NCBI GenBank assembly: GCA_000002445.1
Contig: AE017150.2
Span: 1,024,001-1,088,000 of the forward strand
Origin: Trypanosoma brucei
Taxonomy: Eukaryota
Reading direction: 5' to 3'
Length of the DNA: 64,000 bases
Part shown: positions 1-64,000 of the stretch, piece by piece
Position numbering within the stretch: position 1 is the first letter of the stretch
Layout: every line of letters starts with the position of its first letter
Made by a program: the position numbers and the translations under genes
The notes under the pieces: model-generated
The model's database searches: none
What the model saw: only the letters and a program-made list of their open reading frames with translations
What the model was told of the DNA's origin: nothing

Positions 1-519
1 CTCGGCATGAAGATGCAGTGCTCTCCCTTCGAGTGTGGTCGCGCCCCCACATTTCCCTGTAGACCTTGAACTGTCTAACTTTGCGATGTTCGGGCCTTCC
101 AATCACCGAGGATAGGCGCGACAGCGCAGGCGGATACCCTCGCCGGAGGACCAAAATTTCGTGCCATTTTCTATTAATTACTGTTGTGGCAGTTAAAATC
201 ATCACAACGCATAGCGAACCGTACGAACTCCGTCGGCAGCCTGCTGAACCGACAAGGTCCCTTTACTACGGACCACCGTCCGGCCTTCGCCAGCTGGTGA
301 AACAACCATTCCTCAATCGGGGCGCGCTCCCTGCCATAGAGTGCTCAGTTCAATTTCACCGCAGTGACCGTCGCCGTAACCGCCGCCAGACTGCATCCAC
401 ACGATAGAGGCACCAGGCTCCAACAGCCTGTTCAAAATTACCACCACAACCTGTAGTGGCGGTATCTTTCCAGGAAAGATTGGCCGCGTCTTGAGGCGCC
501 GGGAGAAAAAAACATATGT

Positions 520-600
520 ACGGAGGTTCGAACCTGCGGCCCCCAAGACGTAAGCACGGAAGTGCAATTTACGACACCTGGTCCATTGCATCGACGGAGC
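520..600 (-). promoter_or_regulatory. Divergently oriented tRNA-like element (B-box GGTTCGAACC at 527-536; A-box-like TGCAATGGACCAGG on the minus strand around 571-585) upstream of U2
   Basis: The B-box consensus GGTTCGANNCC lies about 155 bp upstream of the U2 start, and a D-loop/A-box-like motif lies about 104 bp upstream. The segment cannot be folded into a complete cloverleaf (no acceptor stem). This matches the known trypanosome arrangement in which upstream divergent tRNA-like A/B boxes drive snRNA genes. Confidence 0.5.
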
Positions 601-688
601 CCACCCGAATATATAATTACTTATTGAATTTATTCTTCGGTATTTCCTAGCTTGTTGCAGCCTACGGAACTTTTGGATAAGGCGCTGC

Positions 689-836
689 ATATCTTCTCGG
701 CTATTTAGCTAAGATCAAGTTATTAAACTGTTCTTATCAGAGTAACTCCTGATACGGGCCTTTGGCCCAAGGATCAAAACTGTTGGCTGTCCCGCGTTCT
801 TCCGGGGTTCCACTTGTCCGGATGGAGCGCGACGGT
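689..836 (+). ncRNA. U2: U2 small nuclear RNA gene (3' end approximate)
   Basis: The sequence from 689 reads ATATCTTCTCGGCTATTTAGCTAAGATCAAGTTATTAAACTGTTCTTATCAGAGTAACTCCTGATACGGGCCTTTGGCCC. This matches the conserved 5' end of U2 (branch-point-interacting GCTAAGATCAAGT..., stem-loop IIa, and the trypanosomatid-type 5' end ATATCTTCTCGG). A T-run follows near 856-862, consistent with a Pol III terminator. Confidence 0.8.
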
Positions 837-3800
837 CGCAAACGTTTTCCGACAAAACCAACCACTGAACGTTGTAAGGCAGTTATTGGAACGACCCGCA
901 TTTCCCATCACTTTATTCTCGCTTGGTGTATACTTTAACGCCTCGGATCCGCCGTGCCCCACCCGGGTGAGCGTCCGCGTGGTTCGCTCCTCCCTCCGTT
1001 TGGTCCTTCAAGTTCACTCTCGCAGGTCGAAAACCTCCTTTCATACGCGCCCACATGTTCTCACTTTCCGAAAAGACAATCCATTCACCTTTTTAAACCT
1101 TACAATGCTGGGAAGGAACCGCGGCCCATACTTCAACTTAACTACACAGGGACTCGGTTCGCCACTCCTTCCTGCTGAATTAACCGGAAAGCAATTCACA
1201 GCTTGAAATCGGACGCCACTGATAGGTAAAAACTCCTTGGTACCGACGAGAACAGAGGGAATAATTCACTTTTGCAGACTAAAAAAAGTTACGTACGATG
1301 TTAAACATAGCTCTTCCCGCACTTGCGCATCAAGGGACAACGCGGCCCAGAAGGAAGAGGTCCTACAACCAGGGGGAGCGATATCAGACTGCACGACTTT
1401 AAGGACGAGATTTCTTTCGGTTCGAGGAGGTGAATCTGCTTACAAAAACGTATTCAATGTAAATGAGATGTCGCACCTGTGGTAGTAATGATTCAATTTA
1501 GTGTTAACTGAGTATTGGGCCGCGAAAGAAAATCAGTTTGTACGATGCCCTCTCCCTCACACTCCCTGATCCTGCACTGGCACTCCTTTCAACTCCGTTT
1601 TCACAATGGTCACGGCTCCTTCGAATACAACGTCGGGCGAAGCGCTGGTGGCATGCCACTGGGCAGCCAGTACTTCTCCCATACGAGGAACACTGCGCAT
1701 CCCGAAACTCCTTCAACCCTTTTCCATCGGTGCTCGTTTTTGTATTGTGCACAGCAGTGCCGCTTAGTCGGGATTTCGCTTCATACCCTGTACTTCCACC
1801 ACTTAAGGCTCACAACAGTGCCGACAGTCAACGCAACCGTCCTTAAGGGAGCCGAGGGGAAACAAAAGGAAATACAAAATTCGGGCCGTCCACGCTCGCG
1901 TACACAGAGGTTCAAAACGCCCACGAAAACGCATACCTCCATATATTTATATTCATCCTCCGGAGACCAAAGAGGTGTACAGACCCCGATAAAATAGTTC
2001 ACCCGGCCTTTAATGCAGGTAAAGCACAACAAAAGTAAAGATAAAACGGTTTACGGCACCGGTTGCGGCGATTCCAAACTCATTTAATAATCGTGCTGAA
2101 CAAAATAAAAGCTTACCGCTGTGGCGACTGTCTCTATTGGCGCAACCTTTGTCGACCGAAGCGCTTTCCTGAGCGGAGGTGCTTCCACCGGAAACGGTAT
2201 TTATGGTGGGAAGCCTCTTTTAATTCTGCCAAAGGAGAAAAACCATTATGACGTCAAGGGCTTAGACAAACAAATACTCTGCAAGTGTGTCCGGAGTGTA
2301 ATGTAGGAGTGGATCACTCAACACACCACCATCGAACGGAGGAGAGGGAATCCCCGCATTACACCCCCTCCAGCGTTACGGAAGGAATATACGCTGATTC
2401 CCCAACACCATTAAGCCAGTGTAAGTGACCGGGCGATTGACCATCCAAGCAGAAATTTATGAGTCCTCTCAAAACTTGCGGCTCTTTTGCCCCCACCCCC
2501 TCCCCAATATACACAAGCACCTAAAAAATCCCTAACCATGTTCTGAAGGCCCTTACTATCTCCGACGCCTGACTTGACAGACGCGGCGTCTCAGAGATAG
2601 CAAACAGGCGAGGAAATGTGACATAAAGAAAGGTACTGCGAGCCCCTTCTGGGGCCGATGGGTATCCTTTGAGGGAGAGGATCGAATTCGTTTTCGCATT
2701 ACCCTGGTTTCATCTTCTCGGCATGCACCGCTACGTGCATGTAGTCGTTTTCGCCGAATGCCTTGTTCGTTCCAAGAGGCAAGCAAAAGATTTGACCGTT
2801 TACACGTTTTAAGCCTTACCAAAATTAGGGATAGATGTGCGGCGCGTCGTTCAGCGCCGTATAATAGTAATTCACCAGTTGAGTTAGCGAACCATATTGC
2901 TTTACAATTATTTTATGCCAAAATTTTTTTCTTGCCGTGCCGCTTCCGCGGTGCATCACAGCGCCCAAATAGAGGGACACTCCTTTTGGTAGTTAAGATA
3001 GCTGTGCTCCCCAAGAAAAATACCTACAACGGGTTGCGACAGAACTTTTCCCCAGACAAGCGGAGAAAACTACTGCACTTAATAAGGGGGCACGAAGGGA
3101 GCGCCTATGCTGAGAATCTGAACGAAATTTGGAAAGGTAATGTGGAGGGCAGGCCCAATAGCCGCCGCCAAAGAAAACTATTTTCGATGCGCGTCAAGCG
3201 GCAAGGGAACAACTTAGGTGTTGATGAGCGCAGCGTAAAAAAAAATTGTGCGATGGCTGTCTGTGGCTGTTGGAAAGGGGGCCAATTGGGGAGGTCAATG
3301 GCCAAGACGCTTCTTTGTGTTGCGCCTGCGGTAAATCGCCTGTCGCCTTAACGGCACTGTGCGGCACCTCACTGTGCTCTCGGCGGCGGGTGATGTGTCT
3401 GGAGGACGAATCCTGGGTGCATCTCCCGAAAATGTAAACATACAAGTGCGCTCGCCCTCTGTCAGTACCTATGGCTTCTCAGAGGGAACGGCGGGCGGAT
3501 AACCGCTCCTTCCCCCCGTTAACAAATGGTTTGAACTCTCCCTGTAATACTTTGCCCGTAGTTTCAACACAAAACAAGAAAAAAACCGGTTCTTTGCAAG
3601 TCTAAAAAGGAGTCTGTGGTCCAAACACCGCAGGGTAAAGACGTCGCTCTAGGGGATCTGTTGGCGTTGCGGTCCCATAGTTTTTGACAGGCCTTCGCTT
3701 TCCCACCTCTAGCGAGCGGTGCTTGCGATGACATCTTGTGAGATGAGTCTTGCTAGGAGACCCTCAGGAAACTGAGCAACTTTTGGCAGTAAGTTTTGGA

Positions 3801-6800
3801 GTCCAAAACTGTTTGGTGGCTTGAGGAGCCAGGTGCCACACCCACCACATCACGCGGTTTGACAGCGGATCGTCTTCCAAGATATGCCCCAGAAGCACAT
3901 AATTCGAGGCGCGACCGTTCTTTCTACACTTTTTGAGATGTTTAAGCTACTGACGGGTTGCTATATTCTATACCTTTCCCCTCAGAAGTATGGAGACCTC
4001 CTGATGTCGGCATGTTAAGCTATTGCGTCGCCGATGTCTCTCCCGTTGCGGTGCATCGCGGTGTTCCGGCCCCCGATAAGTTTGCGGGGCTCGACTTACG
4101 AATTCGTTTTTGCGGATTGGAGCCTTTGCCCCCTCTGTATAAGCGGTTGCGTAATCACACGGGTTGTCGAAAGGAGGAGCGGCATTGTATTTTTTTTCCT
4201 GTTCTTTGAAGTGGTGCTCACCCGTTGTTGGGCCCGTAAAGGGGTTGGCGAAGCGGTGGAATACCCCGGCGTCTTCCTGCAGTTACATTTCCCTCAGCCC
4301 GGATTCGTGTGGGACTCGTGGGTGCCCCTTTTAGCGACGGCCGGGTAGTCTGTCACCCGGTTTTTTTTACCCGAGCTCTCGGTGTTCCCTTTCCAATATG
4401 TTGCTGTCGCTGGCGTTTCGTTTGCTTCACTCCACTTTTTTCCCCCGGCACCGTGTCGTAAGGGCCCGTCCCGGCTTCCGCCTATTTGGCAATCAAGCCC
4501 CGTTGTCGCTTAGCGGGGCGTCGCCCTCTCTGAAGGTGGCTACCCCCCCTTTCCAGGCATTAGGAAACTGGTACTTTCTGCTGGAGAGAGTTCTGACACT
4601 CGCTAGTGGCTCCTTGCGGTTGGTGCACGAATGTGGGCAATTGCTTGGCGGACTGCCGGGGTTCGAGGCGAAACCGCCGGCAGCGGCGCCCCGCAAGTTA
4701 TTCGGAGGTTTCACCCTTGATTTCCCGCGCCTCCCGTGTTCCCGCTTCTTTCAGGGGGAATGACCGACACCCCTGTGATGTTTGTTAAGCAGGCTCGGGG
4801 CCTGTAAGTGTAAGTGCAAGTGTATGGGTGCAGGTGTATATGCGCTGGAGCCTTCTATGAGTGGTTACGTGGCTCCCACTGAATGGGGCAGAGAATGCTT
4901 ACCGACTCAGTCACACAAAAATACGGGAGTTGTTGAGTTTGTCTACTGAAGCTGGTCTGCTGTGTCTCAAGGTTGGCCGCTTTAACTAGTTGTTCGCGGC
5001 CGTGCCGTGGACGGGTGCGGTGGGAGAGGCCCTCGCAAGTTTCATCCTGATCCTTCTTCGCCAGCTGTGATAAGCGGCCCCATTTCTGTTAATTAGTGAA
5101 GTGTGGCGTGTTCATTAGTTGCTTCGTACGTTCATCCGCTTGGTGAGTTTATGGGGTTTGTTGGTCTACTGAGGTGAATCACATAGTTTCTGTTTGCGGC
5201 ATCTTTTACGGGGTATTTCTGTCAGGCGGTGCACTCTCTTTTTGGAAAAGAAGATGCGAGGACCGACTTTTTTTTCTATTTTTCTTCGTGCTGAAAGGTG
5301 CAGTATTTGCTGTATTTTTGAGTGCTTTTAATTTCCGCTTTTTCGCAAATGATGCTATGGCTTGAGCAGAACCAACAGCATGCGGCAGTGATAAGTGCAC
5401 TTGGCTGCCACTAACCTGCGCTTTATTTATGAAACCCACTTCTGTTTCCTTTTTTAAACCATCGACGGATATACGCGTTCAATAGTGTATACGGATCACT
5501 TTCCCTTCAGCTAACACGAGTTTGCGTTGTTACCCGGTTTCGAGATTCCTCGTACGTTACCAAGAGAACTAGTATGGAGACCGCGTTCGTAGTTTGTCTC
5601 AGTTGTGGCAATTCGTTATTTTTTGTTCATTTTAGTGTTTTACGTTCATGAATTTATGTCCTTGGCGAGGGACTTAGTGACGGATTGTAAGCAAGTACTC
5701 TACTTTCGTTCGGTTCTAATATTTTCATTGATCACACTGGTTCACTTGCCCCGGAATCGCCGGACCAAAATCACATGTTTCCTTTCGTAGGAAAGGGGAT
5801 GTGCGAACGTGAAATAAAGTTTGTGCTCTATTCGTATGGTTACGTTTATATATATATATATATATATTACTGTTTAGTGAAGGCGTATCTTTCAGTGAGA
5901 GAGGGAGAGAGATGATAATGAGAGATATTCCGTATTTCCTGTTTAGGATTATACAAGCATCTTCACTTTTTGGTACGTGCCGAAGAAGGCAGTTTTGGAT
6001 AGGTACCAAGTTTTGCCTTTCTCGAGGGATCGTTCTGTGTGCATTTTTCTTTTTCTTTTTTGAAAAGACCATCGCACTACTTATTTCGCCGTCAAGTACC
6101 TTTTCTTGCGATTCATTCCTTCTGTTTACTCATATAGGAACTCTAGATTCCTCATACTGGAACCGGTAGTTTATTATTATTATTATTGTTGCATGCGTGT
6201 TTAATGTCTGTTAATAACTAATTATAATGGTTTAAAATGTTCATAGTTCTCGCGCTACTGGTCATGTTTCTAAGACACTGTGGGTATTCCAATAATAACA
6301 TCATTTTTTTTATAAAAAAGTGAACTATAATATCTCTTATCCACTTTATCCGTTGGCAGTTTTTTCTTTTTTTCTTTTTTTAAAAAGGAGAATACATATT
6401 TTTTTGTTGCTAACCGGTTATTTCGTTGCATGGTCTGGTGTGTATCCCTCGCGGAGATTGGGAGTTGAGGTGACGGGAAGTATTAAGATAAGCTGTTGTG
6501 GAGCAATGATATTTATAGACACCCTTTTTTTTGCTTTCGTTACCTGCTAAAAGGTGACAGTGGTGAGGATTCCCCCCCTCCAAAGCAAAGGAGAGCGAAA
6601 CTGTTTTTTACCTGTGGAGGCAGCGCCGTTGTACGCGAGGGCATCTCAATGAAATTCCCTACTTAGCGTAGCGATTAATATCTAAGAGATCAGGTGGGGA
6701 CATTGTGGAGAAATCTGTTTATTCTATTTTAGAGCTTGCTCGGTACTGTTTGTTAAAGGCATTGCTGATGCTCATGCAAAGTGTTTTAACGGAGGACGTT

Positions 6801-7691
6801 ACGGCCGTTTTAGTTTCGGATGTCGCTACAACTTTGTTGCTGATGGGCGGGTTTACTCCCTTTTCTCTACTTTTTAGTGAAAATGTGATTTATGTTCAGT
6901 AATACCGAAGCCAACTGAGTTCTGTGTAATCCGTATCTGAGTGTGAATGAGGATTGTTAATTTTTCAAGTTTCTCTTCTGTTGTTGTTTACCCTTAATTT
7001 TGTTAAAAATTCAATCCGGGAGTTCCACGATATTGTTTTATTGAGATATCTATTTTAATTCGAGCAGTGTAATACCGTTTTTTTTTCTTAAAATGAGATG
7101 AGCAAGAGTCGATGAACATGAATATTTTGATTTTAGCCTATTTGGCCACCAACAACGACATTTTTCCATTTTTAACTCAAGCCGTTCCCTTCTACGATTT
7201 GAAAAAAAAATGTTGGAGTTTTTTGCGTGTGATACAGTAGTGCGGAGGATTATTTTCTTATTTTCTGTTTTCGTTTTACCCACATGGCCTGGTGGATTTG
7301 GGTGATATGCAAAATATGTTTGGCGGCCACACAATTGTGCATCGGGGTGAATAGTATCTACTTTCTTCTGCTACCGTTGGAACGGCCCCGTCGTGCTTGC
7401 TATCCGAAGGTATCATATTACGTATGTAACCGTTGTAGTTTTTCGTTCTACCCTTCCTGTTGGTGTGCTTTGTTTTATTTTCATTGCTGTCATTGTTCGC
7501 ACAAATATCAATACCCCCCTCCAAAAGACATATCGGGCCGTAATTTATTTGTTTTACAGTTTCGTGAACCCGTGGTAGTCGTGATACTCCATTTTTAAGG
7601 ATTATCAATTGCAGTGAGGTTATTGGTTTCGAGTTGAATTTTAAATCGTACAACTTCATAATTTTGACCCTTTCCTCCCCGCTGTAACCGA

Positions 7692-7744
7692 TTTTTCTCA
7701 CTCATTTTCAACATTCTCTCTTTAATTTTCTTTCCTCCCACCAG
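7692..7744 (+). promoter_or_regulatory. Polypyrimidine tract plus AG, a putative trans-splice acceptor for the TDP1 gene
   Basis: An uninterrupted C/T-rich run (ttttctcactcattttcaacattctctctttaattttctttcctcccaccag) ends in AG, about 225 nt upstream of the first ATG of the next CDS. Confidence 0.4.
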
Positions 7745-7967
7745 AAAGAGGGTATATATACGTTTTTGATACAAGTATACTTATAATTAGATTCATTAAA
7801 TTTAATGCCTTTATAATAGATAGTTCATCGTCACATTCACATCGTGACGTTTAATTTTTAGGTGGGTATAAAGCGGTTTGGTACATGCAAGTAGGTTTTA
7901 AGTCGACGTAGAATACATCCGCCGATTTTAAAAAAAAATTATTGTAGGCTGCGTGGAAAGAAAAAAA

Positions 7968-9629
7968 ATGGAGGAAACAAAGTTATGCCCATTTTGGGTT
8001 AGCAGAGTAAGCGGTTTAGCTACCGAGTCGCCGTCAGCCCTGACCCTATCCGATCTGCTACATTGTAATATTGAGGATCCAAGTGAGGTGTGGACGCATG
8101 TTGTGTTGGCAAATTACTTGATTGATTTGGAGTGGGTCTTCGATATGGCTACTTGCCTGCAACTCTCAAATTGTCATGTTATGATCGTTTCCGGTGAAGA
8201 GGGGTTAGCTGAGAGATATGCGGCGTCGCCTCTCGCTGGGTTACTCGGTAAGGAAAGAGTAGAAATAATTAAACCAAAACTTCCGTTACCATTCGGAGTT
8301 CATCATGGAAAATTGATATTGTGCGTAAATTCGAAAGGCGTAAGAATATCGGTGCTTACCGCAAATTTTATCGAGAGTGACTGGGGTAAAAAAACTCAAG
8401 GGATATACGTACAGGACTTTCCTCGTTTGGTTACATCATCTGCGAGTAGTAACTCGATGGGATCGTTGCAGGCCCTACGCAGATGCCGGGGAACAAGATT
8501 CAAAGAGGAAATAAAGCGGTACCTCAGCTGTATCGGTGCTATTTCTTCCACAACTGGGACGAATTGCATTCCACTATCTTTGCTAGATGAAGTTGATTAC
8601 AGCGGTGCGTGTGTGGAACTTGTTTCTTCTGTTCCGGGATGCCATCGCAACTCGGACGCCTATCGTTTCGGAATGGGCAGACTGCAGGAGGTCCTACGCG
8701 CCATGCAAATAAGCTCGCCGTCTGGTGAAAATTCTCCCACACTTGTATGGCAGTTTAGCTCCCAAGGGACGCTAACTAGCAATTTCCTAAGGTCTTTGGA
8801 GCGTGTTATGACTATCAGCACCGATAATACACCACTTCCAGATACGAAATCTCCAACGGTCCGGATCATTTATCCAACAGAAGCTGAAGTGAAGGGTTCG
8901 TTTGAGGGGTGGCATGGGGGACTATCGCTACCTGTTAGGCTGCGTTGCTGCCATCCCTACGTTAATGAAAGGCTGTATCGTTGGGGTCAGCGTCCGTACG
9001 CTGAGGGTGCTGACCGAGGGAGAAATAGGGCGATGCCCCATATAAAAACTTACATGCGCTTGACAGAAAATGGTGACGGACTGAAGTGGTTCATGCTAAC
9101 GAGTGCTAATCTGTCGCGGGCCGCTTGGGGGGAATGGCAAAAAGGCGGAACCCAGATCTTGATACGGTCCTATGAACTTGGGGTAGTGTATGGTACCGAT
9201 TCGTTTATTAACCCTGCGGATGGCGGACTATTCAGCGCGACACCTTCAAAACCGATACCGGTTCCGTCATCCATTGGTGGCGACGGTCTAGTGAGAGTGA
9301 AGATAAAAACTCTACCATCTGAATCAGATCGGGACGAACCAACACTCTTCTTGCCTTACAATCCCCTTAATCCTCAACCTTACGTAAGCACACTTCAGAT
9401 GCAGCAAAGAGAGCATAGACACACCGGCCATAGCTGTGTTTCCCAACTCAGCAGCCTTGATGTGCCCTGGCTAGTCGATCTACCTCATCGTGGGAAGGAC
9501 TGCTTGGGTAAGGAATTTCGTGATGTGTTGGAAGGTAGCAACCGCCGCGGGGAAGAGCCTGACCCGTTGAGGTCTGGAGGGTGTTGTGTTGGTGCGTTGG
9601 GGGAGAAACGAACCAACAGGGATGCGTGA
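7968..9629 (+). CDS. TDP1: Tyrosyl-DNA phosphodiesterase 1 (TDP1)
   Basis: Both HKN catalytic motifs are present. The first, GVHHGKLILCVN...RISVLTANFIESDWGKKTQGIY, aligns with human HHTKMMLL...VIHTSNLI..DW..KTQGIW. The second, MPHIKTYMR...WFMLTSANLSRAAWG, is nearly identical to human MPHIKTYMR...WFLVTSANLSKAAWG. The start was moved from the track's GTG (7953) to the first ATG. Confidence 0.85.
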   Translation: MEETKLCPFWVSRVSGLATESPSALTLSDLLHCNIEDPSEVWTHVVLANYLIDLEWVFDMATCLQLSNCHVMIVSGEEGLAERYAASPLAGLLGKERVEIIKPKLPLPFGVHHGKLILCVNSKGVRISVLTANFIESDWGKKTQGIYVQDFPRLVTSSASSNSMGSLQALRRCRGTRFKEEIKRYLSCIGAISSTTGTNCIPLSLLDEVDYSGACVELVSSVPGCHRNSDAYRFGMGRLQEVLRAMQISSPSGENSPTLVWQFSSQGTLTSNFLRSLERVMTISTDNTPLPDTKSPTVRIIYPTEAEVKGSFEGWHGGLSLPVRLRCCHPYVNERLYRWGQRPYAEGADRGRNRAMPHIKTYMRLTENGDGLKWFMLTSANLSRAAWGEWQKGGTQILIRSYELGVVYGTDSFINPADGGLFSATPSKPIPVPSSIGGDGLVRVKIKTLPSESDRDEPTLFLPYNPLNPQPYVSTLQMQQREHRHTGHSCVSQLSSLDVPWLVDLPHRGKDCLGKEFRDVLEGSNRRGEEPDPLRSGGCCVGALGEKRTNRDA

Positions 9630-10073
9630 GATTGCATCGTGTTTTTTCTAAGTTATATTTAATTTTTAGAATTTCAGTTAATATTTTGTTTCATGACTTT
9701 ACGTGTTTGGGCACCAAATTCTCTCTTTACAGTGACCTCTTCCTTTACTGTCTTCTTGTTGCTCATTGCAACAAGGCGCACTTCCGTTCCTGCCGCAACG
9801 TGAAAGGATTATACGACTGACTCTGCCCCTCATCGTAGATTTTAGTGTCGTTTACCACCGTTACGTGTTCTTTCATGCTTCTCTACTTAATGTTTCCATT
9901 TCAATAGTTGTTTGATAGCCCAGAAACCACAAAAGAGTAAAGGGTTGAGGTGCAAAAGTTGATTTCACTTTGGAGCCGCATTGTTGACAGAGGGTAATCC
10001 TTTCGTTTTTGCTGTTAAAGGTGGCGTGCGCGGCAAGCCAAGGCCTGTATACAGTTTTCTGGGGGATCTGGCA

Positions 10074-13000
10074 ATGGGTGAAGCAGATGCGCCTTCTGGG
10101 GGTCAAGAATCAAACTACTTACCTGTGGCAGCCGTAGTGAACAGCGGAAGTGCATCAGGTTCAGGTGCTCACCGTGGTCCGAGACATCAACGTGAGAGAT
10201 CGGGCGGAAACGAAAACACTGAGAATGTACCTCCGCTGCCGAAGACTGGGCTAACCAATGCATCGTTCGTGAGGTTGGAGGATCCTCGTGATATTGGTGA
10301 GGCCACTTCTACCGAAATACTGTCTGAACCAGATGACGAAGAGGAACATTTGGTTACTTATCATGGCGTGAAGCTTAACGGGGACAATTGGGTTGACGTG
10401 CTGAGGGGATCGCGTGCTGTATTCGACGATGCCTTGGGTGCTGACGTATGCGATATGCTTGCGCTTCCTCGCAGTAGTGTGAGGGATGTAAAGGTGGGCG
10501 CTGATGGACAGTCGGTTATGTTTGGTGTGCGGCACCCCTTTTCACTACAAAAGGACGAAGTAAATAAGGCACTGGAGAGCTGCCGGTTTACCAGTACGTT
10601 GAAGTTGTACGATCTGCAAACTGATTCTGGTCCATTGGAAACTGACTCTCCCGTACTCAAGGCCTCTGAGAGTGCACCCCCATCGCTCCGTGACGAGGAG
10701 TCTTCACAGCATGGTGATATTAAGGGTGCCTCGTCTGTGAAAAAGATCAAACCTCGTAATCACAACATAGGTGCTTGTTCAATTACTGGCCATTCTGCTT
10801 CCGTTGAAGTGTTGTACGGTGCGATTTACGATGAAGACGCTGCCGTAACGCACCACCGCGTAAAGTTTAACGGCAACAATTGGGACTCTATTGTGCACCA
10901 CAAGGGTATGGCCATAAGGGAGGCGTTTGATACTGACGTGAGTAATGCGCTGGGTCTGCCCCGGGGCAGCGTGGAGGATGTGACATTGGCTCCTGATGGG
11001 CTTTCAATGAGTTTTAGTGTGCGACACCCAGCATCATTGCGGAGAAAAGATGTTAATAAAATTCTGGCGAAGTGCCCATTTGAGAACACATGGAGGTTAT
11101 ATGAATCAAAGAAATCTTTTAATAACTCCAGAGTTGCCTCTTTTGTGCTCAGATCGTCGGTGAACGCACCTCCATCGCTGAGGGCCGAAGAGGACGTAGG
11201 AGTGGTGCTGGGTGACTGGGACGCCAACCCACCCTTTGAATTTCTTGTCCCAGCTACTGCGTCACAGATGACGGTTGTGAGGCCCCCTAATGCAGCCAGT
11301 GGTGAATGTAACATTAACTCTATGCCCGATGATATCCTGATCAATACAGAAGGTGAAGGTTTTGGCACTGTAACACGTCATGAAGTAAAATTTGAGGGAG
11401 ACAATTGGGGTGTTGTGCATGAGAAGAAGCGTGTTGCATTTGATGAAGCATTCGACGCTGACATATGCGGTGCATTGGGCGTACCTCGGGGAAGTGTGGA
11501 GGATATGGTGTTAGCTTCTGATGGACAGTTGGTTTCGTTTGGTGTGCGGCATCCTGCCTCCTTAGGGAAAAAAGATATCAACAAAGCCCTATCGAGCTGC
11601 CCATTTGAAAACACATGGAAGTTGTATGAACCAAAGAAGTCCGCTTCTCCCTCGGAGCTCAACTCACCTGTTATGAAGGCCACTAAGGGTGAGCTTGCGC
11701 CACTGCGAGCGGGGGAAGTTGTGGGACCAACACCCTTGGAGGTAGGGGGGCCTCGTGACCTTGCTGCTGATGGTGCTACTGCAAAGACGTCCGGTCAACC
11801 CGTTGACGTAGAGACAAATGTACTAACGCGTCACCGTGTAAAGTTTCACGGAGACAATTGGGGTGTTGTGCATGAGAAGAAGCGTGTTGCATTTGATGAA
11901 GCATTCGACGCTGACATATGCGGTGCATTGGGCGTACCTCGGGGAAGTGTGGAGGATATGGTGTTAGCTTCTGATGGACAGTTGGTTTCGTTTGGTGTGC
12001 GGCATCCTGCCTCCTTAGGGAAAAAAGATATCAACAAAGCCCTATCGAGCTGCCCATTTGAAAACACATGGAAGTTGTATGAACCTAAGAAGTCCGCTTC
12101 TCCCTCGGAGCTCAACTCACCTGTTATGAAGGCCACTAAGGGTGAGCTTGCGCCACTGCGAGCGGGGGAAGTTGTGGGACCAACACCCTTGGAGGTAGGG
12201 GGGCCTCGTGACCTTGCTGCTGATGGTGCTACTGCAAAGACGTCCGGTCAACCCGTTGACGTAGAGACAAATGTACTAACGCGTCACCGTGTAAAGTTTC
12301 ACGGAGACAATTGGGGTGTTGTGCATGAGAAGAAGCGTGTTGCATTTGATGAAGCATTCGACGCTGACATATGCGGTGCATTGGGCGTACCTCGGGGAAG
12401 TGTGGAGGATATGGTGTTAGCTTCTGATGGACAGTTGGTTTCGTTTGGTGTGCGGCATCCTGCCTCCTTAGGGAAAAAAGATATCAACAAAGCCCTATCG
12501 AGCTGCCCATTTGAAAACACATGGAAGTTGTATGAACCAAAGAAGTCCGCTTCTCCCTCGGAGCTCAACTCACCTGTTATGAAGGCTACTAAGGGTGAGC
12601 TTGCGCCACTGCGAGCGGGGGAAGTTGTGGGACCAACACCCTTGGAGGTAGGGGGGCCTCGTGACCTTGCTGCTGATGGTGCTACTGCAAAGACGTCCGG
12701 TCAACCCGTTGAACGAGAGGATGGATGTGTAACTTCCCATGCTTTGAAGCTTGAGGGAGACAATTGGGGTGCTGTGTATGAAAAGAAGCGTGCTGCATTT
12801 GATGAAGCATTCGACGCTGACATATGTGATACACTGGGCGTACCTCGGGGAAGTGTGGAGGATATGGTGTTAGCTTCTGATGGACAGTTGGTTTCGTTTG
12901 GCGTGCGGCATCCTGCCTCCTTAGGGAAAAAAGATATCAACAAAGCCCTTTCGAGCTGCCCATTTGAAAACACATGGAAGTTGTATGAACCAAAGAAGTC

Positions 13001-16000
13001 CGCTTCTCCCTCGGAGCTCAACTCACCTGTTATGAAGGCCACTAAGGGTGAGCTTGCGCCACTGCGAGCGGGGGAAGTTGTGGGACCAACACCCTTGGAG
13101 GTAGGGGGGCCTCGTGACCTTGCTGCTGATGGTGCTACTGCAAAGACGTCCGGTCAACCCGTTGAACGAGAGGATGGATGTGTAACTTCCCATGCTTTGA
13201 AGCTTGAGGGAGACAATTGGGGTGCTGTGTATGAAAAGAAGCGTGCTGCATTTGATGAAGCATTCGACGCTGACATATGTGATACACTGGGCGTACCTCG
13301 GGGAAGTGTGGAGGATATGGTGTTAGCTTCTGATGGACAGTTGGTTTCGTTTGGTGTGCGGCATCCTGCCTCCTTAGGGAAAAAAGATATCAACAAAGCC
13401 CTTTCGAGCTGCCCATTTGAAAACACATGGAAGTTGTATGAACCTAAGAAGTCCGCTTCTCCCTCCAGGTTTGACTCTCTTGTTCTGATGACCACTAAGG
13501 GTGAGCTTGCGCCACTGCGAGCAGAGGAAGAGGCTGCCGGACCACTGCCCGATGCTTCCGATGCTTTTCCTTCAGCGACAGCCGCGGTATCTAATTTGTT
13601 GCCTGCAAAGGCAATAAGATCACGTTATTTTTCAAGTGGTGAGTGTAACATCACCACTAGTGGTGCTACCCCTATAGCCCTATATGGAGCGTTGTGTGAC
13701 AGTGACACTGTTGTCACACGGCACCGTGTGAGGTTTAATGGGGAAAACTGGGATTTGGTTTTACAACGCAGACGTGCAGAACTGGACGACGCGTTGGATG
13801 CTGATGTGAGCGAAGCGTTGGACCTGCCTCGAGGAAGCGTTAGTGATATTGAGTATGTACCCGACGGCCTTACTGCGTCGTTTGGTGTGCGGCATCCCGC
13901 GGCGTTCCGTAGGCGGGACATCGCGCGTTTACTTTCGAAGGGTCAGTTTGCGAATTTGTGGAAGATGTACCCACGCAGCAGAAATATTGATACTTTAGGG
14001 CCTTCGTTGTCCTCGTTGAAGGCATCGGAAAAAGCCCCGCCGAACATAGTAGGGGGGGAAGTCGTACCACCGGTCCCCAATTTTTGTCAGAGCCGTGCTA
14101 AGGTTGACGCGGCAGGACTTCCTACTCGCGCATCTGATACGGTTACTCCATCGGACTACACCAATGGTCAACAGTCAGTTATGAAAACGGAGAAGCGCGG
14201 CAGTGTTGTTGATGGAGGTGATACCATTATTACTTGCCACCGCGTAAAGCTGAGTGGAGCCAACTGGGTCGAGGTAGTTGAGACGAAACGGGCTGCATTC
14301 GACGAAGCATTCGATACCGATGTGTGTGAGGCATTGGGCTTCCCCTTGGGTTGTGTGGAGGATGTGCTGTTAGGTCCCGATGGTCATTCGGTTACGTTTG
14401 CGGTGCGCCACTCAGCCTCTTTGCAAAAGAGTGACGTCAAAAAGGTTCTTCGTCTTTGCCCATTTGCTAACACATTGCAGTTATACCATTCACGGAGAAC
14501 TCTCCCTTCTTCTGAGGTTGCATCCACCGTGCTTCGAGCAACTGAAAAGGAAAAACCTGCGCCGACACCGCGAAGCCACGGTTCAGCCAAACCTTCGACC
14601 GTAAAGGTGGCGGCGTCTTGTGACCTCGAGGGAAGGGGTGCTGACGGTGATCCAGCCTTCGTTGAAGTATTTAATGGACTGATCAGCGACGAAGATACCT
14701 TGGTAACACGCCATGGCGTACTGCTCAACGGAGAAAATTGGCTTAAATTACATGAAAGCAAATCTGCAGCGTTTAATGACGCATTCGATGCTGATGTGTG
14801 CGAGGCGCTGGGTCTTCCATGCGGCAATGTTGAAGGTATAAAGTTGAATCCCGACGGCCACCTAGTTACCTTCGGCGTTCGTCATCCTATTTCACAGCGG
14901 AGGGAGGATATCAACAGAGCTCTTGGAAAATGCAGATATCAGAATCTGATGAAATTGTACAACTCCCGTTCTGCTGTTTATTCCTGTGTCGCCACATCCC
15001 CCATGCTTAGAGCAACAGAGACGGCGCGCGCGGCGTTAGCGACCCAAGAGTCGATCTCACAACCTGCGGTCTCCGAGGTAGCCAATACAACATCGGTAGG
15101 GGTGGCGAAGTCGCGCAACCTTCTGGACGGAAGCGCGGCTGCGAGTAACTCTGCTTCTGTAGCCGGATTGCATGCTTTCCTTTCAGATCAGCCGGTTGTA
15201 ACCCAGCACGGTATAAAATTCAGCGGGGCCAACTGGGCTGATGTGATTGAAGGCCGTGCAATGTTTGACGACGCGCTTGATGCTGATGTGTGTGAGGCGG
15301 TGGGTCTTCCTCGAGGGAGCGTTGAAGACATACTACTAAGCTCTGATGGACGCTCCGTCGCCTTTGGTGTACGCCATCCTGCTTCCATAAGCAAAGGGGA
15401 TATCAATCAAGCACTTGATAACTGCAGATTTGTCAACACTTTGAGGTTGTATAATATGCGTTCTGCTGTTTATTCCTGTGTCGCCAAATCCCCCATGCTT
15501 AGAGCAACAGAGACGGCGCGCGCGGCGTTAGCGACCCAAGAGTCGATCTCACAACCTGCGGTCTCCGAGGTAGCCAATACAACATCGGTAGGGGTGGCGA
15601 AGTCGCGCAACCTTCTGGACGGAAGCGCGGCTGCGAGTAACTCTGCTTCTGTAGCCGGATTGCATGCTTTCCTTTCAGATCAGCCGGTTGTAACCCAGCA
15701 CGGTATAAAATTCAGCGGGGCCAACTGGGCTGATGTGATTGAAGGCCGTGCAATGTTTGACGACGCGCTTGATGCTGATGTGTGTGAGGCGGTGGGTCTT
15801 CCTCGAGGGAGCGTTGAAGACATACTACTAAGCTCTGATGGACGCTCCGTCGCCTTTGGTGTACGCCATCCTGCTTCCATAAGCAAAGGGGATATCAATC
15901 AAGCACTTGATAACTGCAGATTTGTCAACACTTTGAGGTTGTACGTCTCGCGATGCCCTCCCGTTGTTTATGAAGCCAGTCGACCACCACTAAAGGCTGC

Positions 16001-19000
16001 TGAGGCTGAGCAATTGTCACTAAAGGCTGCTGAAACGAAGCGACCACCACTAAAGGCTGCTGAGGCTGAGCAATCGTCACTAAAGGCTGCTGAAACGAAG
16101 CGACCACCACTAAAGGCTACTGAGGCTGAGCAATCGTCACTAAAGGCTGCTGAAACGAAGCGACCACCACTAAAGGCTGCTGAGGCTGAGCAATCGTCAC
16201 TAAAGGCTGCTGAAACGAAGCGACCACCACTAAAGGCTGCTGAGGTTGGGCGACCACCACTAAAAGCTACTGAGGCTGAGCAATCGTCACTAAAGGCTGC
16301 TGAAACGAAGCGACCACCACTAAAGGCTGCTGAGGTTGGGCGACCACCACTAAAAGCTACTGAGGCTGAGCAATCGTCACTAAAGGCTGCTGAAACGAAG
16401 CGACCACCACTAAAAGCTACTGAGGCTGAGCAATCGCCACTAAAGGTTACTGAAGCTAGGCGTGCACCACCAGCAAGAGCCACTGAGGTTGAGCGACCAC
16501 CTCTAAAAGTGGTGGAGATTAGCTCGCCAACGAGTTTCGTGGCGGGACCGAGGTCCGTGGGGCTCGTTAACCCCCCAAGTCTTGTGGATACAGGCATTAT
16601 TGGAAGTAGCTCTGCTTCATTTGACATACTGTATGGCTCCCTGAAAGACGAAGGGGCTGTGGTAACCGAATACCGTGCCAAGTTGAACGGGAGTCACTGG
16701 CGTGTTTTGCTGCAACACAGGTTCCTGGAGTTCGAGGAGGCCTTTTACGGTGATGTGTGTGATGCGCTGAGTCTTACGAAGGGGAGCGTGGACAACATGG
16801 AACTAGACTCTGATATGCAGGCATTTTCTTTTGGTGTGCGACATCGCAGGTCACTTGAACCGAGTGCTGTGTTACGTCAGTTGGGAGAATATCATTTTTC
16901 TAAAACTCGGGAATTTTGTGACTCACAAAAACGGTTTGGTGTCGTTGTTGATGATCATGACCAGCTCCTCACCCTAGAAATTGCTTCGAAACAGGAACTA
17001 CCGGAGGCTGATGATGGTTGCGACGAAGACTTGCGGCACTTGCAGACTTCAGGACGTAGTGATCTGCCTTCTTCGCCTTCGTCCCCACTGTGCATCAAGA
17101 AGACAAATACACGAACAATGCACTTTGGCAATACCGGTGCCGGCGCTGTACGTTTACCGAAGACCAGGAAATACGAGGCCGCTCCCGCGAACGCCACTGT
17201 GACGCAACACCGAGTTCAATTTGTCGCCGAGAACTGCGGTCATGTTGCCGATGAGACGCGGGAGAAGGTCCCCCAAGCACTGAATCTTGACGTCTGCGAC
17301 GCACTGGGCATTTCTTGGAAGTGCGTGGAGGAGGTAACGCTCAGCCCTGATGGAAGACTTGTGACATTTGGTGTGCGTCATTCGCCGAAAATGAGCCGTG
17401 CCGATGTGAGGAGCGCGCTCATAGCACACGATTTCCCATACACATGGAAAGTTTATGAACCGGATACGCTAGTTGAGTTCGAAAGCGGAGTTGAACGTAC
17501 TACCGCGGAACAAAAGTCACAAGCAACCCCGAAAGCAACGAGTACATCATCCATATATTTCTCTCCTTCTTCCGTCCCACCGTTCGTGAGAGTTGCTGAG
17601 CCTCAAAATTTTGTTAAGGACAGCTTTACTATAAGTAACACTGCCTCTTTGGAGGTGCTTCACACTGCAATCGGCGATGGCACTGTCGTAACAAAGCACC
17701 GTGTCAAATTCAATGGGGACAATTGGGGTGCTGTGCTTGAGAAGAAGCGTGCTGCATTTGATGAGGCGTTTGATGCCGACGTGTGTGATGCGTTAGACCT
17801 TCCTCGGGGAAGTGTGGAGGGGATAACGTTGGGCTCAGATGGCCTCTCAATTGACTTCGGTGTGAGACACCCCGCTTCGTTGCACAAGGATGAGGTGGAT
17901 CATTTTCTGTCGACCTCTGAGTTTCCTGCGATGTGGAACCTTTATGAGCCGAAGAAGAAGGTCTTGTCATCGATTGTCATGGGGGACACCGAAGAGCGTG
18001 AGACAACCTCTTTTAGTACTTCGCTGCCCCAACGCGCCTCTCCCGTCAGCGCCAAGGAGTTCCCATCTTGTTTGCACCCCGCTCCCGGGGTTGCGTCCAG
18101 CTCCGTTCCAATGGACCGCGCTGATGGTGCATCGGGTTCGGGTAATGTGTGCCACTTATACCGTGTTGGATTTGTGGGGGGTTTCTGGAGCGGCATCGTT
18201 GACAAGCGCTTTACTGCAGCAGTGGACTGCTTTATGCGTGATGCGGCTGTCGGAGAGGGTCTAGTCCCACGTAGTGTGGAGAGGGTTGTGTCGCTCGACT
18301 CTGGTAATGTTGTGTTTTCCGTCTGGATGGAGCATGCGGCTGCTCTGTCGCAGAGTGAAGTGTGCACAGCGATGGACAACGCCCCCTTTCCATCCATGTG
18401 GAAGCTATATGACGACTTGATCAATGAAGGTGTTGTCGGGCGGACCACGACGTTGCATCGCGTGGGTTTGGTGGGGTCTGAGTGGGCGCATGTGGCAAAC
18501 GTTGATCTGGTCAAAGAGGTATTTATCCAGGATGTTGCAGAGGCACTTCGCCTCAGTCCTGAGGATATAAATGTTAACGAGTACACAGTTAACGATAAGC
18601 TCGTCATCGGGTTCTACGTGAGCCATTCCCACACCTTAACAGAAGTAGATATCGACGATATGTTGGCTAATGCTCCACTCTCGCGTGTGTGGGGATTATG
18701 CCCGGTCCCTGGAACAAATTCCTGGAAAGCTGCACACTGCAAGGGTTCGGCAAGAAGCAACTCCGGTTCCTTTCCACATACCGAGCCCCTTCGTGGTGGC
18801 CGGTTTCGCGACCTTTCTCCAATACCCTTGTCGGGTGGGATTCCCGCTGAAACTCCGCACGACCGACGCTCAAATTCTCAATATCGGCGGTCGTTGGGAC
18901 CTCTTCAAGGCGTTGTATCCCCGCCGATGCGAAGGTATGATGGCCATAACCAGCACTCCGGCCGGTTCTATCAGGCAAATAAGCGGTCGCCGGGTCAATT

Positions 19001-19301
19001 CTCCCCCCCTAACCAACCAGTGGTGAATACGAAGGGAGTACATGCCATGAGAATGTCTCCACAAAGCGGCAGGTTTAAGGCAGGGAGCGCACGGGGCGGA
19101 GGGTCGCTGATTGCCGGATCTGACCCCGTTCGCGCATCGCTTCCCCGAGTGGATCTTTTGAAGGTGGGTGAGTTGCTTGCGCTGATGCGCCGGCGACAGT
19201 TGGAAGAGGGGTCCACTCGCCTTCCACCTTTGACTGGGAGGGCACAACCCTACCCCAGTTGTGCCCCCAGTACCGTAAAGCGATATGTGGGATCAAAGTG
19301 A
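10074..19301 (+). CDS. FLAM8: Giant repetitive flagellar protein, consistent with flagellar member 8 (FLAM8)
   Basis: A single ORF; from the first in-frame ATG (10074) it encodes exactly 3075 aa. It contains 17 divergent copies of an ~85-aa module ([HY]RVKF.G.NW..V.....AFD.AFD.DVC.ALGLPRGSVED..L..DG..V.FGVRHP.SL...D....L..C.F.N...LY), plus a block of 20-aa PPLKAAEAEQSSLKAAETKR repeats. The identification rests on the size match and on neighbouring genes (SBPase, SPT6, SmD2, HSP100), recalled from memory of the T. brucei chromosome 2 locus, not on a database search. Confidence 0.65.
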   Translation: MGEADAPSGGQESNYLPVAAVVNSGSASGSGAHRGPRHQRERSGGNENTENVPPLPKTGLTNASFVRLEDPRDIGEATSTEILSEPDDEEEHLVTYHGVKLNGDNWVDVLRGSRAVFDDALGADVCDMLALPRSSVRDVKVGADGQSVMFGVRHPFSLQKDEVNKALESCRFTSTLKLYDLQTDSGPLETDSPVLKASESAPPSLRDEESSQHGDIKGASSVKKIKPRNHNIGACSITGHSASVEVLYGAIYDEDAAVTHHRVKFNGNNWDSIVHHKGMAIREAFDTDVSNALGLPRGSVEDVTLAPDGLSMSFSVRHPASLRRKDVNKILAKCPFENTWRLYESKKSFNNSRVASFVLRSSVNAPPSLRAEEDVGVVLGDWDANPPFEFLVPATASQMTVVRPPNAASGECNINSMPDDILINTEGEGFGTVTRHEVKFEGDNWGVVHEKKRVAFDEAFDADICGALGVPRGSVEDMVLASDGQLVSFGVRHPASLGKKDINKALSSCPFENTWKLYEPKKSASPSELNSPVMKATKGELAPLRAGEVVGPTPLEVGGPRDLAADGATAKTSGQPVDVETNVLTRHRVKFHGDNWGVVHEKKRVAFDEAFDADICGALGVPRGSVEDMVLASDGQLVSFGVRHPASLGKKDINKALSSCPFENTWKLYEPKKSASPSELNSPVMKATKGELAPLRAGEVVGPTPLEVGGPRDLAADGATAKTSGQPVDVETNVLTRHRVKFHGDNWGVVHEKKRVAFDEAFDADICGALGVPRGSVEDMVLASDGQLVSFGVRHPASLGKKDINKALSSCPFENTWKLYEPKKSASPSELNSPVMKATKGELAPLRAGEVVGPTPLEVGGPRDLAADGATAKTSGQPVEREDGCVTSHALKLEGDNWGAVYEKKRAAFDEAFDADICDTLGVPRGSVEDMVLASDGQLVSFGVRHPASLGKKDINKALSSCPFENTWKLYEPKKSASPSELNSPVMKATKGELAPLRAGEVVGPTPLEVGGPRDLAADGATAKTSGQPVEREDGCVTSHALKLEGDNWGAVYEKKRAAFDEAFDADICDTLGVPRGSVEDMVLASDGQLVSFGVRHPASLGKKDINKALSSCPFENTWKLYEPKKSASPSRFDSLVLMTTKGELAPLRAEEEAAGPLPDASDAFPSATAAVSNLLPAKAIRSRYFSSGECNITTSGATPIALYGALCDSDTVVTRHRVRFNGENWDLVLQRRRAELDDALDADVSEALDLPRGSVSDIEYVPDGLTASFGVRHPAAFRRRDIARLLSKGQFANLWKMYPRSRNIDTLGPSLSSLKASEKAPPNIVGGEVVPPVPNFCQSRAKVDAAGLPTRASDTVTPSDYTNGQQSVMKTEKRGSVVDGGDTIITCHRVKLSGANWVEVVETKRAAFDEAFDTDVCEALGFPLGCVEDVLLGPDGHSVTFAVRHSASLQKSDVKKVLRLCPFANTLQLYHSRRTLPSSEVASTVLRATEKEKPAPTPRSHGSAKPSTVKVAASCDLEGRGADGDPAFVEVFNGLISDEDTLVTRHGVLLNGENWLKLHESKSAAFNDAFDADVCEALGLPCGNVEGIKLNPDGHLVTFGVRHPISQRREDINRALGKCRYQNLMKLYNSRSAVYSCVATSPMLRATETARAALATQESISQPAVSEVANTTSVGVAKSRNLLDGSAAASNSASVAGLHAFLSDQPVVTQHGIKFSGANWADVIEGRAMFDDALDADVCEAVGLPRGSVEDILLSSDGRSVAFGVRHPASISKGDINQALDNCRFVNTLRLYNMRSAVYSCVAKSPMLRATETARAALATQESISQPAVSEVANTTSVGVAKSRNLLDGSAAASNSASVAGLHAFLSDQPVVTQHGIKFSGANWADVIEGRAMFDDALDADVCEAVGLPRGSVEDILLSSDGRSVAFGVRHPASISKGDINQALDNCRFVNTLRLYVSRCPPVVYEASRPPLKAAEAEQLSLKAAETKRPPLKAAEAEQSSLKAAETKRPPLKATEAEQSSLKAAETKRPPLKAAEAEQSSLKAAETKRPPLKAAEVGRPPLKATEAEQSSLKAAETKRPPLKAAEVGRPPLKATEAEQSSLKAAETKRPPLKATEAEQSPLKVTEARRAPPARATEVERPPLKVVEISSPTSFVAGPRSVGLVNPPSLVDTGIIGSSSASFDILYGSLKDEGAVVTEYRAKLNGSHWRVLLQHRFLEFEEAFYGDVCDALSLTKGSVDNMELDSDMQAFSFGVRHRRSLEPSAVLRQLGEYHFSKTREFCDSQKRFGVVVDDHDQLLTLEIASKQELPEADDGCDEDLRHLQTSGRSDLPSSPSSPLCIKKTNTRTMHFGNTGAGAVRLPKTRKYEAAPANATVTQHRVQFVAENCGHVADETREKVPQALNLDVCDALGISWKCVEEVTLSPDGRLVTFGVRHSPKMSRADVRSALIAHDFPYTWKVYEPDTLVEFESGVERTTAEQKSQATPKATSTSSIYFSPSSVPPFVRVAEPQNFVKDSFTISNTASLEVLHTAIGDGTVVTKHRVKFNGDNWGAVLEKKRAAFDEAFDADVCDALDLPRGSVEGITLGSDGLSIDFGVRHPASLHKDEVDHFLSTSEFPAMWNLYEPKKKVLSSIVMGDTEERETTSFSTSLPQRASPVSAKEFPSCLHPAPGVASSSVPMDRADGASGSGNVCHLYRVGFVGGFWSGIVDKRFTAAVDCFMRDAAVGEGLVPRSVERVVSLDSGNVVFSVWMEHAAALSQSEVCTAMDNAPFPSMWKLYDDLINEGVVGRTTTLHRVGLVGSEWAHVANVDLVKEVFIQDVAEALRLSPEDINVNEYTVNDKLVIGFYVSHSHTLTEVDIDDMLANAPLSRVWGLCPVPGTNSWKAAHCKGSARSNSGSFPHTEPLRGGRFRDLSPIPLSGGIPAETPHDRRSNSQYRRSLGPLQGVVSPPMRRYDGHNQHSGRFYQANKRSPGQFSPPNQPVVNTKGVHAMRMSPQSGRFKAGSARGGGSLIAGSDPVRASLPRVDLLKVGELLALMRRRQLEEGSTRLPPLTGRAQPYPSCAPSTVKRYVGSK
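11385..13470 (+). repeat. 453-bp (151-aa) near-identical tandem repeats within FLAM8, about 4.6 copies in two sub-variants
   Basis: The string gacaattggggtgttgtgcatgagaagaagcgtgttgc recurs at 11400, 11853 and 12306 (spacing 453). A variant, gacaattggggtgctgtgtatgaaaagaagcgtgctgc, occurs at about 12759 and about 13212. Confidence 0.85.
14960..15945 (+). repeat. 492-bp (164-aa) perfect tandem duplication within FLAM8 (2 copies)
   Basis: ctgctgtttattcctgtgtcgcca occurs at 14971 and 15463, and the encoded 164-aa segment (YNSRSAVYSCVA...NTLRLY) is duplicated exactly. Confidence 0.85.
15981..16500 (+). repeat. 60-bp (20-aa) tandem repeats with 30-bp half-unit variants, encoding RPPLKAAEAEQSSLKAAETK
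   Basis: cgaccaccactaaaggctgctgaggctgagcaatcgtcactaaaggctgctgaaacgaag is repeated about 8 times, with Ala/Thr and Glu-Ala-Glu-Gln/Val-Gly variants. Confidence 0.85.
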
Positions 19302-20013
19302 TGGTACCAAGGAGGAAGGGGGGGAAAAAAGTAGAATCGTGTAGTTTCTGTACAAACACGCGTGGTGCACGCTAATGTATATACTGTTCCCTTTCTTCAC
19401 CTGAAGCGGTTACTCTTTCTTCCTTTCTTTTTTCCTTTTCTCATGGCAAGGTGTTTTTGCCGCCGAATATATATATATATATGTTTCCCGTGTCCCCGCC
19501 TCTGATATTTCTACCCCAACAATGCTTTGTACTCTCCTTCGGTCACTAATGCGTTTTATCGCACGCCTACTGATTTTCTGTTCTTGTCCTCCATTTTTTT
19601 TCCCCCACTCTGTCGTTTGGCGTTTATTTCTTTTTTTTTTTTTCGTTGGTTTGTTTGCGTGCTTCTTTCTTTATCCGAAAGAGTAAAATGAAGACTCGGG
19701 GGAGCGGCGGTTGCGAAACAGAAACAAGCAAGAAAGTGTGTGAGGGAAACTTATTGCCATTGGGGAAAAAGGGGGATGGCGGGAAACAATGGGTAGAGGG
19801 GTGGTAAGTTTGTGTGTTTTGTAATTACGTGCGTGTGGAGGGAACCCCATTGCTTACAAATGGGTGGATAGGTGTGTGAGTGCTGTAAACGCCTTTTTTT
19901 TTCCTTGTCTCATTACCCCTTTCCACTTTATATATGTATATGTGTTTATATTTATATCTCTGTGTACATGCGCATGTGCATATACATACGTATAAATATA
20001 AATAAATAAATAA

Positions 20014-20039
20014 ATATATATATATATATATATATATAT
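20014..20039. repeat. (TA)n microsatellite. Similar tracts lie at 5847-5868, 20652-20677, 20982-21009, 22049-22070, 23429-23442, 58114-58141 and 63846-63866, and a (GT)n tract at 23443-23461.
   Basis: Read directly from the sequence. Such microsatellites are typical of trypanosome intergenic regions. Confidence 0.9.
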
Positions 20040-20978
20040 CTAACTTTTTTAGTTTTAATTTGTAAACGTGGGCATATGTTTTGCTCGGTGTGCTGAACGG
20101 CGTGTGTATGTGCGTATGCGTATGTGTGTATGCATGAACGACACTCGTGTAAAGAAAGCGGTGGTTATATAAAAATGGCATGTGTTTCAAATTAGACAAA
20201 AGGGATGAAGAGAAGAGAAAAGAGGAGAGGGAAAAGGAAGAGGAAGAGAGGTTGGGGGGCAGGGGAAGACTTGTGGGAGCAGTTGTCAACGAGATGACTT
20301 ATGAAATAAATTCAACAATATGGATTGAGAGTCAGGGAAATAGGCGCTCAGGAGATCTTTAACACCAAAGAAAGAGGAGGTACAACACATGTGCGTGTGT
20401 ATGAAGGAAGAAAACAATTGGTTCCAAAAGGTACATATAAATATATAAACGAAAAATATATTTGTATACATATATAGACGTGTGTATACGAAAGGGAAAT
20501 GTCAGATCCTCCAGTGGCATGGGTGTACATATGAACATATTTTTACGGTTCTAAACATGTTGTATTGTCTTCCTTTTCGTCTGTTTCCACCGTGCCTTCA
20601 CGATATCAGATGAAATAAATAAGTCGATACACACATATGCATTTGTGTGTTTATATATATATATATATATATATATACGTATATATATGCATATATTTGT
20701 ATGTATTTTTTGTTTTTCACTCCTTTTTTTAATATCCCCACTTCATCTGAAGTATCAATGTACTCCCTCTCCCTCCCCTTACCTCCAAAGCGTGTACCGC
20801 CTTAGACTCGTTTTTTAATATGAAAAATAATATATTAGTAAATAAATATATATATATACTTGAAATAAGCGGGGCGACGCGTATGTAAAAATAAATGACA
20901 GAATAAAGGGAAGGTAATGTGTAGAGACCGATATGGGGGAAGTCAAAGGAAGAAAGTGTAGATATGAAAATGTGTATG

Positions 20979-21013
<35 letters not shown>

Positions 21014-22160
21014 TTATTTATTTACTTATATTCTCTTCTTTTTTCCACAAAAAGAAAGGGTTTTACTTCCCCCCTTTATGTTAAAGAAGCGACCCTTCTC
21101 TTCATTTTTTTTACCTTCTATATTTTTCTTTTTCTTTCTCTTTCCAGCTACTGCCTTGCAATCTTGTGACCACTGCGCGTTTGCAACAGGTTTGAGCAGG
21201 TGACGAATAGCGAGGCTACGGTAAGCGGGAAAAAAGAAATTAAGAAATAAAACGAACGAAAGAAAAAGGGATGCAATAAAAAAAATATTATGAACGCTTT
21301 TATTCTCCCGAGATTTGTTGTTTTATCTACACAAACTGCGGAAACGTTGTTTGCTGTCGTTGTGTGGGCACCTTCACGAGGACGCGATGGAATATGCGGC
21401 ACAGGGCCGTTTTTTTTCTCTGTTCTAAATATATAAATATTTCGACTATTTTTCGTTCTCTTTTTTTTTTTGTAAAGTTTTTTTTTTTTTACCGCGTGCG
21501 TATGTGTGTGTTGTGGGGAGGGAAAGGGGGAAATATGATGATGTGTGAAGGTAAACGGGCGGCCTTTTTTTTTTTTTTTGAAAAACTGGAGGGGAGGAAC
21601 AGCGGTGGTATTGACTTCACGTCGCCAAGCATGTCTTTCGCAGTTGACAGCTTTTATCAGCTCCCCTCCGATCTTTTTCTTTTATTTTGTTTTTCACCAT
21701 ACCCCACGTGTTTTGTCTCATTATCATTTCAGGTTTAGGATCACTTTTTCCGTCTTTATTTGCCGTTCTTCCATTTTTTTTCCCTAGAGAGTCCCAATTC
21801 GCAAACGCGCTGATTCACACAAATATGCACACTAGGGGTGCTTTCTTTTTTCTTTTTAATATATATTTCAGTGCAACACTTGTCGGGTGGGATGGTTTCG
21901 TTCTTTTTCTTTTTTTCACTTCCTTTCTTGTACTTCCTCCTCTTTGTGCTGTCGGCTGATGGGCTTAAAAAAAAAGAAAAAGAAAAACAGGTTAACTTGG
22001 TTCATTGTTGGCCCATACCCATTTTCCCAAGTATACATAATTCTACAAATATATATATATATATATATATGTGCATGCGTCTTCGCAGCCAGTGGCATTA
22101 CTATATGAATACACGTCCGCACTGCACGGCATTATGATTGCAACTGTTCGTGGACCTCTG

Positions 22161-22320
22161 TTACTTTCCTTCTTTCTTTATTTTTCTTTGTTAGTTTTTC
22201 AAAAAAAAAAAAGTCTAAAAGGAGGTACTTTCTCTTCTATTTCTTCTATTTCTTTCCTTATCTACTTTCTTTCTCTCCTTCGCTGGCTTGCTACTGGGAC
22301 TGTCACGCCCGTTACAGGGG
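22161..22320 (+). promoter_or_regulatory. Long polypyrimidine tract plus AG upstream of the SBPase gene (trans-splicing / polyadenylation signal region)
   Basis: A C/T-rich run (ctttccttctttctttatttttctttgttagtttttc ... ttctatttctttccttatctactttctttctctcc) ends at the AG near 22314-22318. The first ATG downstream is at 22357. Confidence 0.4.
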
Positions 22321-22356
22321 TTCCCTTTCACTCAACCTTTCGTGGAAAGGGAGAAT

Positions 22357-23355
22357 ATGATGCGACAAAATCTGACAAGTGACTCATTAATTACAGACAC
22401 ACTCCGTAAGGCCGGTGTCCCGTGTGATGTTGTTGGTATTGTGGAGACTGTTGCCGGTGCATGCCGTGCAATCGCTGCTGGGCTTCGCAATGACGGCGTG
22501 ACGGCCGCCAAGAGTAAGAATAACTTTGGTGATGACGTCCTCTCCGTCGATGTAATGGCTGACAAAATTATATCGGAGGCTCTCAACAGTTGCCAACATG
22601 TGGCTTCTTATGTTTCGGAAGAGTCCCCGTCATTGGCTTCTACCGCGCATAGCGGCAAGGCAACATATTCAGTTTCGTACGACCCACTGGATGGTAGCAG
22701 CATCATCACCTCTAATTTTACTGTCGGTTCTATCTTTGCGGTGTGGCCTGGGAACACACCCATCGGCCTTACCGTCCGTGATATGGCGGCAAGTGTTGTT
22801 GCTGTTTATGGCCCGCGTGTGGTGCTTTTCGTGGGGCAGGAGGAGTTGGGAGTGGCAGAATTCTTCTGTGGGGCGGATGGGGAATGGAAATTGGCTAAGC
22901 GCGTGTGGGCGGGAGTTTGTACGCCGCGAACTGCCACCGTGACGGCAGCGGGACGTGGTGTTAAACTGAAGGCAACGGTGTTTTCCCCCGGTAACCTTCG
23001 CGCCGTCCGCCACTTACCGTGGTATAAACAGCTGATAACTATGTATATGCAAGAAGGTGCCACATTACGTTACACGGGTGGGATGGTGCCGGATGTGTGC
23101 CAAATCATTGTGAAGGGCGACGGCATATATATGACGCCAGCGAGTCCACAACATAAGATGAAGCTAAGGTTATTGTTTGAAGCTGCACCAATGGCGTTTC
23201 TCATTCACTGCGCGGGCGGGCGTTCAACAACGGGGTTGACGAACATGATGAATGTGCGTGTAGTGAGTATGGAGCAAACGACGCCGATTGCCCTTGGTTG
23301 TGCACGAGATGTGGAGAGGTATGAGCGCATGTGTCGCGGGTGCAGCAAACTATAG
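22357..23355 (+). CDS. SBPase: Sedoheptulose-1,7-bisphosphatase / fructose-1,6-bisphosphatase family protein with C-terminal -SKL (PTS1)
   Basis: The protein shows the FBPase/SBPase fold signature (DPLDGSS..., GGMVPDV..., YTGGM) and its last three residues are SKL. The start was set to the first ATG (22357), because the track's start is a TTG that lies inside the polypyrimidine tract. Confidence 0.75.
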   Translation: MMRQNLTSDSLITDTLRKAGVPCDVVGIVETVAGACRAIAAGLRNDGVTAAKSKNNFGDDVLSVDVMADKIISEALNSCQHVASYVSEESPSLASTAHSGKATYSVSYDPLDGSSIITSNFTVGSIFAVWPGNTPIGLTVRDMAASVVAVYGPRVVLFVGQEELGVAEFFCGADGEWKLAKRVWAGVCTPRTATVTAAGRGVKLKATVFSPGNLRAVRHLPWYKQLITMYMQEGATLRYTGGMVPDVCQIIVKGDGIYMTPASPQHKMKLRLLFEAAPMAFLIHCAGGRSTTGLTNMMNVRVVSMEQTTPIALGCARDVERYERMCRGCSKL

Positions 23356-23427
23356 TTTTTTCTTCTTGTTTTTATTTTTGTGCCGCACAAGGTGATGGTC
23401 CGATCTAAAGTCAGAAAGGGAAGGTTG

Positions 23428-23461
<34 letters not shown>

Positions 23462-24218
23462 CGTACTTAATTACTTCGTTTCCTTTAATTCGTTAGTTCA
23501 TTTTATTTAATACGTGGTCGTAATGTGCTCTGACTTCTATCTTAACGGACAGAAAGTCTCATTGCAATTGCACTGAAGCCAAATGGAGTGGAGATCCTCT
23601 CGACTCGACTCCCGCTTTTTCTCTTGTTTTGTGTTTTCTTTTTTCTTTTTTGTTCTTTTGGCTGCGTCTATTTTCACTTGACTACGACCAAGTAAGTGTG
23701 TGTCTGCGTTTGCGTTTGCGTTTGTAGTTTTTTTTTTTGCCTTTTGTGCTCCTGGTTACCAGCTTGGAACCTTTAATTCATCTCTGAATATACATATATA
23801 TGTAGCGCCTACAAACATGTGGTAGCACAATCGAAAAATTCTAATGATGCATTTGATATTTGGCGACCGTTCTACTCCTCATTTCTGTTGTGCTTTCGCA
23901 ACATTTTTTTTTGTTTTTATGCACTGAACTGTAACAGCAGTAGTGGAGGGAAGGGGTTTAAATAAGCAGTAGTAAAGAGAAGTGGGTCGAAGTGAGAGAA
24001 GAAAGGAAGGAGGATAAGTACGGTGCTGCAGTGATTGAGCGAGGAGGGAAAGGGGCGGCGAGGGCGTATACTCACTGTAGAGACCTACCGTAGGTTAAAA
24101 GACTTTTTTTTTTTTAAAGGCAAAGTAAGGTGGAAGGAAGGAGAAAAGGACCTTGGTTGAATATAGTAGCAGATTGCAAGGTGATTGTGACGTAGCCTGT
24201 AAGCTAATTAGCATTGAA

Positions 24219-27200
24219 ATGGAGGATATCAATTCCGAAGTGGGTGTTCAGCCCACATATCCAACAAGGGAGGAGCTTTTATCAAAGATCATGTGGGTAG
24301 CGGACGTTACCGACCCCGCGCTTTACCTGGAGCAATTACATGGTGCATTTGAGGATGTTATATTCTCCCGTGTCCAGGAGGAGGTGGAGAAGGAGGAGGA
24401 TGATGAAGGGTTGAAAGGTACAAGACGTCTCAAAACGGTAGCTGACCGTATGCGTGAGGAAAAACGGAAGGAAGTGCTCCGTCGGGAGTTGATGGAGCTG
24501 CAGGATGATACTTCTGTTGACGAAGATGGGAGCGCAGGGGAACACACAGCAGGAGATGTTGACGATGACCTGAATGTCGACGAGGAATTTTTAGAAGAGT
24601 CTGATTTTATGGATGATAGGGAGTTTCTTTCATGGATACACCGGAATGATGCTCTACCACGGGAGGATCAAGCGGAGATGGTACTTAAAGAGGATGTACC
24701 CGCTGCTGCCGGGCTGGAACTCGAGTTACACCGTGTAGGTCTCCGTGAAGAAACCGAACTTGAAACAAGAGAAGCGTTACCAGAGCGTCTACAGGCCATT
24801 GCGGAGCGTGAGCGTCGACCACGACTTCAATCACGCAAGATTTCTCCCTCCCAGTCCTACAAAATTCGCCTTGGTCGTGAGGCATTTTGGATAATTTGTC
24901 AATTGCGTGGTGCTGGGCAACCGTTGGCTCACAATACAAGCATCTGTGCCCTGGCTATGCTGCCGTTTTCAGAGGTGGAAAACCACCCTGTCGTTAAGGC
25001 AGTGGAATATGCTCTCAAAAAAATGACGCAGGAGTTCCTAGAGCCCGCACACTTGATGCTCTATCATCAAACCGCGTTACAACCACTACTCTGTGCACTA
25101 TTAGAAACTTCACCTCTTGTGGAGGCAGCGGAGCGTAGTCTGCCCGTAGCTTCGTATGCGTACAGTACGCGGACCGGGAGGCGTCAGAGGCCTCTGATTT
25201 CAGATAGTTATGTTGGGTTTAGTGCGAGGGGGGATGAGAGGGCCATTGGTTTCGGTGACCCTGCATGGGACAAGGATGCGCAGCGCTCCAATGGCGATGC
25301 TGCAGCCGCATTGGATAGGATGGATTTCGCGCAGCGCAAACCCTGTTTCATAGAGCTTGGTCGTCTCCTCCTACGCATTCTTGAGCTTGATGTGTTGTGC
25401 CACAGGCTCGAGTGGCAGAGGTGGCAAATGTTGTTGAAATTGGGCAGTAGCACAGAGCCTGACGTGGGGCAGGAAGGAGCGGCATTGCGACAAATGATGT
25501 TTTTTAGCGCGATTGAAGCCGACTTCTGGCAGTCATTTGTAAGTCAACATGTCTCCGGAAGCAATGGTCGAGCCACGCGGACGATAAAATCTTTAGGTCT
25601 TGAGAGTGCGTTCGAGCAGTACACCATAGCGGGTACACAATACCAAGAAAATTTGCGTGCAAATGCACCCATTCGTGTCTGTCCACCGCCGCAATCGGTT
25701 TCTTTGCTGGAGTGGACGAGCCGTGTCGGTGCTTCTTTAAATCCACCGCGCTGTGGCGAAACCGTGCTTTGGTTATTCAACCAAGCAATAACGGAGCAGT
25801 TTACGCGGCTCCCTGTTCTGCGTACCCGACTATTCAATGTGTTCTGTGCGGAGGGAGACCTGATTGTTTCTTACAAAAACTCGAAGAAAGCAGATGACGT
25901 ATATCCACTCGCAAGTTTTTTCGTTGAGCATTCACGTCACTACTTGGACCTTCTGGAGCGTGAGCGACAGGGCACGATTGACTTGTTTTATGTTCTTAAC
26001 GACGAACTGGTACGCGGTGTGGCGAAATTCGGCCAACTGTACGATCCGTCTTTCAATAACGCTGTTGGAATCTCCCAACGGGACGAGTGGCTGACGAGTC
26101 GGCGAGACGTGATGGAGTTGGTTTTAATCCGGCTCGTCGAAGGGTTGACTCCGAAAGTAAAAGCAGAGCTCAGCCAGTTCGCCAGTCGGTGTGCCCATAC
26201 GCAATGCGCTGAACGATTTGGGCTCTTGTGTGCCCAGGGCCCCTACGAACGTACGTGGTTAAATATTGCTGCATACGATGACGAGGCACTCGTGTGGGAA
26301 CCTGAATGGAATGTGGTAGAGGCCCTGCCACGGCGGCCTGCCGGTTTGCCCGTAACAAGCAGTTATGGGTGCAAGCCTCCTGCGCGCGTGTGTGCGGTGT
26401 ATGGCGGTGAAGGTGGTTTGGCACACATTTGCTTTATCGATGAGAATGGGTTACTAGTCGGAACCATGCGATGGGTGAGTTGCGCTCTAACCTCTGAAAG
26501 TGGGCGGACGGCTGATTTGCTGCAGAACATTCAGTTGGAGAACCAGTTTGACCGATGCAATCCCGGCGTCGTTGTTGTTGGTGCTTCCAGCACGGCCTCC
26601 TTGGGTTTGATGCGTTCGATGCAGCGGTTTCTCCGTGAACGTGCGGAAGCCAATCTTCGCGCACACGTGCCCATCGTATGGGCTCCCGTAGAAGTTGCCA
26701 GGTTGTACAGCGGCACAACGTATGCTGACAGTGAGATGCCGGATGCGGATAGCCTTTCGCGTACGGCGCTCGCCCTCGCTCGTTATGTCCAAGATCCACT
26801 GGGCGCCATCAGTGTTTTATTTGACAGCAGACGCACAGCCCTCCGACTCTCACTGGGAAGAGTAGCGAATATCACCAGCGAGCAGGAGGAACAGCTTTAT
26901 TTGCGACTCTGTTGGGAGATGAGCCTATGGGTTACAGCATGTGGAGTTTGGGTCGACCACTGTCTGACGCGCTCGAACAGCACGGCACTGTTGCAGTTCA
27001 TTTCAGGGTTTGGACCTGTGCGCGCGCGCAAGCTGCAGCAACTTCTGTTTTTGCGCAGACCTATCAATAAGGATGAGTGTGAAAAAATGATTACCAATGC
27101 TTTTGGGATGCATGTGGCACAAAATGCCGTTTCCTCACTTAGAATCGGACCACCAATGGACAGTGACAGGGAGGTGGGGACTGGTGAAGACGGATCGTTA

Positions 27201-28850
27201 AAGTCGGGTCGCTGGACGTTGCTGGACCAGACGTTGTTGCCAGTCGCATGGTACAGCACTGCAGCTTGCATTGCATGTGCTGCATTGAAGCGTGCCACTT
27301 CTCCGCACGTAATAACAATAAGGAGAACTGTTGCTGCTCTTTTAGTTGCCGATTTTATGCAGCGACCTGCCGATGAGAGGCGTGGTTGCATGGATCGCGA
27401 CGTACGTGTACAGGAAATAACAAGAACGATGCGGCTCGAGGTACGCTCGACGTGGAGCGGCTTGCTGGGGAGGAGGGAGGTGGAATTTGTGCAGGATGAG
27501 ATGATCGCTTCCGGTCAGTCATTCATGCGGCGGCCGTACCGTCGTATTTCCAATCGGGAGCTGATGACATATGTAACAGGTATTACGTACTGTACAAACC
27601 AAGATGCACCTTTTCTGCACCGTGGTGTAGAAACAATGTCTCTCATTGTTTGTGAGGGCGAGTACATTGCAGGTGTGGTGCAGAGCGTGCGTGGTAAGTT
27701 AGCCGCCGCTTCTGGCGTACCTTCAATCCGGCTCACGACATCGCGTGGTCTAAATGCCACCATATCAGCTGATGACATCGACGATGAAACAATGAAGCGA
27801 GAGTTCCTCGAATACGAGGAGGCCTTGAGTGCGTTGGGTGAGGAGGGGAGAGCCATTGGACCTCCACCGAATCGACCGCAATGGCTCTGCCGAGGTGCCC
27901 TGATACAGGGTATCGTGATTAACTGCCATTGGGAGCGATGTGAGCTTCGCCTCCGCTGGTGTCGTCCCCGTGGTGGGGAGCCAGATTCCCGTCGTATGCA
28001 AAAGAAAAGTGCGGCGCGTCGCAAAACTCGTGAGTCTCGTGCTGACGTTGGTGACCCCGCCGTCAGCGACGGCGATGGTACAGATATAGGTAGACATTAC
28101 CTATCGTACACGGCATCCGTGCGTGATGCAACGAGTTGCAACAGTTCCCTTCGGACGGAACGTCTTGACATAGATGCACGGGTGTTTGCCACCAAAGTAT
28201 CCCGTCATTCGCTATTCCGTGATGTCAACAGCACTAAAGCAGTCGAGTTCCTGCAAAACAAAAAGATTGGTGAGGTACTGCTCCGCCCAGCCTCTGGACA
28301 CCGCAACAAAGCAGTTGCCGTGGTTAAGATAGGTGAGTGGTCCACTTGCAATTGGCTCATCAGTGAAGACCGGCGCTCAAATGGATCGATATACTACCGG
28401 CTTTCAGACCAAGTGGAAAAACGTGAGATTGAGTTTAACGATGTGGACGAGTTTTTGACCAATTTCATAGCCCCTATGGTGTCGCTTGCCCAGGACATTC
28501 GGGCGCACCGGCGGTTTGTAGGGAGCACGCGTGACGTTCTCGGTGCACTTGATGCACAGCAGAAGAGCGCTGCCAGCAGAACCGGCACGAATGGATCTAA
28601 TTTCATTGCGTATGTGTTCGTTGAGGCAGAGCAGCAATCACGGCCGTCTTTTTATCGTGTCGTTACGCGCGTCGGCACAAGGGAGCGAAGTTTCTACCTT
28701 CATATAAGCGACAGATATATATACATACGTGTTCCTCTCCGGACCAAGGACGCCAGCGCTGAGGGTTCTAGGGCTGGTATGGTGCTGTTGAAGTGCCGTA
28801 ACGCAGAACACGTGAGCCAGGTCGTAAAGGAGCTTGTGCATCGGTGTTAG
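24219..28850 (+). CDS. SPT6: Transcription elongation factor SPT6-like protein
   Basis: The N-terminus is acidic (EEVEKEEDDEG, DDDLNVDEEFLEESDFMDD). A YqgF/RNase-H-like stretch (GVVVVGASSTASLGL) and an HhH-like stretch (FISGFGPVRARKLQQLLF) follow. The C-terminus carries an SH2-like motif (VSRHSLFRDVNSTKAVEFLQNKKIGEVLLRPASG). The ~1540-aa length fits SPT6. The start was moved to the first ATG. Confidence 0.55.
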   Translation: MEDINSEVGVQPTYPTREELLSKIMWVADVTDPALYLEQLHGAFEDVIFSRVQEEVEKEEDDEGLKGTRRLKTVADRMREEKRKEVLRRELMELQDDTSVDEDGSAGEHTAGDVDDDLNVDEEFLEESDFMDDREFLSWIHRNDALPREDQAEMVLKEDVPAAAGLELELHRVGLREETELETREALPERLQAIAERERRPRLQSRKISPSQSYKIRLGREAFWIICQLRGAGQPLAHNTSICALAMLPFSEVENHPVVKAVEYALKKMTQEFLEPAHLMLYHQTALQPLLCALLETSPLVEAAERSLPVASYAYSTRTGRRQRPLISDSYVGFSARGDERAIGFGDPAWDKDAQRSNGDAAAALDRMDFAQRKPCFIELGRLLLRILELDVLCHRLEWQRWQMLLKLGSSTEPDVGQEGAALRQMMFFSAIEADFWQSFVSQHVSGSNGRATRTIKSLGLESAFEQYTIAGTQYQENLRANAPIRVCPPPQSVSLLEWTSRVGASLNPPRCGETVLWLFNQAITEQFTRLPVLRTRLFNVFCAEGDLIVSYKNSKKADDVYPLASFFVEHSRHYLDLLERERQGTIDLFYVLNDELVRGVAKFGQLYDPSFNNAVGISQRDEWLTSRRDVMELVLIRLVEGLTPKVKAELSQFASRCAHTQCAERFGLLCAQGPYERTWLNIAAYDDEALVWEPEWNVVEALPRRPAGLPVTSSYGCKPPARVCAVYGGEGGLAHICFIDENGLLVGTMRWVSCALTSESGRTADLLQNIQLENQFDRCNPGVVVVGASSTASLGLMRSMQRFLRERAEANLRAHVPIVWAPVEVARLYSGTTYADSEMPDADSLSRTALALARYVQDPLGAISVLFDSRRTALRLSLGRVANITSEQEEQLYLRLCWEMSLWVTACGVWVDHCLTRSNSTALLQFISGFGPVRARKLQQLLFLRRPINKDECEKMITNAFGMHVAQNAVSSLRIGPPMDSDREVGTGEDGSLKSGRWTLLDQTLLPVAWYSTAACIACAALKRATSPHVITIRRTVAALLVADFMQRPADERRGCMDRDVRVQEITRTMRLEVRSTWSGLLGRREVEFVQDEMIASGQSFMRRPYRRISNRELMTYVTGITYCTNQDAPFLHRGVETMSLIVCEGEYIAGVVQSVRGKLAAASGVPSIRLTTSRGLNATISADDIDDETMKREFLEYEEALSALGEEGRAIGPPPNRPQWLCRGALIQGIVINCHWERCELRLRWCRPRGGEPDSRRMQKKSAARRKTRESRADVGDPAVSDGDGTDIGRHYLSYTASVRDATSCNSSLRTERLDIDARVFATKVSRHSLFRDVNSTKAVEFLQNKKIGEVLLRPASGHRNKAVAVVKIGEWSTCNWLISEDRRSNGSIYYRLSDQVEKREIEFNDVDEFLTNFIAPMVSLAQDIRAHRRFVGSTRDVLGALDAQQKSAASRTGTNGSNFIAYVFVEAEQQSRPSFYRVVTRVGTRERSFYLHISDRYIYIRVPLRTKDASAEGSRAGMVLLKCRNAEHVSQVVKELVHRC

Positions 28851-29844
28851 CGTCGGTGTGGGGGAAAGAGGATGGATGGTAAGGAATATTATCACGTGCG
28901 CTTGTATGCGTGTGGGTAACTCTTCCAGTATCCTTTTTCTAGCCCTTACTTCCTCCACTCGTCGATGATCCGTGCCGTACACTCCTTCCTCAGCACCACT
29001 ACTTCCCCCTCTTTTCTTTGTATTCGTTATGGTTTCCCGCCATATTGCTCAGCACATCACTCCACCGCTACTTCCCGAGTGGCTTATGCTTGAGCACGCG
29101 GTGCCATTTGCACCGATGAGGGACCGCGCGTGGAGGGGGGGCGGGAGTGGAGTCCGTGCTGTAATGTGCTGTAAACTTTTCTGACAGTTCAGATGTGAGG
29201 AACAAGGACGCATTGATTTGGGAGGAGGGAATAGTGGAACTTAGCTTTTTTTTCTTTTTGTAACCTACACTTTCAACTGTAGGACAAAATCTGTTGAGTT
29301 AATACTGACCTTTCCTTTACCTCTGTTTTCAGGGGTGTCGAGCTCACTCACGCGTGTGTTCATTTCGGAAAGTGTGCACGATTCCTTGTACCTCTTAGTG
29401 TTTCAGCGACGGAAGGGTGGAGCACTCTTGATTCAACTAACCCTCTTCTTTTCAAAAACAACTCTATCTCATTAAATGTGAACTCGTTTTTATTTTAAAT
29501 GTCGAAGAGACTATTTGAGCGCCAAAAAGTGTTGTGAAGAACAATAGTGTGAGGGTGTGTCGGACCTGCATTCTCGGAGGCCGTTGTGAACGTGGAGTGG
29601 AACGGTCGCTGTTCGTTGCCGCGCGGTGCGTGCGTTTGTGTGCAATCGTACGAGCGTAACGACATTAGCACTGAACAACTTCGTGCGCAAACAGCTGCGA
29701 AGTACCTCCAAATTAGAAACGGTAAAACTGTGCTCTAAAGCGAGTGCGTGGGGTTGATATTTTGTTGGTGTGTGGCGACCGGCTTGGAGAGGCAAATAGC
29801 TCTGCAGTTGAATTCAGGTCCACCGTTGTGTTATTTGAAGCGCA

Positions 29845-32800
29845 ATGGGGCGGCAGCGAGCATTGTTTCTTTTGGGGCTGTTGCAGCGGCAACACCCTGA
29901 GGCACACAAAAATCTTACCCGTGAGGTTGAGCGTGTGGAAAGGGAGGCCCGAAGCGACGGGGATCTCGTTCGCCTGCGTGAGAGCTGCCGCGTGGTCCTG
30001 CATTTACTCAATGAACACCGAGAGTTCTTGCCGTTCGTTGCTCAGGGTTGTCCATCGTGTCTCTCCGCCGTGTTGTCTCAAGTAGGGAAAGGGGGGATTA
30101 CTGACAACGCTGGTGATGCCGATAGAAACGACGGCGATGAGAGCTGCATGGAAGATATTGACATGCTGCGTCTCGCTGCATTGCTGTCGACGTCAGGGTC
30201 ACCGGTTGATGCCCTCGCCGACGGCGTGAGTAAGAGCCTCGAGCCGATGACGAGGCTCGTGTTTTCAACCAACTCAGAGGTGGGGGAGTTGGCGTTGTCG
30301 TTGCTCGGTCGTGCCGTAAGGCTGTCTGCGGATAGCGAGAGGCTTGCAGGAAGTTTGCTTGGTAACGAAAAATTTTGGGTGAGGTTTGCACGAGCGTTCT
30401 TTGGCGATAGCAGTAGGGCAAATCATCTCGACAAGGAAGCAAGGTTGTGCACTACCTCTTCCCCACCCTCGGTGCTTGCAAGTGTGCTGGGGTTACTGCG
30501 CCGCTGTTGCATGGTGAGTAGGGTGGGGCGCGACGCATCGTTCCGTTCCTTGCTGGTGCGTGTCTGCACCGCTGTTACTTTGAAAAACGATGCGCGCCTG
30601 CGAGAAGAGGCGGTTCTTCTTCTTTACACGCTGCGCATCACCTCCAGTACGGATGAGACTGAATGTTTGCGTGAATGCATTGCGGTGTTGGCCCCAGCCA
30701 CGCCAGGAAGCGAGGATGATTGTGCTAATGTCGCCCGCAACGGGAGTGACCCCGGGTTTGTTGACCGACTGGTGGGTGACCGCAATATTATGTATGCCAA
30801 CTCCCTGATGAATGCCCTCATTTCGTTGCAGAAGAACCAATTTGAAAGCAGCGCCCGTCTTAGGGATCTTGAGCGCATTGCGAAATTGTTGTTCGACCCC
30901 CATGTTCCTTGCGGTGCAGCAGCGGCATTGGTATTGCTTCCTGGTGCCGTGACGTCTGTGTTCGCAGCCGCCAGCGACGTGGAGGAGAAAATCAGTGCTT
31001 TCGCTTGTGCCCTGTTTTCCTCCGCTATTGAGGGTTTGGAGGAGATGTTAAGCTCTCCAATGAACCTTGGCGCAACTGAGCAAGAGGGAGCGCTGAGGGA
31101 ATCTGACATCTGCTCTTACCGAAGATGTTTAGTGGAGGATTTTCTGTCGCTAGGTGGTATGGTTCTGCTGGAGGATCTGTTACTGGACTACAGCAGTGGT
31201 GTGGTTTCCACGGCGACTCGCTTGGTTCGTTCACTGATGCGCTTTTCTAGCGGGACGCGCAACCTCGTACTGGCTTCTAGGTGCTTTCCAAACCTTTATA
31301 AAGCGCTAGAGGGTGTTAGCGGGGAGTCAAATATTTCCGAGTCACTGCGGTGCGGTGCTGAAGACGGCGTTTGCGCAATGCTGCACATAGCACTTGATAC
31401 CTTTTCCCTTCTCGGTAGCGACACTGCATGGGTGCTTCCTGAGTCTGCTGTCGGTTGCGTTAGCATGATTGCCACAGAATCGCGGAACAACGTCAGCGTG
31501 CTTGCCGCAGCACTTCGTACCCTTTCGGTGCTGGCAGCGTCTCACCCCATGGCGGCAACCGTTGTTCTGGACTACGATTACATTAATAGCGTTTTGGGGA
31601 TGGAGGGGGACGCTGCTGTGAACTCTGATGGCGAGGAGGCGAAGGAGCCTTGGGTACTGAATGATACAGATGCTGCGTATATTTGTGGTTCCTTTGACAT
31701 CATGTCGGCAGTAGTTTCGCAGGAACCTTCTTGTGTTACCTTCGAATGGATTGAAACATTGATCATGGCGACAAAGAGGGCGCAGCATTGGCAGGATGAG
31801 GTGCCACGGTTCGCCCGACCACTTTGGAATGTTGTAGTGAAAACTGTTACCATCTCGGAGGAGGGGCGCACGTATCTGTTGGAAGATACCGAGTTTGTTG
31901 ATGTTTTGCTTAATACCATGGCATCGTGCTGCTCGTATATGACTCGTGGCTGCGAAAGCGAGCGTATAAGGCACAGTGCCGAAAATATCGGCACTGACAA
32001 CAAAGTGGTCGGTACGCCGTATGGTGATTGTTCAAGTGTGGTCGCCCGACTACTCCCTCTTCTCGTGCGTGTCGCAAGGTTCCTGCCAGCACTACAGCAA
32101 TCACAACCGCTGGAGGGTGCATGTGATCTTGTAGAGGCTTTGGCCATTCTTCTGTCTATGCGCGGCGCTGAAGCGTCTGTAGACCTGCTTGTCAACGTCG
32201 CCCTCTTCGCGTATGATAATGAGACAACCCTGATCAGCGTGTTTGATCTGTTTGTAAAGGTGGGGCTACGCGCCTCTCAGGAGTTGCAGCAACGGGCATT
32301 GGCCTCGCTTTCGGTGCTGGAGGGGGCGGATCCAGCTGTCGTGGAGGGCGATATGCGGTGCGCAGAAGCACTAGGGGATTTTGAACGCGCCACGGCGGCC
32401 TTGGGCGCACTGCTTGCCCGCTGCCGTGCTGGTGAAGGATCTGACCTAGACAATGAGGTAGTCGAGGAGGTTTCCGCACTCATTTTGGCTGCTCTTAAGG
32501 CACCTTCTGACCATCCGCCGCTCCTATTTGCCTTACCGCCAACTGGGGCACCACCACTCCTGTCACGGCACAGGCGTATCCTTAGTTCCACCGTCGATTT
32601 GCTGCGTTCTGGTCACCAAATATTTGACCACACCGCCCAGCAGTTGTGGTGTGAACATCAGGTTTTTCAACGGGTTTCGCGTTTTTTCGGGGCGATTCGT
32701 GATAGCGAGGGTGCAGAGGAGCTGCTTGACGAAATTTGTGATCTGCTGTCAATTATGTACGGCCTTCACAACCCGTGGGCTTCCGCCGAAGACAGCGGAG

Positions 32801-33090
32801 TTGAATCTAGCGATTACACCCCGTCTTGCGATGTGGGGGACCTTCTTGTGTTCGTTGTGGAATACATTTTGAATGAACGTCTTTCACGTTCCTCTTCGTG
32901 CCGCTCGCTCTTTACTCGCCTCTGTGAGTGCGCCCCCTTCAGACACGGCATGCTTGCCGCGCATAGGGAGATCTACCACAGCTCACTGGAGGTGGTTTCT
33001 AATTGCTCTGGTGAAGCTGAGGAGAGAGAAGTTTTTGATCGATGGATCAATGAAAAGTTGGATGGTACGGTGCACGCGACAGTGGCTTAA
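29845..33090 (+). CDS. Hypothetical protein, 1081 aa, leucine/alanine-rich and alpha-helical (possible ARM/HEAT-like)
   Basis: A long ORF with an ATG start and a polypyrimidine tract upstream. I recognise no diagnostic motif. Confidence 0.6.
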   Translation: MGRQRALFLLGLLQRQHPEAHKNLTREVERVEREARSDGDLVRLRESCRVVLHLLNEHREFLPFVAQGCPSCLSAVLSQVGKGGITDNAGDADRNDGDESCMEDIDMLRLAALLSTSGSPVDALADGVSKSLEPMTRLVFSTNSEVGELALSLLGRAVRLSADSERLAGSLLGNEKFWVRFARAFFGDSSRANHLDKEARLCTTSSPPSVLASVLGLLRRCCMVSRVGRDASFRSLLVRVCTAVTLKNDARLREEAVLLLYTLRITSSTDETECLRECIAVLAPATPGSEDDCANVARNGSDPGFVDRLVGDRNIMYANSLMNALISLQKNQFESSARLRDLERIAKLLFDPHVPCGAAAALVLLPGAVTSVFAAASDVEEKISAFACALFSSAIEGLEEMLSSPMNLGATEQEGALRESDICSYRRCLVEDFLSLGGMVLLEDLLLDYSSGVVSTATRLVRSLMRFSSGTRNLVLASRCFPNLYKALEGVSGESNISESLRCGAEDGVCAMLHIALDTFSLLGSDTAWVLPESAVGCVSMIATESRNNVSVLAAALRTLSVLAASHPMAATVVLDYDYINSVLGMEGDAAVNSDGEEAKEPWVLNDTDAAYICGSFDIMSAVVSQEPSCVTFEWIETLIMATKRAQHWQDEVPRFARPLWNVVVKTVTISEEGRTYLLEDTEFVDVLLNTMASCCSYMTRGCESERIRHSAENIGTDNKVVGTPYGDCSSVVARLLPLLVRVARFLPALQQSQPLEGACDLVEALAILLSMRGAEASVDLLVNVALFAYDNETTLISVFDLFVKVGLRASQELQQRALASLSVLEGADPAVVEGDMRCAEALGDFERATAALGALLARCRAGEGSDLDNEVVEEVSALILAALKAPSDHPPLLFALPPTGAPPLLSRHRRILSSTVDLLRSGHQIFDHTAQQLWCEHQVFQRVSRFFGAIRDSEGAEELLDEICDLLSIMYGLHNPWASAEDSGVESSDYTPSCDVGDLLVFVVEYILNERLSRSSSCRSLFTRLCECAPFRHGMLAAHREIYHSSLEVVSNCSGEAEEREVFDRWINEKLDGTVHATVA

Positions 33091-33533
33091 TATAGGGAGG
33101 GCGATTGGTGTTGCCGTGTTATTATGCTGCCCTAAAACCGAGGGGAAGGGAGGTAGGGTGGGGCACTCAGTGGTGGTGATTTTTCCTAACTATTTCTGAG
33201 CGGTGAACATCTGGGTTGAGGTTTATTAATGCGGCTTCTGACACGGTTCTCGTATTATATACATCAACTTCGAACATTTACCCCGATAAATTTCCCTCTT
33301 TTTTACCCACCTCCTCGCAACCCACATCGCTCAACCGACTGCTGTTTAGACTGTCGCTCCCATTTTTTGTGTTTCCTTTTTTGTTTCCCACGTCGTTCCT
33401 TCCACGTCATTAACGACTTATGGACCTTTGTCGCTTGACACACTCATACAAAATTTCAGTAGGAGCGGACCGCTGGCCCAGCCACCTAGTGTCGGAGAGG
33501 GAGGGGGAGGGAAGGGGGAAGTGTATTGAGTAA

Positions 33534-34457
33534 ATGACGACCGCTTCTGTGAGTCAGAGTTGTTTCCCCATAATGAGTTTCTTACACGTGCCGGGAAAGA
33601 TGTCACAGCCTTTGTGGCTTATGATGGGAACCGCTTTCCTAGTGAATGTATCTCGTAGGACTGGGACGGCAGCGTGTCCTTTTGGTAGTGCAGATGCTTC
33701 CGATGGTGTTGACAGCTCTGCGCACAAGAGGAGGCGTTTCCTCCTCACAGCCAAACACACTTTTGTGCCGTGGCAGTTCACGGACCCGCAGAGGCTGAAG
33801 GTTCCTGAGGAGTATCGTCGAACGCGCTTCGTTATTGGTCGTCTTTATATCCCGGACAGTGAAGGGAAGGCTGTGGCCTCTCTGTCTGTTGACTTGAAGT
33901 TGGTGGCCATGCACCCTACTGCTGATGTTGCGGTACTAGTTGCGAAGGTTCCAACATCGGTAGCGTCGGATGCCGCGGGCACTGCTTCGAGGTCGGCCGT
34001 AAGTGAAAGGTTTGACGCACACGCCGAGCTGGAGAGGCGGGCGAATGCGGTTGGTGGTGGATTAACGTTGGCACCTGAGGACCCCCAGAAGGGCAGCGTG
34101 TGTTCCATTGCAGGATACCGTGGTACAGGCCTGCTGGGCAAATTGGACACCTTTGACCCTGATCTGTTAGATCGGTTATCGGAGACCGAGCGTGGGCAGC
34201 TTCTTTCTTCTTTACGGTGCGTGGAGGGACAGCAAGAAGCCGCAGTGGCTCGTGTTAAGATATTCCACTCAAAGGGTATGTGCCGTGCAGAGGAGGGAAG
34301 TTGTTTTCACGGCATGTCAGGGGCTCCAGTGTTGACAGATGAGAAAACATGTGGTGGTGTCTTGTACGGCAAACACCCGGATGATGCCAACAGCGTGGGG
34401 TACGTTCCCGTGCGAAGCTTTGATGGCTTCGTTTGGGACTCAGTGATTGGGAAGTGA
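33534..34457 (+). CDS. Trypsin-fold (S1-like) serine peptidase-like protein
   Basis: Candidate catalytic triad in the correct order and spacing: LTAKHTF (compare TAAHC), ADVAVLV (compare DIALL), and HGMSGAPV (compare GDSGGP). Confidence 0.45.
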   Translation: MTTASVSQSCFPIMSFLHVPGKMSQPLWLMMGTAFLVNVSRRTGTAACPFGSADASDGVDSSAHKRRRFLLTAKHTFVPWQFTDPQRLKVPEEYRRTRFVIGRLYIPDSEGKAVASLSVDLKLVAMHPTADVAVLVAKVPTSVASDAAGTASRSAVSERFDAHAELERRANAVGGGLTLAPEDPQKGSVCSIAGYRGTGLLGKLDTFDPDLLDRLSETERGQLLSSLRCVEGQQEAAVARVKIFHSKGMCRAEEGSCFHGMSGAPVLTDEKTCGGVLYGKHPDDANSVGYVPVRSFDGFVWDSVIGK

Positions 34458-34747
34458 TGGATTCATGGGGTTGTTTCACCCTTCATTTGTTCCCTCCTTT
34501 AACGCTCATCCTCGCAGAGCCGCCCGTCCGTTTGCGTGCGTACCTCGCCCTTACGGATGTACGTGAGGCGGCACCGTCGTCATATTGTTTTGTCTTCGTC
34601 TTGAGCGTGCCTCTTCCCCCGTTGTTCCCGCCTGCTTATCTTCAAATAACACCCTCAGCCATTCGTTAGAACCCCATTTTTTTCCTTTAGTCACCCTTGG
34701 GTTTTGGTTCAATTGTTCAAAAAAGGCACGGTAGGTACACTCAATAT

Positions 34748-35083
34748 ATGTCTGGTGAGGAACCCACTAAATTGCAGCGAACAGAGTCTGGTGCGAGGGT
34801 GATCAAAACCAAAGAATTTCTTCGTACCAGCGTCGCCGAGGGCCCTTTCTGTCTCCTCGACAGTGCTGTGAAGAATGGAACACGCGTGTTCATCCAGTCC
34901 CGCTACAACAAGTCCCTCGTCGCAACCGTCGTTGCCTTCGACAAACACTTTAACCTCGTGTTGCGGGATGCCGTGGAGTTAACAATGGTCAACAATGAGC
35001 AGAAAGAGCGCTCCATTCGGAACATGTTCTTGCGTGGCGCCTCTGTGGTGTTCATCGTGAGGTTGCCGCAGAGCACTGTATAG
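34748..35083 (+). CDS. SmD2: Small nuclear ribonucleoprotein SmD2
   Basis: The Sm1/Sm2 motifs align closely with human SmD2. Ours reads GPFCLLDSAVKNGTRVFIQSRYNKSLVATVVAFDKHFNLVLRDAVE...RSIRNMFLRGASVVFIV. Human reads [46 protein letters not shown]...RYISKMFLRGDSVIVVL. The start is at the first ATG (MSGEEPTK...). Confidence 0.8.
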   Translation: MSGEEPTKLQRTESGARVIKTKEFLRTSVAEGPFCLLDSAVKNGTRVFIQSRYNKSLVATVVAFDKHFNLVLRDAVELTMVNNEQKERSIRNMFLRGASVVFIVRLPQSTV

Positions 35084-35595
35084 TGGCACTGCGGCACTTG
35101 TGGGGGCGAAAATACAATACGCAGCAGCGCAGTTGCGGGAAAACGATTGTATTGAACATGGTTGTTTTTGAGTTTCTTGTTGTCGCTGCTTCGTTGTTCA
35201 TTTTTTCTTTTTCGGTGTGCTCGGCTATTCGCACCGCATTCCCCCCACAGTGTTAAGAAGCCGTGGGGGCCGTTTAGGATGCGGTGTCAAAATTTATTGT
35301 AAAAGCGGTGCGTACCTGTGTAAGAGAGAATCGTTCAACAGTTCTTCTTTTTCTTTGCGGGACGAGTTTCTCCTTCTTCACTCCGTACTCGTGGACATAA
35401 GCTAAATCCCACTTATACAGTTGCCTTTTCTTCTTACCGTTCTGCCACTACACATTTGTTTCTTACCGTAGGGAGGAATACCTTTTTGTTCTTGGCAGAC
35501 AAAAGGGACCAAACAAACAAGAGGTTAACTAGGGAACGGGTATATATATATACATATATTGATTTTTTTGCTCTACATAAATAAGAATTTATACA

Positions 35596-38500
35596 ATGGT
35601 TGCCACGGAACAATCAAGAAGAGGACAAGATCCGTGTGGAGATGTAACCGACATACGAAAACCCTCCTCAATAGAGGCAGCGGAGCCTTCAGACTATTCG
35701 TCAAGCTCAGGCAATAGAGGTGAGGGCGGACGCGAATCTCGGGGTATTTGGGCATTCAAACGTGCATCATTAGTTTCGGTACCACAAACTCCCAAAACAC
35801 ATCAAGCTAGCTGGTCAACGAGCAATAGAGAAGGAAGAGGAGGAGGAAACAGACATCGTGTGTCATGGCACCAACATCTCGATCCCCATCCTAACACAGG
35901 AGCTTCGGTAGATGATGGAGCAACTTTCTGGAAAGTTCCTCGTAAAGTTTCTGAGGATCCTGAAGATAATATGTCGACTACACACTCAATTTCCACGAGT
36001 GTATCGGATCCAGTCTCCCCATCAGCAGCAAATGTGGTAGTCAAGTCTGCGACCGCCGAAAATATTTGTGTTGGAGCTTCAACCGACGGGGAAATGAAAG
36101 CAATGCCTCACAGTATGCTGCTTGATGGGGAAGTGTGGGAGTACATATATCTTAGAAAATCGTCAGAACTGCGGGATGCCTTTGCTTCTGATATTGGCGA
36201 TGTGTTAGGTTTTCCTTTTTCGACACCCATTGAGTTTACACCCACAAGAACTGGAATATTAGCGCACTGCACATTACTGTATCCTGAGACCATGAAAACT
36301 GAAGAGCTATACGAGAGGTTATCGCGAGACAAATTTCCCGCGATGAGAAGACTATATCAAACAGCAAAACGAGAGCACATGATAACAAGTTGCTCGACGA
36401 TGTACACCACGAACATTTCTGACAGGCCCATAAGTCCATCGCCGGAAGATATGGACGGACGCCGAGGCAGCATGCAAATGATGTCTTCTGCAACTAGTAC
36501 AAACCATAAACCTGAAGAATATTGTCTGTCAAAAAGGGAAGAAAGTAGAGATGCAACAAAAGAAGATGCGACGGGAATGGACACCGAATCGCAAGAAATT
36601 CATTATAGTCGTTTCACCGAACGGTCTATGAGTCGCATATCCATGGTTCCTGCTGATATCCGTGAGGCTGGTATGTCTAAGAGCCATGTTGTGACATCGC
36701 GTGCAGCCAGTCCCAGATGTGCCAAATGTCTTGATCAGTCTATGAGTCACATATCCATGGTTCCTGCTGATGTCCGTGAGGCTGGTATGTCTAAGAGCCA
36801 TGTTGAGCCATCGCGTGCAGCCAGTCCCAGATGTGCCAAATGTCTTGATCAGTCTATGAGTCGTATATCCATGGTTCCTGCTGATATCCGTGAGGCTGGT
36901 ATGTCTAAGAGCCATGTTGTGACATCGCGTGCAGCCAGTCCCAGATGTGCCAAATGTCTTGATCAGTCTATGAGTCACATATCCATGGTTCCTGCTGATA
37001 TCCGTGAGGCTGGTATGTCTAAGAGTGAGGTTGAACCATCTTTAGCAGCCAGTCTGAAATGTGGCAAATGTCTTGATCAGTCTATGAGTCGCATATCCAC
37101 ATTGCCTGCTGATATCCGTGAGGCTGGTATGTCTAAGAGCCATGTTGTGACATCGCGTGCAGCCAGTCCCAGATGTGCCAAATGTCTTGATCAGTCTATG
37201 AGTCGCCCATCCACATTGCCTGCTGATATCCGTGAGGCTGGTATGTCTAAGAGCCATGTTGTGACATCGCGTGCAGCCAGTCCCAGATGTGCCAAATGTC
37301 TTGATCAGTCTATGAGTCGCCAATCGACATTGCCTGCTGATATCCGTGAGGCTGGTATGTCTAAGAGTGAGGTTGAGCCATCTTTAGCAGCCAGTCTGAA
37401 ATGTGGCAAATGTCTTGATCAGTCTATGAGTCGCATATCTATGATGCCTGCTGATGTCCGTGAGGCTGGTATGTCTAAGAGTGAGGTTGAGCCATCTTTA
37501 GCAGCCAGTCTGAAATGTGGCAAGTGTCTTGGTCAGTCTATGAGTCGCATATCTATGATGCCTGCTGATGTCCGTGAGGCTGGTATGTCTAAGAGCCATG
37601 TTGTGACATCGCGTGCAGCCAGTCCCAGATGTGCCAAATGTCTTGATCAGTCTATGAGTCGCATATCTATGATGCCTGCTGATGTCCGTGAGGCTGGTAT
37701 GTCTAAGAGCCATGTTGTGACATCGCGTGCAGCCAGTCCCAGATGTGCCAAATGTCTTGATCAGTCTATGAGTCGCATATCTATGATGCCTGCTGGTGTC
37801 CGTGAGGCTGGTATGTCTAAGAGCCATGTTGTGACATCGCGTGCAGCCAGTCCCAGATGTGCCAAATGTCTTGATCAGTCTATGAGTCGCATATCTATGA
37901 TGCCTGCTGATGTCCGTGAGGCTGGTATGTCTAAGAGCCATGTTGTGACATCGCGTGCAGCCAGTCCCAGATGTGCCAAATGTCTTGATCAGTCTATGAG
38001 TCGCATATCTATGATGCCTGCTGATGTCCGTGAGGCTGGTATGTCTAAGAGCCATGTTGTGACATCGCGTGCAGCCAGTCCCAGATGTGCCAAATGTCTT
38101 GATCAGTCTATGAGTCACATATCCATGGTTCCTGCTGATGTCCGTGAGGCTGGTATGTCTAAGAGCCATGTTGTGACATCGCGTGCAGCCAGTCCCAGAT
38201 GTGCCAAATGTCTTGATCAGTCTATGAGTCACATATCCATGGTTCCTGCTGATGTCCGTGAGGCTGGTATGTCTAAGAGCCATGTTGTGACATCGCGTGC
38301 AGCCAGTCCCAGATGTGCCAAATGTCTTGATCAGTCTATGAGTCGCATATCTATGATGCCTGCTGATGTCCGTGAGGCTGGTATGTCTAAGAGCCATGTT
38401 GTGACATCGCGTGCAGCCAGTCCCAGATGTGCCAAATGTCTTGATCAGTCTATGAGTCGCTCATCCACATTGCCTGCTGATGTCCGTGAGGCTGGTATGT

Positions 38501-39324
38501 CTAAGAGCCATGTAGTGACATCGCGTGCAGCCAGTCCCAGATGTGCCAAATGTCTTGATCAGTCTATGAGTCGCATATCTATGATGCCTGCTGATGTCCG
38601 TGAGGCTGGTATGTCTAAGAGCCATGTTGTGACATCGCGTGCAGCCAGTCCCAGATGTGCCAAATGTCTTGATCAGTCTATGAGTCGCATATCCACATTG
38701 CCTGCTGATATCCGTGAGGCTGGTATGTCTAAGAGCCATGTTGTGACATCGCGTGCAGCCAGTCCCAGATGTGCCAAATGTCTTGATCAGTCTATGAGTC
38801 ACATATCCATGGTTCCTGCTGATGTCCGTGAGGCTGGTATGTCTAAGAGTGAGGTTGAACCATCTTTAGCAGCCAGTCTGAGATGTGCCAAATGTCTTGA
38901 TCAGTCTATGAGTCGCATATCCACATTGCCTGCTGATATCCGTGAGGCTGGTATGTCTAAGAGCCATGTTGTGACATCGCGTGCAGCCAGTCCCAGATGT
39001 GCCAAATGTCTTGATCAGTCTATGAGTCGCATATCTATGATGCCTGCTGATGTCCGTGAGGCTGGTATGTCTAAGAGCCATGTTGTGACATCGCGTGCAG
39101 CCAGTCCCAGATGTGCCAAATGTCTTGATCAGTCTATGAGTCGCATATCCACATTGCCTGCTGATATCCGTGAGGCTGGTATGTCTAAGAGCCATGTTGT
39201 GACATCGCGTGCAGCCAGTCCCAGATGTGCCAAATGTCTTGATCAGTCTATGAGTCACATATCCATGGTTCCTGCTGATGTCCGTGAGGCTGGTATGTCT
39301 AAGAGTGAGGTTGAGCCATCGTGA
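35596..39324 (+). CDS. 38-aa-repeat protein, part 1: unique N-terminus, an NW/AFD-type domain, then about 24 copies of a 38-aa repeat; ends at an in-frame TGA inside a repeat
   Basis: ATG at 35596. The unique region is followed by the domain DGEVWEYIYLRKSSELRDAFASDIGDVLGFPFSTPIEFTPTRTGILAHCTLLYPE...LY, then 114-bp repeats encoding SMSRISMMPADVREAGMSKSHVVTSRAASPRCAKCLDQ. The architecture (more than 50 38-aa repeats) is reminiscent of trypanosome MARP-type microtubule-associated repetitive proteins, but I cannot confirm identity. Confidence 0.6.
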   Translation: MVATEQSRRGQDPCGDVTDIRKPSSIEAAEPSDYSSSSGNRGEGGRESRGIWAFKRASLVSVPQTPKTHQASWSTSNREGRGGGNRHRVSWHQHLDPHPNTGASVDDGATFWKVPRKVSEDPEDNMSTTHSISTSVSDPVSPSAANVVVKSATAENICVGASTDGEMKAMPHSMLLDGEVWEYIYLRKSSELRDAFASDIGDVLGFPFSTPIEFTPTRTGILAHCTLLYPETMKTEELYERLSRDKFPAMRRLYQTAKREHMITSCSTMYTTNISDRPISPSPEDMDGRRGSMQMMSSATSTNHKPEEYCLSKREESRDATKEDATGMDTESQEIHYSRFTERSMSRISMVPADIREAGMSKSHVVTSRAASPRCAKCLDQSMSHISMVPADVREAGMSKSHVEPSRAASPRCAKCLDQSMSRISMVPADIREAGMSKSHVVTSRAASPRCAKCLDQSMSHISMVPADIREAGMSKSEVEPSLAASLKCGKCLDQSMSRISTLPADIREAGMSKSHVVTSRAASPRCAKCLDQSMSRPSTLPADIREAGMSKSHVVTSRAASPRCAKCLDQSMSRQSTLPADIREAGMSKSEVEPSLAASLKCGKCLDQSMSRISMMPADVREAGMSKSEVEPSLAASLKCGKCLGQSMSRISMMPADVREAGMSKSHVVTSRAASPRCAKCLDQSMSRISMMPADVREAGMSKSHVVTSRAASPRCAKCLDQSMSRISMMPAGVREAGMSKSHVVTSRAASPRCAKCLDQSMSRISMMPADVREAGMSKSHVVTSRAASPRCAKCLDQSMSRISMMPADVREAGMSKSHVVTSRAASPRCAKCLDQSMSHISMVPADVREAGMSKSHVVTSRAASPRCAKCLDQSMSHISMVPADVREAGMSKSHVVTSRAASPRCAKCLDQSMSRISMMPADVREAGMSKSHVVTSRAASPRCAKCLDQSMSRSSTLPADVREAGMSKSHVVTSRAASPRCAKCLDQSMSRISMMPADVREAGMSKSHVVTSRAASPRCAKCLDQSMSRISTLPADIREAGMSKSHVVTSRAASPRCAKCLDQSMSHISMVPADVREAGMSKSEVEPSLAASLRCAKCLDQSMSRISTLPADIREAGMSKSHVVTSRAASPRCAKCLDQSMSRISMMPADVREAGMSKSHVVTSRAASPRCAKCLDQSMSRISTLPADIREAGMSKSHVVTSRAASPRCAKCLDQSMSHISMVPADVREAGMSKSEVEPS

Positions 39325-40053
39325 GCAGCCAGTCTGAGATGTGCCAAATGTCTTGATCAGTCTATGAGTCGCATATCCACATTGCCTGCTGATATCCGTG
39401 AGGCTGGTATGTCTAAGAGCCATGTTGTGACATCGCGTGCAGCCAGTCCCAGATGTGCCAAATGTCTTGATCAGTCTATGAGTCGCATATCTATGATGCC
39501 TGCTGATGTCCGTGAGGCTGGTATGTCTAAGAGCCATGTTGTGACATCGCGTGCAGCCAGTCCCAGATGTGCCAAATGTCTTGATCAGTCTATGAGTCGC
39601 ATATCCACATTGCCTGCTGATATCCGTGAGGCTGGTATGTCTAAGAGCCATGTTGTGACATCGCGTGCAGCCAGTCCCAGATGTGCCAAATGTCTTGATC
39701 AGTCTATGAGTCACATATCCATGGTTCCTGCTGATGTCCGTGAGGCTGGTATGTCTAAGAGCCATGTTGTGACATCGCGTGCAGCCAGTCCCAGATGTGC
39801 CAAATGTCTTGATCAGTCTATGAGTCGCTCATCGACATTGCCTGCTGATGTCCGTGAGGCTGGTATGTCTAAGAGTGAGGTTGAACCATCTTTAGCAGCC
39901 AGTCTGAGATGTGCCAAATGTCTTGATCAGTCTATGAGTCGCTCATCGACATTGCCTGATGATGTCCGTGAGGCTGGTATGTCTAAGAGTGAGGTTGAAC
40001 CATCTTTAGCAGCCAGTTCCAGATGTGCCAAATGTCTTGATCAGTCTATGAGT
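36616..40053 (+). repeat. 114-bp tandem repeat array 1, about 30 copies; the SHVVTSRAASPRCAK subfamily predominates
   Basis: tctatgagtcgcatatcc recurs at 114-bp intervals (for example 36625 and 36739). The array reads through the stop at 39322. Confidence 0.9.
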
Positions 40054-43000
40054 GTTGGGTCTGATTTTGTTTCTGTTTTGTTAGTTGGTGGTGTAAATGA
40101 AGTTGGCAACGACCGCTCTGGTTTCCAAAGGAAACGGTACCCCGTGTCGTGGCACAAACATTGTGATGGTCCTTCGCCGTTGCGATCTTTGTGTGATGAT
40201 GGGGCAACTTTCTGGAAAGTTCCTCGTAAAGTTTCTGAGGATCCTGAAGATAATATGTCGACTGCACACTCAATTTCCACGAGTGTATCGGATCCAGTCT
40301 CCCCATCAGCAGTAAATGTGGTGGTAAAGTACAGTGGAGCCGAAAATATTTGTGTTGGAGCTTCAACCGACGGGGAAATGAAAGCAATGCCTCACACCAT
40401 GCTGCTTGATGGGGAAGTGTGGGAGTACATATATCTTAGAAAATCGTCAGAACTGCGGGATGCCTTTGCTTCTGATATTGGCGATGTGTTAGGTTTTCCT
40501 TTTTCGACACCCATTGAGTTTACACCCACAAGAACTGGAATATTAGCGCACTGTACATTACTGTATCCTGAGACCATGAAAACTGAAGAGCTATACGAGA
40601 GGTTATCGCGAGACAAATTTCCCGCGATGAGAAGACTATATCAAACAGCAAAACGAGAGCAGATGATAACAAGTTGCTCGACGATGTACACCACGAACAT
40701 TTGTGACAGGCCCATAAGTCCACCGCCGGAAGATATGGACGGACGCCGAGGCAGCATGCAAATGATGTCTTCTGCAACTAGTACAAACCATAAACCTGAA
40801 GAATATTGTCTGTCAAAAAGGGAAGAAAGAAGAGATGCAACTAAAGAAGATGCGACGGGAATGGACACCGAATCGCAAGAAATTCATTATAGTCGTTTCA
40901 CCGAACGGTCTATGAGTCGCATATCCATGGTTCCTGCTGATGTCCGTGAGGCTGGTATGTCTAAGAGTGAGGTTGAACCATCTTTAGCAGCCAGTCTGAG
41001 ATGTGCCAAATGTCTTGATCAGTCTATGAGTCACATATCTATGATGCCTGCTGATGTCCGTGAGGCTGGTATGTCTAAGAGTGAGGTTGAGCCATCTTTA
41101 GCAGCCAGTCTGAGATGTGCCAAATGTCTTGATCAGTCTATGAGTCGCATATCTATGATGCCTGCTGATGTCCGTGAGGCTGGTATGTCTCAGAGCCAAA
41201 TTGGAACATTACCCGCAACTATTCCCGTTTATTGCCCACAATTGCTTGAGCGCTGTATGAGCTGTGCTTCTACTATACTTGCTGATGTCCGTGAGGCTGG
41301 TATGTCTCAGAGCCAGATTGGAACATTACCCGCAAGTATTCCCGTTTATTGCCCACAATTGCTTGAGCGCTGTATGAGCTGTGCTTCTACTATACTTGCT
41401 GATGTCCGTGAGGCTGGTATGTCTCAGAGCCAGATTGGAACATTACCCGCAACTATTCCCGTTTATTGCCCACAATTGCTTGAGCGCTGTATGAGCTGTG
41501 CTTCTACTATACTTGCTGATGTCCGTGAGGCTGGTATGTCTCAGAGCCAGATTGGAACATTACCCGCAACTATTCCCGTTTATTGCCCACAATTGCTTGA
41601 GCGCTGTATGAGCTGTGCTTCTACTATACTTGCTGATGTCCGTGAGGCTGGTATGTCTAAGAGTGAGGTTGAACCATCTTTAGCAGCCAGTCCCAGATGT
41701 GCCAAATGTCTTGATCAGTCTATGAGTCGCATATCTATGATGCCTGCTGATGTCCGTGAGGCTGGTATGTCTAAGAGTGAGGTTGAACCATCTTTAGCAG
41801 CCAGTCTGAGATGTGGCAAATGTCTTGATCAGTCTATGAGTCGCATATCTATGATGCCTGCTGATATCCGTGAGGCTGGTATGTCTAAGAGTGAGGTTGA
41901 ACCATCTTTAGCAGCCAGTCTGAAATATGGCAAATGTCTTGATCAGTCTATGAGTCGCATATCTATGATGCCTGCTGATGTCCGTGAGGCTGGTATGTCT
42001 AAGAGTGAGGTTGAACCATCTTTAGCAGCCAGTCTGAGATGTGGCAAATGTCTTGATCAGTCTATGAGTCGCATATCTATGATGCCTGCTGATATCCGTG
42101 AGGCTGGTATGTCTAAGAGTGAGGTTGAACCATCTTTAGCAGCCAGTCTGAGATGTGGCAAATGTCTTGATCAGTCTATGAGTCGCATATCTATGATGCC
42201 TGCTGATGTCCGTGAGGCTGGTATGTCTAAGAGTGAGGTTGAACCATCTTTAGCAGCCAGTCTGAGATGTGGCAAATGTCTTGATCAGTCTATGAGTCGC
42301 ATATCTATGATGCCTGCTGATGTCCGTGAGGCTGGTATGTCTAAGAGTGAGGTTGAACCATCTTTAGCAGCCAGTCTGAGATGTGCCAAATGTCTTGATC
42401 AGTCTATGAGTCGCATATCTATGATGCCTGCTGATATCCGTGAGGCTGGTATGTCTAAGAGTGAGGTTGAACCATCTTTAGCAGCCAGTCTGAAATATGG
42501 CAAATGTCTTGATCAGTCTATGAGTCGCATATCTATGATGCCTGCTGATGTCCGTGAGGCTGGTATGTCTAAGAGTGAGGTTGAACCATCTTTAGCAGCC
42601 AGTCTGAGATGTGCCAAATGTCTTGATCAGTCTATGAGTCGCATATCTATGATGCCTGCTGATATCCGTGAGGCTGGTATGTCTAAGAGTGAGGTTGAAC
42701 CATCTTTAGCAGCCAGTCTGAAATATGGCAAATGTCTTGATCAGTCTATGAGTCGCATATCTATGATGCCTGCTGATATCCGTGAGGCTGGTATGTCTAG
42801 GAGTGAGGTTGAACCATCTTTAGCAGCCAGTCTGAAATATGGCAAATGTCTTGATCAGTCTATGAGTCGCATATCTATGATGCCTGCTGATGTCCGTGAG
42901 GCTGGTATGTCTAAGAGTGAGGTTGAACCATCTTTAGCAGCCAGTCTGAAATATGGCAAATGTCTTGATCAGTCTATGAGTCGCATATCTATGATGCCTG

Positions 43001-45342
43001 CTGATATCCGTGAGGCTGGTATGTCTAGGAGTGAGGTTGAACCATCTTTAGCAGCCAGTCTGAAATGTGGCAAATGTCTTGATCAGTCTATGAGTCGCAT
43101 ATCTATGATGCCTGCTGATGTCCGTGAGGCTGGTATGTCTAAGAGTGAGGTTGAACCATCTTTAGCAGCCAGTCTGAAATATGGCAAATGTCTTGATCAG
43201 TCTATGAGTCGCATATCTATGATGCCTGCTGATATCCGTGAGGCTGGTATGTCTAGGAGTGAGGTTGAACCATCTTTAGCAGCCAGTCTGAAATGTGGCA
43301 AATGTCTTGATCAGTCTATGAGTCGCATATCTATGATGCCTGCTGATGTCCGTGAGGCTGGTATGTCTAAGAGTGAGGTTGAACCATCTTTAGCAGCCAG
43401 TCTGAAATATGGCAAATGTCTTGATCAGTCTATGAGTCGCATATCTATGATGCCTGCTGATGTCCGTGAGGCTGGTATGTCTAAGAGTGAGGTTGAACCA
43501 TCTTTAGCAGCCAGTCTGAAATGTGGCAAATGTCTTGATCAGTCTATGAGTCGCATATCCATGATGCCTGCTGATGTCCGTGAGGCTGGTATGTCTAAGA
43601 GTGAGGTTGAACCATCTTTAGCAGCCAGTCTGAAATATGGCAAATGTCTTGATCAGTCTATGAGTCGCATATCTATGATGCCTGCTGATGTCCGTGAGGC
43701 TGGTATGTGTAAAAGGGGTGAAGCGGAGTCACTTGTTGTTAGTTCAAATAGCCGTGAGGTTAATGGTGGTGTTAAGAATTTATCCAGTGGTAATTCTTCT
43801 GCATCGTTGGACGGTAGGAAGTTTGTTTGTTCGTCGGGCAAAAGTGGTGATTATTCCGCTTCTTTCGGTGACGGTGGTTGTTGTCAAATCGTCGGTGGTG
43901 CTGAAGCGGGTGGTGTTGTTGTCTTAGAGGAATTTCGAGACATACCGAGTGGTGCTGGTTCGAATTTACCGGTACCTGTTGATGAAGTTCCTGGCGGTGG
44001 TGTGAGAATGTCGTCCGATGTTGATAAAAGCGTTTCCGGTGGCTTGTTAGAAGTATTAAAGAATTGTTCGTCTTCCAGGGGAGGTGAAAGTTTTCCGTTA
44101 GTTGCAGTTCAAGCGCTGGCGAGTCGCCAGTCTGAAAATCGCCAACCGGTGCGATGCTCTTTCAATTCTGTTGCTGAAGGCAGGTACTACGACTCGGGTC
44201 TTTTGGATGAGCGTAACGATTGGTGCGTTCCTCCCCGTGGTGTGATGCAGGGTGCAGTTGGCAGCGCACTGTGTCTTGTAAGGGGCGTTGGCGCGGTTAA
44301 TTTTGATGGATCGCCGGACATAAGCGTCACTTCTGTGGCTTCTTCTGTTGGTGATAAAGTGCCTTCGATGATTAGAGGTGAACAACGCAGGGCGAGCACC
44401 AACAGTGCTTTGCCAGATGTCGTGCCGAAAGTTGCTGACCCACCTCTTGAAGCTCCGGTTTCTTTAATTGAGGGTGAAAAAGTGTCTGTGGCCTGGGAGT
44501 CACAATTTGGGGGTAGTGCAGATCCAAAGGAGCGTTTTCTGGATCTCTCTACAACACCTCAGCATGAAAATCCGTCTCGGTTTCTCTCAAGAATGGGTAG
44601 CCTCTGTCGTTGGGGCCTCGGGTCGCAGAAGGCAAAATGTGAGGACAGCGCGGAGACGCTGAAGCGATGGGCGCAGGATAGTACCAAATATCTTATAGGA
44701 GTTCAGGAACCGGACACCGTTGCGGAGGAGTTGCCGTCCCTATCAGATGCCCGCGGAATGCCACCAATGGTGAAAGCTAGTAGCTCGTCGGATAAAAATT
44801 TCTCGCAACTTGGTCCTTTTGACACAAGCAATGGGGACCATAAGGGAGAGGAACTGACCACTTTAAGGAGGTGGTCAAAGAGTAATCAAGGGAAGAGTAT
44901 TGCCGGCAGTGGTACGGAGGAACCACGTAGCATAGCAACAAGGAATTCAGATCCAAATCTGCCTCTGTTGCGGATTCGCAAAAGTGCCAGTGGTTCGCCA
45001 CTGCTTCCGCTGGCTACGGGTGACAAAGGCCTTGCAAAGTGGGAAGATGATGGCGTCACTTCGTTACCCCCCATTATATCTCAGAGCGCAAACACTCCGC
45101 TTGGGTGCGATGCCGCTTCAAAACGGAGAGTAGGTGACAGTTACGTTTGGGATATACGCGATGTGAGCATGTCGTCGGCTTCCCCTAACACCTCTTATCT
45201 GGACATTGAGGCTGAGGGTGAAGCGTTCGATATATTCAAACGCCTCTTGCACGATATTGATGTTGCAAGTCGAGCCATCTCTAAGCCTGTACAAGCGCTT
45301 AGAGAGCTGCGTGACGGGAGGAAGTATGAAAATTCCTCGTGA
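39364..45342 (+). CDS. 38-aa-repeat protein, part 2 (same frame, immediately downstream of the TGA): repeats, a second copy of the N-terminal domain, about 25 more repeats, and a unique 545-aa Ser/Gly-rich C-terminus
   Basis: The ORF is continuous in the same frame as part 1 and is interrupted only by the TGA at 39322-39324. It may be one gene (35596-45342) broken by a sequencing error or real nonsense mutation, or two tandem paralogues merged in assembly. There is no independent ATG/UTR for this half. Confidence 0.4.
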   Translation: MSRISTLPADIREAGMSKSHVVTSRAASPRCAKCLDQSMSRISMMPADVREAGMSKSHVVTSRAASPRCAKCLDQSMSRISTLPADIREAGMSKSHVVTSRAASPRCAKCLDQSMSHISMVPADVREAGMSKSHVVTSRAASPRCAKCLDQSMSRSSTLPADVREAGMSKSEVEPSLAASLRCAKCLDQSMSRSSTLPDDVREAGMSKSEVEPSLAASSRCAKCLDQSMSVGSDFVSVLLVGGVNEVGNDRSGFQRKRYPVSWHKHCDGPSPLRSLCDDGATFWKVPRKVSEDPEDNMSTAHSISTSVSDPVSPSAVNVVVKYSGAENICVGASTDGEMKAMPHTMLLDGEVWEYIYLRKSSELRDAFASDIGDVLGFPFSTPIEFTPTRTGILAHCTLLYPETMKTEELYERLSRDKFPAMRRLYQTAKREQMITSCSTMYTTNICDRPISPPPEDMDGRRGSMQMMSSATSTNHKPEEYCLSKREERRDATKEDATGMDTESQEIHYSRFTERSMSRISMVPADVREAGMSKSEVEPSLAASLRCAKCLDQSMSHISMMPADVREAGMSKSEVEPSLAASLRCAKCLDQSMSRISMMPADVREAGMSQSQIGTLPATIPVYCPQLLERCMSCASTILADVREAGMSQSQIGTLPASIPVYCPQLLERCMSCASTILADVREAGMSQSQIGTLPATIPVYCPQLLERCMSCASTILADVREAGMSQSQIGTLPATIPVYCPQLLERCMSCASTILADVREAGMSKSEVEPSLAASPRCAKCLDQSMSRISMMPADVREAGMSKSEVEPSLAASLRCGKCLDQSMSRISMMPADIREAGMSKSEVEPSLAASLKYGKCLDQSMSRISMMPADVREAGMSKSEVEPSLAASLRCGKCLDQSMSRISMMPADIREAGMSKSEVEPSLAASLRCGKCLDQSMSRISMMPADVREAGMSKSEVEPSLAASLRCGKCLDQSMSRISMMPADVREAGMSKSEVEPSLAASLRCAKCLDQSMSRISMMPADIREAGMSKSEVEPSLAASLKYGKCLDQSMSRISMMPADVREAGMSKSEVEPSLAASLRCAKCLDQSMSRISMMPADIREAGMSKSEVEPSLAASLKYGKCLDQSMSRISMMPADIREAGMSRSEVEPSLAASLKYGKCLDQSMSRISMMPADVREAGMSKSEVEPSLAASLKYGKCLDQSMSRISMMPADIREAGMSRSEVEPSLAASLKCGKCLDQSMSRISMMPADVREAGMSKSEVEPSLAASLKYGKCLDQSMSRISMMPADIREAGMSRSEVEPSLAASLKCGKCLDQSMSRISMMPADVREAGMSKSEVEPSLAASLKYGKCLDQSMSRISMMPADVREAGMSKSEVEPSLAASLKCGKCLDQSMSRISMMPADVREAGMSKSEVEPSLAASLKYGKCLDQSMSRISMMPADVREAGMCKRGEAESLVVSSNSREVNGGVKNLSSGNSSASLDGRKFVCSSGKSGDYSASFGDGGCCQIVGGAEAGGVVVLEEFRDIPSGAGSNLPVPVDEVPGGGVRMSSDVDKSVSGGLLEVLKNCSSSRGGESFPLVAVQALASRQSENRQPVRCSFNSVAEGRYYDSGLLDERNDWCVPPRGVMQGAVGSALCLVRGVGAVNFDGSPDISVTSVASSVGDKVPSMIRGEQRRASTNSALPDVVPKVADPPLEAPVSLIEGEKVSVAWESQFGGSADPKERFLDLSTTPQHENPSRFLSRMGSLCRWGLGSQKAKCEDSAETLKRWAQDSTKYLIGVQEPDTVAEELPSLSDARGMPPMVKASSSSDKNFSQLGPFDTSNGDHKGEELTTLRRWSKSNQGKSIAGSGTEEPRSIATRNSDPNLPLLRIRKSASGSPLLPLATGDKGLAKWEDDGVTSLPPIISQSANTPLGCDAASKRRVGDSYVWDIRDVSMSSASPNTSYLDIEAEGEAFDIFKRLLHDIDVASRAISKPVQALRELRDGRKYENSS
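40905..43710 (+). repeat. 114-bp tandem repeat array 2, about 24.6 copies; the SEVEPSLAASL[RK][CY][GA]K subfamily predominates, with four 117-bp variant units at about 41190-41650
   Basis: Same period. The variant unit encodes SQSQIGTLPATIPVYCPQLLERCMSCASTILADVREAGM (39 aa; gctgatgtcc at 41281 and 41398, spacing 117). Confidence 0.9.
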
Positions 45343-47805
45343 TGATTGTGTTGTTATTGTTGTGTTAAAGTTGTCTCTTTTTGTTCTTCTCTTTTTGTCT
45401 GTTTTACTAAACTGATTTCTGTTGTGTCGGTTGTTTTTGCCGACCAGGTTAGGTGACATATAGAAGTGCAAATATTCATCTGGTTGTGTGTCTTTTTCCT
45501 TGTTTTTCTCCTATATTCTGATACAAACAAGCATATGTACCCTCATTTCTCTTGTCTCCCCCTCGTTGTTTTACGTTTATTTGGTGTATATTTCTGTTTG
45601 TATATGCATGTACTCGGGGTGAGACATTGATGCTTCTTTAATTTGCGCTGGCTGTAGTTTCCTACTTTGTTTCCACTTTGCTGTGAGGTTTTTGTTTTGT
45701 TTTTTGTTTTATGTTTTTTCTGAATTATCTTGTCAGGTGTTTATTCACTCTGCCTCATTCCATTACGTTTCTGCGTTTTCCCTAGCCCCTGTTTTGCGGT
45801 TCCATTCCCCTTGTTCTTGTTCTTGTGATTTTGCTCTCGGTTTCTTTATTGAGTTGCAGCGTGTATTTGGATACATATGTATGTTCTCATATGTTTACGC
45901 CATAAGACCCCGCATGCACATATTTTTTTCTGTGAAAGTACACAAGTTAATGCATGCGTACCCGCGGAGGTGATGCATTATTATACCCACCTCAACTTTG
46001 TTTTACTTTTTTACTTTTTTTCTTTTGTCTTTTTGTTACGGTGTTCCCATAATTATGATCATATTTCCCATATTTCCTTTTGTTTTTTTTCAAATTCTTC
46101 CCACCACGATTTTACTGTTTTAGGCGACTTTTTTGTGTTTCGGTGGTTAAATGCCGTTTCATTTTCGCTTGACAGCTCTCTTCTTTTTCTTTTTTTTTTT
46201 AGTGAAAAAAAAATAATTCTTTAATTTGTTTAAAAAACAACACAACACAACACAGAATCACCAAATGAGATAAAACTATTAGATAATACGGGTGGCAGCG
46301 GCAAGTTGTGTCCGTGTGTGTCTGTTTGTGGTTGCGAAGGACTCACCGCAATTTTTTTTTTATTTTGATGAGATCAAAAGAAAAAAAAAGAAAAGAAAGG
46401 TACCATATATTTTTATTTCAAGAGATTTAACTTTTCCCAAACCAAGCTGGTTGCTTGTTGCTTTTCTTTTCTTTTCTTTTTTTTACCCCTTTGTTTTTGT
46501 TCCCTCTGACTCTCTCTCTCTCTTTCTCTCTCTCTGTTTATTTGCTTTTTATTTCGTTTGTTTCAACTGATTGGGTTAACAAAAAATGGGGTAGATAAAA
46601 GTATAAAAAGATTGAGCGGAATGATTTCATGTGAGTGAGTGTTATGAATGAACATATCGAGGTGAGGATGAACAACAGCAACAAAAAGAGAAAAAAAAAT
46701 GTACAAGAGAGAGAAGAAAGCAAACAAATATAAAAAAAAAGGGAATTTATGTACCATCCCATACGTAGAGGAGGAGGAGGAGGTTGTGTTAAATTGAAGT
46801 GAGATAGTATGAGTTTAAAGAAACAAAATCATAATCTTGATGATGGTAACAAAAATTGTACATGACCGTTGCGACGAAAGTACAGGTAAAAATGAAGTGA
46901 AGCGAGAGGGGTGGAAAGGAAGGGAAAAGAATCAAACAGCTCGTTCCTACACACATGTTAAATGTTTATATAAATTAATGTGTGTACATATGTGTATAAG
47001 TAGGATACGGATGTAGTTACGCCATAAATTCTGACGCGAGGGAAGGCGCAGAGGAGTGGCGTAATAGGAAAGTAAATTTAATCGGGGTAACAACTGCAGC
47101 CCCCCCCCCCCAAAAAAAAAGAAATATAATGATGCATACACAGGTGTCTGCATTTGTATGCAACTGAGGATGTGTATAACTTTTTTTCTTTTTTTTCTTT
47201 TTCTCTTGTGCGTGCTAGCTTTTTCACTTTTTATTTTGTCCTTGTCCTTCTTCTATTTTACGTTTTCTCTCGCAATTAATCTGCGCCACGACAGCAGAGT
47301 CTCCTTTTTTTTTGTTTTCGTCCACTCACTGTAGGAAACCATTTTGTCTCCCGACCCTCTCTACTCCTTTCCCGTGATACGAAATGGCTAAACATGCGCG
47401 TACATGAGAGCGCGGTAAATGAAGTGTAAAAAAAAAAAGGGAATCGGGAGAGGTACACGCCATGAGTTGTGTGTTAGCAATATGAGGAGCGTACGACTTA
47501 TTTCAGCGAGTGATTGTAGTTTGTGGAAGTGAAACTGACATTACTGTGGAGTGCAGTTACTCGGGATAATCCGTCACTCACCCACTCACTAAATTTATTA
47601 TTATTATTATTGTTATGATTAACGTGTTGTTTGGTACTTTTGTTTTTGTTCCTATTTCAGTCATCTGCATCTATTTCCCCTCTTTTTAAAAAAAAAATTT
47701 ATCTTGATTCCCTCTTTTGTTAGTGCCGTGTCCAGTACATCGTTGCAGAAGAACGTAAAAAGGGAGCGGCGCGACGGTGCTTTTGCATCAGTCGGTACGT
47801 TTTAC

Positions 47806-49164
47806 ATGTGGCGGATCACGCGGCTCTGCTGCAAACAACTCATACGGGATGAATCTTTAGTTTCCCTTCCACCCGCTGTGCACCGATTGGAAGTTTACCG
47901 AAACGCCGTAAGTGTTGACTGCGAGGAGCGCATCTGCGCGGAGTTGGGCCTTCTGCTGCAACGTGAGGGACACACCGCCTTTGCTGAGGGCTCCACTCCG
48001 CAGCAGAAGATTGTGAAGCACACATATTTGGAACTGCATGGTGCTCATAAGGACTTTACGGAGGTGAAGAGTTTCCAACGGAAGGAGACGCGGAGACTCC
48101 CTGGTTTATTATGGTCCCCCACTCTTGTGTCATGGATGAATGAAGTGGTGCCACGGGTACGTGTGTTTCCAGTGGGTGTAATGCCAGACACGGCAAGGGT
48201 TGTGGAACATAATATGACAGGATATGAAATGCATATGGAGCACCCCACCGTTGGTTGTTCTTTTCTTTACTTATCGTTGCTATCTGATACGGTCCTCACG
48301 TTCGACGATGAGGCTACGGGGCGCTATGGTGAAGTGTTTCTCCCCCAACGTGCGTTAATGTGCTGCTCCGGCGAGATTCGTTGGGGCTGGCGCTTCGGCG
48401 AGCAGTCTCGTGAGGTGCACACATTTGTTAATGCTTCTGGCGTTCGACGGGTTGTGGAGCCGGATCTGCGGCTGAGTGTGCAGTTGTGGAAGTTTACACC
48501 ACAATTGCTGGATGCGCGGCTGCTGCAGGATCGTGTTGAGGAGTCAATGAAGCAAAGGGAGGCTGAGGAGTCAAATGAAGTAGTCGAAACCATTGCTGTG
48601 GACCGTAAGAAGAATGAAGAGGAGCATAAGGGCTCTGCCTCCTCCCATGCATTGTTTAGCGCCCTAGCGGAAAAAGGTGCCTCCGGGACAGGGCCTCTCG
48701 GTGGTGAGTATGTGGAGGGGAGAACGCAGGCCTGCAAGGGTGTGGAAGGAAAGAGCATGACGATGGAAGATATTGGTCGGGACTACAACACCTACAAGCA
48801 ACAGTTTCAAAACGTTCACGGTGTGCTACAAGAGATGAAGGCACTGCAGGATGCGGGTCAACCCATCAATGACATGTGGCTGAGGAAGCGTATACTTGAT
48901 GGTCAGAAGGATGACAATCATGACGCGCAGGACGGTTTCGATCCAAACGATGTGGAGGGAACGTGGGATCGTGTGGATGCAAAGGCACGGTTCTACAAGG
49001 CACGCCTGAAGGGTATGGACTACGATGGCACCGCCAACAGCAACAGCTCGATGCCGGATGTGACAGAAGACGCTCCTCTTGATATGAAGAAGACAATTCA
49101 GAAGATCGCCCCACTCGTAAAGGACGGCGATAAGATCCTTGCGAGCCTGCCGTGTGGTCAATGA
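47806..49164 (+). CDS. AlkB-like 2-oxoglutarate/Fe(II)-dependent dioxygenase superfamily protein, with a charged C-terminal extension
   Basis: The ordered motifs are YEMHMEHP (an HxD/E-type iron ligand), a downstream His (REVHTF), and RLSVQLWKF (the RxS-hydrophobic-TFR 2OG-binding motif of the AlkB family). The start was moved from the track's TTG (47704) to the first ATG. Confidence 0.4.
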   Translation: MWRITRLCCKQLIRDESLVSLPPAVHRLEVYRNAVSVDCEERICAELGLLLQREGHTAFAEGSTPQQKIVKHTYLELHGAHKDFTEVKSFQRKETRRLPGLLWSPTLVSWMNEVVPRVRVFPVGVMPDTARVVEHNMTGYEMHMEHPTVGCSFLYLSLLSDTVLTFDDEATGRYGEVFLPQRALMCCSGEIRWGWRFGEQSREVHTFVNASGVRRVVEPDLRLSVQLWKFTPQLLDARLLQDRVEESMKQREAEESNEVVETIAVDRKKNEEEHKGSASSHALFSALAEKGASGTGPLGGEYVEGRTQACKGVEGKSMTMEDIGRDYNTYKQQFQNVHGVLQEMKALQDAGQPINDMWLRKRILDGQKDDNHDAQDGFDPNDVEGTWDRVDAKARFYKARLKGMDYDGTANSNSSMPDVTEDAPLDMKKTIQKIAPLVKDGDKILASLPCGQ

Positions 49165-49496
49165 TTTGGTCGTAAGGCTGGTGTTCGGTTTCCCTGTTGC
49201 TCCGGAAGGTAATTATCCGCGGAGGAACATGAAGAATGCAGAAAGCGATTCGTAAGTATTTATGTGTGTGCTGGTGCGCAAGAGAAGTACTCAACATGTT
49301 AGTGGAAGGCAAATGCCAAAGGAATAAACGACCACTACGGGGCGGGCGAAGTCACTGACCATCGTCATTGGAGGCACGTGTACATTTGTGGGGATGCTTT
49401 ACGGGGGGAAATATCTGCCGTTGAAGTTTCATATAGCTTTGGTATCCCTTACTGGGGTGAAGGTGAGTTCGTTGCAATCCGTGCTATCAAGAGTTT

Positions 49497-52400
49497 ATGT
49501 CCTTATCAACACTCCTCTACAAAGCAGAAGTTAGGCAAGGTTTAGTTAGTCGCAACGCTGGCGTCTGGCTGAATATGTGTTGGTGCACTACGCAAGAAGT
49601 GGCCGAGGTGCTAAGCATCAGTAGACTCCGCGGTGATGTGTCTGAGTCCGCGCGGAAAACAGCGGACGAACGGTTCATGCAGTTGCACAACGGTTCTATG
49701 AACATAGGCGATATTTTGACTGAGGTTGCCGTGAATCGGGGTGTGTGTGGCGGTGCCCCTTCCGACAGTCTGCAGCTTGCGGCTGCGCTTGCACTTGAGC
49801 CGCTAGTAACCAAAGGCCGATGGTGCGAGGGTAATGGTTTCAACGACAAGGTGCGTGTGCTGGATATGTTGTTGGGTTTTTTGAGTGATGAGGCAGTCAT
49901 GAGCAGTGGTAATGCTACACACACAGGTCGGGTGCGCGTTTCTCTTTGTCTTTGCCTGTGCCAAATCATTACGTTTGAGAGTCCTACACCGTACTGGAAC
50001 GGGGTTTTGTCTGATTGCCTTGCGTCCATCGTTTCAGATTGGTCCGGCAGTCAATATGAGATGATAGACAATGATAGCGAACACATTTTCAAGTCATTTC
50101 GTCATATTGTTGTACTCCAGCTATCGGAGTTGTGTGCATCCAATACTGCGCTGTGGTGGTATATGGTGTCTACACTGTCGCGTTGTCTTGTGGAGGGATC
50201 GTCCTCTTTTCCGGTTGGGGATGTGCGGAGGCACTTCAGCTTTTCTGTAGTCTTGCGACTCATGCGGCGGCGGCCGCGGGTGAGTGATACACACGAGGGG
50301 ATGAGACCGGCAGATTCTTTTATTTTTGGCCCTGCATTTCGGCAGCTCATTGATGGCAGTCTTCAGCAGGCTGTGGCGCTCGCAGGGAGCGACAGGTGGA
50401 GCCATGTAGCTGTGCAACAAGAGTGCCGATTACTGCTAGATATTTCATCCCATTTGATAAGCAACGCCGAGTTTGCAGCTCAACTGTTTCGGTGTAGTGT
50501 CGATCTGCTTGTACTTGCAGAACCTACAGCATATGACACTATTGCTGCAAGTACTTTGGTCGCAGCAGTGGCAGCTCGAGTGGATAGCGCCCTTGAGTGT
50601 ATGTCTGGGGTGTTGCAAGCATTTCCTGAGGTGTCGTTGCGGTTCGACGCAGGGGAGGTAACATCTAAACTCCTCAACTGTATGGCGGGCGCTGCTGCAG
50701 CGGCACGGGGTGATGAATGTGATGATGACGATGATAAGGAAGCAGAGTTGCTTGGAATGCTGCGTGAGGACTACGTTGTGCCGTTGGGTTGCGCGGGGGG
50801 CGATACGACGTCAACTGCCGGTGCCGTGCTTGAGTTGTTGGTAGAGGCAAATCCCCAGCAACTTTCTACTATCGTGGACGCGCTTTGTAATTGTTGTTCT
50901 TCCGCGGAGGGTTTGTTGTCGTTGTTAAGGTCCGCTCACTGGCGGGCCTGGGCTGCGGCCTTGCGGTGCTGTTGTCGTGTGTGTGAGGAAGGGGAAACAT
51001 CACTCATTGACCGGATGCCGCACGTTGAGGATAAACTAATGTTGCCACTTGCGCAGCTTTTGCACGAGAGCACAGAATCTATGGTGTCGGTGGAGCTTAT
51101 TGACTTGCTTTCTCTGTGTCTCGTACGGACGACTCAGGGAGCACTTGGATGTTCATTTCTGGCGCTCCTCGATGGTGTTTTCCATCATTGCAACAGCGTG
51201 TTTGGTTTAGCGACCGGTGGAACAGGTATTGCAGCGCGCGGAGGCGGGTCAAGTCAGGTTGCACTGCTTTCCGTATCTGTCTACGCTGTGCACCGGCTTT
51301 TATCGCGATGTGGTGAGTCTGTTACCTCAACACTTGTTGCGGCATGCGACGTGCAATTGTGGTTAGAGCGCTCACTTTCTGTACTTGCAAGTGGTGGGTT
51401 GCTTGCCGTTTACTGCGGGGCGTACGCTGTCAAAACGCTTCTGTCATTCGCCCCGCGAACGGCTTCCCACTACCCCGCGTTGGCCGCAGCGGCTGTTGAT
51501 AGCGCATGCAGACACTGTGGTATACCGGACGCATCGTCCCTTTTTGCCGGCTTGCTCACTTGTTTGTGTGATCACAAGGAAGGCGAATGCGCTCTCGCAG
51601 GCGAATTGCTGTCGGTTGTGGCTCACCATTGCCAACTCGCGACTCCTCACCGGTCCGTGCTTTTGCGAAGTACCTCCGATTATGTGCTTCGCGCCTCGAA
51701 GCTTTGCCTTGAGGAAAAGAGTCGATTGCAGGATGGAGTGGAAAGTAACACATGCCAGCAATGCAAGGTGCTCCAGCTTGTGCGGTGCTTTCCCTTAATA
51801 ACTCATTTTACCGTTAGTGACGCTCCTCACGATGAGGCAACGACGAGGCTTCTCTCAAGTTGTTTCGCCGCCTCATCTTCTGTTTTGTTTGTGCTTGATG
51901 CCATCGATGACGACGTGTTGGCGGACATGGGCTCTTCTCTTATTGCACTGTTTCATGCCTCCACTGGTGCAAACCGTAGTTGTACGACGTTGTCTACCGT
52001 ATGTACCGCCATGAGTGTGGTAGGACTCGTTAACCCATCATTTTTCAATGATGGCGCTGTGTTATCTGCTGTGTTGACTCTTTTTAAAAAGGAGGTTGAG
52101 GTTGCCCCAAGAAAAGGGATGGATTACATTGGCTGTTGCTTGCCGGTAGCCCTTTCTTGCGTGCGCCACCCCCAGCAACTCAGTGTTATTGCAGGAGGTG
52201 ACTTAACACCTGCAGCTGCCCGTGGTGTGCCTGTCGCTTCAGCTTGGTTAGTAATGTTTGGAGTGTGGAGTTCTATTTCCCCCTTCGCAGATCACTTCAC
52301 GTCGTTGTATTTTCTTGCGGCATGGCACCGACTTCTACTTTATGCCGTATCGGTTCGGGCAAGCGATGCCAATAGGCTTGATATGCTTGCTACCAGTGCG

Positions 52401-52748
52401 CCTTGTTGCTGTGTTTACGCACTGCCAAGTTTGCACGTGAAGTCGCTTCCGGCCAGAAGACTGGCGGGTTGCAGTATTGCGCAATGCATTGCTGCTGGTT
52501 TGTCGTTGGTAGTAGTTAGGGGCCAGCGAGCGGCGAAATCACAAATGCTAGACGCGGAAATACGGAAGCCACTGTACATTGCAAGAAGGTACAAAGCCTT
52601 GTCTGGTCTCACAATGCACGAGTCGGGGGCTGATATATTTTTATCAATGAGTGTACCTGAGGGTGCGAGTTGGTTGCTCCAACAAATGTGTGACGCTGGA
52701 TATGAAGCGGAGGTCAATATGGCTATGCTTTTTGCTGCAGACTGTTGA
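49497..52748 (+). CDS. Hypothetical protein, 1083 aa, Leu/Ala/Cys-rich and alpha-helical
   Basis: A long ORF starting at an ATG. I recognise no motif. Confidence 0.6.
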   Translation: MSLSTLLYKAEVRQGLVSRNAGVWLNMCWCTTQEVAEVLSISRLRGDVSESARKTADERFMQLHNGSMNIGDILTEVAVNRGVCGGAPSDSLQLAAALALEPLVTKGRWCEGNGFNDKVRVLDMLLGFLSDEAVMSSGNATHTGRVRVSLCLCLCQIITFESPTPYWNGVLSDCLASIVSDWSGSQYEMIDNDSEHIFKSFRHIVVLQLSELCASNTALWWYMVSTLSRCLVEGSSSFPVGDVRRHFSFSVVLRLMRRRPRVSDTHEGMRPADSFIFGPAFRQLIDGSLQQAVALAGSDRWSHVAVQQECRLLLDISSHLISNAEFAAQLFRCSVDLLVLAEPTAYDTIAASTLVAAVAARVDSALECMSGVLQAFPEVSLRFDAGEVTSKLLNCMAGAAAAARGDECDDDDDKEAELLGMLREDYVVPLGCAGGDTTSTAGAVLELLVEANPQQLSTIVDALCNCCSSAEGLLSLLRSAHWRAWAAALRCCCRVCEEGETSLIDRMPHVEDKLMLPLAQLLHESTESMVSVELIDLLSLCLVRTTQGALGCSFLALLDGVFHHCNSVFGLATGGTGIAARGGGSSQVALLSVSVYAVHRLLSRCGESVTSTLVAACDVQLWLERSLSVLASGGLLAVYCGAYAVKTLLSFAPRTASHYPALAAAAVDSACRHCGIPDASSLFAGLLTCLCDHKEGECALAGELLSVVAHHCQLATPHRSVLLRSTSDYVLRASKLCLEEKSRLQDGVESNTCQQCKVLQLVRCFPLITHFTVSDAPHDEATTRLLSSCFAASSSVLFVLDAIDDDVLADMGSSLIALFHASTGANRSCTTLSTVCTAMSVVGLVNPSFFNDGAVLSAVLTLFKKEVEVAPRKGMDYIGCCLPVALSCVRHPQQLSVIAGGDLTPAAARGVPVASAWLVMFGVWSSISPFADHFTSLYFLAAWHRLLLYAVSVRASDANRLDMLATSAPCCCVYALPSLHVKSLPARRLAGCSIAQCIAAGLSLVVVRGQRAAKSQMLDAEIRKPLYIARRYKALSGLTMHESGADIFLSMSVPEGASWLLQQMCDAGYEAEVNMAMLFAADC

Positions 52749-53045
52749 TGCAATTAATCCTCTGCTGTTTGTAACGTTATTATCCACTTACTTATCTCAT
52801 ATTCCATCGCAAGAACGATGACTGTTCCCTCATAATGTTTTTTTATAAATCGCTGTTGTCGTCTTATTGTTAAACACTACGCATATATACATATCTATAT
52901 GTATGTGTATATGTATGTATGTTTTTTTTTTTTTTGCAAGCTCTCTTTGTCTGCAGGTATCGAAACTTTTTTCTTTTTTTCTTTTTTGTCGTCAATCTTT
53001 TTTTGTTTTATTCTTTTCAATGGCCCAAGCGAATCAGACAAAGCG

Positions 53046-53501
53046 ATGGTGCGCATGCATGGTAATGGTCATGGCAAGGCTGCATCGGCCTTGCCGTACC
53101 GCCGGACACCACCGACGTGGTTGAAATCCTCCAGCCGGGATGTTATCGATGCCGTTTGCAAGTTGGCAAAAAAGGGGCTTTCACCAAGTCGTATTGGCAT
53201 GCAACTTCGTGACTCGATGGGTATCGCGCAAGTGAAAAATGTGACGGGCCGCAAAATTTTACGCATTTTAAAGCACAAGGGCATGGCGCCTGAGATCCCT
53301 GAGGATTTGTACTGCTTAATTAAGCGGGCAACTCAAATGCGTAAGCACCTTGAGCGCAACACGAAAGATAAGGATACGAAGTTCCGTCTTATTTTGGTTG
53401 AGTCCCGCATTCACCGCCTTGCACGGTATTACAGACGCGTGAAGCAACTTCCACCCACGTGGAAATATGAGTCCAGCACGGCTTCAGCCATGGTTGCATA
53501 A
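53046..53501 (+). CDS. RPS13: 40S ribosomal protein S13 (uS15)
   Basis: The full 151-aa sequence ([130 protein letters not shown]...) is typical eukaryotic S13. The track's upstream extension is a TTG-started, F-rich artefact lying in the polypyrimidine tract. Confidence 0.9.
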
Positions 53502-54177
53502 CTGTATGCCCAACGCTCTTGTTGTTTTTTTCAACACTCTTTTTATTGTTATAATTATAGTCATAATTGTTATTGTTGTTGTTTTTTCTGTTTTTGTTTA
53601 ATGAATGTAACGGCTGTTGCTGCCTTTTTTTTTTTTCGGGAGGGGTGGGGAGTTGGGGATGTTGTGCCCCCTCCACCTTTTCTCATTGGTCCAACCTGTT
53701 GTGATCTTTTTCTTTTTTGCAACCCAATAACCTCTCCATATTATTATTTTTTCATTTTCTTGCACGTGCCCCCACATCGACCCTCTTTTTTACATTTTGA
53801 AGTGTTACCGGGGGCCCTTGTGAGTTTTTTTTTTACTCGTTTCCCCCTCTTTCCACTTCAAGCAATATTTTGCTGTAGGGGGAAACAGGGGAAAGTGAGG
53901 GCACCAAATAAAAGGAACAACTCGGTACACCTCAGTCAGCGTTGAACAAGAACAAGAACAACAACAACAACAACAAGAACAAGAACATCAAAAACAAAAA
54001 AAAAAGAATTGTTAGGTCATACTCACAGAGGTGATTGGAAGGTCACTTAGTTTTACGATTATCATTGCTTACTCACACATTTGTATGGGTGATCACGAGT
54101 CCTAAAAAGAAACAAACAAGAAAAGAAAGAGAAGGTGTGACTCTTTGTGATCATACATAAATAGTTTTGAACCTATC

Positions 54178-55749
54178 ATGCGGCGCTTTACACTTATAAC
54201 GAGATATTTTCCTCTTTTTCATCCATCTGCAGGATGTTTCCAATCAACGGAGAAAAAGGAGCAGGGAAACGAGCGGCATCGCAAGTGGTCGTGTGATTCT
54301 CCACTTGACGAAACTTGTGCTGAAGAACTGGAGAAGGATGCATCACAGCGTGGTTTCATGCGGCGTGATTCGGCTAACTCAAAAGTGTATATGGAAGAAA
54401 CCCTACCGAAACCAGAGCGCATTAGTGGAGGTGTCGCTGTAATGAATTTACCTCCTATGGAAAAGGAACGGACAGAATTCGACGTGTATCAGCGGTCAAC
54501 GCGTGATTACACATCACAAGTTACGCCGTATGGCACGGTGGGTGTTGGTCTTGGCGCTGGTTTTGGTGCTCGTGAAGATAAACGACTTGGTTTCCTCCGA
54601 CCCCGTAAACTACAACCTTTCGGTGGGGAAAGTAGCATCGTGCCGAAGTATGATGAGAATGGCATGCCCATTGACGAGTCGCTCACGCGAGAACAGCTGA
54701 TTAAGAAGCGGCTTGCTTACATGAAGAGTTTTGAGGGCACGACGATGAGTCATCGGGAGCATTTTTTGTTAGTCGACTTAGATTTTGAGAAGGATGCGAT
54801 GATATTTGGTACGACGCGGGAGGAGTTTGAGAGGAACGTAACGAGGTTAAAACAAGTAATTAGCGAATACAGTAGGTGGGAGCGTACGGACAACTTTTAC
54901 CTTTACAGCACTATCGTACTTAAGATACTTACGGCTTGGGTGCTTTTGGAATGCATACAACAATACTACGAACTCCAGTTGTTTTCCATCCACTATGATG
55001 ATTTTGTCGAGGCGACGGAGGAGACACTTAACTCCCTAGCGTACGATCTTGAACGGGATATGAAGCGCGCACGGGAGGAGCTGATAGCCAATCCACCCGA
55101 TTTTCGACCCGTGGTGGAGGCCATCCGCCGGGAAAAGCGACGACTGCTTGATGAAGATGCGAAACGCGTAACGAAGGAAACACCAGTCGTCGACAGTAGT
55201 GGAAGTGAAGAAGCAAAGGAGAGGAATGCTACTGATGGAGTCTCCCTTGCATCACAGTTGGATGATATTATACCCGCATGTATTGGGGGTGATGGCTGTC
55301 CCAAACAACCTCTTGAGGGAACAGTGGTGCCGTTGGAAACCTCTGCATTAAACCGAGACTTCAGGGATGATGACGCTCTTCGGCCGCACCCAATGGATAC
55401 GACACAAGAAAAACTGTATTTGGATTCTCTCCGGAGACGTGAAGCACAGAAGGAAATGCGACGCCTCCAGGATCAAGCAGTTGATGCGGGCCCTTCGGTA
55501 GGTGTGTTCGGTTCCTTCTGGCAGTGGGTTCGTGGGGGCGGTAACGTCATAATAACGCCTCTGCTGCAGGAAGATTTTACTCGTCTCTCCTACGCTGCCA
55601 GTCCGACAAGTATTGAAACACTGCGTTCGATTCGCCGTATCCTTCTCCCACGGAGCGAAGATCACATTCAGGTTGTACGGGAGGAAATGCTGGAGTACAA
55701 ACGAGAGAAGGAGTTGAGATGCATCCATCACTCCTCGGATCAGGAATGA
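54178..55749 (+). CDS. Hypothetical protein, 523 aa; the N-terminus (MRRFTLITRYFPLF) resembles a mitochondrial presequence
   Basis: ATG-started ORF with an Arg-rich amphipathic N-terminus. No diagnostic motif. Confidence 0.55.
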   Translation: MRRFTLITRYFPLFHPSAGCFQSTEKKEQGNERHRKWSCDSPLDETCAEELEKDASQRGFMRRDSANSKVYMEETLPKPERISGGVAVMNLPPMEKERTEFDVYQRSTRDYTSQVTPYGTVGVGLGAGFGAREDKRLGFLRPRKLQPFGGESSIVPKYDENGMPIDESLTREQLIKKRLAYMKSFEGTTMSHREHFLLVDLDFEKDAMIFGTTREEFERNVTRLKQVISEYSRWERTDNFYLYSTIVLKILTAWVLLECIQQYYELQLFSIHYDDFVEATEETLNSLAYDLERDMKRAREELIANPPDFRPVVEAIRREKRRLLDEDAKRVTKETPVVDSSGSEEAKERNATDGVSLASQLDDIIPACIGGDGCPKQPLEGTVVPLETSALNRDFRDDDALRPHPMDTTQEKLYLDSLRRREAQKEMRRLQDQAVDAGPSVGVFGSFWQWVRGGGNVIITPLLQEDFTRLSYAASPTSIETLRSIRRILLPRSEDHIQVVREEMLEYKREKELRCIHHSSDQE

Positions 55750-56290
55750 GGGATGTGATTCATTCTGGAGGTGAATGCACATTACGCTGTTAGCGTATAT
55801 CTGTTTGTGTGATAAGGTGGCGAAGGCCCAAATAATATCGGTGGTGCTCCCTCCTCTCACACGCGTTTAAACTGATGAACGCGTGGACACTTATGAGGGT
55901 GAGATGTGGTTGGGGGAAGGTGGCATATTTGTGTATGATGAAAACGCACACTTACGTGTGCGTCTGTGTCTGTGTTTCTGTTTGTTTTTTAATTTTTTGA
56001 AGCTTTCCCACATGGGGGTTACCCTGTTTTAATAACTATAATTTTTCTTGTGCGTTCCCCCCCCCCCATCCCCATCCCCTTTGCCTCCCTCTTTCCTTAA
56101 GTTTCCTCTTCGCAACTACCGAAGCAGATAGGTCTTTGAAGTTAGAAAAGAGAAACAATAAGAGGTGTTTGCTTTGGTGAGAGAGTGGTCGTGCATGAGG
56201 GAGCCGAGTGGGGAGGCATTTAGGCAAATTTAGCACCTTAGTGTAGTAGAGCTTTTATCATTATCATTATTATTGTTATTAAAGGTTGCA

Positions 56291-57883
56291 ATGAATCGCG
56301 ACAAGGGTAAGTTCCCCCAATTACCCCCTGTTCTTGTGCAATGCAATGAACTTGAGTCATACTTGCGTACCCTTAATGATCAACTGGCTGAGCGTTTGGG
56401 ATGCCTGTGGAGAAATGTGGCGGAGATGCAGGGGGTAGTGAGGACTCTTGACATACATGTGAAGCTGATTCGTACTTTCTTGCGTGAGCATGCAGTTCTT
56501 ACTCTCAGTGATAAACTTTTTGAAGACGAACTTGTGTTCGATGGCGGTGACGCGGTTGATTCTTTTCTGCCAGAATTCTTACGAAAGAGGTTTAATGAGT
56601 CCGCCACCGAAACAGAACTGTCTCGGTCTTCCGTAACGGACGAGAGCGAACAAAGCAACGATATCAGAGAAAGATTCGGTCGCATCAACCGCATTTGCAA
56701 AGATCGCTTTATTCGCCAGAAGGAGAGGAACGAGGAGGAGCACCGTCTTCAAACGGAGAGGATGGATGCATGTAGGCGTGTTGAAGCAATGTGCCGCGCA
56801 CTTGAAGCATCCCAAACAACTCATATGGACAAGCTGGAGCGTGTCAGCTACTGGCTGTATCCAATTCCCGAATATGAGAATTTTTATTCTGAAAACGCGA
56901 GTGGTGAAGGTGGTGATGAATTACTTCGAGATGTTAGGGGGCAAACCAAGGGGGCAAGGGTGGTGCAGGAGCTACACGAAACAATACGGAATGCACCGAT
57001 TTTCCTTGAGTTCCGTAGGTTGTTGTTACGCGATGTCTCGGAGCGCTTGGCAGGAGCTCTTGACCAGCACTCCATGGATATTGCCAACTCCAACATTGCA
57101 AGTGTATGTGATTGTGAAGGCTTCCGCAAAGGGAAGAGAAAAAATGCTGGAGCGGTAGGTTCTGTGGATGACGGAAGTATCTCCAACCCTCCGGATTCCG
57201 CATCATTGGCGGAGCAACGACTAAGGGTGCGTAACAACGGTTATATTCACATTAGTGAGGTCGAGGCTTTACTGAATGCCAGAGTGGAGGCTACACCCGT
57301 GTTAAACAAGGGTAACGACACCAATGCGAAATTAATAGAAAGGCGTCTACTGGAACGCATCGAAAACCTCGAGGAAAGAATGGCAATGTATGAAGCGGAA
57401 CGTAAGGAATTCCGGAAGATTCTTTCCGCAGTCGTCGATGCGCATCGGAGCAGGCACGGAATCGGGATGTCTCTCCGTGAGGCTGTTCTTTCTTCACGTT
57501 CAACGAGGAAAGGAGAGCATCAGGATGGTCACAGTAACTTCACTCTGTATGAAATATCCGATCCCCGGCGGTTTGCAGCGAAAGGCACCCCACCGGGCTC
57601 AAAAACACAAGCTTCATCTTCTGGTCGAATAATTGGCTCGTCACCAAGTCCACGAGGAGACAAGAAAGCAATTGTAGAACCACTCAACCCGTTGGTGGTC
57701 TCGGGGGAAGCATCGTACCGTACGGTGGACACATCAACGGTTACGCGTGAGACATCAACGCAGGAGGACATCAACATGACAGCGAATCAAGCGGCGTACC
57801 TCTCTTATGTTATGGGTAAGAAAGGTTGCCGTGATGTCGAGAATCTCCCACCGTTACCTTACGACCGCAAAACGTTCAAATGA
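56291..57883 (+). CDS. Hypothetical protein, 530 aa, with predicted coiled-coil segments
   Basis: ORF starting at the first ATG (MNRDKGK...). Heptad-like charged stretches (for example ERRLLERIENLEERMAMYEAERKEFRKIL). Confidence 0.55.
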   Translation: MNRDKGKFPQLPPVLVQCNELESYLRTLNDQLAERLGCLWRNVAEMQGVVRTLDIHVKLIRTFLREHAVLTLSDKLFEDELVFDGGDAVDSFLPEFLRKRFNESATETELSRSSVTDESEQSNDIRERFGRINRICKDRFIRQKERNEEEHRLQTERMDACRRVEAMCRALEASQTTHMDKLERVSYWLYPIPEYENFYSENASGEGGDELLRDVRGQTKGARVVQELHETIRNAPIFLEFRRLLLRDVSERLAGALDQHSMDIANSNIASVCDCEGFRKGKRKNAGAVGSVDDGSISNPPDSASLAEQRLRVRNNGYIHISEVEALLNARVEATPVLNKGNDTNAKLIERRLLERIENLEERMAMYEAERKEFRKILSAVVDAHRSRHGIGMSLREAVLSSRSTRKGEHQDGHSNFTLYEISDPRRFAAKGTPPGSKTQASSSGRIIGSSPSPRGDKKAIVEPLNPLVVSGEASYRTVDTSTVTRETSTQEDINMTANQAAYLSYVMGKKGCRDVENLPPLPYDRKTFK

Positions 57884-58353
57884 GCATTGGCTTATGCCTT
57901 TGCATATGTATTCGCATATCGGAGACTCTCATTTCGATGGACAGGCCTTTTCTTTGTTCCTTTTCCCTGTTTTTTTCTTTCTTCCTCCCTTTTTACGAGA
58001 CATCGACCGCTGCGTGTAATGGTACTTCTTTTCCTGCATTCGCACGCGCACGTACGCAGGATTGATAGTGTACACGCTGGTGCGTGTAACTGTGTTGTGC
58101 GCATTCACGTGTAATATATATATATATATATATATATATATTACGGAGAGGACAAACGTGCATGTCCTCACTTCTTTTTGCATGTAAATTTATTATCCTT
58201 TTTTTTTCCATTCTGTTGCGTTTGTATGTTAGAGGTTATCTCTTGCTGCTTGGGTGTGCTCTACCGTGATATACCACCTAGTTCATGTGCTTCCCGATGG
58301 TGTTGTAACCCTCTTGACTTTCATTTTTCTTCTGAAGAGAATTTTAAAGGGTA

Positions 58354-59616
58354 ATGTCGCTTTCATGTGGACCACGAACCCCCTATATGCCACGCATGGA
58401 AAGATTTTTTTTACTGCTGTTGACAGGACAGGCGCTGTTATGCCATTTTCATCAACCGGCTGCAGCAGTTGTTGGGTTACAAGAAGCTAACATGACACTC
58501 GAAGCCAGGGACTGGTCACAAGACAGTGCTGTATTAGATACCTCCGTGAAGGTGGTAACGTCTACCGTATGTGGATTAATAAATAGCACCGAAGAAATTT
58601 CCATTCCCAATGGCTGGTGCGTAGCTTTCCTCACTCCTATGGCGCCTGGTAAGTTGACACTTAACATACATGCAGAGACATCAAATGTGCGAGATTTCGT
58701 CACGGTGAGTGATACGTTTCGCTATTGGGTGGGTGATGATTCCAAAGACCTAATGGACCGCATCACGGAAGCTGTCAACAGGGAATTGGGAGTGCAGTAT
58801 TCCACACTCAGTAAATTGAGCGGAGTTTACTCTTCTCCCTGTCGCAGTAGTAAGGTTAATGAGATGCTTCCTCTGTGCAACTCCACACGTAATTGTAAGA
58901 CTGTTCTGTCATTTGAAGGACTGAAGAGCAATGTGACGGAGTTTCTGTGTGCCCGTGTGCCTAAACCTTGTGAAAAACACGTACAAACAGAGGAGGTGTG
59001 GGGTGGAAATGTAGAGATTATCATTGAGGGAGTGAAGAATAGCATGGAGATCGCGATTGACCTTGTAGCTGAAGTAAGAGAAGGAAATTTCAGTGCCGAG
59101 CGGATCGAATTATTGCAGGATGAACGAGCCGCGCAACTTTTTGCATCGAACGAGTTAAAAATGTACGATTACCCTCTTATAGACGAAAAGAAATGCGCGA
59201 GCGGGAATGACTTGTGGTTGCTTCTCATCGCTGTGCCGCTTATCCTGTTGCTTTTTTCGTTTCGTTACATTTTCGGTATTGGACGACGGAGTGGCAAGCA
59301 TATAGAGCGGAACGCAATTATTGATGACGAGGTGCATGGACAACAAATGGGAACGGCGTGCCTTCCTGGACAGTTCCAAGAGTTTATGTACGTGGATCCA
59401 CAACAATTAAACGGTTGTGAGGGTAACGAATTCATTCAAGAGGCAGATCAAATATTAGAGAATCAGTATACACCACAGTTTACCCCTGCATGTGCTGAGG
59501 GGGATGGTGAAACCGCTTCATGCCCTGGTGAAGAACACACTGAAGACAATGCCATATATGAATACGGCACAGAGCAACAGTTTGGAGCTGGCGGTGACCG
59601 TGCAGATCATGTTTGA
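58354..59616 (+). CDS. Type-I membrane glycoprotein: signal peptide, several NxS/T sites, one transmembrane helix near the C-terminus, and an acidic cytoplasmic tail
   Basis: A hydrophobic N-terminus (MERFFLLLLTGQALLC); the start could be 58354, 58387 or 58396. NxT/S sequons (NMT, NST, NVT, NFS). A transmembrane segment (LWLLLIAVPLILLLFSF) followed by about 110 cytoplasmic residues. Confidence 0.6.
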   Translation: MSLSCGPRTPYMPRMERFFLLLLTGQALLCHFHQPAAAVVGLQEANMTLEARDWSQDSAVLDTSVKVVTSTVCGLINSTEEISIPNGWCVAFLTPMAPGKLTLNIHAETSNVRDFVTVSDTFRYWVGDDSKDLMDRITEAVNRELGVQYSTLSKLSGVYSSPCRSSKVNEMLPLCNSTRNCKTVLSFEGLKSNVTEFLCARVPKPCEKHVQTEEVWGGNVEIIIEGVKNSMEIAIDLVAEVREGNFSAERIELLQDERAAQLFASNELKMYDYPLIDEKKCASGNDLWLLLIAVPLILLLFSFRYIFGIGRRSGKHIERNAIIDDEVHGQQMGTACLPGQFQEFMYVDPQQLNGCEGNEFIQEADQILENQYTPQFTPACAEGDGETASCPGEEHTEDNAIYEYGTEQQFGAGGDRADHV

Positions 59617-60457
59617 GCAGTCGGCAAGGAACCGAGTATTTAGCAGAGGGTGAGTGATGCATACATTTCTTTTTTTTGTTTTTGTTTTTGTAGTTGGTCG
59701 GAAGTTTGGACGTGCGGGATTCTGTGTTTTTTTTTCTTCTCATTATGTGGGAGAGCTGAGAAAGAATTTTTTTTTTCCCGCTTTTCTTTCGACGTACATA
59801 GAATGGATCTAGGGAGGAGAAACTATGCACCCATAGAAGTGGAGTGCATTTTTTTTTTTTTGACTCCTCCCTCTCTTTATTTGTCTCTTTATTTCCCCTC
59901 CTCCTTTCCTCTCAACTTCTTCGGCATATATGGAGGTGATTTGTGTGTGTGTGTGTGGGGGGGGATGGCATTCCGTTTACATGTGTGTATACGCCCATAC
60001 GTATGTATATATTTATTTTTGCCAGGTAAGAGAAGGCACGTACTAGTTGCGATGATGTTAGTGTTTTTTCTTTCCATCGCTTAATACCGGTATATTTGTT
60101 TTTGGTTATTTTTGTTGTTGCGTACGACTTATCATTTTATCAAACTGTTTGTCCCCCTTATTTAACCCGTTTTACGCCCCATCGCTTACCCTGCGGACTG
60201 CATCAGTTGATTGGAAATGCGGGTGCACTAACGGAGTTTGTTACCGTTGTGTTTCTCTTGCATTGAGGTTGAGTTTTATTTTTCTTCATTTCTCTCCTTC
60301 CTTCCTTCCTTCTTTATTTATTTTTTTGTTCCCACGTGCTTCGTGCGCTGCATCCGCTTGAAGATATATCGCCATCATTATTTAAGCCAAACAGAAGTGA
60401 AAGTAGCAAAAGAGATCTATAAGGAAAGGTTGCAACAGTCATACCAGGTATTAAACA

Positions 60458-63070
60458 ATGGCACATTCAGATCGCCAATGTACAAACGCAGCGCAAACTG
60501 CATTGTCAGATGCTGTTGAGTCGGCACGGAAGCACAACAACGGTTTTGTCGATCCCGCGCATCTTGCGCTTGTATTGTTTAAGAATGAAGATGGACTTGC
60601 TTCACGTGTATTGCGTAAACTCAATGCGGGTACGGTGCTGGAGCCACTCGCCGCACGAGTTGGTGCACTTCCGGAGCAGAGGCCCGCGCCCGCGGTTCCA
60701 TCACCTTCTCCAGCGATGGTGGTTGTGCTCAACACCGCAGAGCAGAAGCGAATAGAGTGGGGTGACTCACTTATTGCTGTTGATCATCTTCTTATTGGGT
60801 TGTTTGAATGTAAGGAAGTTGAGGCCATCATGAAGGCCGCACACGCGTCGAAGAAAGCCGTTGAAGGTGCGCTTCTGGAGTTACGCAAAGGAAAGAAGGT
60901 TACATCCGAATTCCAGGAGGAAAACTACCAAGCTCTTGAAAAATACGCAACCGACTTGTGTAAACTGGCGGAGGAGGGGAAACTTGATCCAGTGATTGGG
61001 CGGACTGATGAGGTTCTGCGCACAATACGCGTTCTATCGAGACGAACAAAAAACAACCCAATTCTGATTGGTGAGCCCGGTGTCGGCAAGACTGCGATCG
61101 CGGAGGGAATTGCGCAGCGGATTGTACGTGGGGACGTGCCGGACACCTTGTTGAATACACGTTTGTTTTCCCTTGACCTCGGCGCCCTTATCGCTGGAAG
61201 CTCGCTTCGGGGCGAGTTTGAGGAGCGTCTCAAGAGTGTGCTAAACGAAGTGAAGGAGAGCTCCAATGGAGTTATTTTGTTTATTGATGAGATTCACCTC
61301 GTCCTCGGGGCAGGGAAGTCCGGTGGCTCGATGGATGCCGCAAATTTGCTGAAACCAATGCTCGCACGTGGAGAACTTCGTACTATTGGAGCGACTACAC
61401 TGGAGGAGTATCGCACATATGTCGAGAAGGATGCCGCATTTGAGAGGCGCTTCATGCCTGTGTATGTTACAGAGCCCAGTGTTGAAGAGTGCATCAGCAT
61501 CCTTCGTGGCCTAAAGGACCGGTATGAGGCACACCACGGTGTTCAAATTACTGACAATGCGGTTGTTGTTGCAGCACAGCTGGCGAACCGTTACATCACA
61601 AACCGCTTCATGCCTGACAAGGCCATCGACCTCATTGATGAAGCGTGTGCCAATGTGAGGGTGCAGCTTTCATCGCGGCCGGAGGCGATTGACATCCTTG
61701 AGCGCAAGAAACGCCAGCTGGAGATTGAGGCGAAGGCTCTCGAACGTGACAAGGAAGCTGCTTCACGGGAGCGACTAAAACTTGTGAAGGCGGATATACA
61801 GCGCGTTGAGGAGGAGTTGCAACCACTTGTCAGCAAGTATAATGATGAGCGTCAACGTATTGATGAGCTTCAGGAGATGCAGTCGCGTCTTGATGAGAAG
61901 AAGAACAAACTGGAGCGCGCTGTGCGTGATGGCAAAATGGACTTGGCTGCAGACCTCCAGTACAATGTCATCCCCCTGATTCAGGACCGCATTCGGTCGT
62001 TGAAGGAGGACATTGAAAGACAGAAGGCCACATTGGTGCAGGAAAAGGTTACTGAAGGTGACGTCGCCGCTGTGGTTGCCCGCTGGACCGGCATCCCTGT
62101 GGTTAAATTGAGTCAGACGGATCGGGAACGGCTATTGAACCTTTCCATGCATCTCCACCGACGCGTGAAGGGACAAGATGAGGCGGTTGAGCGGGTTGCC
62201 GATGCTATTATTCGTGCTCGTGCGGGCCTGTCGCGGCCCAACTCCCCAACTGCCTCGTTTCTATTCCTTGGACCCACGGGTGTTGGAAAGACAGAACTGG
62301 TTAAAGCCGTTGCTGCCGAGTTGTTTGACGACGAAAAGCATATGGTACGCATTGACATGAGCGAGTATATGGAGCAACATTCGGTGTCACGGTTGATTGG
62401 TGCACCACCTGGTTACATTGGCCATGACGAGGGCGGACAGTTGACGGAACCAGTGCGGCGGCGCCCTCACGCCGTTGTGTTGTTTGATGAGGTGGAAAAG
62501 GCACATCCAAATGTGTACAATGTGCTACTGCAAGTACTGGATGATGGCCGCTTGACTGACTCGCGTGGACGGACGGTGGACTTCAGCAACACCATCATCG
62601 TCATGACATCTAACCTCGGCTCTGAGCACCTCTTGAACCCTGAGGAGACGAATGAATCTTATGAGGTACTGCGTGAGAATGTGTTGGCTGCCGTGCGGTC
62701 TTACTTCCGACCTGAGCTCATCAATCGCTTGGATGATATTGTTGTGTTCCGAAGACTTCGTACAGAAGACCTGCGGGGTGTCGTTGACAATCTTATCGCT
62801 GGCGTTAACGAGCGTCTCAAATCCAGTGGGTTTTCTGTTTTGCTGGATGATGGTGTGAAGGATTTCATTTTGGAGCATGGCCACGATGCCAATATGGGCG
62901 CTCGCCCGCTACGCCGTTGGATCGAAAAGAACATCGTCACTGAAATCGGCCGCATGCTCATCGCGAAGGAGCTGCCACCAAACAGCACTTTACGAGTTTC
63001 ACTTCCTGAAGGTGGGAACAAACTGACGTTTGGTGTGAAACGGGGGCTTACCAGTGACGAATGGGAATAA
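60458..63070 (+). CDS. HSP100: HSP100 / ClpB-type AAA+ disaggregase
   Basis: An N-terminal Clp-N domain, two AAA+ modules with Walker A motifs [13 protein letters not shown] and [13 protein letters not shown], a coiled-coil middle domain between them, and a sensor-2 / C-terminal D2 small domain. Length is 870 aa. Confidence 0.9.
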
Positions 63071-64000
63071 AGGCGCTGGACAAACAGAAAGGATATATCT
63101 ATATCGATATATGTGTTTTCGTTTTTGTCCTGGTGATGAGCGGGTGTGTGGGACGCATCCTTCCTCCTGTAACTGTGCCCTACTACTGGGTTCATGTGTT
63201 GGTTGTGATCTCCTTTGCCGCACCTTATTACCTTCTTTCTTTTCAAAATAATAATAATAGTTATTATTACCGCTCTCACTATTATTATTATTATCATTAT
63301 TATTATTATTATCATTATTATTATTATTATTACCGCTCTCACTATTATTATTATTATTGTCACTATTATTGTCACTCTCATAATTATTATTATGAACGTT
63401 TTTTGTTATTATTATTTTTTTGCTTTATCATCATCATCATCACTGTGTCGATTATTATTATATTATTATTAGTATTGCTGTTGTTATTTGCTCGAGTCAG
63501 TGCGTTCTAGTACTACTACTGTTTTTGCATGTTCCGTACTGGTGCGCTGTCCAAGATTCTTTGTCGTTTCTTATGGCGTCATGACTGAGCGGATAAATAA
63601 ATTGCAGCATTAATTGTCTGAGGAGCTTATCCCTGACATCTTTCAACTCGTTCTGCATGTGCGTGTTACTGTTATTATTGTTATTATTATTAAGTGATGT
63701 TTTCATTGTACCACTTTCTTTTCTTCTTCCCTTTGGTTCATTTATTTATTTATTTTGAATGGTTTCTCTTAAGTGTGTGGCCGCACTGCTGTACACCACC
63801 AATAATATAGAAGATAGGCATTCCAATAAGGGGATATTAATTGTGTATATATATATATATATATATTATTCTTAGGAATAGTCTCTATTATTGTGTGGCT
63901 CCCATCCGGGGAGGGGGAAAGAAAAAAAAAAAAGAGACACCAAACCGAACTGAATAATTTTCCGGAACCGAAGGAAGTGAAACCACTGTATCATCACCAT

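What the first reader, a model, noticed from the sequence alone, without database searches (positions are those of the whole stretch)
500..860. U2 snRNA gene with a divergent upstream tRNA-like A/B-box element
U2 starts at 689. A B-box (GGTTCGAACC, 527-536, about -155) and an A-box-like D-loop motif (about -104, minus strand) lie upstream but do not form a foldable tRNA. This reproduces the unusual kinetoplastid Pol III snRNA promoter architecture, in which a tRNA-like A/B box set upstream is required for expression. It also serves as a positional anchor for this contig.
Basis: partly seen in the sequence, partly recalled or inferred. Interest (0 to 1): 0.5.

Follow-up and report, generated by a model that had tools for sequence, protein, structure and literature searches.

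The report
Trypanosoma brucei U2 gene and promoter

Summary
Rfam places U2 at 689-837 (+), 83 bits, without stem-loop III. GGTTCGAACC is unique in the window but lies at 525-534, not 527-536. Its end nearest U2 is at -155. On the minus strand a weak A-box-like motif (TGGACCAGGTGT) starts at exactly -104, and a T7 run begins 11 nt after box B, where a tRNA gene's terminator would sit. It is not a tRNA: ARAGORN and Infernal (E<=10) find nothing, the stems do not pair, and folding is no better than for shuffled sequence.

Four published primers for Tb927.2.5680 match exactly, and the neighbouring Tdp1 protein is 100% identical to that of T. b. brucei TREU927. So this is the T. brucei chromosome 2 U2 locus itself, the type example of the architecture rather than a new instance.

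In syntenic loci from T. b. gambiense, T. theileri, T. melophagium and T. cruzi, minus-strand GGTTCG is the only invariant upstream block. The A box stays at -104 to -107 and a T-run follows box B. Published ChIP places TFIIIC and Pol III on this region.

Verdict: already known, low interest. One side observation may be new. The body of the tRNA-like element differs by 18% between T. brucei haplotypes, while the spacing of the boxes is unchanged.

The parts
689..837 (+). U2 snRNA gene. The mature RNA is reported as about 145 nt, which would put the mature 3' end near 833.
   Evidence: Rfam RF00004, 83.2 bits, E 6.6e-15, stem-loop III absent. The first 32 nt are invariant in 7 sequences from 5 Trypanosoma lineages. 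Published qPCR primers match at 696-720 and 777-794. The 145 nt length comes from the discussion of PMC4950102.
689..712 (+). Intragenic promoter element, within roughly the first 21-24 nt of U2. The extent is taken from the literature and was not mapped here.
   Evidence: PMC4950102 (Background, citing Fantoni 1994 and Nakaar 1997) describes a third element within the first 21 nt of the snRNA coding region. Mutating +6/+12 in L. major cut U2 to 17%. Here the sequence is invariant, but RNA function would also explain that.
845..848 (+). T4 run, the probable Pol III terminator of U2 (+157 to +160).
   Evidence: Read directly from the sequence. Orthologues have T-runs of 5 or more starting near +142 to +145.
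574..585 (-). Box A of the tRNA-like element. The minus strand reads TGGACCAGGTGT and its 5' end is at -104.
   Evidence: Position. Orthologues have TGGCCCGGGTGT at -104 (T. b. gambiense), TGCCCAAGTGG at -105 (T. melophagium), TATCCAAGTGG at -107 (T. theileri) and TAGCTCAAACG at -105 (T. cruzi). L. major box A is TAGCCCAACAGG at about -104 (PMC4950102). The match to the tRNA consensus is weak.
524..534 (-). [quoted passage not shown] The minus strand reads GGTTCGAACCT and its 5' end is at -155.
   Evidence: Unique in the window, 0.04 expected. Identical to L. major box B (PMC4950102, section 20). Minus-strand GGTTCG is the only invariant upstream block across species, and the orthologues are not palindromic, which fixes the strand.
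506..512 (-). T7 run, the Pol III terminator of the tRNA-like unit. It begins 11 nt after box B, which corresponds to tRNA position 74.
   Evidence: A T-run of 5 to 8 lies 11-14 nt after box B in all five lineages.
506..600 (-). tRNA-like transcription unit, a decayed tRNA gene. The 5' end (about 598-601) is inferred from the reported 89-nt transcript and the terminator position.
   Evidence: The 89-nt transcript in T. brucei is reported in the PMC4950102 discussion, citing Tschudi & Ullu 2002. No cloverleaf forms. Folding z-scores are +0.17 and +0.22.
593..688 (.). 96-bp spacer between the tRNA-like element and U2. It includes an AT-rich stretch at 604-637 with TATATAAT at 610-617. It is inferred to be the TFIIIB assembly zone.
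   Evidence: Sequence. The AT-rich stretch has no differences between the two T. brucei haplotypes, but this is not significant. The ChIP amplicon 445-705 is enriched for Tau95 and C82 (PMC10781861, PMC11894013). The TFIIIB role is inference.

Best explanation
Window 500-860 is the single-copy U2 snRNA gene of Trypanosoma brucei (TREU927-type allele, Tb927.2.5680, chromosome 2) together with its complete Pol III promoter.

The promoter is the skeleton of a former tRNA gene, read divergently from U2. It keeps box A at -104, box B at -155 and a T7 terminator, but has lost its cloverleaf.

Likely mechanism: TFIIIC binds boxes A and B. It positions TFIIIB in the 96-bp spacer. Pol III then initiates in both directions. 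One direction gives a short, unstable, roughly 89-nt tRNA-like RNA that ends in the T7 run. The other, helped by an element in the first ~21 nt of the gene, gives U2 from +1 (689), ending at the T4 run at 845-848.

Shown here: the identity of the locus; the position, orientation and conservation of the boxes and terminators; and the absence of tRNA structure.

Shown in the literature: dependence of U2 expression on boxes A and B and the intragenic element; transcription by Pol III; occupancy by TFIIIC and Pol III; and transcription of the tRNA-like element.

Inferred: that TFIIIB is shared, or placed stereospecifically, in the spacer.
For: Locus identity:
- Rfam U2 hit.
- Four published T. brucei primers match exactly, once each, in the expected order (primers from PMC10781861 and PMC11894013).
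- Tdp1 7 kb downstream is 100% identical to TREU927 XP_951723.1.
- The same locus lies on the T. b. gambiense record FN554965.1.

Promoter anatomy:
- Box B is unique in the window.
- In 5 Trypanosoma lineages with a syntenic U2, minus-strand GGTTCG is the only invariant upstream block. Box A starts at -104 to -107, box B at -155 to -165, and a T-run follows 11-14 nt after box B.

Not a tRNA.

Literature:
- Boxes A and B plus the first ~21 nt are required, and the ~104-bp spacing is conserved (PMC4950102, citing Fantoni 1994 and Nakaar 1994/1997).
- Tau95 (TFIIIC) ChIP is enriched on U2 and its promoter (PMC10781861).
- C82 (Pol III) ChIP is enriched there, and knock-down lowers U2 to 44% (PMC11894013).
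- The T. brucei tRNA-like element gives an 89-nt transcript (PMC4950102 discussion).

The fixed position of box A combined with a variable A-to-B distance (51-60 nt) fits direct, position-dependent action. It also fits what is generally known of TFIIIC, which binds its two boxes through flexibly linked modules.
Against: - The A box is a poor match to the tRNA consensus and cannot be told from chance by sequence alone.
- The A box differs at 2 of 12 positions between T. brucei haplotypes.
- The primary mutational papers (Fantoni 1994, Nakaar 1994, Tschudi & Ullu 2002) could not be read. The exact experimentally defined box limits are therefore taken second-hand.
- There is no TATA-like sequence at -30 of U2.
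- How one TFIIIC serves two start sites is unresolved in the literature (PMC4950102 discussion).
Confidence: 0.95

Rival explanations
1. The upstream element is a genuine, functional companion tRNA gene, as at the T. brucei U6, U3 and 7SL loci.
For: It has an A box, a B box and a terminator in tRNA-gene geometry. ARAGORN draws a tRNA-Val-like cloverleaf at 514-587 when its threshold is lowered to 80%.
Against: ARAGORN finds nothing at default, -ps or -ps90 settings. The -ps80 setting gives 26 hits in the window and about 34 per shuffled copy, so that hit is noise. Infernal's tRNA model gives no hit at E<=10. Only 2 of 7 acceptor pairs and 2 of 5 T-stem pairs form. The T. b. gambiense allele gives no hit even at -ps80.
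Confidence: 0.01
2. The A and B motifs act indirectly. TFIIIC binding only keeps the region free of nucleosomes, and U2 initiation is directed by the intragenic element and other factors without any stereospecific link to the boxes.
For: PMC4950102 (discussion) raises this as an open alternative. In L. major a second B box about 100 bp further upstream also contributes 46%, which looks like a distance-tolerant effect. There is no TATA at -30 of U2.
Against: Box A stays within 3 bp of -104 in every Trypanosoma lineage examined and in most of the 19 trypanosomatids in PMC4950102. This holds even though surrounding sequence is unalignable between species, and even though 18% of the element's body differs within T. 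brucei without any change in the -104/-155 spacing. A pure chromatin-opening role would not need such fixed spacing.
Confidence: 0.2
3. The ~89-nt tRNA-like RNA is a functional non-coding RNA in its own right, comparable to the tRNA-like sRNA-76 of the trypanosome SRP. On this reading, its conservation reflects RNA function rather than promoter function.
For: It is transcribed in T. brucei, L. major and L. collosoma (PMC4950102). A complete transcription unit with terminator is conserved.
Against: None of the five transcript models folds better than shuffled sequence (z from -0.23 to +0.48). The two T. brucei alleles give different predicted structures. The body differs at 16 of 87 positions within the species complex. 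T. theileri and T. melophagium have T5-T6 runs between boxes A and B that should stop Pol III early. [quoted passage not shown]
Confidence: 0.04
4. The GGTTCGAACC match is a chance palindrome and has nothing to do with U2 expression.
For: It is a 10-nt palindrome, and the looser pattern GGTTCRANNC occurs at the chance rate in the window (6 found, 4.4 expected).
Against: The exact 10-mer is expected 0.04 times in the window. GGTTCG is invariant at the same place in five lineages in which nothing else upstream can be aligned. Published mutagenesis and ChIP also contradict this reading (PMC4950102, PMC10781861).
Confidence: 0.01

Closest known systems
T. brucei U2 snRNA gene promoter (Fantoni, Dare & Tschudi 1994, Mol Cell Biol 14:2021; gene Tb927.2.5680)
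   Same: It is the same locus. Primers match exactly, and the flanking Tdp1 is identical to TREU927. Box A at -104, box B at -155, the intragenic element and Pol III transcription are as summarised in PMC4950102.
   Different: Nothing of substance. From the title of Tschudi et al. 1986 I infer that the original clone came from T. b. gambiense. That allele differs from this window at 16 of 87 positions in the tRNA-like body.
L. major U2 snRNA promoter (Rojas-Sanchez et al. 2016, PMC4950102)
   Same: A divergent tRNA-like element with box A about 104 bp upstream. Box B is identical (GGTTCGAACCT). There is an intragenic element, and the tRNA-like element is transcribed and does not form a cloverleaf.
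   Different: Leishmania has a real tRNA-Ala further upstream whose B box contributes to expression. T. brucei has no tRNA within 2.2 kb upstream. The A-to-B gap is 33-36 nt in Leishmania and about 39 nt here. The transcript is 109 nt there and 89 nt here. The genomic neighbourhood is different.
T. brucei U6, U3 and 7SL genes with genuine divergent tRNA genes (Nakaar et al. 1994, as cited in PMC4950102)
   Same: The same rule applies: A and B boxes of a divergently oriented unit, with box A 104-106 bp upstream of the small RNA gene.
   Different: At those loci the companion is a functional tRNA gene. Here only the promoter and terminator skeleton survives.
Classical type 2 Pol III promoter (internal A and B boxes of tRNA genes bound by TFIIIC)
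   Same: The same box consensus, the same A-B-terminator geometry and the same factor, TFIIIC (Tau95 ChIP, PMC10781861).
   Different: Here the boxes also drive a second gene that lies outside the unit and is read in the opposite direction.
Metazoan and yeast U2 genes (Pol II, PSE/DSE or TATA promoters) and the vertebrate U6 type 3 Pol III promoter
   Same: The product is a U2 spliceosomal RNA (Rfam RF00004).
   Different: The polymerase and promoter logic are different. The RNA lacks stem-loop III, and GUAGUA in the branch-point recognition region is replaced by UUAUUA (alignment).

Membership tests
U2 spliceosomal snRNA (Rfam RF00004) | Covariance-model score above the curated gathering threshold over the full model | tested here: met
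   83.2 bits against 46, model positions 1-192, E 6.6e-15.
U2 spliceosomal snRNA (Rfam RF00004) | Conserved 5' region (AUAUCUUCUCGGC...GAUCAAGU) with stem-loops I, IIa, IIb and IV | tested here: met
   The alignment shows stems I, IIa, IIb and IV paired. The first 32 nt are invariant across 5 lineages.
U2 spliceosomal snRNA (Rfam RF00004) | Stem-loop III and a canonical GUAGUA branch-point recognition sequence | tested here: not met
   Model positions 113-145 are deleted and GUAGUA is replaced by UUAUUA. Absence of stem-loop III is the reported state for T. brucei and L. major U2 (PMC4950102 discussion). That the branch-point sequence is divergent in trypanosomatid U2 is my own knowledge, not in the passages read. 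Neither point argues against membership of the trypanosomatid subgroup.
Trypanosomatid Pol III snRNA promoter with divergent tRNA or tRNA-like element | Box B (GGTTCGANNCC-like) upstream, on the strand opposite to the snRNA | tested here: met
   GGTTCGAACCT at 534-524 on the minus strand. The strand is fixed by non-palindromic orthologues.
Trypanosomatid Pol III snRNA promoter with divergent tRNA or tRNA-like element | Box A about 104-106 bp upstream of snRNA +1 | tested here: met
   The position is met: -104 here and -104 to -107 in orthologues. The sequence is weak, 6 of 9 consensus positions, as PMC4950102 reports for U2 tRNA-likes in general.
Trypanosomatid Pol III snRNA promoter with divergent tRNA or tRNA-like element | Pol III terminators (T-runs) after both transcription units | tested here: met
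   T7 at 512-506 on the minus strand and T4 at 845-848 on the plus strand.
Trypanosomatid Pol III snRNA promoter with divergent tRNA or tRNA-like element | snRNA expression depends on boxes A and B and on an intragenic element; transcription is by Pol III | not testable with these tools
   Literature only: Fantoni 1994 as cited in PMC4950102, Tau95 ChIP (PMC10781861), and C82 ChIP and knock-down (PMC11894013). The ChIP amplicon is window 445-705.
Genuine tRNA gene | Cloverleaf detectable by ARAGORN or the Infernal tRNA model | tested here: not met
   0 genes. No RF00005 hit at E<=10. The hit at -ps80 is at the noise rate.
Genuine tRNA gene | Acceptor and T stems pair when the sequence is threaded from the A and B boxes | tested here: not met
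   2 of 7 acceptor pairs and 2 of 5 T-stem pairs.

The most novel reading that the evidence does not exclude
The tRNA-like promoter module is a local hot spot of sequence divergence within the T. brucei species complex. It differs at 16 of 87 positions (18%) between the TREU927-type allele and the DAL972-type allele. The immediate flanks differ by about 5%, and the sequence from 1 kb to about 5 kb downstream by about 1%. The -104/-155 spacing, the GGTTCG core and the terminator are all kept.

If real at population level, only the geometry and a handful of bases are under selection. It could also mean that DNA occupied by TFIIIC and Pol III mutates faster, or that two old promoter haplotypes are being maintained.
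Probability: 0.3. Interest if true: 0.35.

Novelty: already known. Interest (0 to 1): 0.1.

Why it matters
All trypanosome mRNAs need trans-splicing, so U2 supply is essential. The borrowed-tRNA-promoter arrangement is a well-known peculiarity of kinetoplastid gene expression.

For this scan the finding matters mainly as a reliable anchor. It identifies the window as T. brucei chromosome 2 (TREU927-type) and fixes the orientation of the gene cluster that follows. It adds no new biology.

The only item that may be new is the within-species hypervariability of the promoter body. If confirmed in population data, it would give a natural mutagenesis map showing which promoter positions matter.

Tried and rejected
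- The primary papers could not be read: Fantoni 1994 (PMC358562), Nakaar 1994 (PMC359204) and Tschudi & Ullu 2002 (PMC5977529) are not held. I used secondary accounts instead.
- Exact-protein look-ups failed for the window's Tdp1 and for the TREU927 protein P0098. No third T. brucei allele of the promoter could be fetched.
- The T. congolense contig has only 2.7 kb upstream of Tdp1 and holds no U2.
- The bacterial-type promoter and terminator scan found nothing relevant. It is the wrong model for Pol III.
- The strict pattern GGTTCGANNCC does not match, because position 11 is T. PMC4950102 reports that position as variable.
- I considered 'TGCAATGG' (590-583) as the A box. I rejected it in favour of TGGACCAGGTGT, which starts exactly at -104, because orthologues and L. 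major place the box start at -104 to -107.
- Relaxed ARAGORN hits cluster on the minus strand at 207-282, 348-441 and 514-587 and suggested relics of a tRNA cluster. I rejected this. The hit rate is below that of shuffled sequence, and Infernal sees nothing at E<=10 in the window or in 2.2 kb of the DAL972 upstream region.
- I looked for a remnant of the Arf-like GTPase gene that lies between U2 and Tdp1 in other species. tblastn found none.
- Two apparent divergence peaks, at 7044-7130 and 9043-9129, are artefacts of my chunked alignment and were ignored.
Full report
**1. What is there**

Rfam's U2 model matches window 689-837 on the plus strand at 83.2 bits (gathering score 46, E 6.6e-15). 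The match spans the whole model except stem-loop III. It is the only Rfam family above threshold in the 64 kb. A T4 run follows at 845-848. ARAGORN finds no tRNA anywhere in the window.

Upstream, the 10-mer GGTTCGAACC occurs once in the window, at 525-534, with 0.04 matches expected by chance.

Read on the minus strand, the region runs as follows:
- ...GGGCTCCGTCGATGCAA, then TGGACCAGGTGT starting at base 585 (-104).
- 39 nt further on, GGTTCGAACCT starting at base 534 (-155).
- 11 nt further on, TTTTTTT at 512-506.

The order and spacing are those of a tRNA gene: an A box, a B box, and a terminator that begins at the equivalent of tRNA position 74.

**2. Is it more than chance, and is it a tRNA?**

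The B box is significant on its own. The A box is not. It matches 6 of the 9 specified positions of TRGCNNARTGG. A scan allowing one mismatch misses it, and that scan finds fewer sites in the window (30) than in shuffles (47). The A box is supported by position, not by sequence.

The element is not a tRNA:
- Infernal with permissive filters gives no tRNA hit at E<=10 in 300-1100 or in 1-690.
- ARAGORN is silent at default, -ps and -ps90 settings.
- At -ps80 ARAGORN draws a poor tRNA-Val-like cloverleaf at 514-587. That setting yields 26 hits in the window and about 34 per shuffled copy, so this hit carries no weight.
- Threading the sequence onto a cloverleaf from the two boxes gives 2 of 7 acceptor pairs and 2 of 5 T-stem pairs.
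- The presumed transcript folds no better than dinucleotide shuffles, with z = +0.22 and +0.17.

**3. Identity of the locus**

Two T. brucei papers list primers for 'U2 snRNA gene (Tb927.2.5680)' and its promoter (PMC10781861, PMC11894013). All four match the window exactly, once each, at 445-464, 687-705, 696-720 and 777-794.

The first real gene downstream (7968-9629) is a tyrosyl-DNA phosphodiesterase (Pfam PF06087, E 9e-94). Its product is 100% identical to the T. b. brucei TREU927 protein XP_951723.1 and 99% identical to the T. b. gambiense DAL972 protein.

The same arrangement lies on DAL972 record FN554965.1: adenylate kinase, U2, Tdp1, then a large protein with FAZ1_cons domains.

The window is therefore T. 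brucei chromosome 2, TREU927-type. The finding is the very locus on which this promoter architecture was defined.

**4. Comparative test**

Using Tdp1 orthologues I fetched syntenic loci. U2 lies upstream of Tdp1 in T. b. gambiense, in a second T. brucei-group assembly (GCA_003543875.1), and in T. theileri, T. melophagium and T. cruzi. None has a true tRNA upstream of U2. In DAL972 nothing tRNA-like is seen by Infernal in the 2.2 kb back to the adenylate kinase gene.

In an alignment of -250 to +32, the U2 5' end is invariant from exactly +1. The only invariant upstream block is plus-strand CGAACC, which is minus-strand GGTTCG. The B box is palindromic only in the window allele. Elsewhere the minus strand reads:
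- GGTTCGAGCCT in T. b. gambiense
- GGTTCGGGATC in T. theileri
- GGTTCGGGACC in T. melophagium
- GGTTCGATTCC in T. cruzi

These fix the element's orientation as divergent from U2.

The positions of the three elements are conserved:
- Box A starts at -104 to -107.
- Box B starts at -155 to -165, so the A-to-B distance is 51-60 nt.
- A T5-T8 run lies 11-14 nt after box B in every lineage.

This independently reproduces the conclusion of Rojas-Sanchez et al. 2016 (PMC4950102, section 20): box A is fixed in position but loose in sequence, and box B is fixed in sequence but loose in position. L. major box B is identical to the one here.

**5. How it works**

Taken from the literature:
- In T. brucei all snRNAs are made by Pol III.
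- Boxes A and B of the divergent tRNA or tRNA-like element, plus an element in the first ~21 nt of the snRNA, are needed for expression. The ~104-bp distance is conserved (PMC4950102 Background, citing Fantoni 1994 and Nakaar 1994/1997).
- The T. brucei tRNA-like element is transcribed into an 89-nt RNA (PMC4950102 discussion).
- The TFIIIC subunit Tau95 is strongly enriched on the U2 gene and on the promoter amplicon, which is window 445-705 (PMC10781861).
- The Pol III subunit C82 is enriched there, and its knock-down lowers U2 to 44% (PMC11894013).
- In L. major, mutating the sequence between the boxes has no effect on U2, whereas mutating either box cuts U2 to 13-16% (PMC4950102, section 18).

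Inferred: TFIIIC on the two boxes places TFIIIB in the 96-bp spacer (593-688, AT-rich at 604-637). Pol III then starts in both directions. One start gives the tRNA-like RNA, at about 598-601, stopping in the T7 run. The other gives U2 from 689, stopping at the T4 run.

The near-invariant position of box A favours a direct, position-dependent mechanism over mere chromatin opening. The invariance holds against a background of unalignable sequence between species, and within T. brucei despite 18% divergence. The literature treats the question as open, and I give the indirect model about 0.2.

An independent function for the tRNA-like RNA is unlikely for three reasons. It has no fold signal in any of five lineages. 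It diverges quickly. And in T. theileri and T. melophagium, T5-T6 runs between the boxes should stop Pol III early.

**6. Comparison with what is known, and novelty**

This is the known T. brucei U2 promoter. It differs from the L. major version in lacking the additional upstream tRNA-Ala. It differs from the T. brucei U6, U3 and 7SL loci in that the companion is a relic rather than a working tRNA gene.

**7. Side observations**

(a) The window and the DAL972-type allele differ unevenly:
- tRNA-like body (506-592): 16 of 87 positions, 18%
- rest of 1-1044: 5.2%
- 1045-5000: 0.7-1.1%
- U2 itself: 1 of 149

The binomial P is about 1e-5 against the local flanks. Once the alignment artefacts are set aside, this stretch is the substitution peak of the 11 kb I could align. 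The -104/-155 spacing is unchanged. Box B changes only at its variable position 8, and box A changes at positions 4 and 7. Two independent assemblies carry one allele. The window carries the other, and its Tdp1 protein is identical to TREU927; one published Tb927 primer (445-464) also separates the two alleles at a single base. This fits the 'free-to-vary body' shown by mutagenesis in L. major, but the size of the excess is unexplained.

(b) DAL972 and GCA_003543875.1 carry a ~505-bp insertion at window 1033-1044. [quoted passage not shown] The window has the empty site. The drop in divergence from about 5.6% to about 1% coincides with this point.

(c) In T. theileri, T. melophagium and T. cruzi an Arf/Ras-like GTPase gene lies between U2 and Tdp1. 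In T. brucei it is absent, and 7 kb without a convincing ORF takes its place.

Noticed in passing
window 506-592 (compared with L001:2036-2123 and L002): The body of the tRNA-like promoter element differs at 16 of 87 positions (18%) between the TREU927-type window and the T. b. gambiense DAL972 / GCA_003543875.1 allele. The immediate flanks differ by about 5%, sequence 1-4 kb further on by about 1%, and U2 itself at 1 of 149 positions. Box spacing is unchanged. P is about 1e-5 against the local flanks. The cause is unexplained.
   Followed up: partly
window 1033-1044; L001:2583-3086: DAL972 and GCA_003543875.1 have a ~505-bp insertion about 200 bp downstream of U2, and the window holds the empty site. 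The insertion has a 12-bp target-site duplication (ACCTCCTTTCAT), a T10 start and a RIME/ingi-like 5' end in reverse orientation. The RIME identification is from memory. The fall in between-strain divergence coincides with this point.
   Followed up: partly
window 850-7950; L007, L008, L010: In T. theileri, T. melophagium and T. cruzi an Arf/Ras-like GTPase gene lies between U2 and Tdp1. In T. brucei it is missing (no tblastn trace). About 7 kb with no ORF matching Pfam fills the gap, including low-GC stretches (37% at 6001-8000).
   Followed up: partly
L008:7976-8047 and L009:1488-1559: T. cruzi has a tRNA-Arg(ACG) gene convergent with U2, starting 54 bp after its 3' end. The T. brucei, T. 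theileri and T. melophagium loci have no equivalent.
   Followed up: no
L007:2552-2576 and L010:6979-6998 (minus strand, -130 to -154 relative to U2): In T. theileri and T. melophagium, T4-T6 runs lie between boxes A and B on the transcribed strand of the tRNA-like element. They should stop Pol III before it reaches box B, so there the element probably acts only as a factor-binding site.
   Followed up: no
window 829-848: The T. brucei U2 terminator T-run is only T4 and starts at +157, about 12-15 nt further downstream than the long T-runs in T. cruzi, T. theileri and T. melophagium. The extra GCGACGGTCGCAAACG contains a short palindrome (GCGAC/GTCGC).
   Followed up: no
window 9981-19301: A 3106-aa ORF whose orthologues carry Pfam FAZ1_cons. 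It contains internal tandem repeats with a period of about 453 bp (11371-13530) and shorter 60-bp-register repeats near 15980-16510. Repeat copy number differs between T. brucei assemblies.
   Followed up: no
window 7953-64000: All 14 long ORFs that do not lie inside another ORF are on the plus strand, and cumulative GC skew rises steadily. This fits a single polycistronic transcription unit. U2 lies in the ORF-poor region between the upstream adenylate kinase gene, which is on the same strand in DAL972, and this unit.
   Followed up: no

What the first reader, a model, noticed from the sequence alone, without database searches (positions are those of the whole stretch)
10074..19301. An ~85-aa 'NW...AFD.AFD.DVC.ALGLPRGSVE...FGVRHP...LY' module, repeated 17 times in FLAM8 and present at the head of the 38-aa-repeat protein
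The 17 FLAM8 copies range from near-identical 453-bp tandem units to highly diverged C-terminal copies (for example YRVGFVGGFWSGIV...). The same module opens both halves of the downstream 38-aa-repeat gene (35596-45342): MLLDGEVWEYIYLRKSSELRDAFASDIGDVLGFPFSTPIEFTPTRTGILAHCTLLYPETMKTEELYERLSRDKFPAMRRLYQ (about 36110-36365 and 40390-40650). Two large repetitive, probably cytoskeletal or flagellar, proteins 16 kb apart therefore share a kinetoplastid-type domain that I do not recognise as a named family. The conserved 'FGVRHP' and acidic 'AFDEAFDADVC' stretches suggest a structured binding module, not low-complexity sequence.
Basis: seen in the sequence. Interest (0 to 1): 0.7.

Follow-up and report, generated by a model that had tools for sequence, protein, structure and literature searches.

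The report
Known FAZ1-type domain in two flagellar-tip proteins
The repeated ~90-residue module is real and folded, but it is the already catalogued trypanosomatid "FAZ1 conserved domain" (Pfam PF23398), and both genes that carry it here, FLAM8 and Tb927.2.5860/5870, are published flagellar-tip proteins of Trypanosoma brucei.

Summary
The window is Trypanosoma brucei brucei TREU927 chromosome 2. The ORF at 10074-19301 is identical to XP_951724 (FLAM8, Tb927.2.5760, 3075 aa).

The module does have a name. It is Pfam PF23398 "FAZ1_cons" (FLAM8 1349 bits in 17 stretches; heads 39.6 and 39.7 bits against a cut-off of 27.5). It was formerly Pfam-B PB000506 ("PFAMB506"). Sunter 2015 described it in nine T. 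brucei cytoskeletal proteins including FLAM8, and Calvo-Alvarez 2021 noted its repetition in FLAM8.

The 38-aa-repeat ORFs are Tb927.2.5860 and Tb927.2.5870. Published work treats them as one gene split in TREU927. Here the split is a single TGA where 26 sister repeat units have TTA. TrypTag places the protein at the flagellar tip, it tops an AC1 proximity proteome, and it serves as a tip marker.

The parts
10074..19301 (+). FLAM8 (Tb927.2.5760) coding sequence, 3075 aa
   Evidence: The sequence is in the protein collection as XP_951724.1/Q586D0 of T. b. brucei TREU927, on a 1,193,948-bp contig. Its length and 151-aa repeat match PMC8459223.
10353..10628 (+). FAZ1_cons module 1
   Evidence: Own HMM, 121 bits. 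One of 17 Pfam PF23398 stretches.
10845..11120 (+). FAZ1_cons module 2
   Evidence: Own HMM, 137 bits.
11370..11645 (+). FAZ1_cons module 3, the first in the 453-bp tandem array
   Evidence: Own HMM, 145 bits. Tandem array.
11823..12098 (+). FAZ1_cons module 4
   Evidence: Own HMM, 146 bits.
12276..12551 (+). FAZ1_cons module 5
   Evidence: Own HMM, 146 bits.
12729..13004 (+). FAZ1_cons module 6
   Evidence: Own HMM, 142 bits.
13182..13457 (+). FAZ1_cons module 7
   Evidence: Own HMM, 142 bits.
13713..13988 (+). FAZ1_cons module 8
   Evidence: Own HMM, 119 bits.
14229..14504 (+). FAZ1_cons module 9
   Evidence: Own HMM, 130 bits.
14703..14978 (+). FAZ1_cons module 10
   Evidence: Own HMM, 124 bits.
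15195..15470 (+). FAZ1_cons module 11, in the 492-bp duplication
   Evidence: Own HMM, 127 bits. TRF array 14967-15943, 2.0 copies at 99%.
15687..15962 (+). FAZ1_cons module 12, in the 492-bp duplication
   Evidence: Own HMM, 125 bits.
15981..16457 (+). Array of 20/30-aa 'RPPLKAAEAEQSSLKAAETK' repeats between modules 12 and 13. It is an amplified form of the linker motif.
   Evidence: TRF period 60/90, 5-8 copies. Translation. Linker table.
16662..16937 (+). FAZ1_cons module 13
   Evidence: Own HMM, 109 bits.
17199..17474 (+). FAZ1_cons module 14
   Evidence: Own HMM, 113 bits.
17688..17963 (+). FAZ1_cons module 15. It gives the best match to the Pfam model and is the copy that was modelled.
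   Evidence: Best Pfam stretch, aa 2568-2657 of the 3106-aa translation. AlphaFold2 pLDDT 89.9.
18147..18422 (+). FAZ1_cons module 16 (diverged, 'YRVGFVGGFWSGIV')
   Evidence: Own HMM, 94 bits.
18441..18716 (+). FAZ1_cons module 17 (most diverged)
   Evidence: Own HMM, 76 bits.
35596..39324 (+). Tb927.2.5860 as annotated in TREU927 (1242 aa). It is the 5' part of the tip-protein gene.
   Evidence: ORF length of 1242 aa equals the Tb927.2.5860 length in the supplementary table of PMC8445201. The neighbours 5830 (307 aa), 5850 (111 aa) and 5890 (452 aa) also match.
36109..36369 (+). FAZ1_cons domain of head 1
   Evidence: Pfam PF23398, 39.6 bits, E 4.9e-10, cut-off 27.5. FLAM8-only HMM, 28.8 bits. 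AlphaFold2 pLDDT 94.2.
36624..40053 (+). First array of 114-bp (38-aa) repeats, about 30 copies
   Evidence: TRF. Translation.
39322..39324 (+). In-frame TGA that splits the gene into 5860 and 5870
   Evidence: The same codon position is TTA (Leu) in 26 other repeat units of this type. PMC8445201 reports one gene in Lister 427.
39364..45342 (+). Tb927.2.5870 as an ORF (1992 aa from the first ATG). It is the 3' part of the same gene and includes a unique ~545-aa C-terminal tail.
40393..40653 (+). FAZ1_cons domain of head 2 (internal duplicate)
   Evidence: Pfam, 39.7 bits. FLAM8-only HMM, 28.0 bits. The segment 40195-40967 is 97.4% identical to 35911-36683.
40908..43712 (+). Second array of 114-bp repeats, about 24.5 copies, with a 117-bp variant block at 41163-41663
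   Evidence: TRF.

Best explanation
The module is the trypanosomatid 'FAZ1 conserved domain' (Pfam PF23398, earlier Pfam-B PB000506). It is a ~90-residue domain that is predicted to fold on its own into an alpha+beta structure (strand-helix-helix-strand-strand-helix-helix). It occurs in giant repetitive proteins of the trypanosome cytoskeleton and flagellum.

In FLAM8 (Tb927.2.5760), 17 copies are strung together by 56-84-aa low-complexity linkers. The array grew partly by recent tandem duplication (453-bp and 492-bp units).

In the neighbouring gene Tb927.2.5860/5870, the ancestral layout is one copy at the head of a 38-aa repeat array. The TREU927 sequence carries a second, 97% identical head from an internal duplication, and a single TGA that splits the annotation into two genes. 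Both proteins are published flagellar-tip proteins.

Inferred, not shown: the domain is a structural protein-protein docking unit that ties large scaffold proteins to microtubule-based cytoskeletal structures. In FLAM8 its multiplicity would provide a multivalent platform, in line with FLAM8's published role in keeping CARP3 at the tip. The domain does not by itself specify the address. Family members sit at different structures, and neither half of Tb927.2.5860/5870 reaches the tip alone, although each carries a copy in this sequence.
For: Shown here:
- The window proteins are identical to T. b. brucei TREU927 proteins.
- Pfam PF23398 scores 1349 bits in 17 stretches in FLAM8, and 39.6 and 39.7 bits in the two heads, against a cut-off of 27.5.
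- An HMM built from FLAM8 copies alone recovers both heads.
- The family has 307 representative clusters, with up to 24 copies per protein counted here. All 13 named samples are trypanosomatids.
- Family-wide conservation falls mostly on hydrophobic core positions, plus G14, W17, T6, H8, D35 and H65.
- P0037 (T. congolense TCIL3000_2_1530) and P0167 each have one N-terminal head. In P0167 it is followed by 38-aa repeats of a different sequence.

From papers:
- The domain is in nine T. brucei proteins, all associated with the cytoskeleton (PMC4406125; PMC4827413).
- Its repetition in FLAM8 was noted and its function was described as unknown (PMC8459223).
- CARP3 tip localisation depends on FLAM8 (PMC9481589).
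- Tb927.2.5860/5870 is one gene and its product is at the tip. Tags that break the gene give a cytoplasmic signal (PMC8445201).
- The two gene IDs are the top entries of the AC1 proximity proteome (PMC8141408), and the protein serves as a bloodstream-form tip marker (PMC9826329).
Against: - No partner of the domain is known, and no binding was tested.
- Family members localise to different structures (FAZ filament, flagellar tip, posterior end, paraflagellar rod), so a single common ligand is not obvious.
- The second head may be an assembly artefact. The Lister 427 gene is shorter (2788 aa against 3248 codons). If so, the argument that neither half is sufficient applies only to the first half.
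- The AlphaFold2 alignments were shallow (19 rows, mostly paralogous copies).
Confidence: 0.85

Rival explanations
1. The domain is an autonomous address label. One copy would be enough to send a protein to a given cytoskeletal site, here the axonemal plus ends at the flagellar tip.
For: Two neighbouring tip proteins share it. [quoted passage not shown]
Against: Most family members are in the FAZ filament or elsewhere, not at a tip. The truncated 5860 part (head 1 plus repeats) and the truncated 5870 part (head 2, repeats and tail) both give a cytoplasmic signal in TrypTag (PMC8445201). The head domain is no closer to FLAM8 modules than to modules of other family members.
Confidence: 0.07
2. 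The similarity between FLAM8 modules and the heads of the 38-aa-repeat gene is a composition or repeat artefact, not homology.
For: Pairwise identity is low, at 15-24%. Repeat-rich proteins did produce spurious Pfam hits in the same scan, for example AAA_lid_At3g28540 with no individual stretch.
Against: A curated Pfam model scores 12 bits above its gathering cut-off over model positions 6-92 of 93. An independent HMM and a single-sequence phmmer search give E about 1e-8. The family's signature positions H8, G14, W17, A31/F32 and D35 are kept, while H65 is Tyr in the head. The AlphaFold2 models match. The head is unique sequence, not a repeat.
Confidence: 0.01
3. The domain is a small-ligand or metal-binding sensor, not an inert scaffold unit, and uses the conserved His/His/Asp/Thr positions. 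That would fit the cAMP-signalling microdomain at the tip.
Against: No sequence or profile match to any ligand-binding family. The tip-protein head has Tyr in place of H65, so the putative site is not universal. I could not check the 3D proximity of these residues, because the tool does not return coordinates.
Confidence: 0.05

Closest known systems
Pfam PF23398 FAZ1_cons (formerly Pfam-B PB000506, 'PFAMB506'), as in T. brucei FAZ1, FAZ4, FAZ6, FAZ8, FAZ10, GB4, PFC20 and Tb927.10.870
   Same: The sequence family is the same, with scores above the curated cut-off in both genes. Its setting in large, repetitive, cytoskeleton-associated proteins and its trypanosomatid distribution also match.
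   Different: Nothing differs for FLAM8, which is one of the published members. Tb927.2.5860/5870 is not among the nine proteins listed in 2015, probably because of the split annotation. It does meet the current Pfam model, and its T. congolense orthologue already carries a precomputed PF23398 hit.
SEA domains (mucin-16, TMPRSS, enteropeptidase type) and related ferredoxin-like alpha/beta sandwiches, including the cytoplasmic domain of MscS
   Different: Sequence identity is only 4-13%, and there is no Pfam SEA match. SEA domains are extracellular, whereas these proteins are intraflagellar. The model shows three strands and a C-terminal helix where a fourth strand would be. Foldseek finds nothing significant. 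This is a resemblance of fold, not membership.
MARP-1/MARP-2, microtubule-associated repetitive proteins of T. brucei with 38-aa repeats
   Same: The repeat period of 38 aa is the same as in Tb927.2.5860/5870, and both are high-molecular-weight cytoskeletal proteins (PMC12114266).
   Different: I did not compare the sequences because no MARP sequence was available. MARPs decorate the microtubules of the cell body and flagellum, whereas this protein is at the flagellar tip. This is a lead only.

Membership tests
Pfam PF23398 FAZ1_cons | Whole-protein score above Pfam's gathering cut-off of 27.5 bits | tested here: met
   FLAM8 scores 1349.1 bits in 17 stretches. Head 1 scores 39.6 bits (E 4.9e-10) and head 2 scores 39.7 bits, each over model positions 6-92 of 93.
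Pfam PF23398 FAZ1_cons | The FLAM8 modules and the heads of the 38-aa-repeat gene share one fold | tested here: met
Pfam PF23398 FAZ1_cons | Restriction to kinetoplastids | tested here: inconclusive
   All 13 named cluster samples are Trypanosomatidae: Trypanosoma, Leishmania, Porcisia, Angomonas, Leptomonas and Lotmaria. PMC4406125 states that FAZ proteins are absent outside kinetoplastids.
FLAM8 (Tb927.2.5760) | Sequence identity with the published protein | tested here: met
   The sequence matches XP_951724.1/Q586D0 exactly, and T. equiperdum members of its cluster are named 'Flagellar Member 8'. It has 3075 aa and a 151-aa unit repeated at 442-592 and 593-743, as in PMC8459223. Here the period is 453 bp.
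Tb927.2.5860/5870 (flagellar-tip marker protein) | Position and length in TREU927 chromosome 2 | tested here: met
   The order and lengths 307 aa (5830), 111 aa (5850, SmD2), 1242 aa (5860) and 452 aa (5890) match the window ORFs exactly. The exact protein look-up of the two ORFs found nothing in the collection, so identity rests on synteny and length.
Tb927.2.5860/5870 (flagellar-tip marker protein) | Flagellar-tip localisation | not testable with these tools
   This comes from papers only: TrypTag data in PMC8445201, PMC8141408 and PMC9826329.
SEA domain | Sequence-profile match and the four-stranded beta-alpha-beta-beta-alpha-beta sandwich of extracellular proteins | tested here: not met
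MARP-type 38-aa microtubule-binding repeats | Sequence similarity of the repeat unit to MARP-1/2 | not tested
   Only the 38-aa period is shared. No MARP sequence was at hand.

The most novel reading that the evidence does not exclude
FAZ1_cons domains associate with one another or with a common tip component. FLAM8 with its 17 copies and Tb927.2.5860/5870 with one or two copies would then co-assemble into a single multivalent scaffold at the axonemal plus ends, which organises the CARP3/adenylate-cyclase signalling microdomain. The conserved T6/H8/D35/H65 positions would form the interface. Nothing found here excludes this. The two proteins co-occur in the AC1 proximity proteome, but no interaction has been shown.
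Probability: 0.12. Interest if true: 0.45.

Novelty: already known. Interest (0 to 1): 0.15.

Why it matters
It matters little as a discovery. The domain has been in Pfam-B since at least 2013 and is now in Pfam-A. Its repetition in FLAM8 is in print, and the second gene is a routinely used flagellar-tip marker.

Three modest points add value:
- Tb927.2.5860/5870 belongs to the same domain family as FLAM8 and the FAZ proteins. It was not in the published list of nine.
- Both kinds of copy are predicted with high confidence to fold into the same compact alpha+beta domain, which is ferredoxin/SEA-like at fold level only.
- Published tagging data, read together with the domain map, argue that one copy is not enough for tip targeting.

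The function of the domain is still unknown. It marks many of the giant cytoskeletal proteins that shape trypanosomes, so a binding partner would be useful to the field.

Tried and rejected
- Word-indexed homologue searches with full-length FLAM8, with a head-plus-tail chimera of the repeat protein, and with the module alignment returned 1, 1 and 0 hits. They did not return even the T. brucei proteins themselves. The exhaustive profile search was needed instead.
- The exact look-up of the two 38-aa-repeat ORFs found nothing in the collection. Contig look-ups gave only T. equiperdum contigs that break at the repeat array, so neither the second head nor the TGA could be checked in another strain.
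- I considered GB4 as the identity of the 38-aa-repeat protein and rejected it. GB4 is Tb427tmp.160.1200 and has 600-nt repeats.
- A special kinship between the head and the FLAM8 modules, such as local gene duplication, is rejected. FLAM8 modules score about 30 bits, the same as modules from many other family members.
- A PDB sequence-profile search gave no hit better than E 0.1. Foldseek against PDB gave nothing at E <= 0.001. The afdb50 library was not available.
- I treat three weak Pfam hits as repeat or composition artefacts. DUF5893 (31.3 bits) and AAA_lid_At3g28540 (31.7 bits) have no individual stretch that passes. Extensin_1 scores far below its cut-off.
Full report
**Origin of the window.** Eight of ten proteins translated from the window are present, residue for residue, in the protein collection as proteins of Trypanosoma brucei brucei TREU927. 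They lie on a 1,193,948-bp contig. They include sedoheptulose-1,7-bisphosphatase, an SPT6-like protein and HSP100/ClpB. The window is therefore a stretch of T. brucei chromosome 2. I read ORFs with the standard code, counting from the first ATG.

**Check of the observation.** The ORF 9981-19301 has its first ATG at 10074 and then encodes 3075 aa.
- A motif scan and an alignment show 17 copies of a ~92-aa module.
- An HMM built from these copies scores each at 76-146 bits.
- Tandem Repeats Finder shows how the array grew. There are 4.7 copies of a 453-bp unit at 96% matches (11385-13530), a 492-bp duplication at 99% (14967-15943), and a 60/90-bp array (15981-16457).
- The same HMM contains no sequence from the downstream gene. 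It hits exactly two further places in the six-frame translation of the whole window: 36109-36369 (28.8 bits, E 4.5e-8) and 40393-40653 (28.0 bits, E 8e-8).
- A single-sequence phmmer search of the head against FLAM8 gives per-domain E-values down to 2.8e-8.

**What the module is.** Pfam-A contains it as PF23398, 'FAZ1, conserved domain'.
- FLAM8 scores 1349 bits in 17 stretches.
- The two heads score 39.6 and 39.7 bits, against a gathering cut-off of 27.5, over model positions 6-92 of 93.
- UniProt already names the 3075-aa protein 'Flagellar attachment zone protein 1 conserved domain-containing protein'.
- The family goes back to Pfam-B PB000506. Sunter et al. 2015 reported 'PFAMB506' in only nine T. 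brucei proteins. These were FAZ proteins plus GB4, PFC20, FLAM8 and Tb927.10.870, all associated with the cytoskeleton. The authors used the domain to predict and confirm FAZ8 (PMC4406125; table in PMC4827413).
- Calvo-Alvarez et al. 2021 explicitly discuss 'the repetition of PFAMB506 domains' in FLAM8. They suggest a role in interactions with cytoskeletal partners and say that the function is unknown (PMC8459223).

**Identity of the two genes.** The 3075-aa protein is XP_951724.1/Q586D0. T. equiperdum members of its cluster are called 'Flagellar Member 8'. The published FLAM8 has 3075 aa and a 151-aa sequence repeated at residues 442-592 and 593-743, which is the 453-bp period seen here.

The supplementary table of Cosentino et al. 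2021 lists Tb927.2.5830 (307 aa), 5850 (111 aa), 5860 (1242 aa) and 5890 (452 aa) in that order. The window has ORFs of exactly these lengths in that order. Tb927.2.5850 is SmD2, and the gene at the matching position in the T. equiperdum locus is an LSM-fold gene. So ORF 35596-39324 is Tb927.2.5860, and the next ORF is Tb927.2.5870.

That paper shows that the two are one gene in Lister 427 (Tb427_020030800, 2788 aa). It also reports TrypTag data. An N-terminal tag on 5860 and a C-terminal tag on 5870 give a very specific flagellar-tip signal, whereas tags placed at the false internal boundary give a cytoplasmic signal (PMC8445201).

In the window the two ORFs form one frame of 3248 codons broken by a single TGA at 39322-39324. 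The same codon is TTA in 26 other repeat units of this type.

Tb927.2.5860 and 5870 are the two most enriched entries in the proximity proteome of the tip adenylate cyclase AC1, ahead of FLAM8 (PMC8141408). Tb427.02.5860 is used as a flagellum-tip marker in bloodstream forms (PMC9826329).

**The two heads.** Segments 35911-36683 and 40195-40967 are 97.4% identical over 776 nt. The T. congolense orthologue (P0037, TCIL3000_2_1530, 44% identical) has a single N-terminal head, and it already carries a precomputed PF23398 hit. A more distant relative, P0167, has one N-terminal head followed by 38-aa repeats of a different sequence.

The ancestral layout is therefore one head plus a 38-aa array. 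The second head in TREU927 is either a recent internal duplication or an assembly artefact. The Lister 427 gene is about 460 codons shorter, and I could not decide between these two.

**Structure.** AlphaFold2 on an alignment of the window's copies plus three trypanosomatid relatives gives a confident model for FLAM8 module 15 (pLDDT 89.9, pTM 0.81; strand 3-11, helices 17-23 and 25-40, strands 47-52 and 58-66, helices 71-79 and 84-90). It gives an equally confident model for the head of 5860 (pLDDT 94.2, pTM 0.84) with the same order of elements. The module is not disordered.
- The two neighbour lists overlap. They include SEA domains (2e7v, 1ivz, 7sa9), SEA-like domains of CELSR1 and SorCS2, and the cytoplasmic alpha/beta domain of MscS channels, all at 3-13% identity.
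- Foldseek against PDB finds nothing at E <= 0.001, and a sequence profile finds no solved relative.

The fold belongs to the very common ferredoxin-like alpha/beta sandwich class. That is a fold resemblance and says nothing about function.

The linkers between FLAM8 modules are 56-84 aa long, apart from 234 aa across the short-repeat array and 4 aa between the last two modules. They are rich in P, S, T, A, G, E, K and Q. The protein is best pictured as beads on a string.

**Distribution.** A profile search of 1.84 billion representative proteins finds 307 clusters at E <= 0.001 and 75 at E <= 1e-30. Among the best hits I counted 35 single-copy proteins, 87 with 2-4 copies, and 16 with ten or more, up to 24. 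All 13 sampled clusters that carry an organism name are trypanosomatids.

Across 476 unique domain instances, the conserved positions are mainly hydrophobic, plus G14, W17, Y90 and the polar T6, H8, D35 and H65. The 5860 head keeps H8, G14, W17 and D35 but has Tyr at position 65. The head is no closer to FLAM8 modules than to modules from other family members (about 30 bits in each case). The 16-kb proximity of the two genes is therefore not evidence of a recent common origin.

**How it most likely works.** Shown or published:
- The domain is predicted to be a folded unit found in large cytoskeleton-associated proteins.
- FLAM8 stays on axonemal tips after detergent extraction.
- FLAM8 is required for CARP3 to concentrate at the tip (PMC9481589).

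Inferred:
- The domain is a structural docking unit, and its 17-fold repetition gives FLAM8 multivalency.
- It is probably not an address label. Family members occupy different structures. In addition, the truncated 5860 part (head 1 plus repeats) and the truncated 5870 part (head 2, repeats and tail) both mislocalise to the cytoplasm. The caveat is that head 2 may not exist in the tagged strain.
- A sensor role using the conserved His/Asp positions cannot be excluded, but nothing supports it.

**Verdict.** The feature is nevertheless already catalogued and published, and both proteins have known localisations. The only small additions are these: the tip marker Tb927.2.5860/5870 is placed in the FAZ1_cons family, fold predictions are given for both kinds of copy, and published tagging data are read against the domain map. 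Novelty is 'already known', and interest is low.

Noticed in passing
window 10629-10700, 11121-11190, 11646-11710 and after most other FLAM8 modules; amplified at 15981-16457: Most FLAM8 modules are followed at once by a short conserved linker motif, of the type 'SPVLKASESAPPSLRDEE', 'SPVMKATKGELAPLRAGE' or 'SPMLRATETA'. The 20/30-aa 'RPPLKAAEAEQSSLKAAETK' array between modules 12 and 13 looks like an amplified version of it. The weak whole-protein Pfam hit to DUF5893 (31.3 bits, best stretch aa 355-390, no single stretch passing) falls on this motif. It may be a short linear motif in its own right.
   Followed up: partly
window about 10794-10847, and upstream of modules 8, 10, 11, 12, 13 and 15: Several modules are preceded by a conserved extension outside the Pfam model boundary ('SASVEVLYGAIYDEDAAVT', 'FVEVFNGLISDEDTLVT', 'SFDILYGSLKDEGAVVT', 'SLEVLHTAIGDGTVVT'). 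The AlphaFold2 model of the core shows only three strands, so this extension might supply a fourth.
   Followed up: no
window 39322-39324: A single TGA replaces the TTA (Leu) found at the same position in 26 other repeat units. This one base creates the 5860/5870 split in the TREU927 annotation. Whether it is a real allele or a sequencing error could not be checked.
   Followed up: partly
window 41163-41663: Within the second 114-bp array there is a block of 4.3 copies of a 117-bp (39-aa) variant unit at 98% matches ('...SQSQIGTLPATIPVYCPQLLERCMSCASTILADVREAGM'). Its middle part is unrelated to the standard unit.
   Followed up: no
P0167 (656 aa), residues about 480-656; window 36624-43712: A distant orthologue-like protein has one N-terminal FAZ1_cons head followed by repeats that also have a 38-aa period but a largely different sequence ('DDERSLAQESIASLPPREAVMVDNRSISSYPVQARLRT'). 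The period thus seems more conserved than the sequence. MARP-1/2, microtubule-binding proteins of T. brucei, also use 38-aa repeats (PMC12114266). No sequence comparison with MARPs was made.
   Followed up: partly
window 39364-41001 (translated): Pfam reports AAA_lid_At3g28540 at 31.7 bits, above its cut-off of 27, but with no individual stretch passing. I take it to be an artefact of summing weak hits over the 38-aa repeats.
   Followed up: no
window 22357-23355, 24219-28850, 34748-35083, 47806-49164, 60458-63070: The neighbouring genes are ordinary housekeeping genes of T. brucei chromosome 2: sedoheptulose-1,7-bisphosphatase, an SPT6-like protein, SmD2 (Tb927.2.5850), an Fe2OG-dioxygenase-domain protein (Tb927.2.5890) and HSP100/ClpB. 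All are on the + strand, as expected for a polycistronic unit.
   Followed up: partly
window 63261-63393: A TAT-rich low-complexity tract (period 3 and 21) lies just after the HSP100 gene, presumably in intergenic or UTR sequence.
   Followed up: no

What the first reader, a model, noticed from the sequence alone, without database searches (positions are those of the whole stretch)
35596..45342. 4284-bp internal direct duplication and an in-frame TGA inside a perfect 38-aa repeat
The N-terminal domain plus a repeat array occurs twice, with an offset of 4284 bp. The spurious antisense ORFs 36108-36332, 36236-36493 and 36357-36584 recur at 40392-40616, 40520-40777 and 40641-40868. The first copy ends at TGA 39322-39324, where the repeat reads 'gagccatcgtgagcagcc' instead of the usual 'ga[ag]ccatctttagcagcc' (two T-to-G changes). 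Reading continues in the same frame through about 6 more repeats and the second domain copy to 45342. This is either one roughly 3200-aa gene hit by an error or nonsense mutation, or two tandem paralogues whose intergenic region was lost or collapsed during assembly of the repeats.
Basis: seen in the sequence. Interest (0 to 1): 0.7.

Follow-up and report, generated by a model that had tools for sequence, protein, structure and literature searches.

The report
Known mis-split trypanosome flagellar-tip gene

Summary
A 714-bp block recurs at offset 4284 (693/714 identical). A single in-frame TGA (39322-39324) sits in unit 24 of a 30-unit, 114-bp array, and the frame stays open to 45342.

The window is T. 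b. brucei TREU927 chromosome 2. ORF1 (1242 aa) has the length of Tb927.2.5860, and the remainder corresponds to Tb927.2.5870. Cosentino et al. 2021 (PMC8445201) reported one 2788-aa gene in Lister 427 (Tb427_020030800) and called the TREU927 models wrongly split. TrypTag tagging and APEX2 proteomics place the product at the flagellar tip.

New support found here:
- The layout domain, array 1, junction, domain, array 2, C-terminus recurs in DAL972 and in two T. equiperdum assemblies.
- DAL972 has no stop across it; its two models are split by a 100-N gap.
- The TGA 12-mer occurs only in this window.
- No intergenic-type sequence follows the TGA.
- A T. cruzi marinkellei homologue carries both the N-terminal domain and the C-terminal region in one 831-aa protein.

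It is therefore one gene. The TGA is a reference error (my estimate about 60%) or a TREU927 haplotype-specific nonsense allele (about 25-30%). The idea of two paralogues with a lost spacer is rejected. Interest is low and the case is already known.

The parts
35201..35435 (+). Cluster of polypyrimidine tracts upstream of the ATG. This is the likely trans-splice acceptor region of the gene (inference).
   Evidence: four C/T runs of 12-15 nt lie here. Comparable runs reappear only after 45384.
35596..45342 (+). The whole coding region: one 3248-codon frame holding Tb927.2.5860 (35596-39324) and Tb927.2.5870 (the remainder). It is interrupted only by the TGA at 39322.
   Evidence: ORF1 is 1242 aa, the length of Tb927.2.5860 in the supplement of PMC8445201. 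Flanking proteins are exact TREU927 proteins.
35596..36624 (+). N-terminal unique region of 343 aa. Only 35911-36624 is duplicated downstream.
   Evidence: It is 339/343 identical to the DAL972 N-terminus.
36109..36363 (+). FAZ1_cons (PF23398) domain, copy 1.
36625..40044 (+). Array 1: 30 units of 114 bp (38 aa), mostly the basic 'HVVTSR' type, with net charge +62 and pI 9.5.
38563..39761 (+). Two copies of a 456-bp (4-unit) higher-order repeat. They are identical over 743 bp except at three clustered sites that include the stop.
   Evidence: the only differences are 38859A/39315G, 38865T/39321G and 38867T/39323G.
39322..39324 (+). In-frame TGA where sibling units have TTA (Leu) or CGT (Arg). 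It is the annotated end of Tb927.2.5860.
   Evidence: The 12-mer CCATCGTGAGCA occurs once in the window and not at all in the DAL972 and T. b. equiperdum loci.
40045..40194 (+). Junction specific to copy 2, in frame, linking array 1 to the second domain. It has only weak similarity to 35850-35910.
   Evidence: It is present in DAL972 and T. b. equiperdum at 98.7% and in T. equiperdum OVI at 140/141.
40195..40908 (+). Second copy of the 714-bp block 35911-36624. It contains FAZ1_cons copy 2 at 40393-40647.
   Evidence: 693/714 nt identical to copy 1, with 5 synonymous and 10 non-synonymous codon differences. Pfam 40.7 bits.
40909..43656 (+). Array 2: 24 units, 20 of 114 bp ('EVEPSL' type, about neutral) and four of 117 bp.
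41137..41604 (+). Four 117-bp (39-aa) variant units ('SQSQIGTLPATIPVYCPQLLER'). They are why register at offset 4284 is lost.
   Evidence: The same units occur four times in T. b. equiperdum and twice in DAL972.
43657..45342 (+). C-terminal unique region of 561 aa plus the terminal TGA. Its last ~60-85 residues are the most widely conserved part.
   Evidence: Identical at nucleotide level in T. equiperdum OVI. Exhaustive phmmer hits the C-termini of T. vivax and T. cruzi marinkellei proteins.
45384..47687 (+). Pyrimidine-rich, low-GC intergenic region after the gene (inferred 3' UTR and the next splice-acceptor region).

Best explanation
35596-45342 is a single gene of T. brucei TREU927 chromosome 2, annotated as two models: Tb927.2.5860 and Tb927.2.5870.

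Architecture (shown here):
- N-terminal region with a ferredoxin-like FAZ1_cons domain.
- 30 basic 38-aa units.
- A second, 97%-identical copy of the domain block.
- 24 near-neutral units.
- A 561-aa C-terminal region.

The protein is large (about 3250 aa in this reference, 2788 aa in Lister 427). It localises to the distal tip of the flagellum, close to adenylate cyclase AC1 and to FLAM8. That localisation is shown in the literature, not by me.

The TGA at 39322 is not a gene boundary. It is a single T-to-G difference (TTA to TGA) inside a 743-bp near-perfect higher-order repeat. I judge it most likely (about 60%) a base-call or consensus error of the Sanger reference. Otherwise (about 25-30%) it is a nonsense allele carried by the sequenced TREU927 haplotype.

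The internal duplication is real. It arose by duplication of a 'domain + array' module within the gene, and the T. cruzi marinkellei homologue suggests that one domain is the ancestral state.

Mechanism (inferred):
- The two folded domains and the conserved C-terminal motif act as docking elements.
- The serine-rich, probably disordered 38-aa arrays act as extended spacers or binding surfaces in the tip complex.
- The basic first array is a candidate binder of acidic tubulin or membrane surfaces.
For: Identity:
- Flanking 307-aa and 452-aa proteins are exact TREU927 entries XP_951728.1 and XP_951732.1, on a 1,193,948-bp contig.
- ORF1 is 1242 aa, the length of Tb927.2.5860.
- The neighbour order fits: LSm, this gene, Tb927.2.5890, Tb927.2.5900, then HSP104/ClpB and a PI-PLC gene.

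Single gene, from the literature:
- PMC8445201 reports one gene, Tb427_020030800 (2788 aa), in Lister 427 and calls TREU927 'wrongly split'.
- In TrypTag, the N-terminal tag on 5860 and the C-terminal tag on 5870 go to the flagellar tip. The two tags that break the gene give a cytoplasmic signal.
- TrypTag tags TREU927 genes in procyclic forms.
- Both halves top the AC1 tip proximity proteome, with ratios 15.88 and 10.71.

- 2005 open codons follow the TGA, against 131 and 240 stops in the other frames.
- No pyrimidine tract lies between 35436 and 45383 except a duplicated coding 12-mer.
- In DAL972 the frame is open from array 1 through junction, domain 2 and array 2 into the C-terminal region (L007 170-7516). 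Its upstream model has no stop and simply abuts a 100-N gap.
- The long-read T. b. equiperdum assembly has the same order of parts.
- The T. equiperdum OVI scaffold holds both paralogue-specific variant sets and the copy-2 junction.
- The TGA 12-mer is absent from these loci.
- T. cruzi marinkellei MOQ_009507 (831 aa) has FAZ1_cons (42.8 bits). It matches the N-terminus (E 4e-15) and two collinear parts of the C-terminus (E 2e-5, 2e-7) in one polypeptide.

Domain and repeats:
- Both domain copies pass Pfam's cutoff.
- The domain model has pLDDT 82.5.
- A model of four repeat units has pLDDT 33.
Against: - I could not inspect TREU927 reads, so error and real allele are not separated.
- The three clustered differences, two of them synonymous, could also be a short gene-conversion patch. 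That would make the TGA a real sequence.
- The TrypTag inference assumes that tag position itself does not cause mislocalisation.
- I did not see the Lister 427 sequence, only its length and the paper's description.
- The T. b. equiperdum array 1 has several 112- and 113-bp units, so that assembly does not give a clean ORF. No gene is called there. I attribute this to long-read indel errors, which is an inference.
- The functional mechanism of the arrays is inference only.
Confidence: 0.87

Rival explanations
1. The TGA is a genuine nonsense allele of the sequenced TREU927 haplotype, heterozygous or strain-specific. That allele would then make only a 1242-aa N-terminal fragment, while the other allele makes the full-length tip protein.
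For: - From my own knowledge, TREU927 chromosome 2 was sequenced from BAC clones, so a single haplotype would be captured.
- Allele-specific premature stops are documented in T. brucei, and their mRNAs are not degraded (PMC8445201).
- The change is flanked by two synonymous differences within 9 bp. That resembles a small conversion or mutation patch as much as a miscall.
Against: - The TGA 12-mer is absent from the DAL972 and T. b. equiperdum loci, and the 427 gene is intact.
- The stop lies in a 743-bp near-identical repeat, where Sanger consensus errors are plausible.
- TrypTag N- and C-terminal tags both reach the tip, so at least one full-length allele exists.
Confidence: 0.27
2. These are two tandem paralogous genes whose intergenic spacer was lost or collapsed in assembly.
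For: - Each half carries a FAZ1_cons domain followed by an array.
- TREU927 and DAL972 annotations list two models.
Against: - The array-1 to domain-2 junction is in frame and matches in three further assemblies, one of them long-read.
- There is no pyrimidine-rich spacer.
- Copy 2 lacks the first ~105 codons and any start context of its own.
- The DAL972 split is a 100-N gap, not a stop.
- Lister 427 has one ORF, and tags placed at the internal 'ends' mislocalise.
- The T. cruzi marinkellei homologue is one protein.
Confidence: 0.02
3. The TGA is decoded by programmed recoding, either as selenocysteine or by stop-codon read-through.
For: The frame continues perfectly after the TGA. From my own knowledge, T. 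brucei has selenocysteine machinery.
Against: - Rfam at gathering thresholds finds no SECIS anywhere in the window, only U2 snRNA.
- The 49 other 114-bp units of the two arrays read Leu (26) or Arg (23) at this codon, never Cys, Sec or stop.
- Other strains lack the codon.
Confidence: 0.01
4. The internal duplication itself is an assembly artefact of the TREU927 reference.
For: Repeat-rich genes are often mis-assembled. The T. equiperdum OVI scaffold does mis-join the two copies.
Against: - The two copies differ at 21 of 714 sites, and copy 2 has its own junction.
- The same architecture occurs in DAL972 and in the long-read T. b. equiperdum assembly.
- The Lister 427 length is compatible with it: 2788-343-288-561 = 1596 = 42 x 38 (arithmetic; suggestive only).
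Confidence: 0.02

Closest known systems
Tb427_020030800 (T. brucei Lister 427 v10), the published single-gene version of Tb927.2.5860 plus Tb927.2.5870 (Cosentino, Brink and Siegel 2021, PMC8445201)
   Same: It occupies the same locus between the LSm gene and the Tb927.2.5890 orthologue. The first 1239 aa align without gaps at 91.4% to Tb927.2.5860. It is the same flagellar-tip protein.
   Different: It is 2788 aa against 3248 codons here, so it has fewer repeat units, and it has no internal stop. I did not see its sequence, so its two-domain layout is inferred from arithmetic and from other strains.
FLAM8 (Tb927.2.5760), the 3106-aa ORF at 9981-19301 in this window
   Same: It is also a giant flagellar distal-tip protein and lies in the same polycistron, 16 kb upstream. 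It shares the FAZ1_cons domain, with invariant His, Gly, Trp, Ala, Asp, Pro, Gly, Pro, Leu and Tyr columns.
   Different: FLAM8 has about 15-17 domain copies spaced about 150-175 aa apart and no 38-aa arrays. Domain identity to this gene is only 14-22%.
FAZ1 and the Pfam family PF23398 (FAZ1_cons)
   Same: Both domain copies score above Pfam's gathering cutoff.
[quoted passage not shown]
   Same: Both are very large proteins made mostly of tandem 38-aa units. In MARP-1 the units are the microtubule-binding motif (PMC2289396). The 38-residue period of the present gene is kept in T. congolense, T. vivax and T. cruzi marinkellei homologues even though the unit sequences differ.
   Different: No sequence similarity was shown: a search that included two units returned no MARP. 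MARPs decorate the cell-body (subpellicular) microtubule array, not the flagellar tip. They have no FAZ1_cons domain that I know of. Microtubule binding of this protein is untested.

Membership tests
Tb927.2.5860/Tb927.2.5870 locus of T. brucei TREU927 (same gene as Tb427_020030800) | Chromosome 2 position between Tb927.2.5830/5850 and Tb927.2.5890/5900, with flanking proteins identical to TREU927 entries | tested here: met
   The 307-aa and 452-aa neighbours are exact matches to XP_951728.1 and XP_951732.1. An LSm gene lies between. Starting at the second Met, the next ORF gives 1057 aa, the length of Tb927.2.5900.
Tb927.2.5860/Tb927.2.5870 locus of T. brucei TREU927 (same gene as Tb427_020030800) | First gene model of 1242 aa | tested here: met
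   ORF 35596-39324 is 1242 aa. Tb927.2.5860 is 1242 aa in Supplementary Table S2 of PMC8445201.
Tb927.2.5860/Tb927.2.5870 locus of T. brucei TREU927 (same gene as Tb427_020030800) | Continuous ORF across the split point in other strains | tested here: met
   DAL972 is open from array 1 into the C-terminal region, and its upstream model has no stop. Lister 427 has a single 2788-aa CDS according to the paper. The T. b. equiperdum long-read locus is collinear but carries 1-2 bp deletions.
Tb927.2.5860/Tb927.2.5870 locus of T. brucei TREU927 (same gene as Tb427_020030800) | Flagellar distal-tip localisation of the product | not testable with these tools
   Literature only: TrypTag as cited in PMC8445201 and APEX2 proximity proteomics in PMC8141408.
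FAZ1_cons (PF23398) domain proteins (FAZ1, FLAM8) | Score above Pfam's gathering threshold of 27.5 bits | tested here: met
   Copy 1 scores 39.6 bits and copy 2 scores 40.7 bits. The T. congolense and T. cruzi marinkellei homologues score 39.6 and 42.8 bits.
FAZ1_cons (PF23398) domain proteins (FAZ1, FLAM8) | Conserved core residues and a compact fold shared with the FLAM8 domains | tested here: met
   A 15-sequence alignment has 10 invariant columns. The AlphaFold model has pLDDT 82.5.
MARP-type 38-aa-repeat microtubule-binding proteins | Tandem units of 38 residues making up most of the protein | tested here: met
   There are 50 units of 38 aa plus four of 39 aa. The 38-aa period is also present in homologues.
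MARP-type 38-aa-repeat microtubule-binding proteins | Sequence similarity of the unit to the MARP unit | tested here: inconclusive
   No MARP sequence was available to me. The database search that included two units returned only the T. congolense orthologue, but T. brucei entries for this gene were also missing from that database.
MARP-type 38-aa-repeat microtubule-binding proteins | Binding of the repeats to microtubules | not testable with these tools
   This needs a co-sedimentation or transfection assay as in PMC2289396.
Selenoprotein or recoded UGA | SECIS element in the transcript | tested here: not met
   An Rfam gathering-threshold scan of all 64 kb found only U2 snRNA.
Selenoprotein or recoded UGA | Cys or Sec at the homologous position of paralogous units or orthologues | tested here: not met
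   Sibling 114-bp units encode Leu (TTA, 26 units) or Arg (CGT, 23 units). The TGA variant is absent from other strains.
Two independent tandem genes in a trypanosome polycistron | Intergenic spacer with polypyrimidine tract(s) for trans-splicing and polyadenylation | tested here: not met
   No such tract lies between 35436 and 45383 apart from a coding 12-mer, whereas the flanks have many.

The most novel reading that the evidence does not exclude
The 38-residue unit length may be a conserved 'ruler'. It is kept in the T. brucei, T. congolense, T. vivax and T. cruzi marinkellei homologues while the unit sequence has diverged almost completely, and it equals the unit length of the microtubule-binding MARP repeats. 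On this reading the protein would bind the axonemal microtubule lattice at the flagellar tip through its arrays. The Trypanozoon-specific duplication of the 'domain + array' module would then have created one basic array (+62) and one neutral array with different binding properties. Separately, the TGA could be a natural haplotype-specific truncation in TREU927.
Probability: 0.15. Interest if true: 0.45.

Novelty: already known. Interest (0 to 1): 0.15.

Why it matters
- Users of the TREU927 reference (TriTrypDB, TrypTag, proteomics, RNAi screens) treat Tb927.2.5860 and Tb927.2.5870 as two genes. Treating them as one changes how tagging, knock-down and proteomic results for this flagellar-tip component are read.
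- The gene lies close to the AC1/FLAM8 signalling region at the tip, so the correct gene model matters for work on that region.
- The mis-split itself has been published, so nothing here changes the field.

Tried and rejected
- The word-indexed protein search with the domain block found nothing. Exact look-ups of both ORF products found nothing either. The database seems to lack the T. brucei entries for this gene, so I went through neighbouring proteins and cluster members instead.
- The composite query returned only the T. congolense orthologue, and its locus is not on record. I therefore could not check whether T. congolense has the second domain copy.
- The afdb50 fold library was unavailable.
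- AlphaFold on four repeat units gave pLDDT 33. That fits disorder, but the alignment was shallow.
- Pfam 'hits' on the repeat array (AAA_lid_At3g28540, DUF5339 and others) have no single stretch passing on its own. They are summed scores of repeated weak matches and I rejected them.
- Arithmetic on the 427 length (1596 = 42 x 38) suggests the same architecture without 39-aa units. Because T. b. equiperdum and DAL972 do have 39-aa units, I treat this as suggestive only.
- I considered whether the TGA unit is a column-wise mosaic of the two unit types: at the four differing positions it reads G, T, G, A, against T, T, T, A and G, C, G, T. This fits both a consensus error and a conversion patch, so it is not decisive.
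- MARP membership could not be tested because I had no MARP sequence.
Full report
**1. What the window is.** All long ORFs lie on the + strand and GC skew is uniformly positive, as in a trypanosomatid polycistron. The ClpB/HSP104-like ORF at 60458-63070 is encoded identically in T. b. gambiense DAL972 chromosome 2 and in T. equiperdum OVI, and is followed by a PI-PLC gene. The 307-aa ORF (33534-34457) and the 452-aa ORF (47806-49164) are exact matches to T. b. brucei TREU927 proteins XP_951728.1 and XP_951732.1, on a 1,193,948-bp contig. The window is therefore TREU927 chromosome 2. The 3106-aa ORF at 9981-19301 carries 17 FAZ1_cons stretches. It is FLAM8, Tb927.2.5760; the gene ID comes from PMC8141408.

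**2. Check of the observation.** ORF1 runs from 35596 to 39324 (1242 aa) and ends at TGA 39322-39324 in the context gagccatcgtgagcagcc. The same frame stays open to 45342. This is the only in-frame stop in 3248 codons. Downstream of it the other frames carry 131 and 240 stops, and the 561-codon unique C-terminal part has 0 stops against 20 and 57.

The offset-4284 identity is real, but it holds only for about 35870-36920. The near-identical block is 35911-36624 versus 40195-40908, at 693/714 nt. The antisense ORFs recur as stated and follow trivially from the duplication.

**3. Anatomy**.
- N-terminal region: 343 aa.
- Array 1: 30 x 114 bp (36625-40044), mostly 'HVVTSR' units, net charge +62, pI 9.5.
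- Junction specific to copy 2: 150 bp (40045-40194).
- Second copy of the domain block: 40195-40908.
- Array 2: 40909-43656, with 20 x 114 bp 'EVEPSL' units and four 117-bp variant units at 41137-41604. Net charge is -5. The 117-bp units are what break the register.
- C-terminal region: 561 aa.

The stop is in unit 24. Array 1 has a 456-bp higher-order repeat. The stretches 38563-39305 and 39019-39761 differ at only three sites within 9 bp: 39315 (synonymous), 39321 (synonymous) and 39323 (TTA to TGA). One base therefore makes the stop, and it sits in a 743-bp near-perfect repeat.

**4. No gene boundary at the TGA.** Pyrimidine tracts of 12 nt or more cluster upstream of the ATG (35201-35435) and after 45384. 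Between them there is only one coding 12-mer, which is itself duplicated. Copy 2 has no N-terminus of its own.

**5. Already published.** A literature search on the neighbouring gene IDs led to Cosentino, Brink and Siegel 2021 (PMC8445201).
- In the long-read Lister 427 v10 assembly the locus is one gene, Tb427_020030800 (2788 aa). Its first 1239 residues align without gaps at 91.4% to Tb927.2.5860, which is 1242 aa, exactly ORF1.
- They cite TrypTag: the N-terminal tag on 5860 and the C-terminal tag on 5870 go to the flagellar tip, while the C-terminal tag on 5860 and the N-terminal tag on 5870 are cytoplasmic.
- TrypTag tags TREU927 genes in procyclic forms.

From this I infer that a 1242-aa product is not enough for tip targeting. 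The N-tagged tip protein must then be longer than 1242 aa, so at least one allele in that TREU927-derived line reads past the TGA position.

Vélez-Ramírez et al. 2021 (PMC8141408) list both halves as the two top entries of the AC1 tip proximity proteome, above FLAM8.

**6. New comparative evidence.**
- DAL972 (L007, L008) has two models of 1181 aa and 2415 aa. The first has no stop and abuts a 100-N gap. The second starts right after the gap.
- In DAL972 the frame is open from array 1 through junction (148/150 identical), domain 2 and array 2 into the C-terminal region. The split there is an assembly gap.
- The long-read T. b. equiperdum assembly (L006, L009) has the same order of parts, including four 117-bp units. 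Several array-1 units are 112 or 113 bp long, and no gene is called. I read these short units as long-read indel errors (inference).
- The T. equiperdum OVI short-read scaffold breaks in the arrays. It still contains the copy-2 junction (140/141) and both sets of paralogue-specific variants, swapped across an N-gap. Its C-terminal 1686 nt are identical to the window.
- The 12-mer CCATCGTGAGCA occurs once in the window and never in the DAL972 or T. b. equiperdum loci.

**7. More distant relatives.**
- The word-indexed search found only T. congolense TCIL3000_2_1530, at 37% identity and with FAZ1_cons at 39.6 bits.
- An exhaustive phmmer search with the C-terminal 561 aa found two proteins: T. 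vivax KAH8615927.1, a partial protein with eleven 38-aa units and the C-terminal motif (E 1e-12 pairwise), and T. cruzi marinkellei MOQ_009507 (831 aa).
- MOQ_009507 has one FAZ1_cons domain (42.8 bits). It matches the window's N-terminal domain (E 4e-15) and two collinear parts of its C-terminal region (E 2e-5 and 2e-7). Two 38-aa units lie in between.
- The '5860' and '5870' parts therefore sit in one polypeptide outside the African trypanosomes. A single-domain layout is probably ancestral.
- The 38-residue period is conserved in all four species although the unit sequences differ.

**8. The protein.**
- Both domain copies pass Pfam's cutoff for FAZ1_cons and align with the FLAM8 domains over ten invariant columns.
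- Four repeat units give pLDDT 33.
- The units are Ser/Thr-rich. Most carry a CxxC motif, 46 in the whole protein, and CxxC is also present in the T. congolense units.
- The mechanism I propose is inference: docking through the folded domains and the conserved C-terminal motif, with long flexible arrays acting as spacers or binding surfaces.

**9. Rivals.**
- Real haplotype-specific nonsense allele: not excluded, about 0.27.
- Two paralogues with a lost spacer: contradicted by the conserved in-frame junction, the missing spacer signals, the 427 ORF and the one-polypeptide homologue.
- Recoding: no SECIS in the window, and sibling units encode Leu or Arg.
- Duplication as an artefact: contradicted by three other assemblies.

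**10. Verdict.** The case is already known, so interest is low. The one open point is whether the TGA exists in TREU927 DNA, which long reads or a k-mer count would settle.

Noticed in passing
window 9981-19301 (+): This 3106-aa ORF is FLAM8 (Tb927.2.5760). It has about 15-17 FAZ1_cons-type domains. Three pairs of the domain segments I aligned are nearly or fully identical (11766/12219, 12675/13128, 15144/15636), which points to recent internal tandem duplications. FLAM8 and the gene under study are both flagellar-tip proteins, share this domain and lie 16 kb apart in one polycistron.
   Followed up: partly
window 36625-43656; P0001, P0008, P0009: The 38-residue repeat period is conserved in the T. 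congolense, T. vivax (11 units seen) and T. cruzi marinkellei (2 units) homologues, although the unit sequences are almost unrelated. MARP-1 and MARP-2 have the same unit length.
   Followed up: partly
window 36625-40044 versus 40909-43656: The two arrays differ sharply in charge. Array 1 has net +62 and pI 9.5; array 2 has net -5 and pI 5.7. Array 2 is also more homogeneous, with 99% identity at offset 228 bp, where V/I and RC/KY units alternate.
   Followed up: no
L007 171-270 and L008 12065-15607 (T. b. gambiense DAL972, FN554965.1): DAL972 also annotates two genes here (1181 aa and 2415 aa), but the split is a 100-N assembly gap inside array 1, not a stop. DAL972 also has a 1-bp deletion at the equivalent of window 45067. 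It shifts the frame of the last ~90 codons and ends the model 209 bp early.
   Followed up: partly
L006 129-3035 and L009 (T. b. equiperdum GCA_003543875.1, CM010673.1): The long-read assembly has 112- and 113-bp units (1-2 bp deletions) in array 1, a frameshift in the N-terminal region, and GAA changed to TAA four codons before the normal stop. No gene is called across about 8.4 kb. These are probably uncorrected long-read indels.
   Followed up: partly
L004 12553-12564 (T. equiperdum OVI, CZPT02001887.1): The scaffold joins the upstream region of copy 1 to the junction of copy 2 across a 10-N gap, and the paralogue-specific variants are swapped. The two domain copies have been mis-joined and about 4 kb of the gene is missing.
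   Followed up: yes
window 689-837 (+): U2 spliceosomal snRNA gene (Rfam RF00004, 83.2 bits). It is the only Rfam family found at gathering thresholds in the window.
   Followed up: no
window 34748-35083 (+): A small LSm-domain gene of 111 aa lies just upstream. It is called in the T. equiperdum and DAL972 loci and corresponds to Tb927.2.5850. It fell below my ORF length cut-offs of 150 and 200 aa in the window listings.
   Followed up: no
window 22288-23355 and 24153-28850 (+): There is an FBPase-family ORF; from memory this is the sedoheptulose-1,7-bisphosphatase Tb927.2.5800. There is also an SPT6-like ORF with YqgF and SH2_2 domains. These are ordinary neighbours.
   Followed up: no
databases: The large protein collection holds the TREU927 neighbours of this gene, but no T. 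brucei-group entry for the gene itself. Direct homology searches therefore looked empty.
   Followed up: partly

What the first reader, a model, noticed from the sequence alone, without database searches (positions are those of the whole stretch)
36616..43710. About 55 copies of a 38-aa repeat, each with a CxxC pair; two subfamilies and a higher-order 228-bp periodicity
The unit SMSRISMMPADVREAGMSKS[HE]V[VE][TP]S[RL]AAS[PL][RK]C[AG]KCLDQ carries a conserved C-x-x-C. The pair degenerates to KYGKC in alternating units of array 2, where ADV/ADI and MSKSE/MSRSE variants also alternate between about 42400 and 43700, giving a 2-unit (228-bp) super-repeat. Array 1 is dominated by the 'SHVVTSRAASPRCAK' variant and array 2 by 'SEVEPSLAASLRC[AG]K', so each array was homogenised independently. 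The 38-aa period and copy number recall the T. brucei MARP microtubule-associated repetitive proteins, but this locus is apparently distinct from the MARP genes.
Basis: partly seen in the sequence, partly recalled or inferred. Interest (0 to 1): 0.5.

Follow-up and report, generated by a model that had tools for sequence, protein, structure and literature searches.

The report
Known trypanosome flagellar-tip repeat protein
The 55 repeats are real, but they are the body of one already annotated Trypanosoma brucei gene (Tb927.2.5860 and Tb927.2.5870, wrongly split in the reference genome) that encodes a giant flagellar-tip protein unrelated to the MARP proteins.

Summary
There are 55 copies of a 114-bp (38-aa) unit in two arrays (30 and 24.5 units). 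They fall into two subfamilies, and array 2 has a significant 228-bp super-repeat.

The window is T. brucei TREU927 chromosome 2. Both arrays lie in one 3,248-codon reading frame (35596-45342), broken only by a single TGA at 39322. The two halves are Tb927.2.5860 and Tb927.2.5870. Published work shows one 2,788-aa gene in Lister 427 and flagellar-tip localisation only when the full-length protein is tagged. Both halves are also the top hits in an adenylate-cyclase tip proximity proteome.

The architecture is [FAZ1_cons domain + array] twice, followed by a tail with a conserved C-terminal helix. The same domain occurs 17 times in the tip scaffold FLAM8, 16 kb upstream.

The unit has no similarity to the MARP-type unit beyond its 38-aa length. 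The CxxC pair is present in 93% of T. brucei units. Syntenic T. vivax has 38-aa repeats without it, and about half of the T. congolense units have RxxC. AlphaFold predicts disordered repeats. A zinc-binding role is therefore poorly supported. The most likely role is a disordered multivalent spacer in a tip scaffold. The gene is already known and its function is untested.

The parts
35596..45342 (+). One reading frame of 3,248 codons, annotated as Tb927.2.5860 (35596-39324, 1,242 aa) and Tb927.2.5870 (39364-45342, 1,992 aa). It is a single gene for a flagellar-tip protein.
   Evidence: ORFs are in the same frame. The 1,242-aa length equals that of Tb927.2.5860 in Cosentino et al. Table S2. Lister 427 has a single 2,788-aa CDS, and TrypTag data support one gene. 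DAL972 reads through the equivalent region.
35596..36624 (+). Head 1 (343 aa). It is Ser/Thr-rich and contains one FAZ1_cons domain at about 36109-36363.
   Evidence: Pfam PF23398 scores 39.7 bits against a cut-off of 27.5. phmmer hits FLAM8 domain copies at E about 5e-9. AlphaFold pLDDT is 85-95 for the domain and below 50 for its flanks.
36625..40044 (+). Array 1: 30 units of 38 aa, 23 H-type and 7 E-type, all with CxxC. Net charge is positive.
38677..39588 (+). Two 456-bp (4-unit) blocks that differ at only 3 clustered bases. They are the core of a 4-unit super-repeat in distal array 1.
39322..39324 (+). In-frame TGA, the only interruption of the frame. It is a mosaic codon: T and A as in the E-type TTA, and G as in the H-type CGT. 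It is one of three A/T-to-G changes within 9 nt relative to the sister block.
   Evidence: No in-frame stop is seen in the assembled parts of the DAL972 arrays or in the Lister 427 CDS.
40045..40908 (+). A 150-nt linker plus head 2. The stretch 40195-40908 is 98.2% identical to 35911-36624 and contains a second FAZ1_cons domain at about 40393-40647.
40909..43710 (+). Array 2: 24.5 units, E-type. Eight units carry KYGKC instead of K/RCxKC.
41137..41604 (+). Four 39-aa variant units (CMSCASTILADVREAGMSQSQIGTLPATIPVYCPQLLER). They keep the ADVREAGMS core and carry a shifted CMSC pair.
   Evidence: DAL972 has 2 copies and T. b. equiperdum has 4.
42403..43656 (+). The stretch of array 2 with the clearest 228-bp (2-unit) super-repeat.
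43711..45342 (+). Tail (543 aa), mostly predicted disordered. It has conserved islands (YYDSGLLDERNDW, DPKERF) and a conserved C-terminal helix at about 45196-45318.
   Evidence: The C-terminal 84 aa are 39% identical to T. vivax (E = 1e-12). AlphaFold gives helix 496-536 at pLDDT 64-83 and below 50 elsewhere.
10074..19301 (+). Context: FLAM8 (Tb927.2.5760, XP_951724, 3,075 aa), a flagellar-tip scaffold with 17 FAZ1_cons domains in the same transcription unit.

Best explanation
The two arrays are the bulk of one giant protein of the Trypanosoma brucei flagellar distal tip. It is about 357 kDa as assembled here, and its size varies between strains. The TREU927 reference annotates it as two genes, Tb927.2.5860 and Tb927.2.5870, because of a single TGA inside array 1.

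The architecture is [FAZ1_cons alpha/beta domain + 38-aa array] twice, followed by a tail that ends in a conserved helix. The ancestral form, still seen in T. vivax, has one head, one array and the tail.

Shown: the identity of the gene, its single-gene status, its tip localisation and its proximity to tip adenylate cyclase. These rest on published experiments that I matched to this sequence.

Inferred:
- The small folded parts (the FAZ1_cons domains shared with the tip scaffold FLAM8, and the C-terminal helix) dock the protein at the tip. Both ends are needed for this.
- The 38-aa arrays are intrinsically disordered, Ser-rich, multivalent spacers. Their copy number and sequence drift by unequal crossing-over and gene conversion, while the period and a short core (D-V/I-R-E-A-G-M-S-x-S) are retained.
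- The CxxC pair is a lineage-specific feature of the T. brucei and T. congolense units. The second Cys is the constrained one. It is not a zinc-finger-type module.
For: Identity. Fourteen neighbouring ORFs are exact matches to records that include T. b. brucei TREU927 entries on a 1,193,948-bp contig: Tdp1, FLAM8, SBPase, an SPT6-like protein, SmD2, HSP100 and hypothetical proteins. ORF1 is 1,242 aa, the same as Tb927.2.5860 in Cosentino et al. Table S2. The same table gives the gene order 5830 (307 aa), 5850 (111 aa), 5860, 5890 (452 aa).

One gene.
- Tb427_020030800 is a single 2,788-aa CDS that aligns to both TREU927 genes.
- An N-terminal tag on 5860 and a C-terminal tag on 5870 both give flagellar-tip signal. 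Tags that break the gene give cytoplasmic signal (PMC8445201).
- DAL972 has no stop. Its only break is a 100-N assembly gap, and it reads array 1, head 2, array 2 and the tail as one 2,415-aa ORF.

Tip context. 5860 and 5870 rank first and second in the AC1-APEX2 tip proximity proteome, with ratios of 15.9 and 10.7, above FLAM8 (PMC8141408).

Domain. FAZ1_cons is found in both heads, in the T. vivax orthologue and 17 times in FLAM8. [quoted passage not shown]

Disorder. AlphaFold pLDDT is below 50 over most of the repeats (block means 28-57), with only a weak helix over AKCLDQSMS. The tail is disordered except for its C-terminal helix.

Orthology of the arrays. The T. brucei E-type array aligns without gaps and in register to the T. 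vivax 38-aa array (28% identity over 138 aa, E = 2e-6). T. vivax is syntenic: the gene follows the gene with an LSM domain that matches SmD2 by position and length. T. congolense has 39-aa units.

Turnover. Array 1, array 2 copy numbers are 30, 24.5 in TREU927, at least 46, 19.5 in DAL972 and about 25.5, 17.5 in equiperdum. Lister 427 has about 42 units in total.
Against: No functional experiment exists for the repeats, so 'spacer or scaffold' is an inference from composition, predicted disorder and context.

The AlphaFold runs used shallow alignments (14 and 3 rows), so low confidence does not prove disorder.

Retention of a 38/39-aa period at only 28% identity, the invariant blocks (REAGMS, AAS, KCL.Q in 124 of 124 T. 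brucei units) and the net positive charge of array 1 could all mean a specific periodic binding function rather than a passive spacer.

The proximity proteome sampled detergent-soluble material, which fits a membrane or matrix component at least as well as an axoneme-tip scaffold.

The exact annotated boundaries of Tb927.2.5870 were not retrievable. Neither half is in the protein collection I could query.
Confidence: 0.65

Rival explanations
1. The 38-aa units form a microtubule-binding array that works like MARP or tau. It would bind the distal, plus ends of the axonemal microtubules, and the conserved period would match a lattice spacing.
For: The unit length equals that of MARP repeats, which are a proven microtubule-binding motif (PMC2289396). 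The period is kept at 38, 39 and 38 aa in three species despite only 28% identity. H-type units are basic, about +3 per unit, and array 1 carries +0.054 per residue. The protein sits where axonemal plus ends lie, and FLAM8 is positioned at the same place.
Against: There is no sequence similarity to the MARP/MAP unit (E = 9.3). Array 2 is roughly neutral. The protein was recovered in the detergent-soluble proximity proteome, which its authors contrast with proteomes of detergent-insoluble flagellum structures. The N-terminal fragment with 24 units and the C-terminal fragment with about 31 units each mislocalise to the cytoplasm and are not reported on microtubules.
Confidence: 0.15
2. The CxxC pairs are functional cysteine sites. 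They could be zinc or another metal ligand shared between neighbouring units, redox-active disulfides, or S-palmitoylation sites that tether the array to the tip membrane.
For: The second Cys is invariant in 124 of 124 T. brucei units and in 17 of 17 T. congolense units. The full CxxC is present in 115 of 124 T. brucei units. The variant 39-aa units regain a CMSC pair. Detergent solubility would fit lipid anchoring.
Against: A unit has only two Cys, plus a His in H-type units only, so no unit carries four ligands. The first Cys is Tyr in 8 TREU927 units and Arg in 8 of 17 T. congolense units. In T. vivax the aligned positions are Leu and Gly, with Cys in 6 of 53 units. AlphaFold shows no knuckle-like fold, only a weak helix across the second Cys. 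Pfam zinc-ribbon hits are below threshold, with no stretch passing on its own.
Confidence: 0.12
3. The locus really is two genes, or a pseudogene, in TREU927, because the TGA at 39322 is genuine.
For: The TGA is in the reference sequence and the annotation splits the gene there. Patchy, GC-biased conversion between H-type and E-type units could create this mosaic codon.
Against: The stop is one of three clustered A/T-to-G differences from an otherwise identical 456-bp sister block. Each new base copies the H-type base, which is what a consensus error in a collapsed Sanger assembly of mixed units would look like. No stop is seen in the assembled DAL972 arrays or in the Lister 427 CDS. The tagging pattern indicates that full-length protein is made: both terminal tags give tip signal and both gene-breaking tags give cytoplasmic signal.
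Confidence: 0.08

Closest known systems
Tb927.2.5860 / Tb927.2.5870 (= Tb427_020030800), T. brucei hypothetical flagellar-tip protein
   Same: It is the same locus. The neighbours match TREU927 chromosome 2 exactly, and ORF1 has the length of 5860 (1,242 aa). The published single-gene correction and tip localisation apply directly.
   Different: The papers I found do not describe the repeat anatomy: the two subfamilies, the super-repeats, CxxC, the duplicated FAZ1_cons head, or the orthologous arrays in T. vivax and T. congolense. No function has been tested.
MARP-1 / MARP-2 (T. brucei) and T. cruzi MAP / Ag36 / JL9
   Same: They are giant trypanosome proteins built mainly of near-identical 38-aa tandem units encoded by 114-bp repeats.
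   Different: There is no detectable sequence similarity (E = 9.3). MARPs decorate the subpellicular microtubule corset and bind microtubules through their repeats. This protein is at the flagellar tip. It also has FAZ1_cons domains.
FLAM8 (Tb927.2.5760), flagellar-tip docking protein for CARP3
   Same: It shares the FAZ1_cons domain (direct phmmer hits at E about 5e-9) and the tip localisation. It lies in the same transcription unit, 16 kb upstream, and appears in the same AC1 proximity proteome.
   Different: FLAM8 is built of 17 FAZ1_cons domains with little else. The protein here has only two such domains and is dominated by 38-aa low-complexity units.
FAZ1 (flagellum attachment zone protein 1), the founder of Pfam PF23398
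   Same: It carries a FAZ1_cons domain and is a large repetitive flagellum-associated cytoskeletal protein.
   Different: From my own knowledge, not tested here, FAZ1 lies along the attachment zone and has a different, shorter repeat. Nothing here indicates attachment-zone localisation.
Syntenic orthologues: T. vivax KAH8615927.1 / UPI000218BEFC and T. congolense CCD16651.1
   Same: The architecture is the same: FAZ1_cons head, 38/39-aa array and tail with a conserved C-terminus. The T. vivax gene sits in the same position, after the gene with an LSM domain.
   Different: T. vivax has one head and one array of about 65 units, with no CxxC. T. congolense has a 39-aa unit with C/RxxC. The [head + array] duplication is seen only in the T. 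brucei group.

Membership tests
MARP-1/MARP-2 microtubule-associated repetitive proteins | Tandem array of near-identical 38-aa units | tested here: met
   114-bp period, 54.5 units.
MARP-1/MARP-2 microtubule-associated repetitive proteins | Unit sequence homologous to the MARP / T. cruzi MAP consensus | tested here: not met
   BLASTP of three units against three T. cruzi MAP/Ag36 units gives a best E of 9.3. The MAP unit comes from PMC11444392. T. brucei MAP/MARP entries are listed at 48-69% identity to it in PMC12114266. The T. brucei MARP sequences themselves were not available to me.
MARP-1/MARP-2 microtubule-associated repetitive proteins | Localisation on the subpellicular microtubule corset | not testable with these tools
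   Published tagging and proximity data place this protein at the flagellar tip instead.
MARP-1/MARP-2 microtubule-associated repetitive proteins | Repeats bind microtubules | not testable with these tools
   This needs co-sedimentation or heterologous expression. The two truncated halves are reported as cytoplasmic.
FAZ1_cons (Pfam PF23398) domain proteins (FAZ1, FLAM8) | Match to the Pfam model above its gathering score | tested here: met
   Head 1 scores 39.7 bits and head 2 scores 40.7 bits against a cut-off of 27.5. The T. vivax orthologue scores 31.0 bits.
FAZ1_cons (Pfam PF23398) domain proteins (FAZ1, FLAM8) | Direct sequence similarity to domain copies of a founding member | tested here: met
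   phmmer of the head-1 domain against FLAM8 gives 15 domain hits, the best at E = 4e-9 to 1e-8. The alignment has 10 invariant columns.
FAZ1_cons (Pfam PF23398) domain proteins (FAZ1, FLAM8) | Compact folded domain | tested here: met
   AlphaFold gives a beta-alpha-beta-beta-alpha-alpha domain with pLDDT 85-95. No PDB fold match reaches E below 0.07.
Zinc-binding CxxC modules (zinc knuckle or zinc ribbon type) | Four metal ligands at fixed spacing in each module | tested here: not met
   Each unit has two Cys. A His is present only in H-type units.
Zinc-binding CxxC modules (zinc knuckle or zinc ribbon type) | Ligand residues conserved in orthologues | tested here: not met
   T. congolense has 9 CEACL and 8 REACL units. 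In T. vivax the aligned positions are L and G, with C in 6 of 53 units. Eight TREU927 units carry YxxC.
Zinc-binding CxxC modules (zinc knuckle or zinc ribbon type) | Match to a zinc-finger profile, or a compact predicted fold | tested here: not met
   Pfam zinc-ribbon and zinc-finger hits fall below their cut-offs, and no stretch passes on its own. AlphaFold pLDDT is mostly below 50, with a weak helix rather than a knuckle.
Zinc-binding CxxC modules (zinc knuckle or zinc ribbon type) | Metal actually bound | not testable with these tools
   This needs recombinant peptide and metal analysis.
Annotated gene Tb927.2.5860/5870 (Tb427_020030800) | Same chromosomal position and the same ORF | tested here: met
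   Flanking proteins match TREU927 chromosome 2 records exactly. ORF1 is 1,242 aa, the same as Tb927.2.5860. The gene order and neighbour lengths are identical in Cosentino Table S2.

The most novel reading that the evidence does not exclude
The 38-aa unit may be a period-constrained binding module rather than a passive spacer. Its length has been kept at 38, 39 and 38 aa across T. brucei, T. congolense and T. vivax, while its sequence fell to 28% identity around a small invariant core (REAGMS). It could be a previously unrecognised kind of repeat that engages a periodic partner at the axoneme tip, such as the tubulin lattice or a FLAM8 domain array. Together with FLAM8 it would define a FAZ1_cons-based scaffold that organises the tip cAMP-signalling microdomain. 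The invariant second cysteine would be a modification or contact site.
Probability: 0.15. Interest if true: 0.55.

Novelty: already known. Interest (0 to 1): 0.25.

Why it matters
The flagellar tip of T. brucei holds the adenylate cyclase, CARP3 and FLAM8 signalling microdomain that controls social motility and tsetse colonisation. This protein is the strongest hit in the cyclase proximity proteome, yet nothing is known about its function.

The anatomy worked out here gives concrete handles for truncation and knockout experiments:
- two FAZ1_cons modules shared with FLAM8;
- disordered 38-aa arrays with a small invariant core;
- a conserved C-terminal helix;
- a requirement for both ends for tip targeting.

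It also shows that the reference split into two genes rests on one suspect codon. For a genome scan, however, this is a rediscovery of an annotated, published gene. The CxxC and MARP ideas that made it look novel do not hold up.

Tried and rejected
1. The search for homologous proteins was run with ORF2, the tail and the head. All three returned nothing, not even the T. brucei proteins themselves. Neither half is in the exact-match collection either. Orthologues were therefore found through the unindexed phmmer search.

2. Four of the six hits in that search (P0025, P0026, P0029, P0030) are not relatives. They are leucine-rich-repeat-like proteins with a shorter '..SLPA.LKVGG' repeat and appear to match only on repeat composition. 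I rejected them.

3. Pfam hits on the repeats alone (AAA_lid_At3g28540, TPD1_C, CMD, SUZ and others) are summed-repeat artefacts, because no stretch passes on its own. I rejected them.

4. My first guess at gene identifiers, Tb927.2.29xx, confused HSP78 (Tb927.2.3030) with HSP100 and led nowhere. I corrected it using my recollection of the gene identifiers for SBPase, SmD2 and HSP100, plus the S13 identifier seen.

5. The repetitive flagellar antigens I2 and I17 (Imboden 1995) were a lead. A review places them on the paraflagellar rod or its axoneme linkers, not at the tip.

6. A Foldseek search of the FAZ1_cons model against the PDB gave nothing below E = 0.07.

7. The held supplements of the TrypTag paper and of the CARP3 paper do not mention these gene identifiers.

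8. T. b. equiperdum array 1 has many frameshifts consistent with assembly error. I used it only for length, not for reading-frame arguments.
Full report
OBSERVATION

Tandem Repeats Finder reports two 114-bp arrays. One lies at 36624-40053 (30.1 copies, 93% matches) and the other at 40908-43712 (24.5 copies, 95% matches). The most conserved 23-nt core of the unit occurs 55 times. All copies are on the + strand between 36661 and 43715, none lies elsewhere in the 64-kb window, and none is expected by chance.

Read in frame, array 1 is 30 units of 38 aa (36625-40044). Array 2 (40909-43710) is 2 units of 38 aa, then four 39-aa variant units (41137-41604), then 18 units of 38 aa and a partial unit.

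Two subfamilies exist. H-type units carry SHVVTSRAASPRC and E-type units carry SEVEPSLAASL[RK]C. Array 1 is 23 H and 7 E, and array 2 is 0 H and 20 E. Mean DNA identity is 0.920 within array 1, 0.964 within array 2 and 0.867 between them. The arrays have therefore been homogenised largely separately.

CxxC is present in 42 of the 50 canonical units. Eight array-2 units have KYGKC.

The 228-bp super-repeat is real in this assembly. Lag-2 identity is 99.0% against 97.9% at lag 1, and p is about 0.001 when unit order is shuffled. The finding did not mention a 456-bp (4-unit) super-repeat in distal array 1 (lag-4 identity 95.6%, p = 0.013). Its first two blocks differ at only three bases.

WHAT THE LOCUS IS

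All large ORFs in the window are on the + strand. Fourteen of them are exact matches to records that include T. brucei brucei TREU927 entries on a 1,193,948-bp contig, which I take to be chromosome 2. These include Tdp1, FLAM8 (XP_951724, 3,075 aa), sedoheptulose-1,7-bisphosphatase, an SPT6-like protein, SmD2 and HSP100.

Both arrays lie in a single frame of 3,248 codons (35596-45342). The frame is interrupted once, by a TGA at 39322-39324 in unit 23 of array 1.

The layout is:
- head 1 (343 aa);
- array 1;
- a 50-aa linker plus head 2, with 40195-40908 being 98.2% identical to 35911-36624;
- array 2;
- a 543-aa tail.

Each head contains a FAZ1_cons domain (PF23398), scoring 39.7 and 40.7 bits against a cut-off of 27.5. 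The same domain occurs 17 times in FLAM8, 16 kb upstream. The head domain hits the FLAM8 copies directly at E about 5e-9.

PUBLISHED IDENTITY

A full-text search for the gene identifiers found the locus.

Cosentino et al. 2021 (PMC8445201) report that Tb427_020030800 of Lister 427 aligns to two adjacent TREU927 genes, Tb927.2.5860 and Tb927.2.5870. [quoted passage not shown]

TrypTag data in the same paper support this. N-terminal tagging of 5860 and C-terminal tagging of 5870 both give a specific flagellar-tip signal. The two tags that break the gene give cytoplasmic signal.

Their supplementary table lists Tb927.2.5860 at 1,242 aa, exactly my ORF1. It lists the Lister 427 CDS at 2,788 aa, and the neighbours have the same lengths as in the window.

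Velez-Ramirez et al. 2021 (PMC8141408) find 5860 and 5870 as the two most enriched proteins in the APEX2 proximity proteome of the tip adenylate cyclase AC1. Both rank above FLAM8. The authors describe this proteome as composed of detergent-soluble proteins.

THE STOP CODON

Compared with its sister 456-bp block, unit 23 differs only by GAA to GAG, TCT to TCG and TTA to TGA, all within 9 nt. Each new G is the base that H-type units carry at that column, while the neighbouring columns stay E-type.

T. b. gambiense DAL972 has no stop. Its two annotated pieces are separated by a 100-N gap. The second piece reads 24 array-1 units, head 2, array 2 and the tail as one 2,415-aa ORF.

Taken with the tagging pattern, the TGA is most likely a consensus error in a Sanger assembly of mixed units, or at most a single allele. 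A patchy, GC-biased conversion event cannot be excluded.

VARIATION BETWEEN STRAINS

| Strain | Array 1 units | Array 2 units | Source |
|---|---|---|---|
| TREU927 | 30 | 24.5 | |
| DAL972 | at least 46 | 19.5 | |
| T. b. equiperdum | about 25.5 | about 17.5 | |
| Lister 427 | about 42 in total | (not separable) | |

H-type units dominate array 1 and E-type units dominate array 2 in all three sequenced loci. DAL972 and equiperdum begin array 2 with H-type units.

Over 124 canonical units from three genomes, CxxC is present in 115. YxxC occurs in 8 TREU927 units and 1 equiperdum unit. The second Cys is invariant. The blocks M2-S3, R13-E14-(A)-G16-M17-S18-(K)-S20, A27-A28-S29 and K34-C35-L36-(D)-Q38 never or almost never vary.

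Variable columns among units are not concentrated at third codon positions. Between strains, the unique regions show 6 synonymous and 4 non-synonymous changes in head 1, 2 and 7 in head 2, and 7 and 7 in the tail. Constraint on these regions is therefore weak.

ORTHOLOGUES

An unindexed phmmer search of 1.84 billion representatives found only two real relatives.

T. vivax:
- The hits are KAH8615927.1 and a 1,492-aa UniParc entry.
- The gene is syntenic. It follows a gene with an LSM domain that matches SmD2 by position and length.
- It has one FAZ1_cons head (31 bits), about 65 units of 38 aa, and a tail.
- The T. brucei E-type array aligns to its array without gaps and in register: REAGMSKSEVEPSLAASLRCGKCLDQSMSRISMMPADI over REAALASSEHPMSPAMNAKLVRCVSPQMGNDVSMTLQE (28% identity over 138 aa, E = 2e-6).
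- The first T. brucei Cys aligns with Leu. The second aligns with Gly, which is Cys in only 6 of 53 units.

T. congolense:
- The hit is CCD16651.1.
- Its units are 39 aa, VSASPAVSPSLVQRGVERPMSGASMTTSGE[C/R]EACLSRSQ.
- Nine have CEACL and eight have REACL.

The last 84 residues of the tail are 39% identical between T. brucei and T. vivax (E = 1e-12). Short islands (YFDS.LLDERSDW, GDPKERF) are shared by all three species.

The arrays are therefore orthologous. Their period has been kept while their sequence has turned over. The CxxC pair is a feature of the T. brucei and T. congolense branch, in which only the second Cys is fixed. The [head + array] duplication is seen only in the T. brucei group.

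STRUCTURE PREDICTION

I ran AlphaFold2 on head-1 residues 100-343 plus three units, using head 2 and 12 FAZ1_cons copies from FLAM8 as the alignment. It gives a confident beta-alpha-beta-beta-alpha-alpha domain (pLDDT 85-95). Everywhere else pLDDT is mostly below 50, apart from a weak helix over AKCLDQSMS at the unit junction. Foldseek finds no PDB match better than E = 0.07.

The tail is predicted disordered apart from a C-terminal helix (residues 496-536, pLDDT 64-83). That helix coincides with the conserved C-terminus. Both alignments are shallow, so low confidence is only suggestive.

Array 1 carries net positive charge (+0.054 per residue) and array 2 is neutral.

COMPARISON WITH MARP

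MARP-1 and MARP-2 consist of 38-aa units that bind microtubules (PMC2289396). The homologous T. cruzi MAP/Ag36 unit is ALPQEEQEDVGPRHVDPDHFRSTTQDAYRPVDPSAYKR (PMC11444392). T. brucei MAP/MARP entries are listed at 48-69% identity to it (PMC12114266).

Three of the present units compared with three MAP units give no alignment better than E = 9.3. The shared feature is the period only. The T. brucei MARP sequences themselves were not available to me.

MECHANISM

Shown by published experiments matched to this sequence:
- there is one gene;
- the protein is at the flagellar tip;
- it is close to AC1;
- both ends are needed for tip targeting.

Inferred:
- The FAZ1_cons modules and the C-terminal helix are the docking elements, by analogy with FLAM8. 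[quoted passage not shown]
- The 38-aa arrays are long, disordered, multivalent spacers that evolve by unequal exchange and conversion.

Rival readings are set out with their tests in the rival-explanations section. They are MARP-like microtubule binding, functional cysteines (zinc, redox or palmitate), and a genuine two-gene or pseudogene state.

VERDICT

The 'not MARP' conclusion is right. The thing itself is an annotated and published gene, and the CxxC motif is not conserved enough to carry the functional weight suggested. Interest is low to moderate. What remains open is what a tip protein made of about 55 period-conserved units actually does.

Noticed in passing
window 10074-19301 (+): This is FLAM8 (Tb927.2.5760, XP_951724, 3,075 aa), with 17 FAZ1_cons domains. 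It contains its own tandem repeats: 453 bp x 4.7 (11385-13530, 96%), 492 bp x 2 (14967-15943, 99%) and a 60/90-bp repeat (15981-16457). Two FAZ1_cons tip proteins thus sit 16 kb apart in one transcription unit.
   Followed up: partly
window 39322-39324: This is the single in-frame TGA that splits the reference annotation. It is a fine-scale mosaic of E-type and H-type bases: three A/T-to-G changes within 9 nt of an otherwise identical 456-bp block. It is either an assembly consensus error or a GC-biased micro-conversion.
   Followed up: partly
window 41137-41604: Four 39-aa variant units are embedded in array 2. They have a different C-terminal half (QSQIGTLPATIPVYCPQLLER) and a CMSC pair at the unit start. 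DAL972 has 2 copies and T. b. equiperdum has 4, so the block is old and its copy number varies.
   Followed up: partly
window 37498-38397 and 38866-39765 (- strand): Two 299-aa antisense ORFs lie inside array 1. They exist only because the repeat unit lacks stops in one antisense frame. Neither sequence is in the protein collection.
   Followed up: yes
L003 15610-15709, L006 272-7519 (T. b. gambiense DAL972): DAL972 also annotates two proteins (1,181 and 2,415 aa), but the cause is a 100-N gap in array 1. The first two units after the gap repeat the first two units of the array, which suggests a misjoin. The C-terminus of the DAL972 tail is frameshifted relative to TREU927, equiperdum and T. 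vivax.
   Followed up: partly
L004/L005 (T. b. equiperdum CM010673.1), L007 about 9972 (T. vivax SOPI01000174.1): No gene is called at this locus in the T. b. equiperdum assembly, because array 1 and head 1 contain many frameshifts. The T. vivax gene is split by a frameshift consistent with a 1-nt deletion inside its array. The gene seems to be mis-annotated in most of these assemblies.
   Followed up: partly
window 45877-46224 (+): A 115-aa ORF in the low-GC region downstream of the gene is present only as an old UniParc entry (UPI00001B536A). It is probably a discarded gene model.
   Followed up: no
window 6001-8000, 20001-22000, 46001-48000: GC content drops to 0.36-0.38 between coding blocks that run at about 0.50. 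GC skew is positive along nearly the whole window, which fits a single + strand polycistronic unit.
   Followed up: no
window 63261-63393: A TAT/TTA-rich microsatellite (21-bp and 3-bp periods) lies just downstream of the HSP100 gene.
   Followed up: no
protein search tools: The T. brucei proteins encoded at this locus could not be found in either large protein library, although all their neighbours are present. Highly repetitive products may be missing from, or filtered out of, these collections.
   Followed up: no
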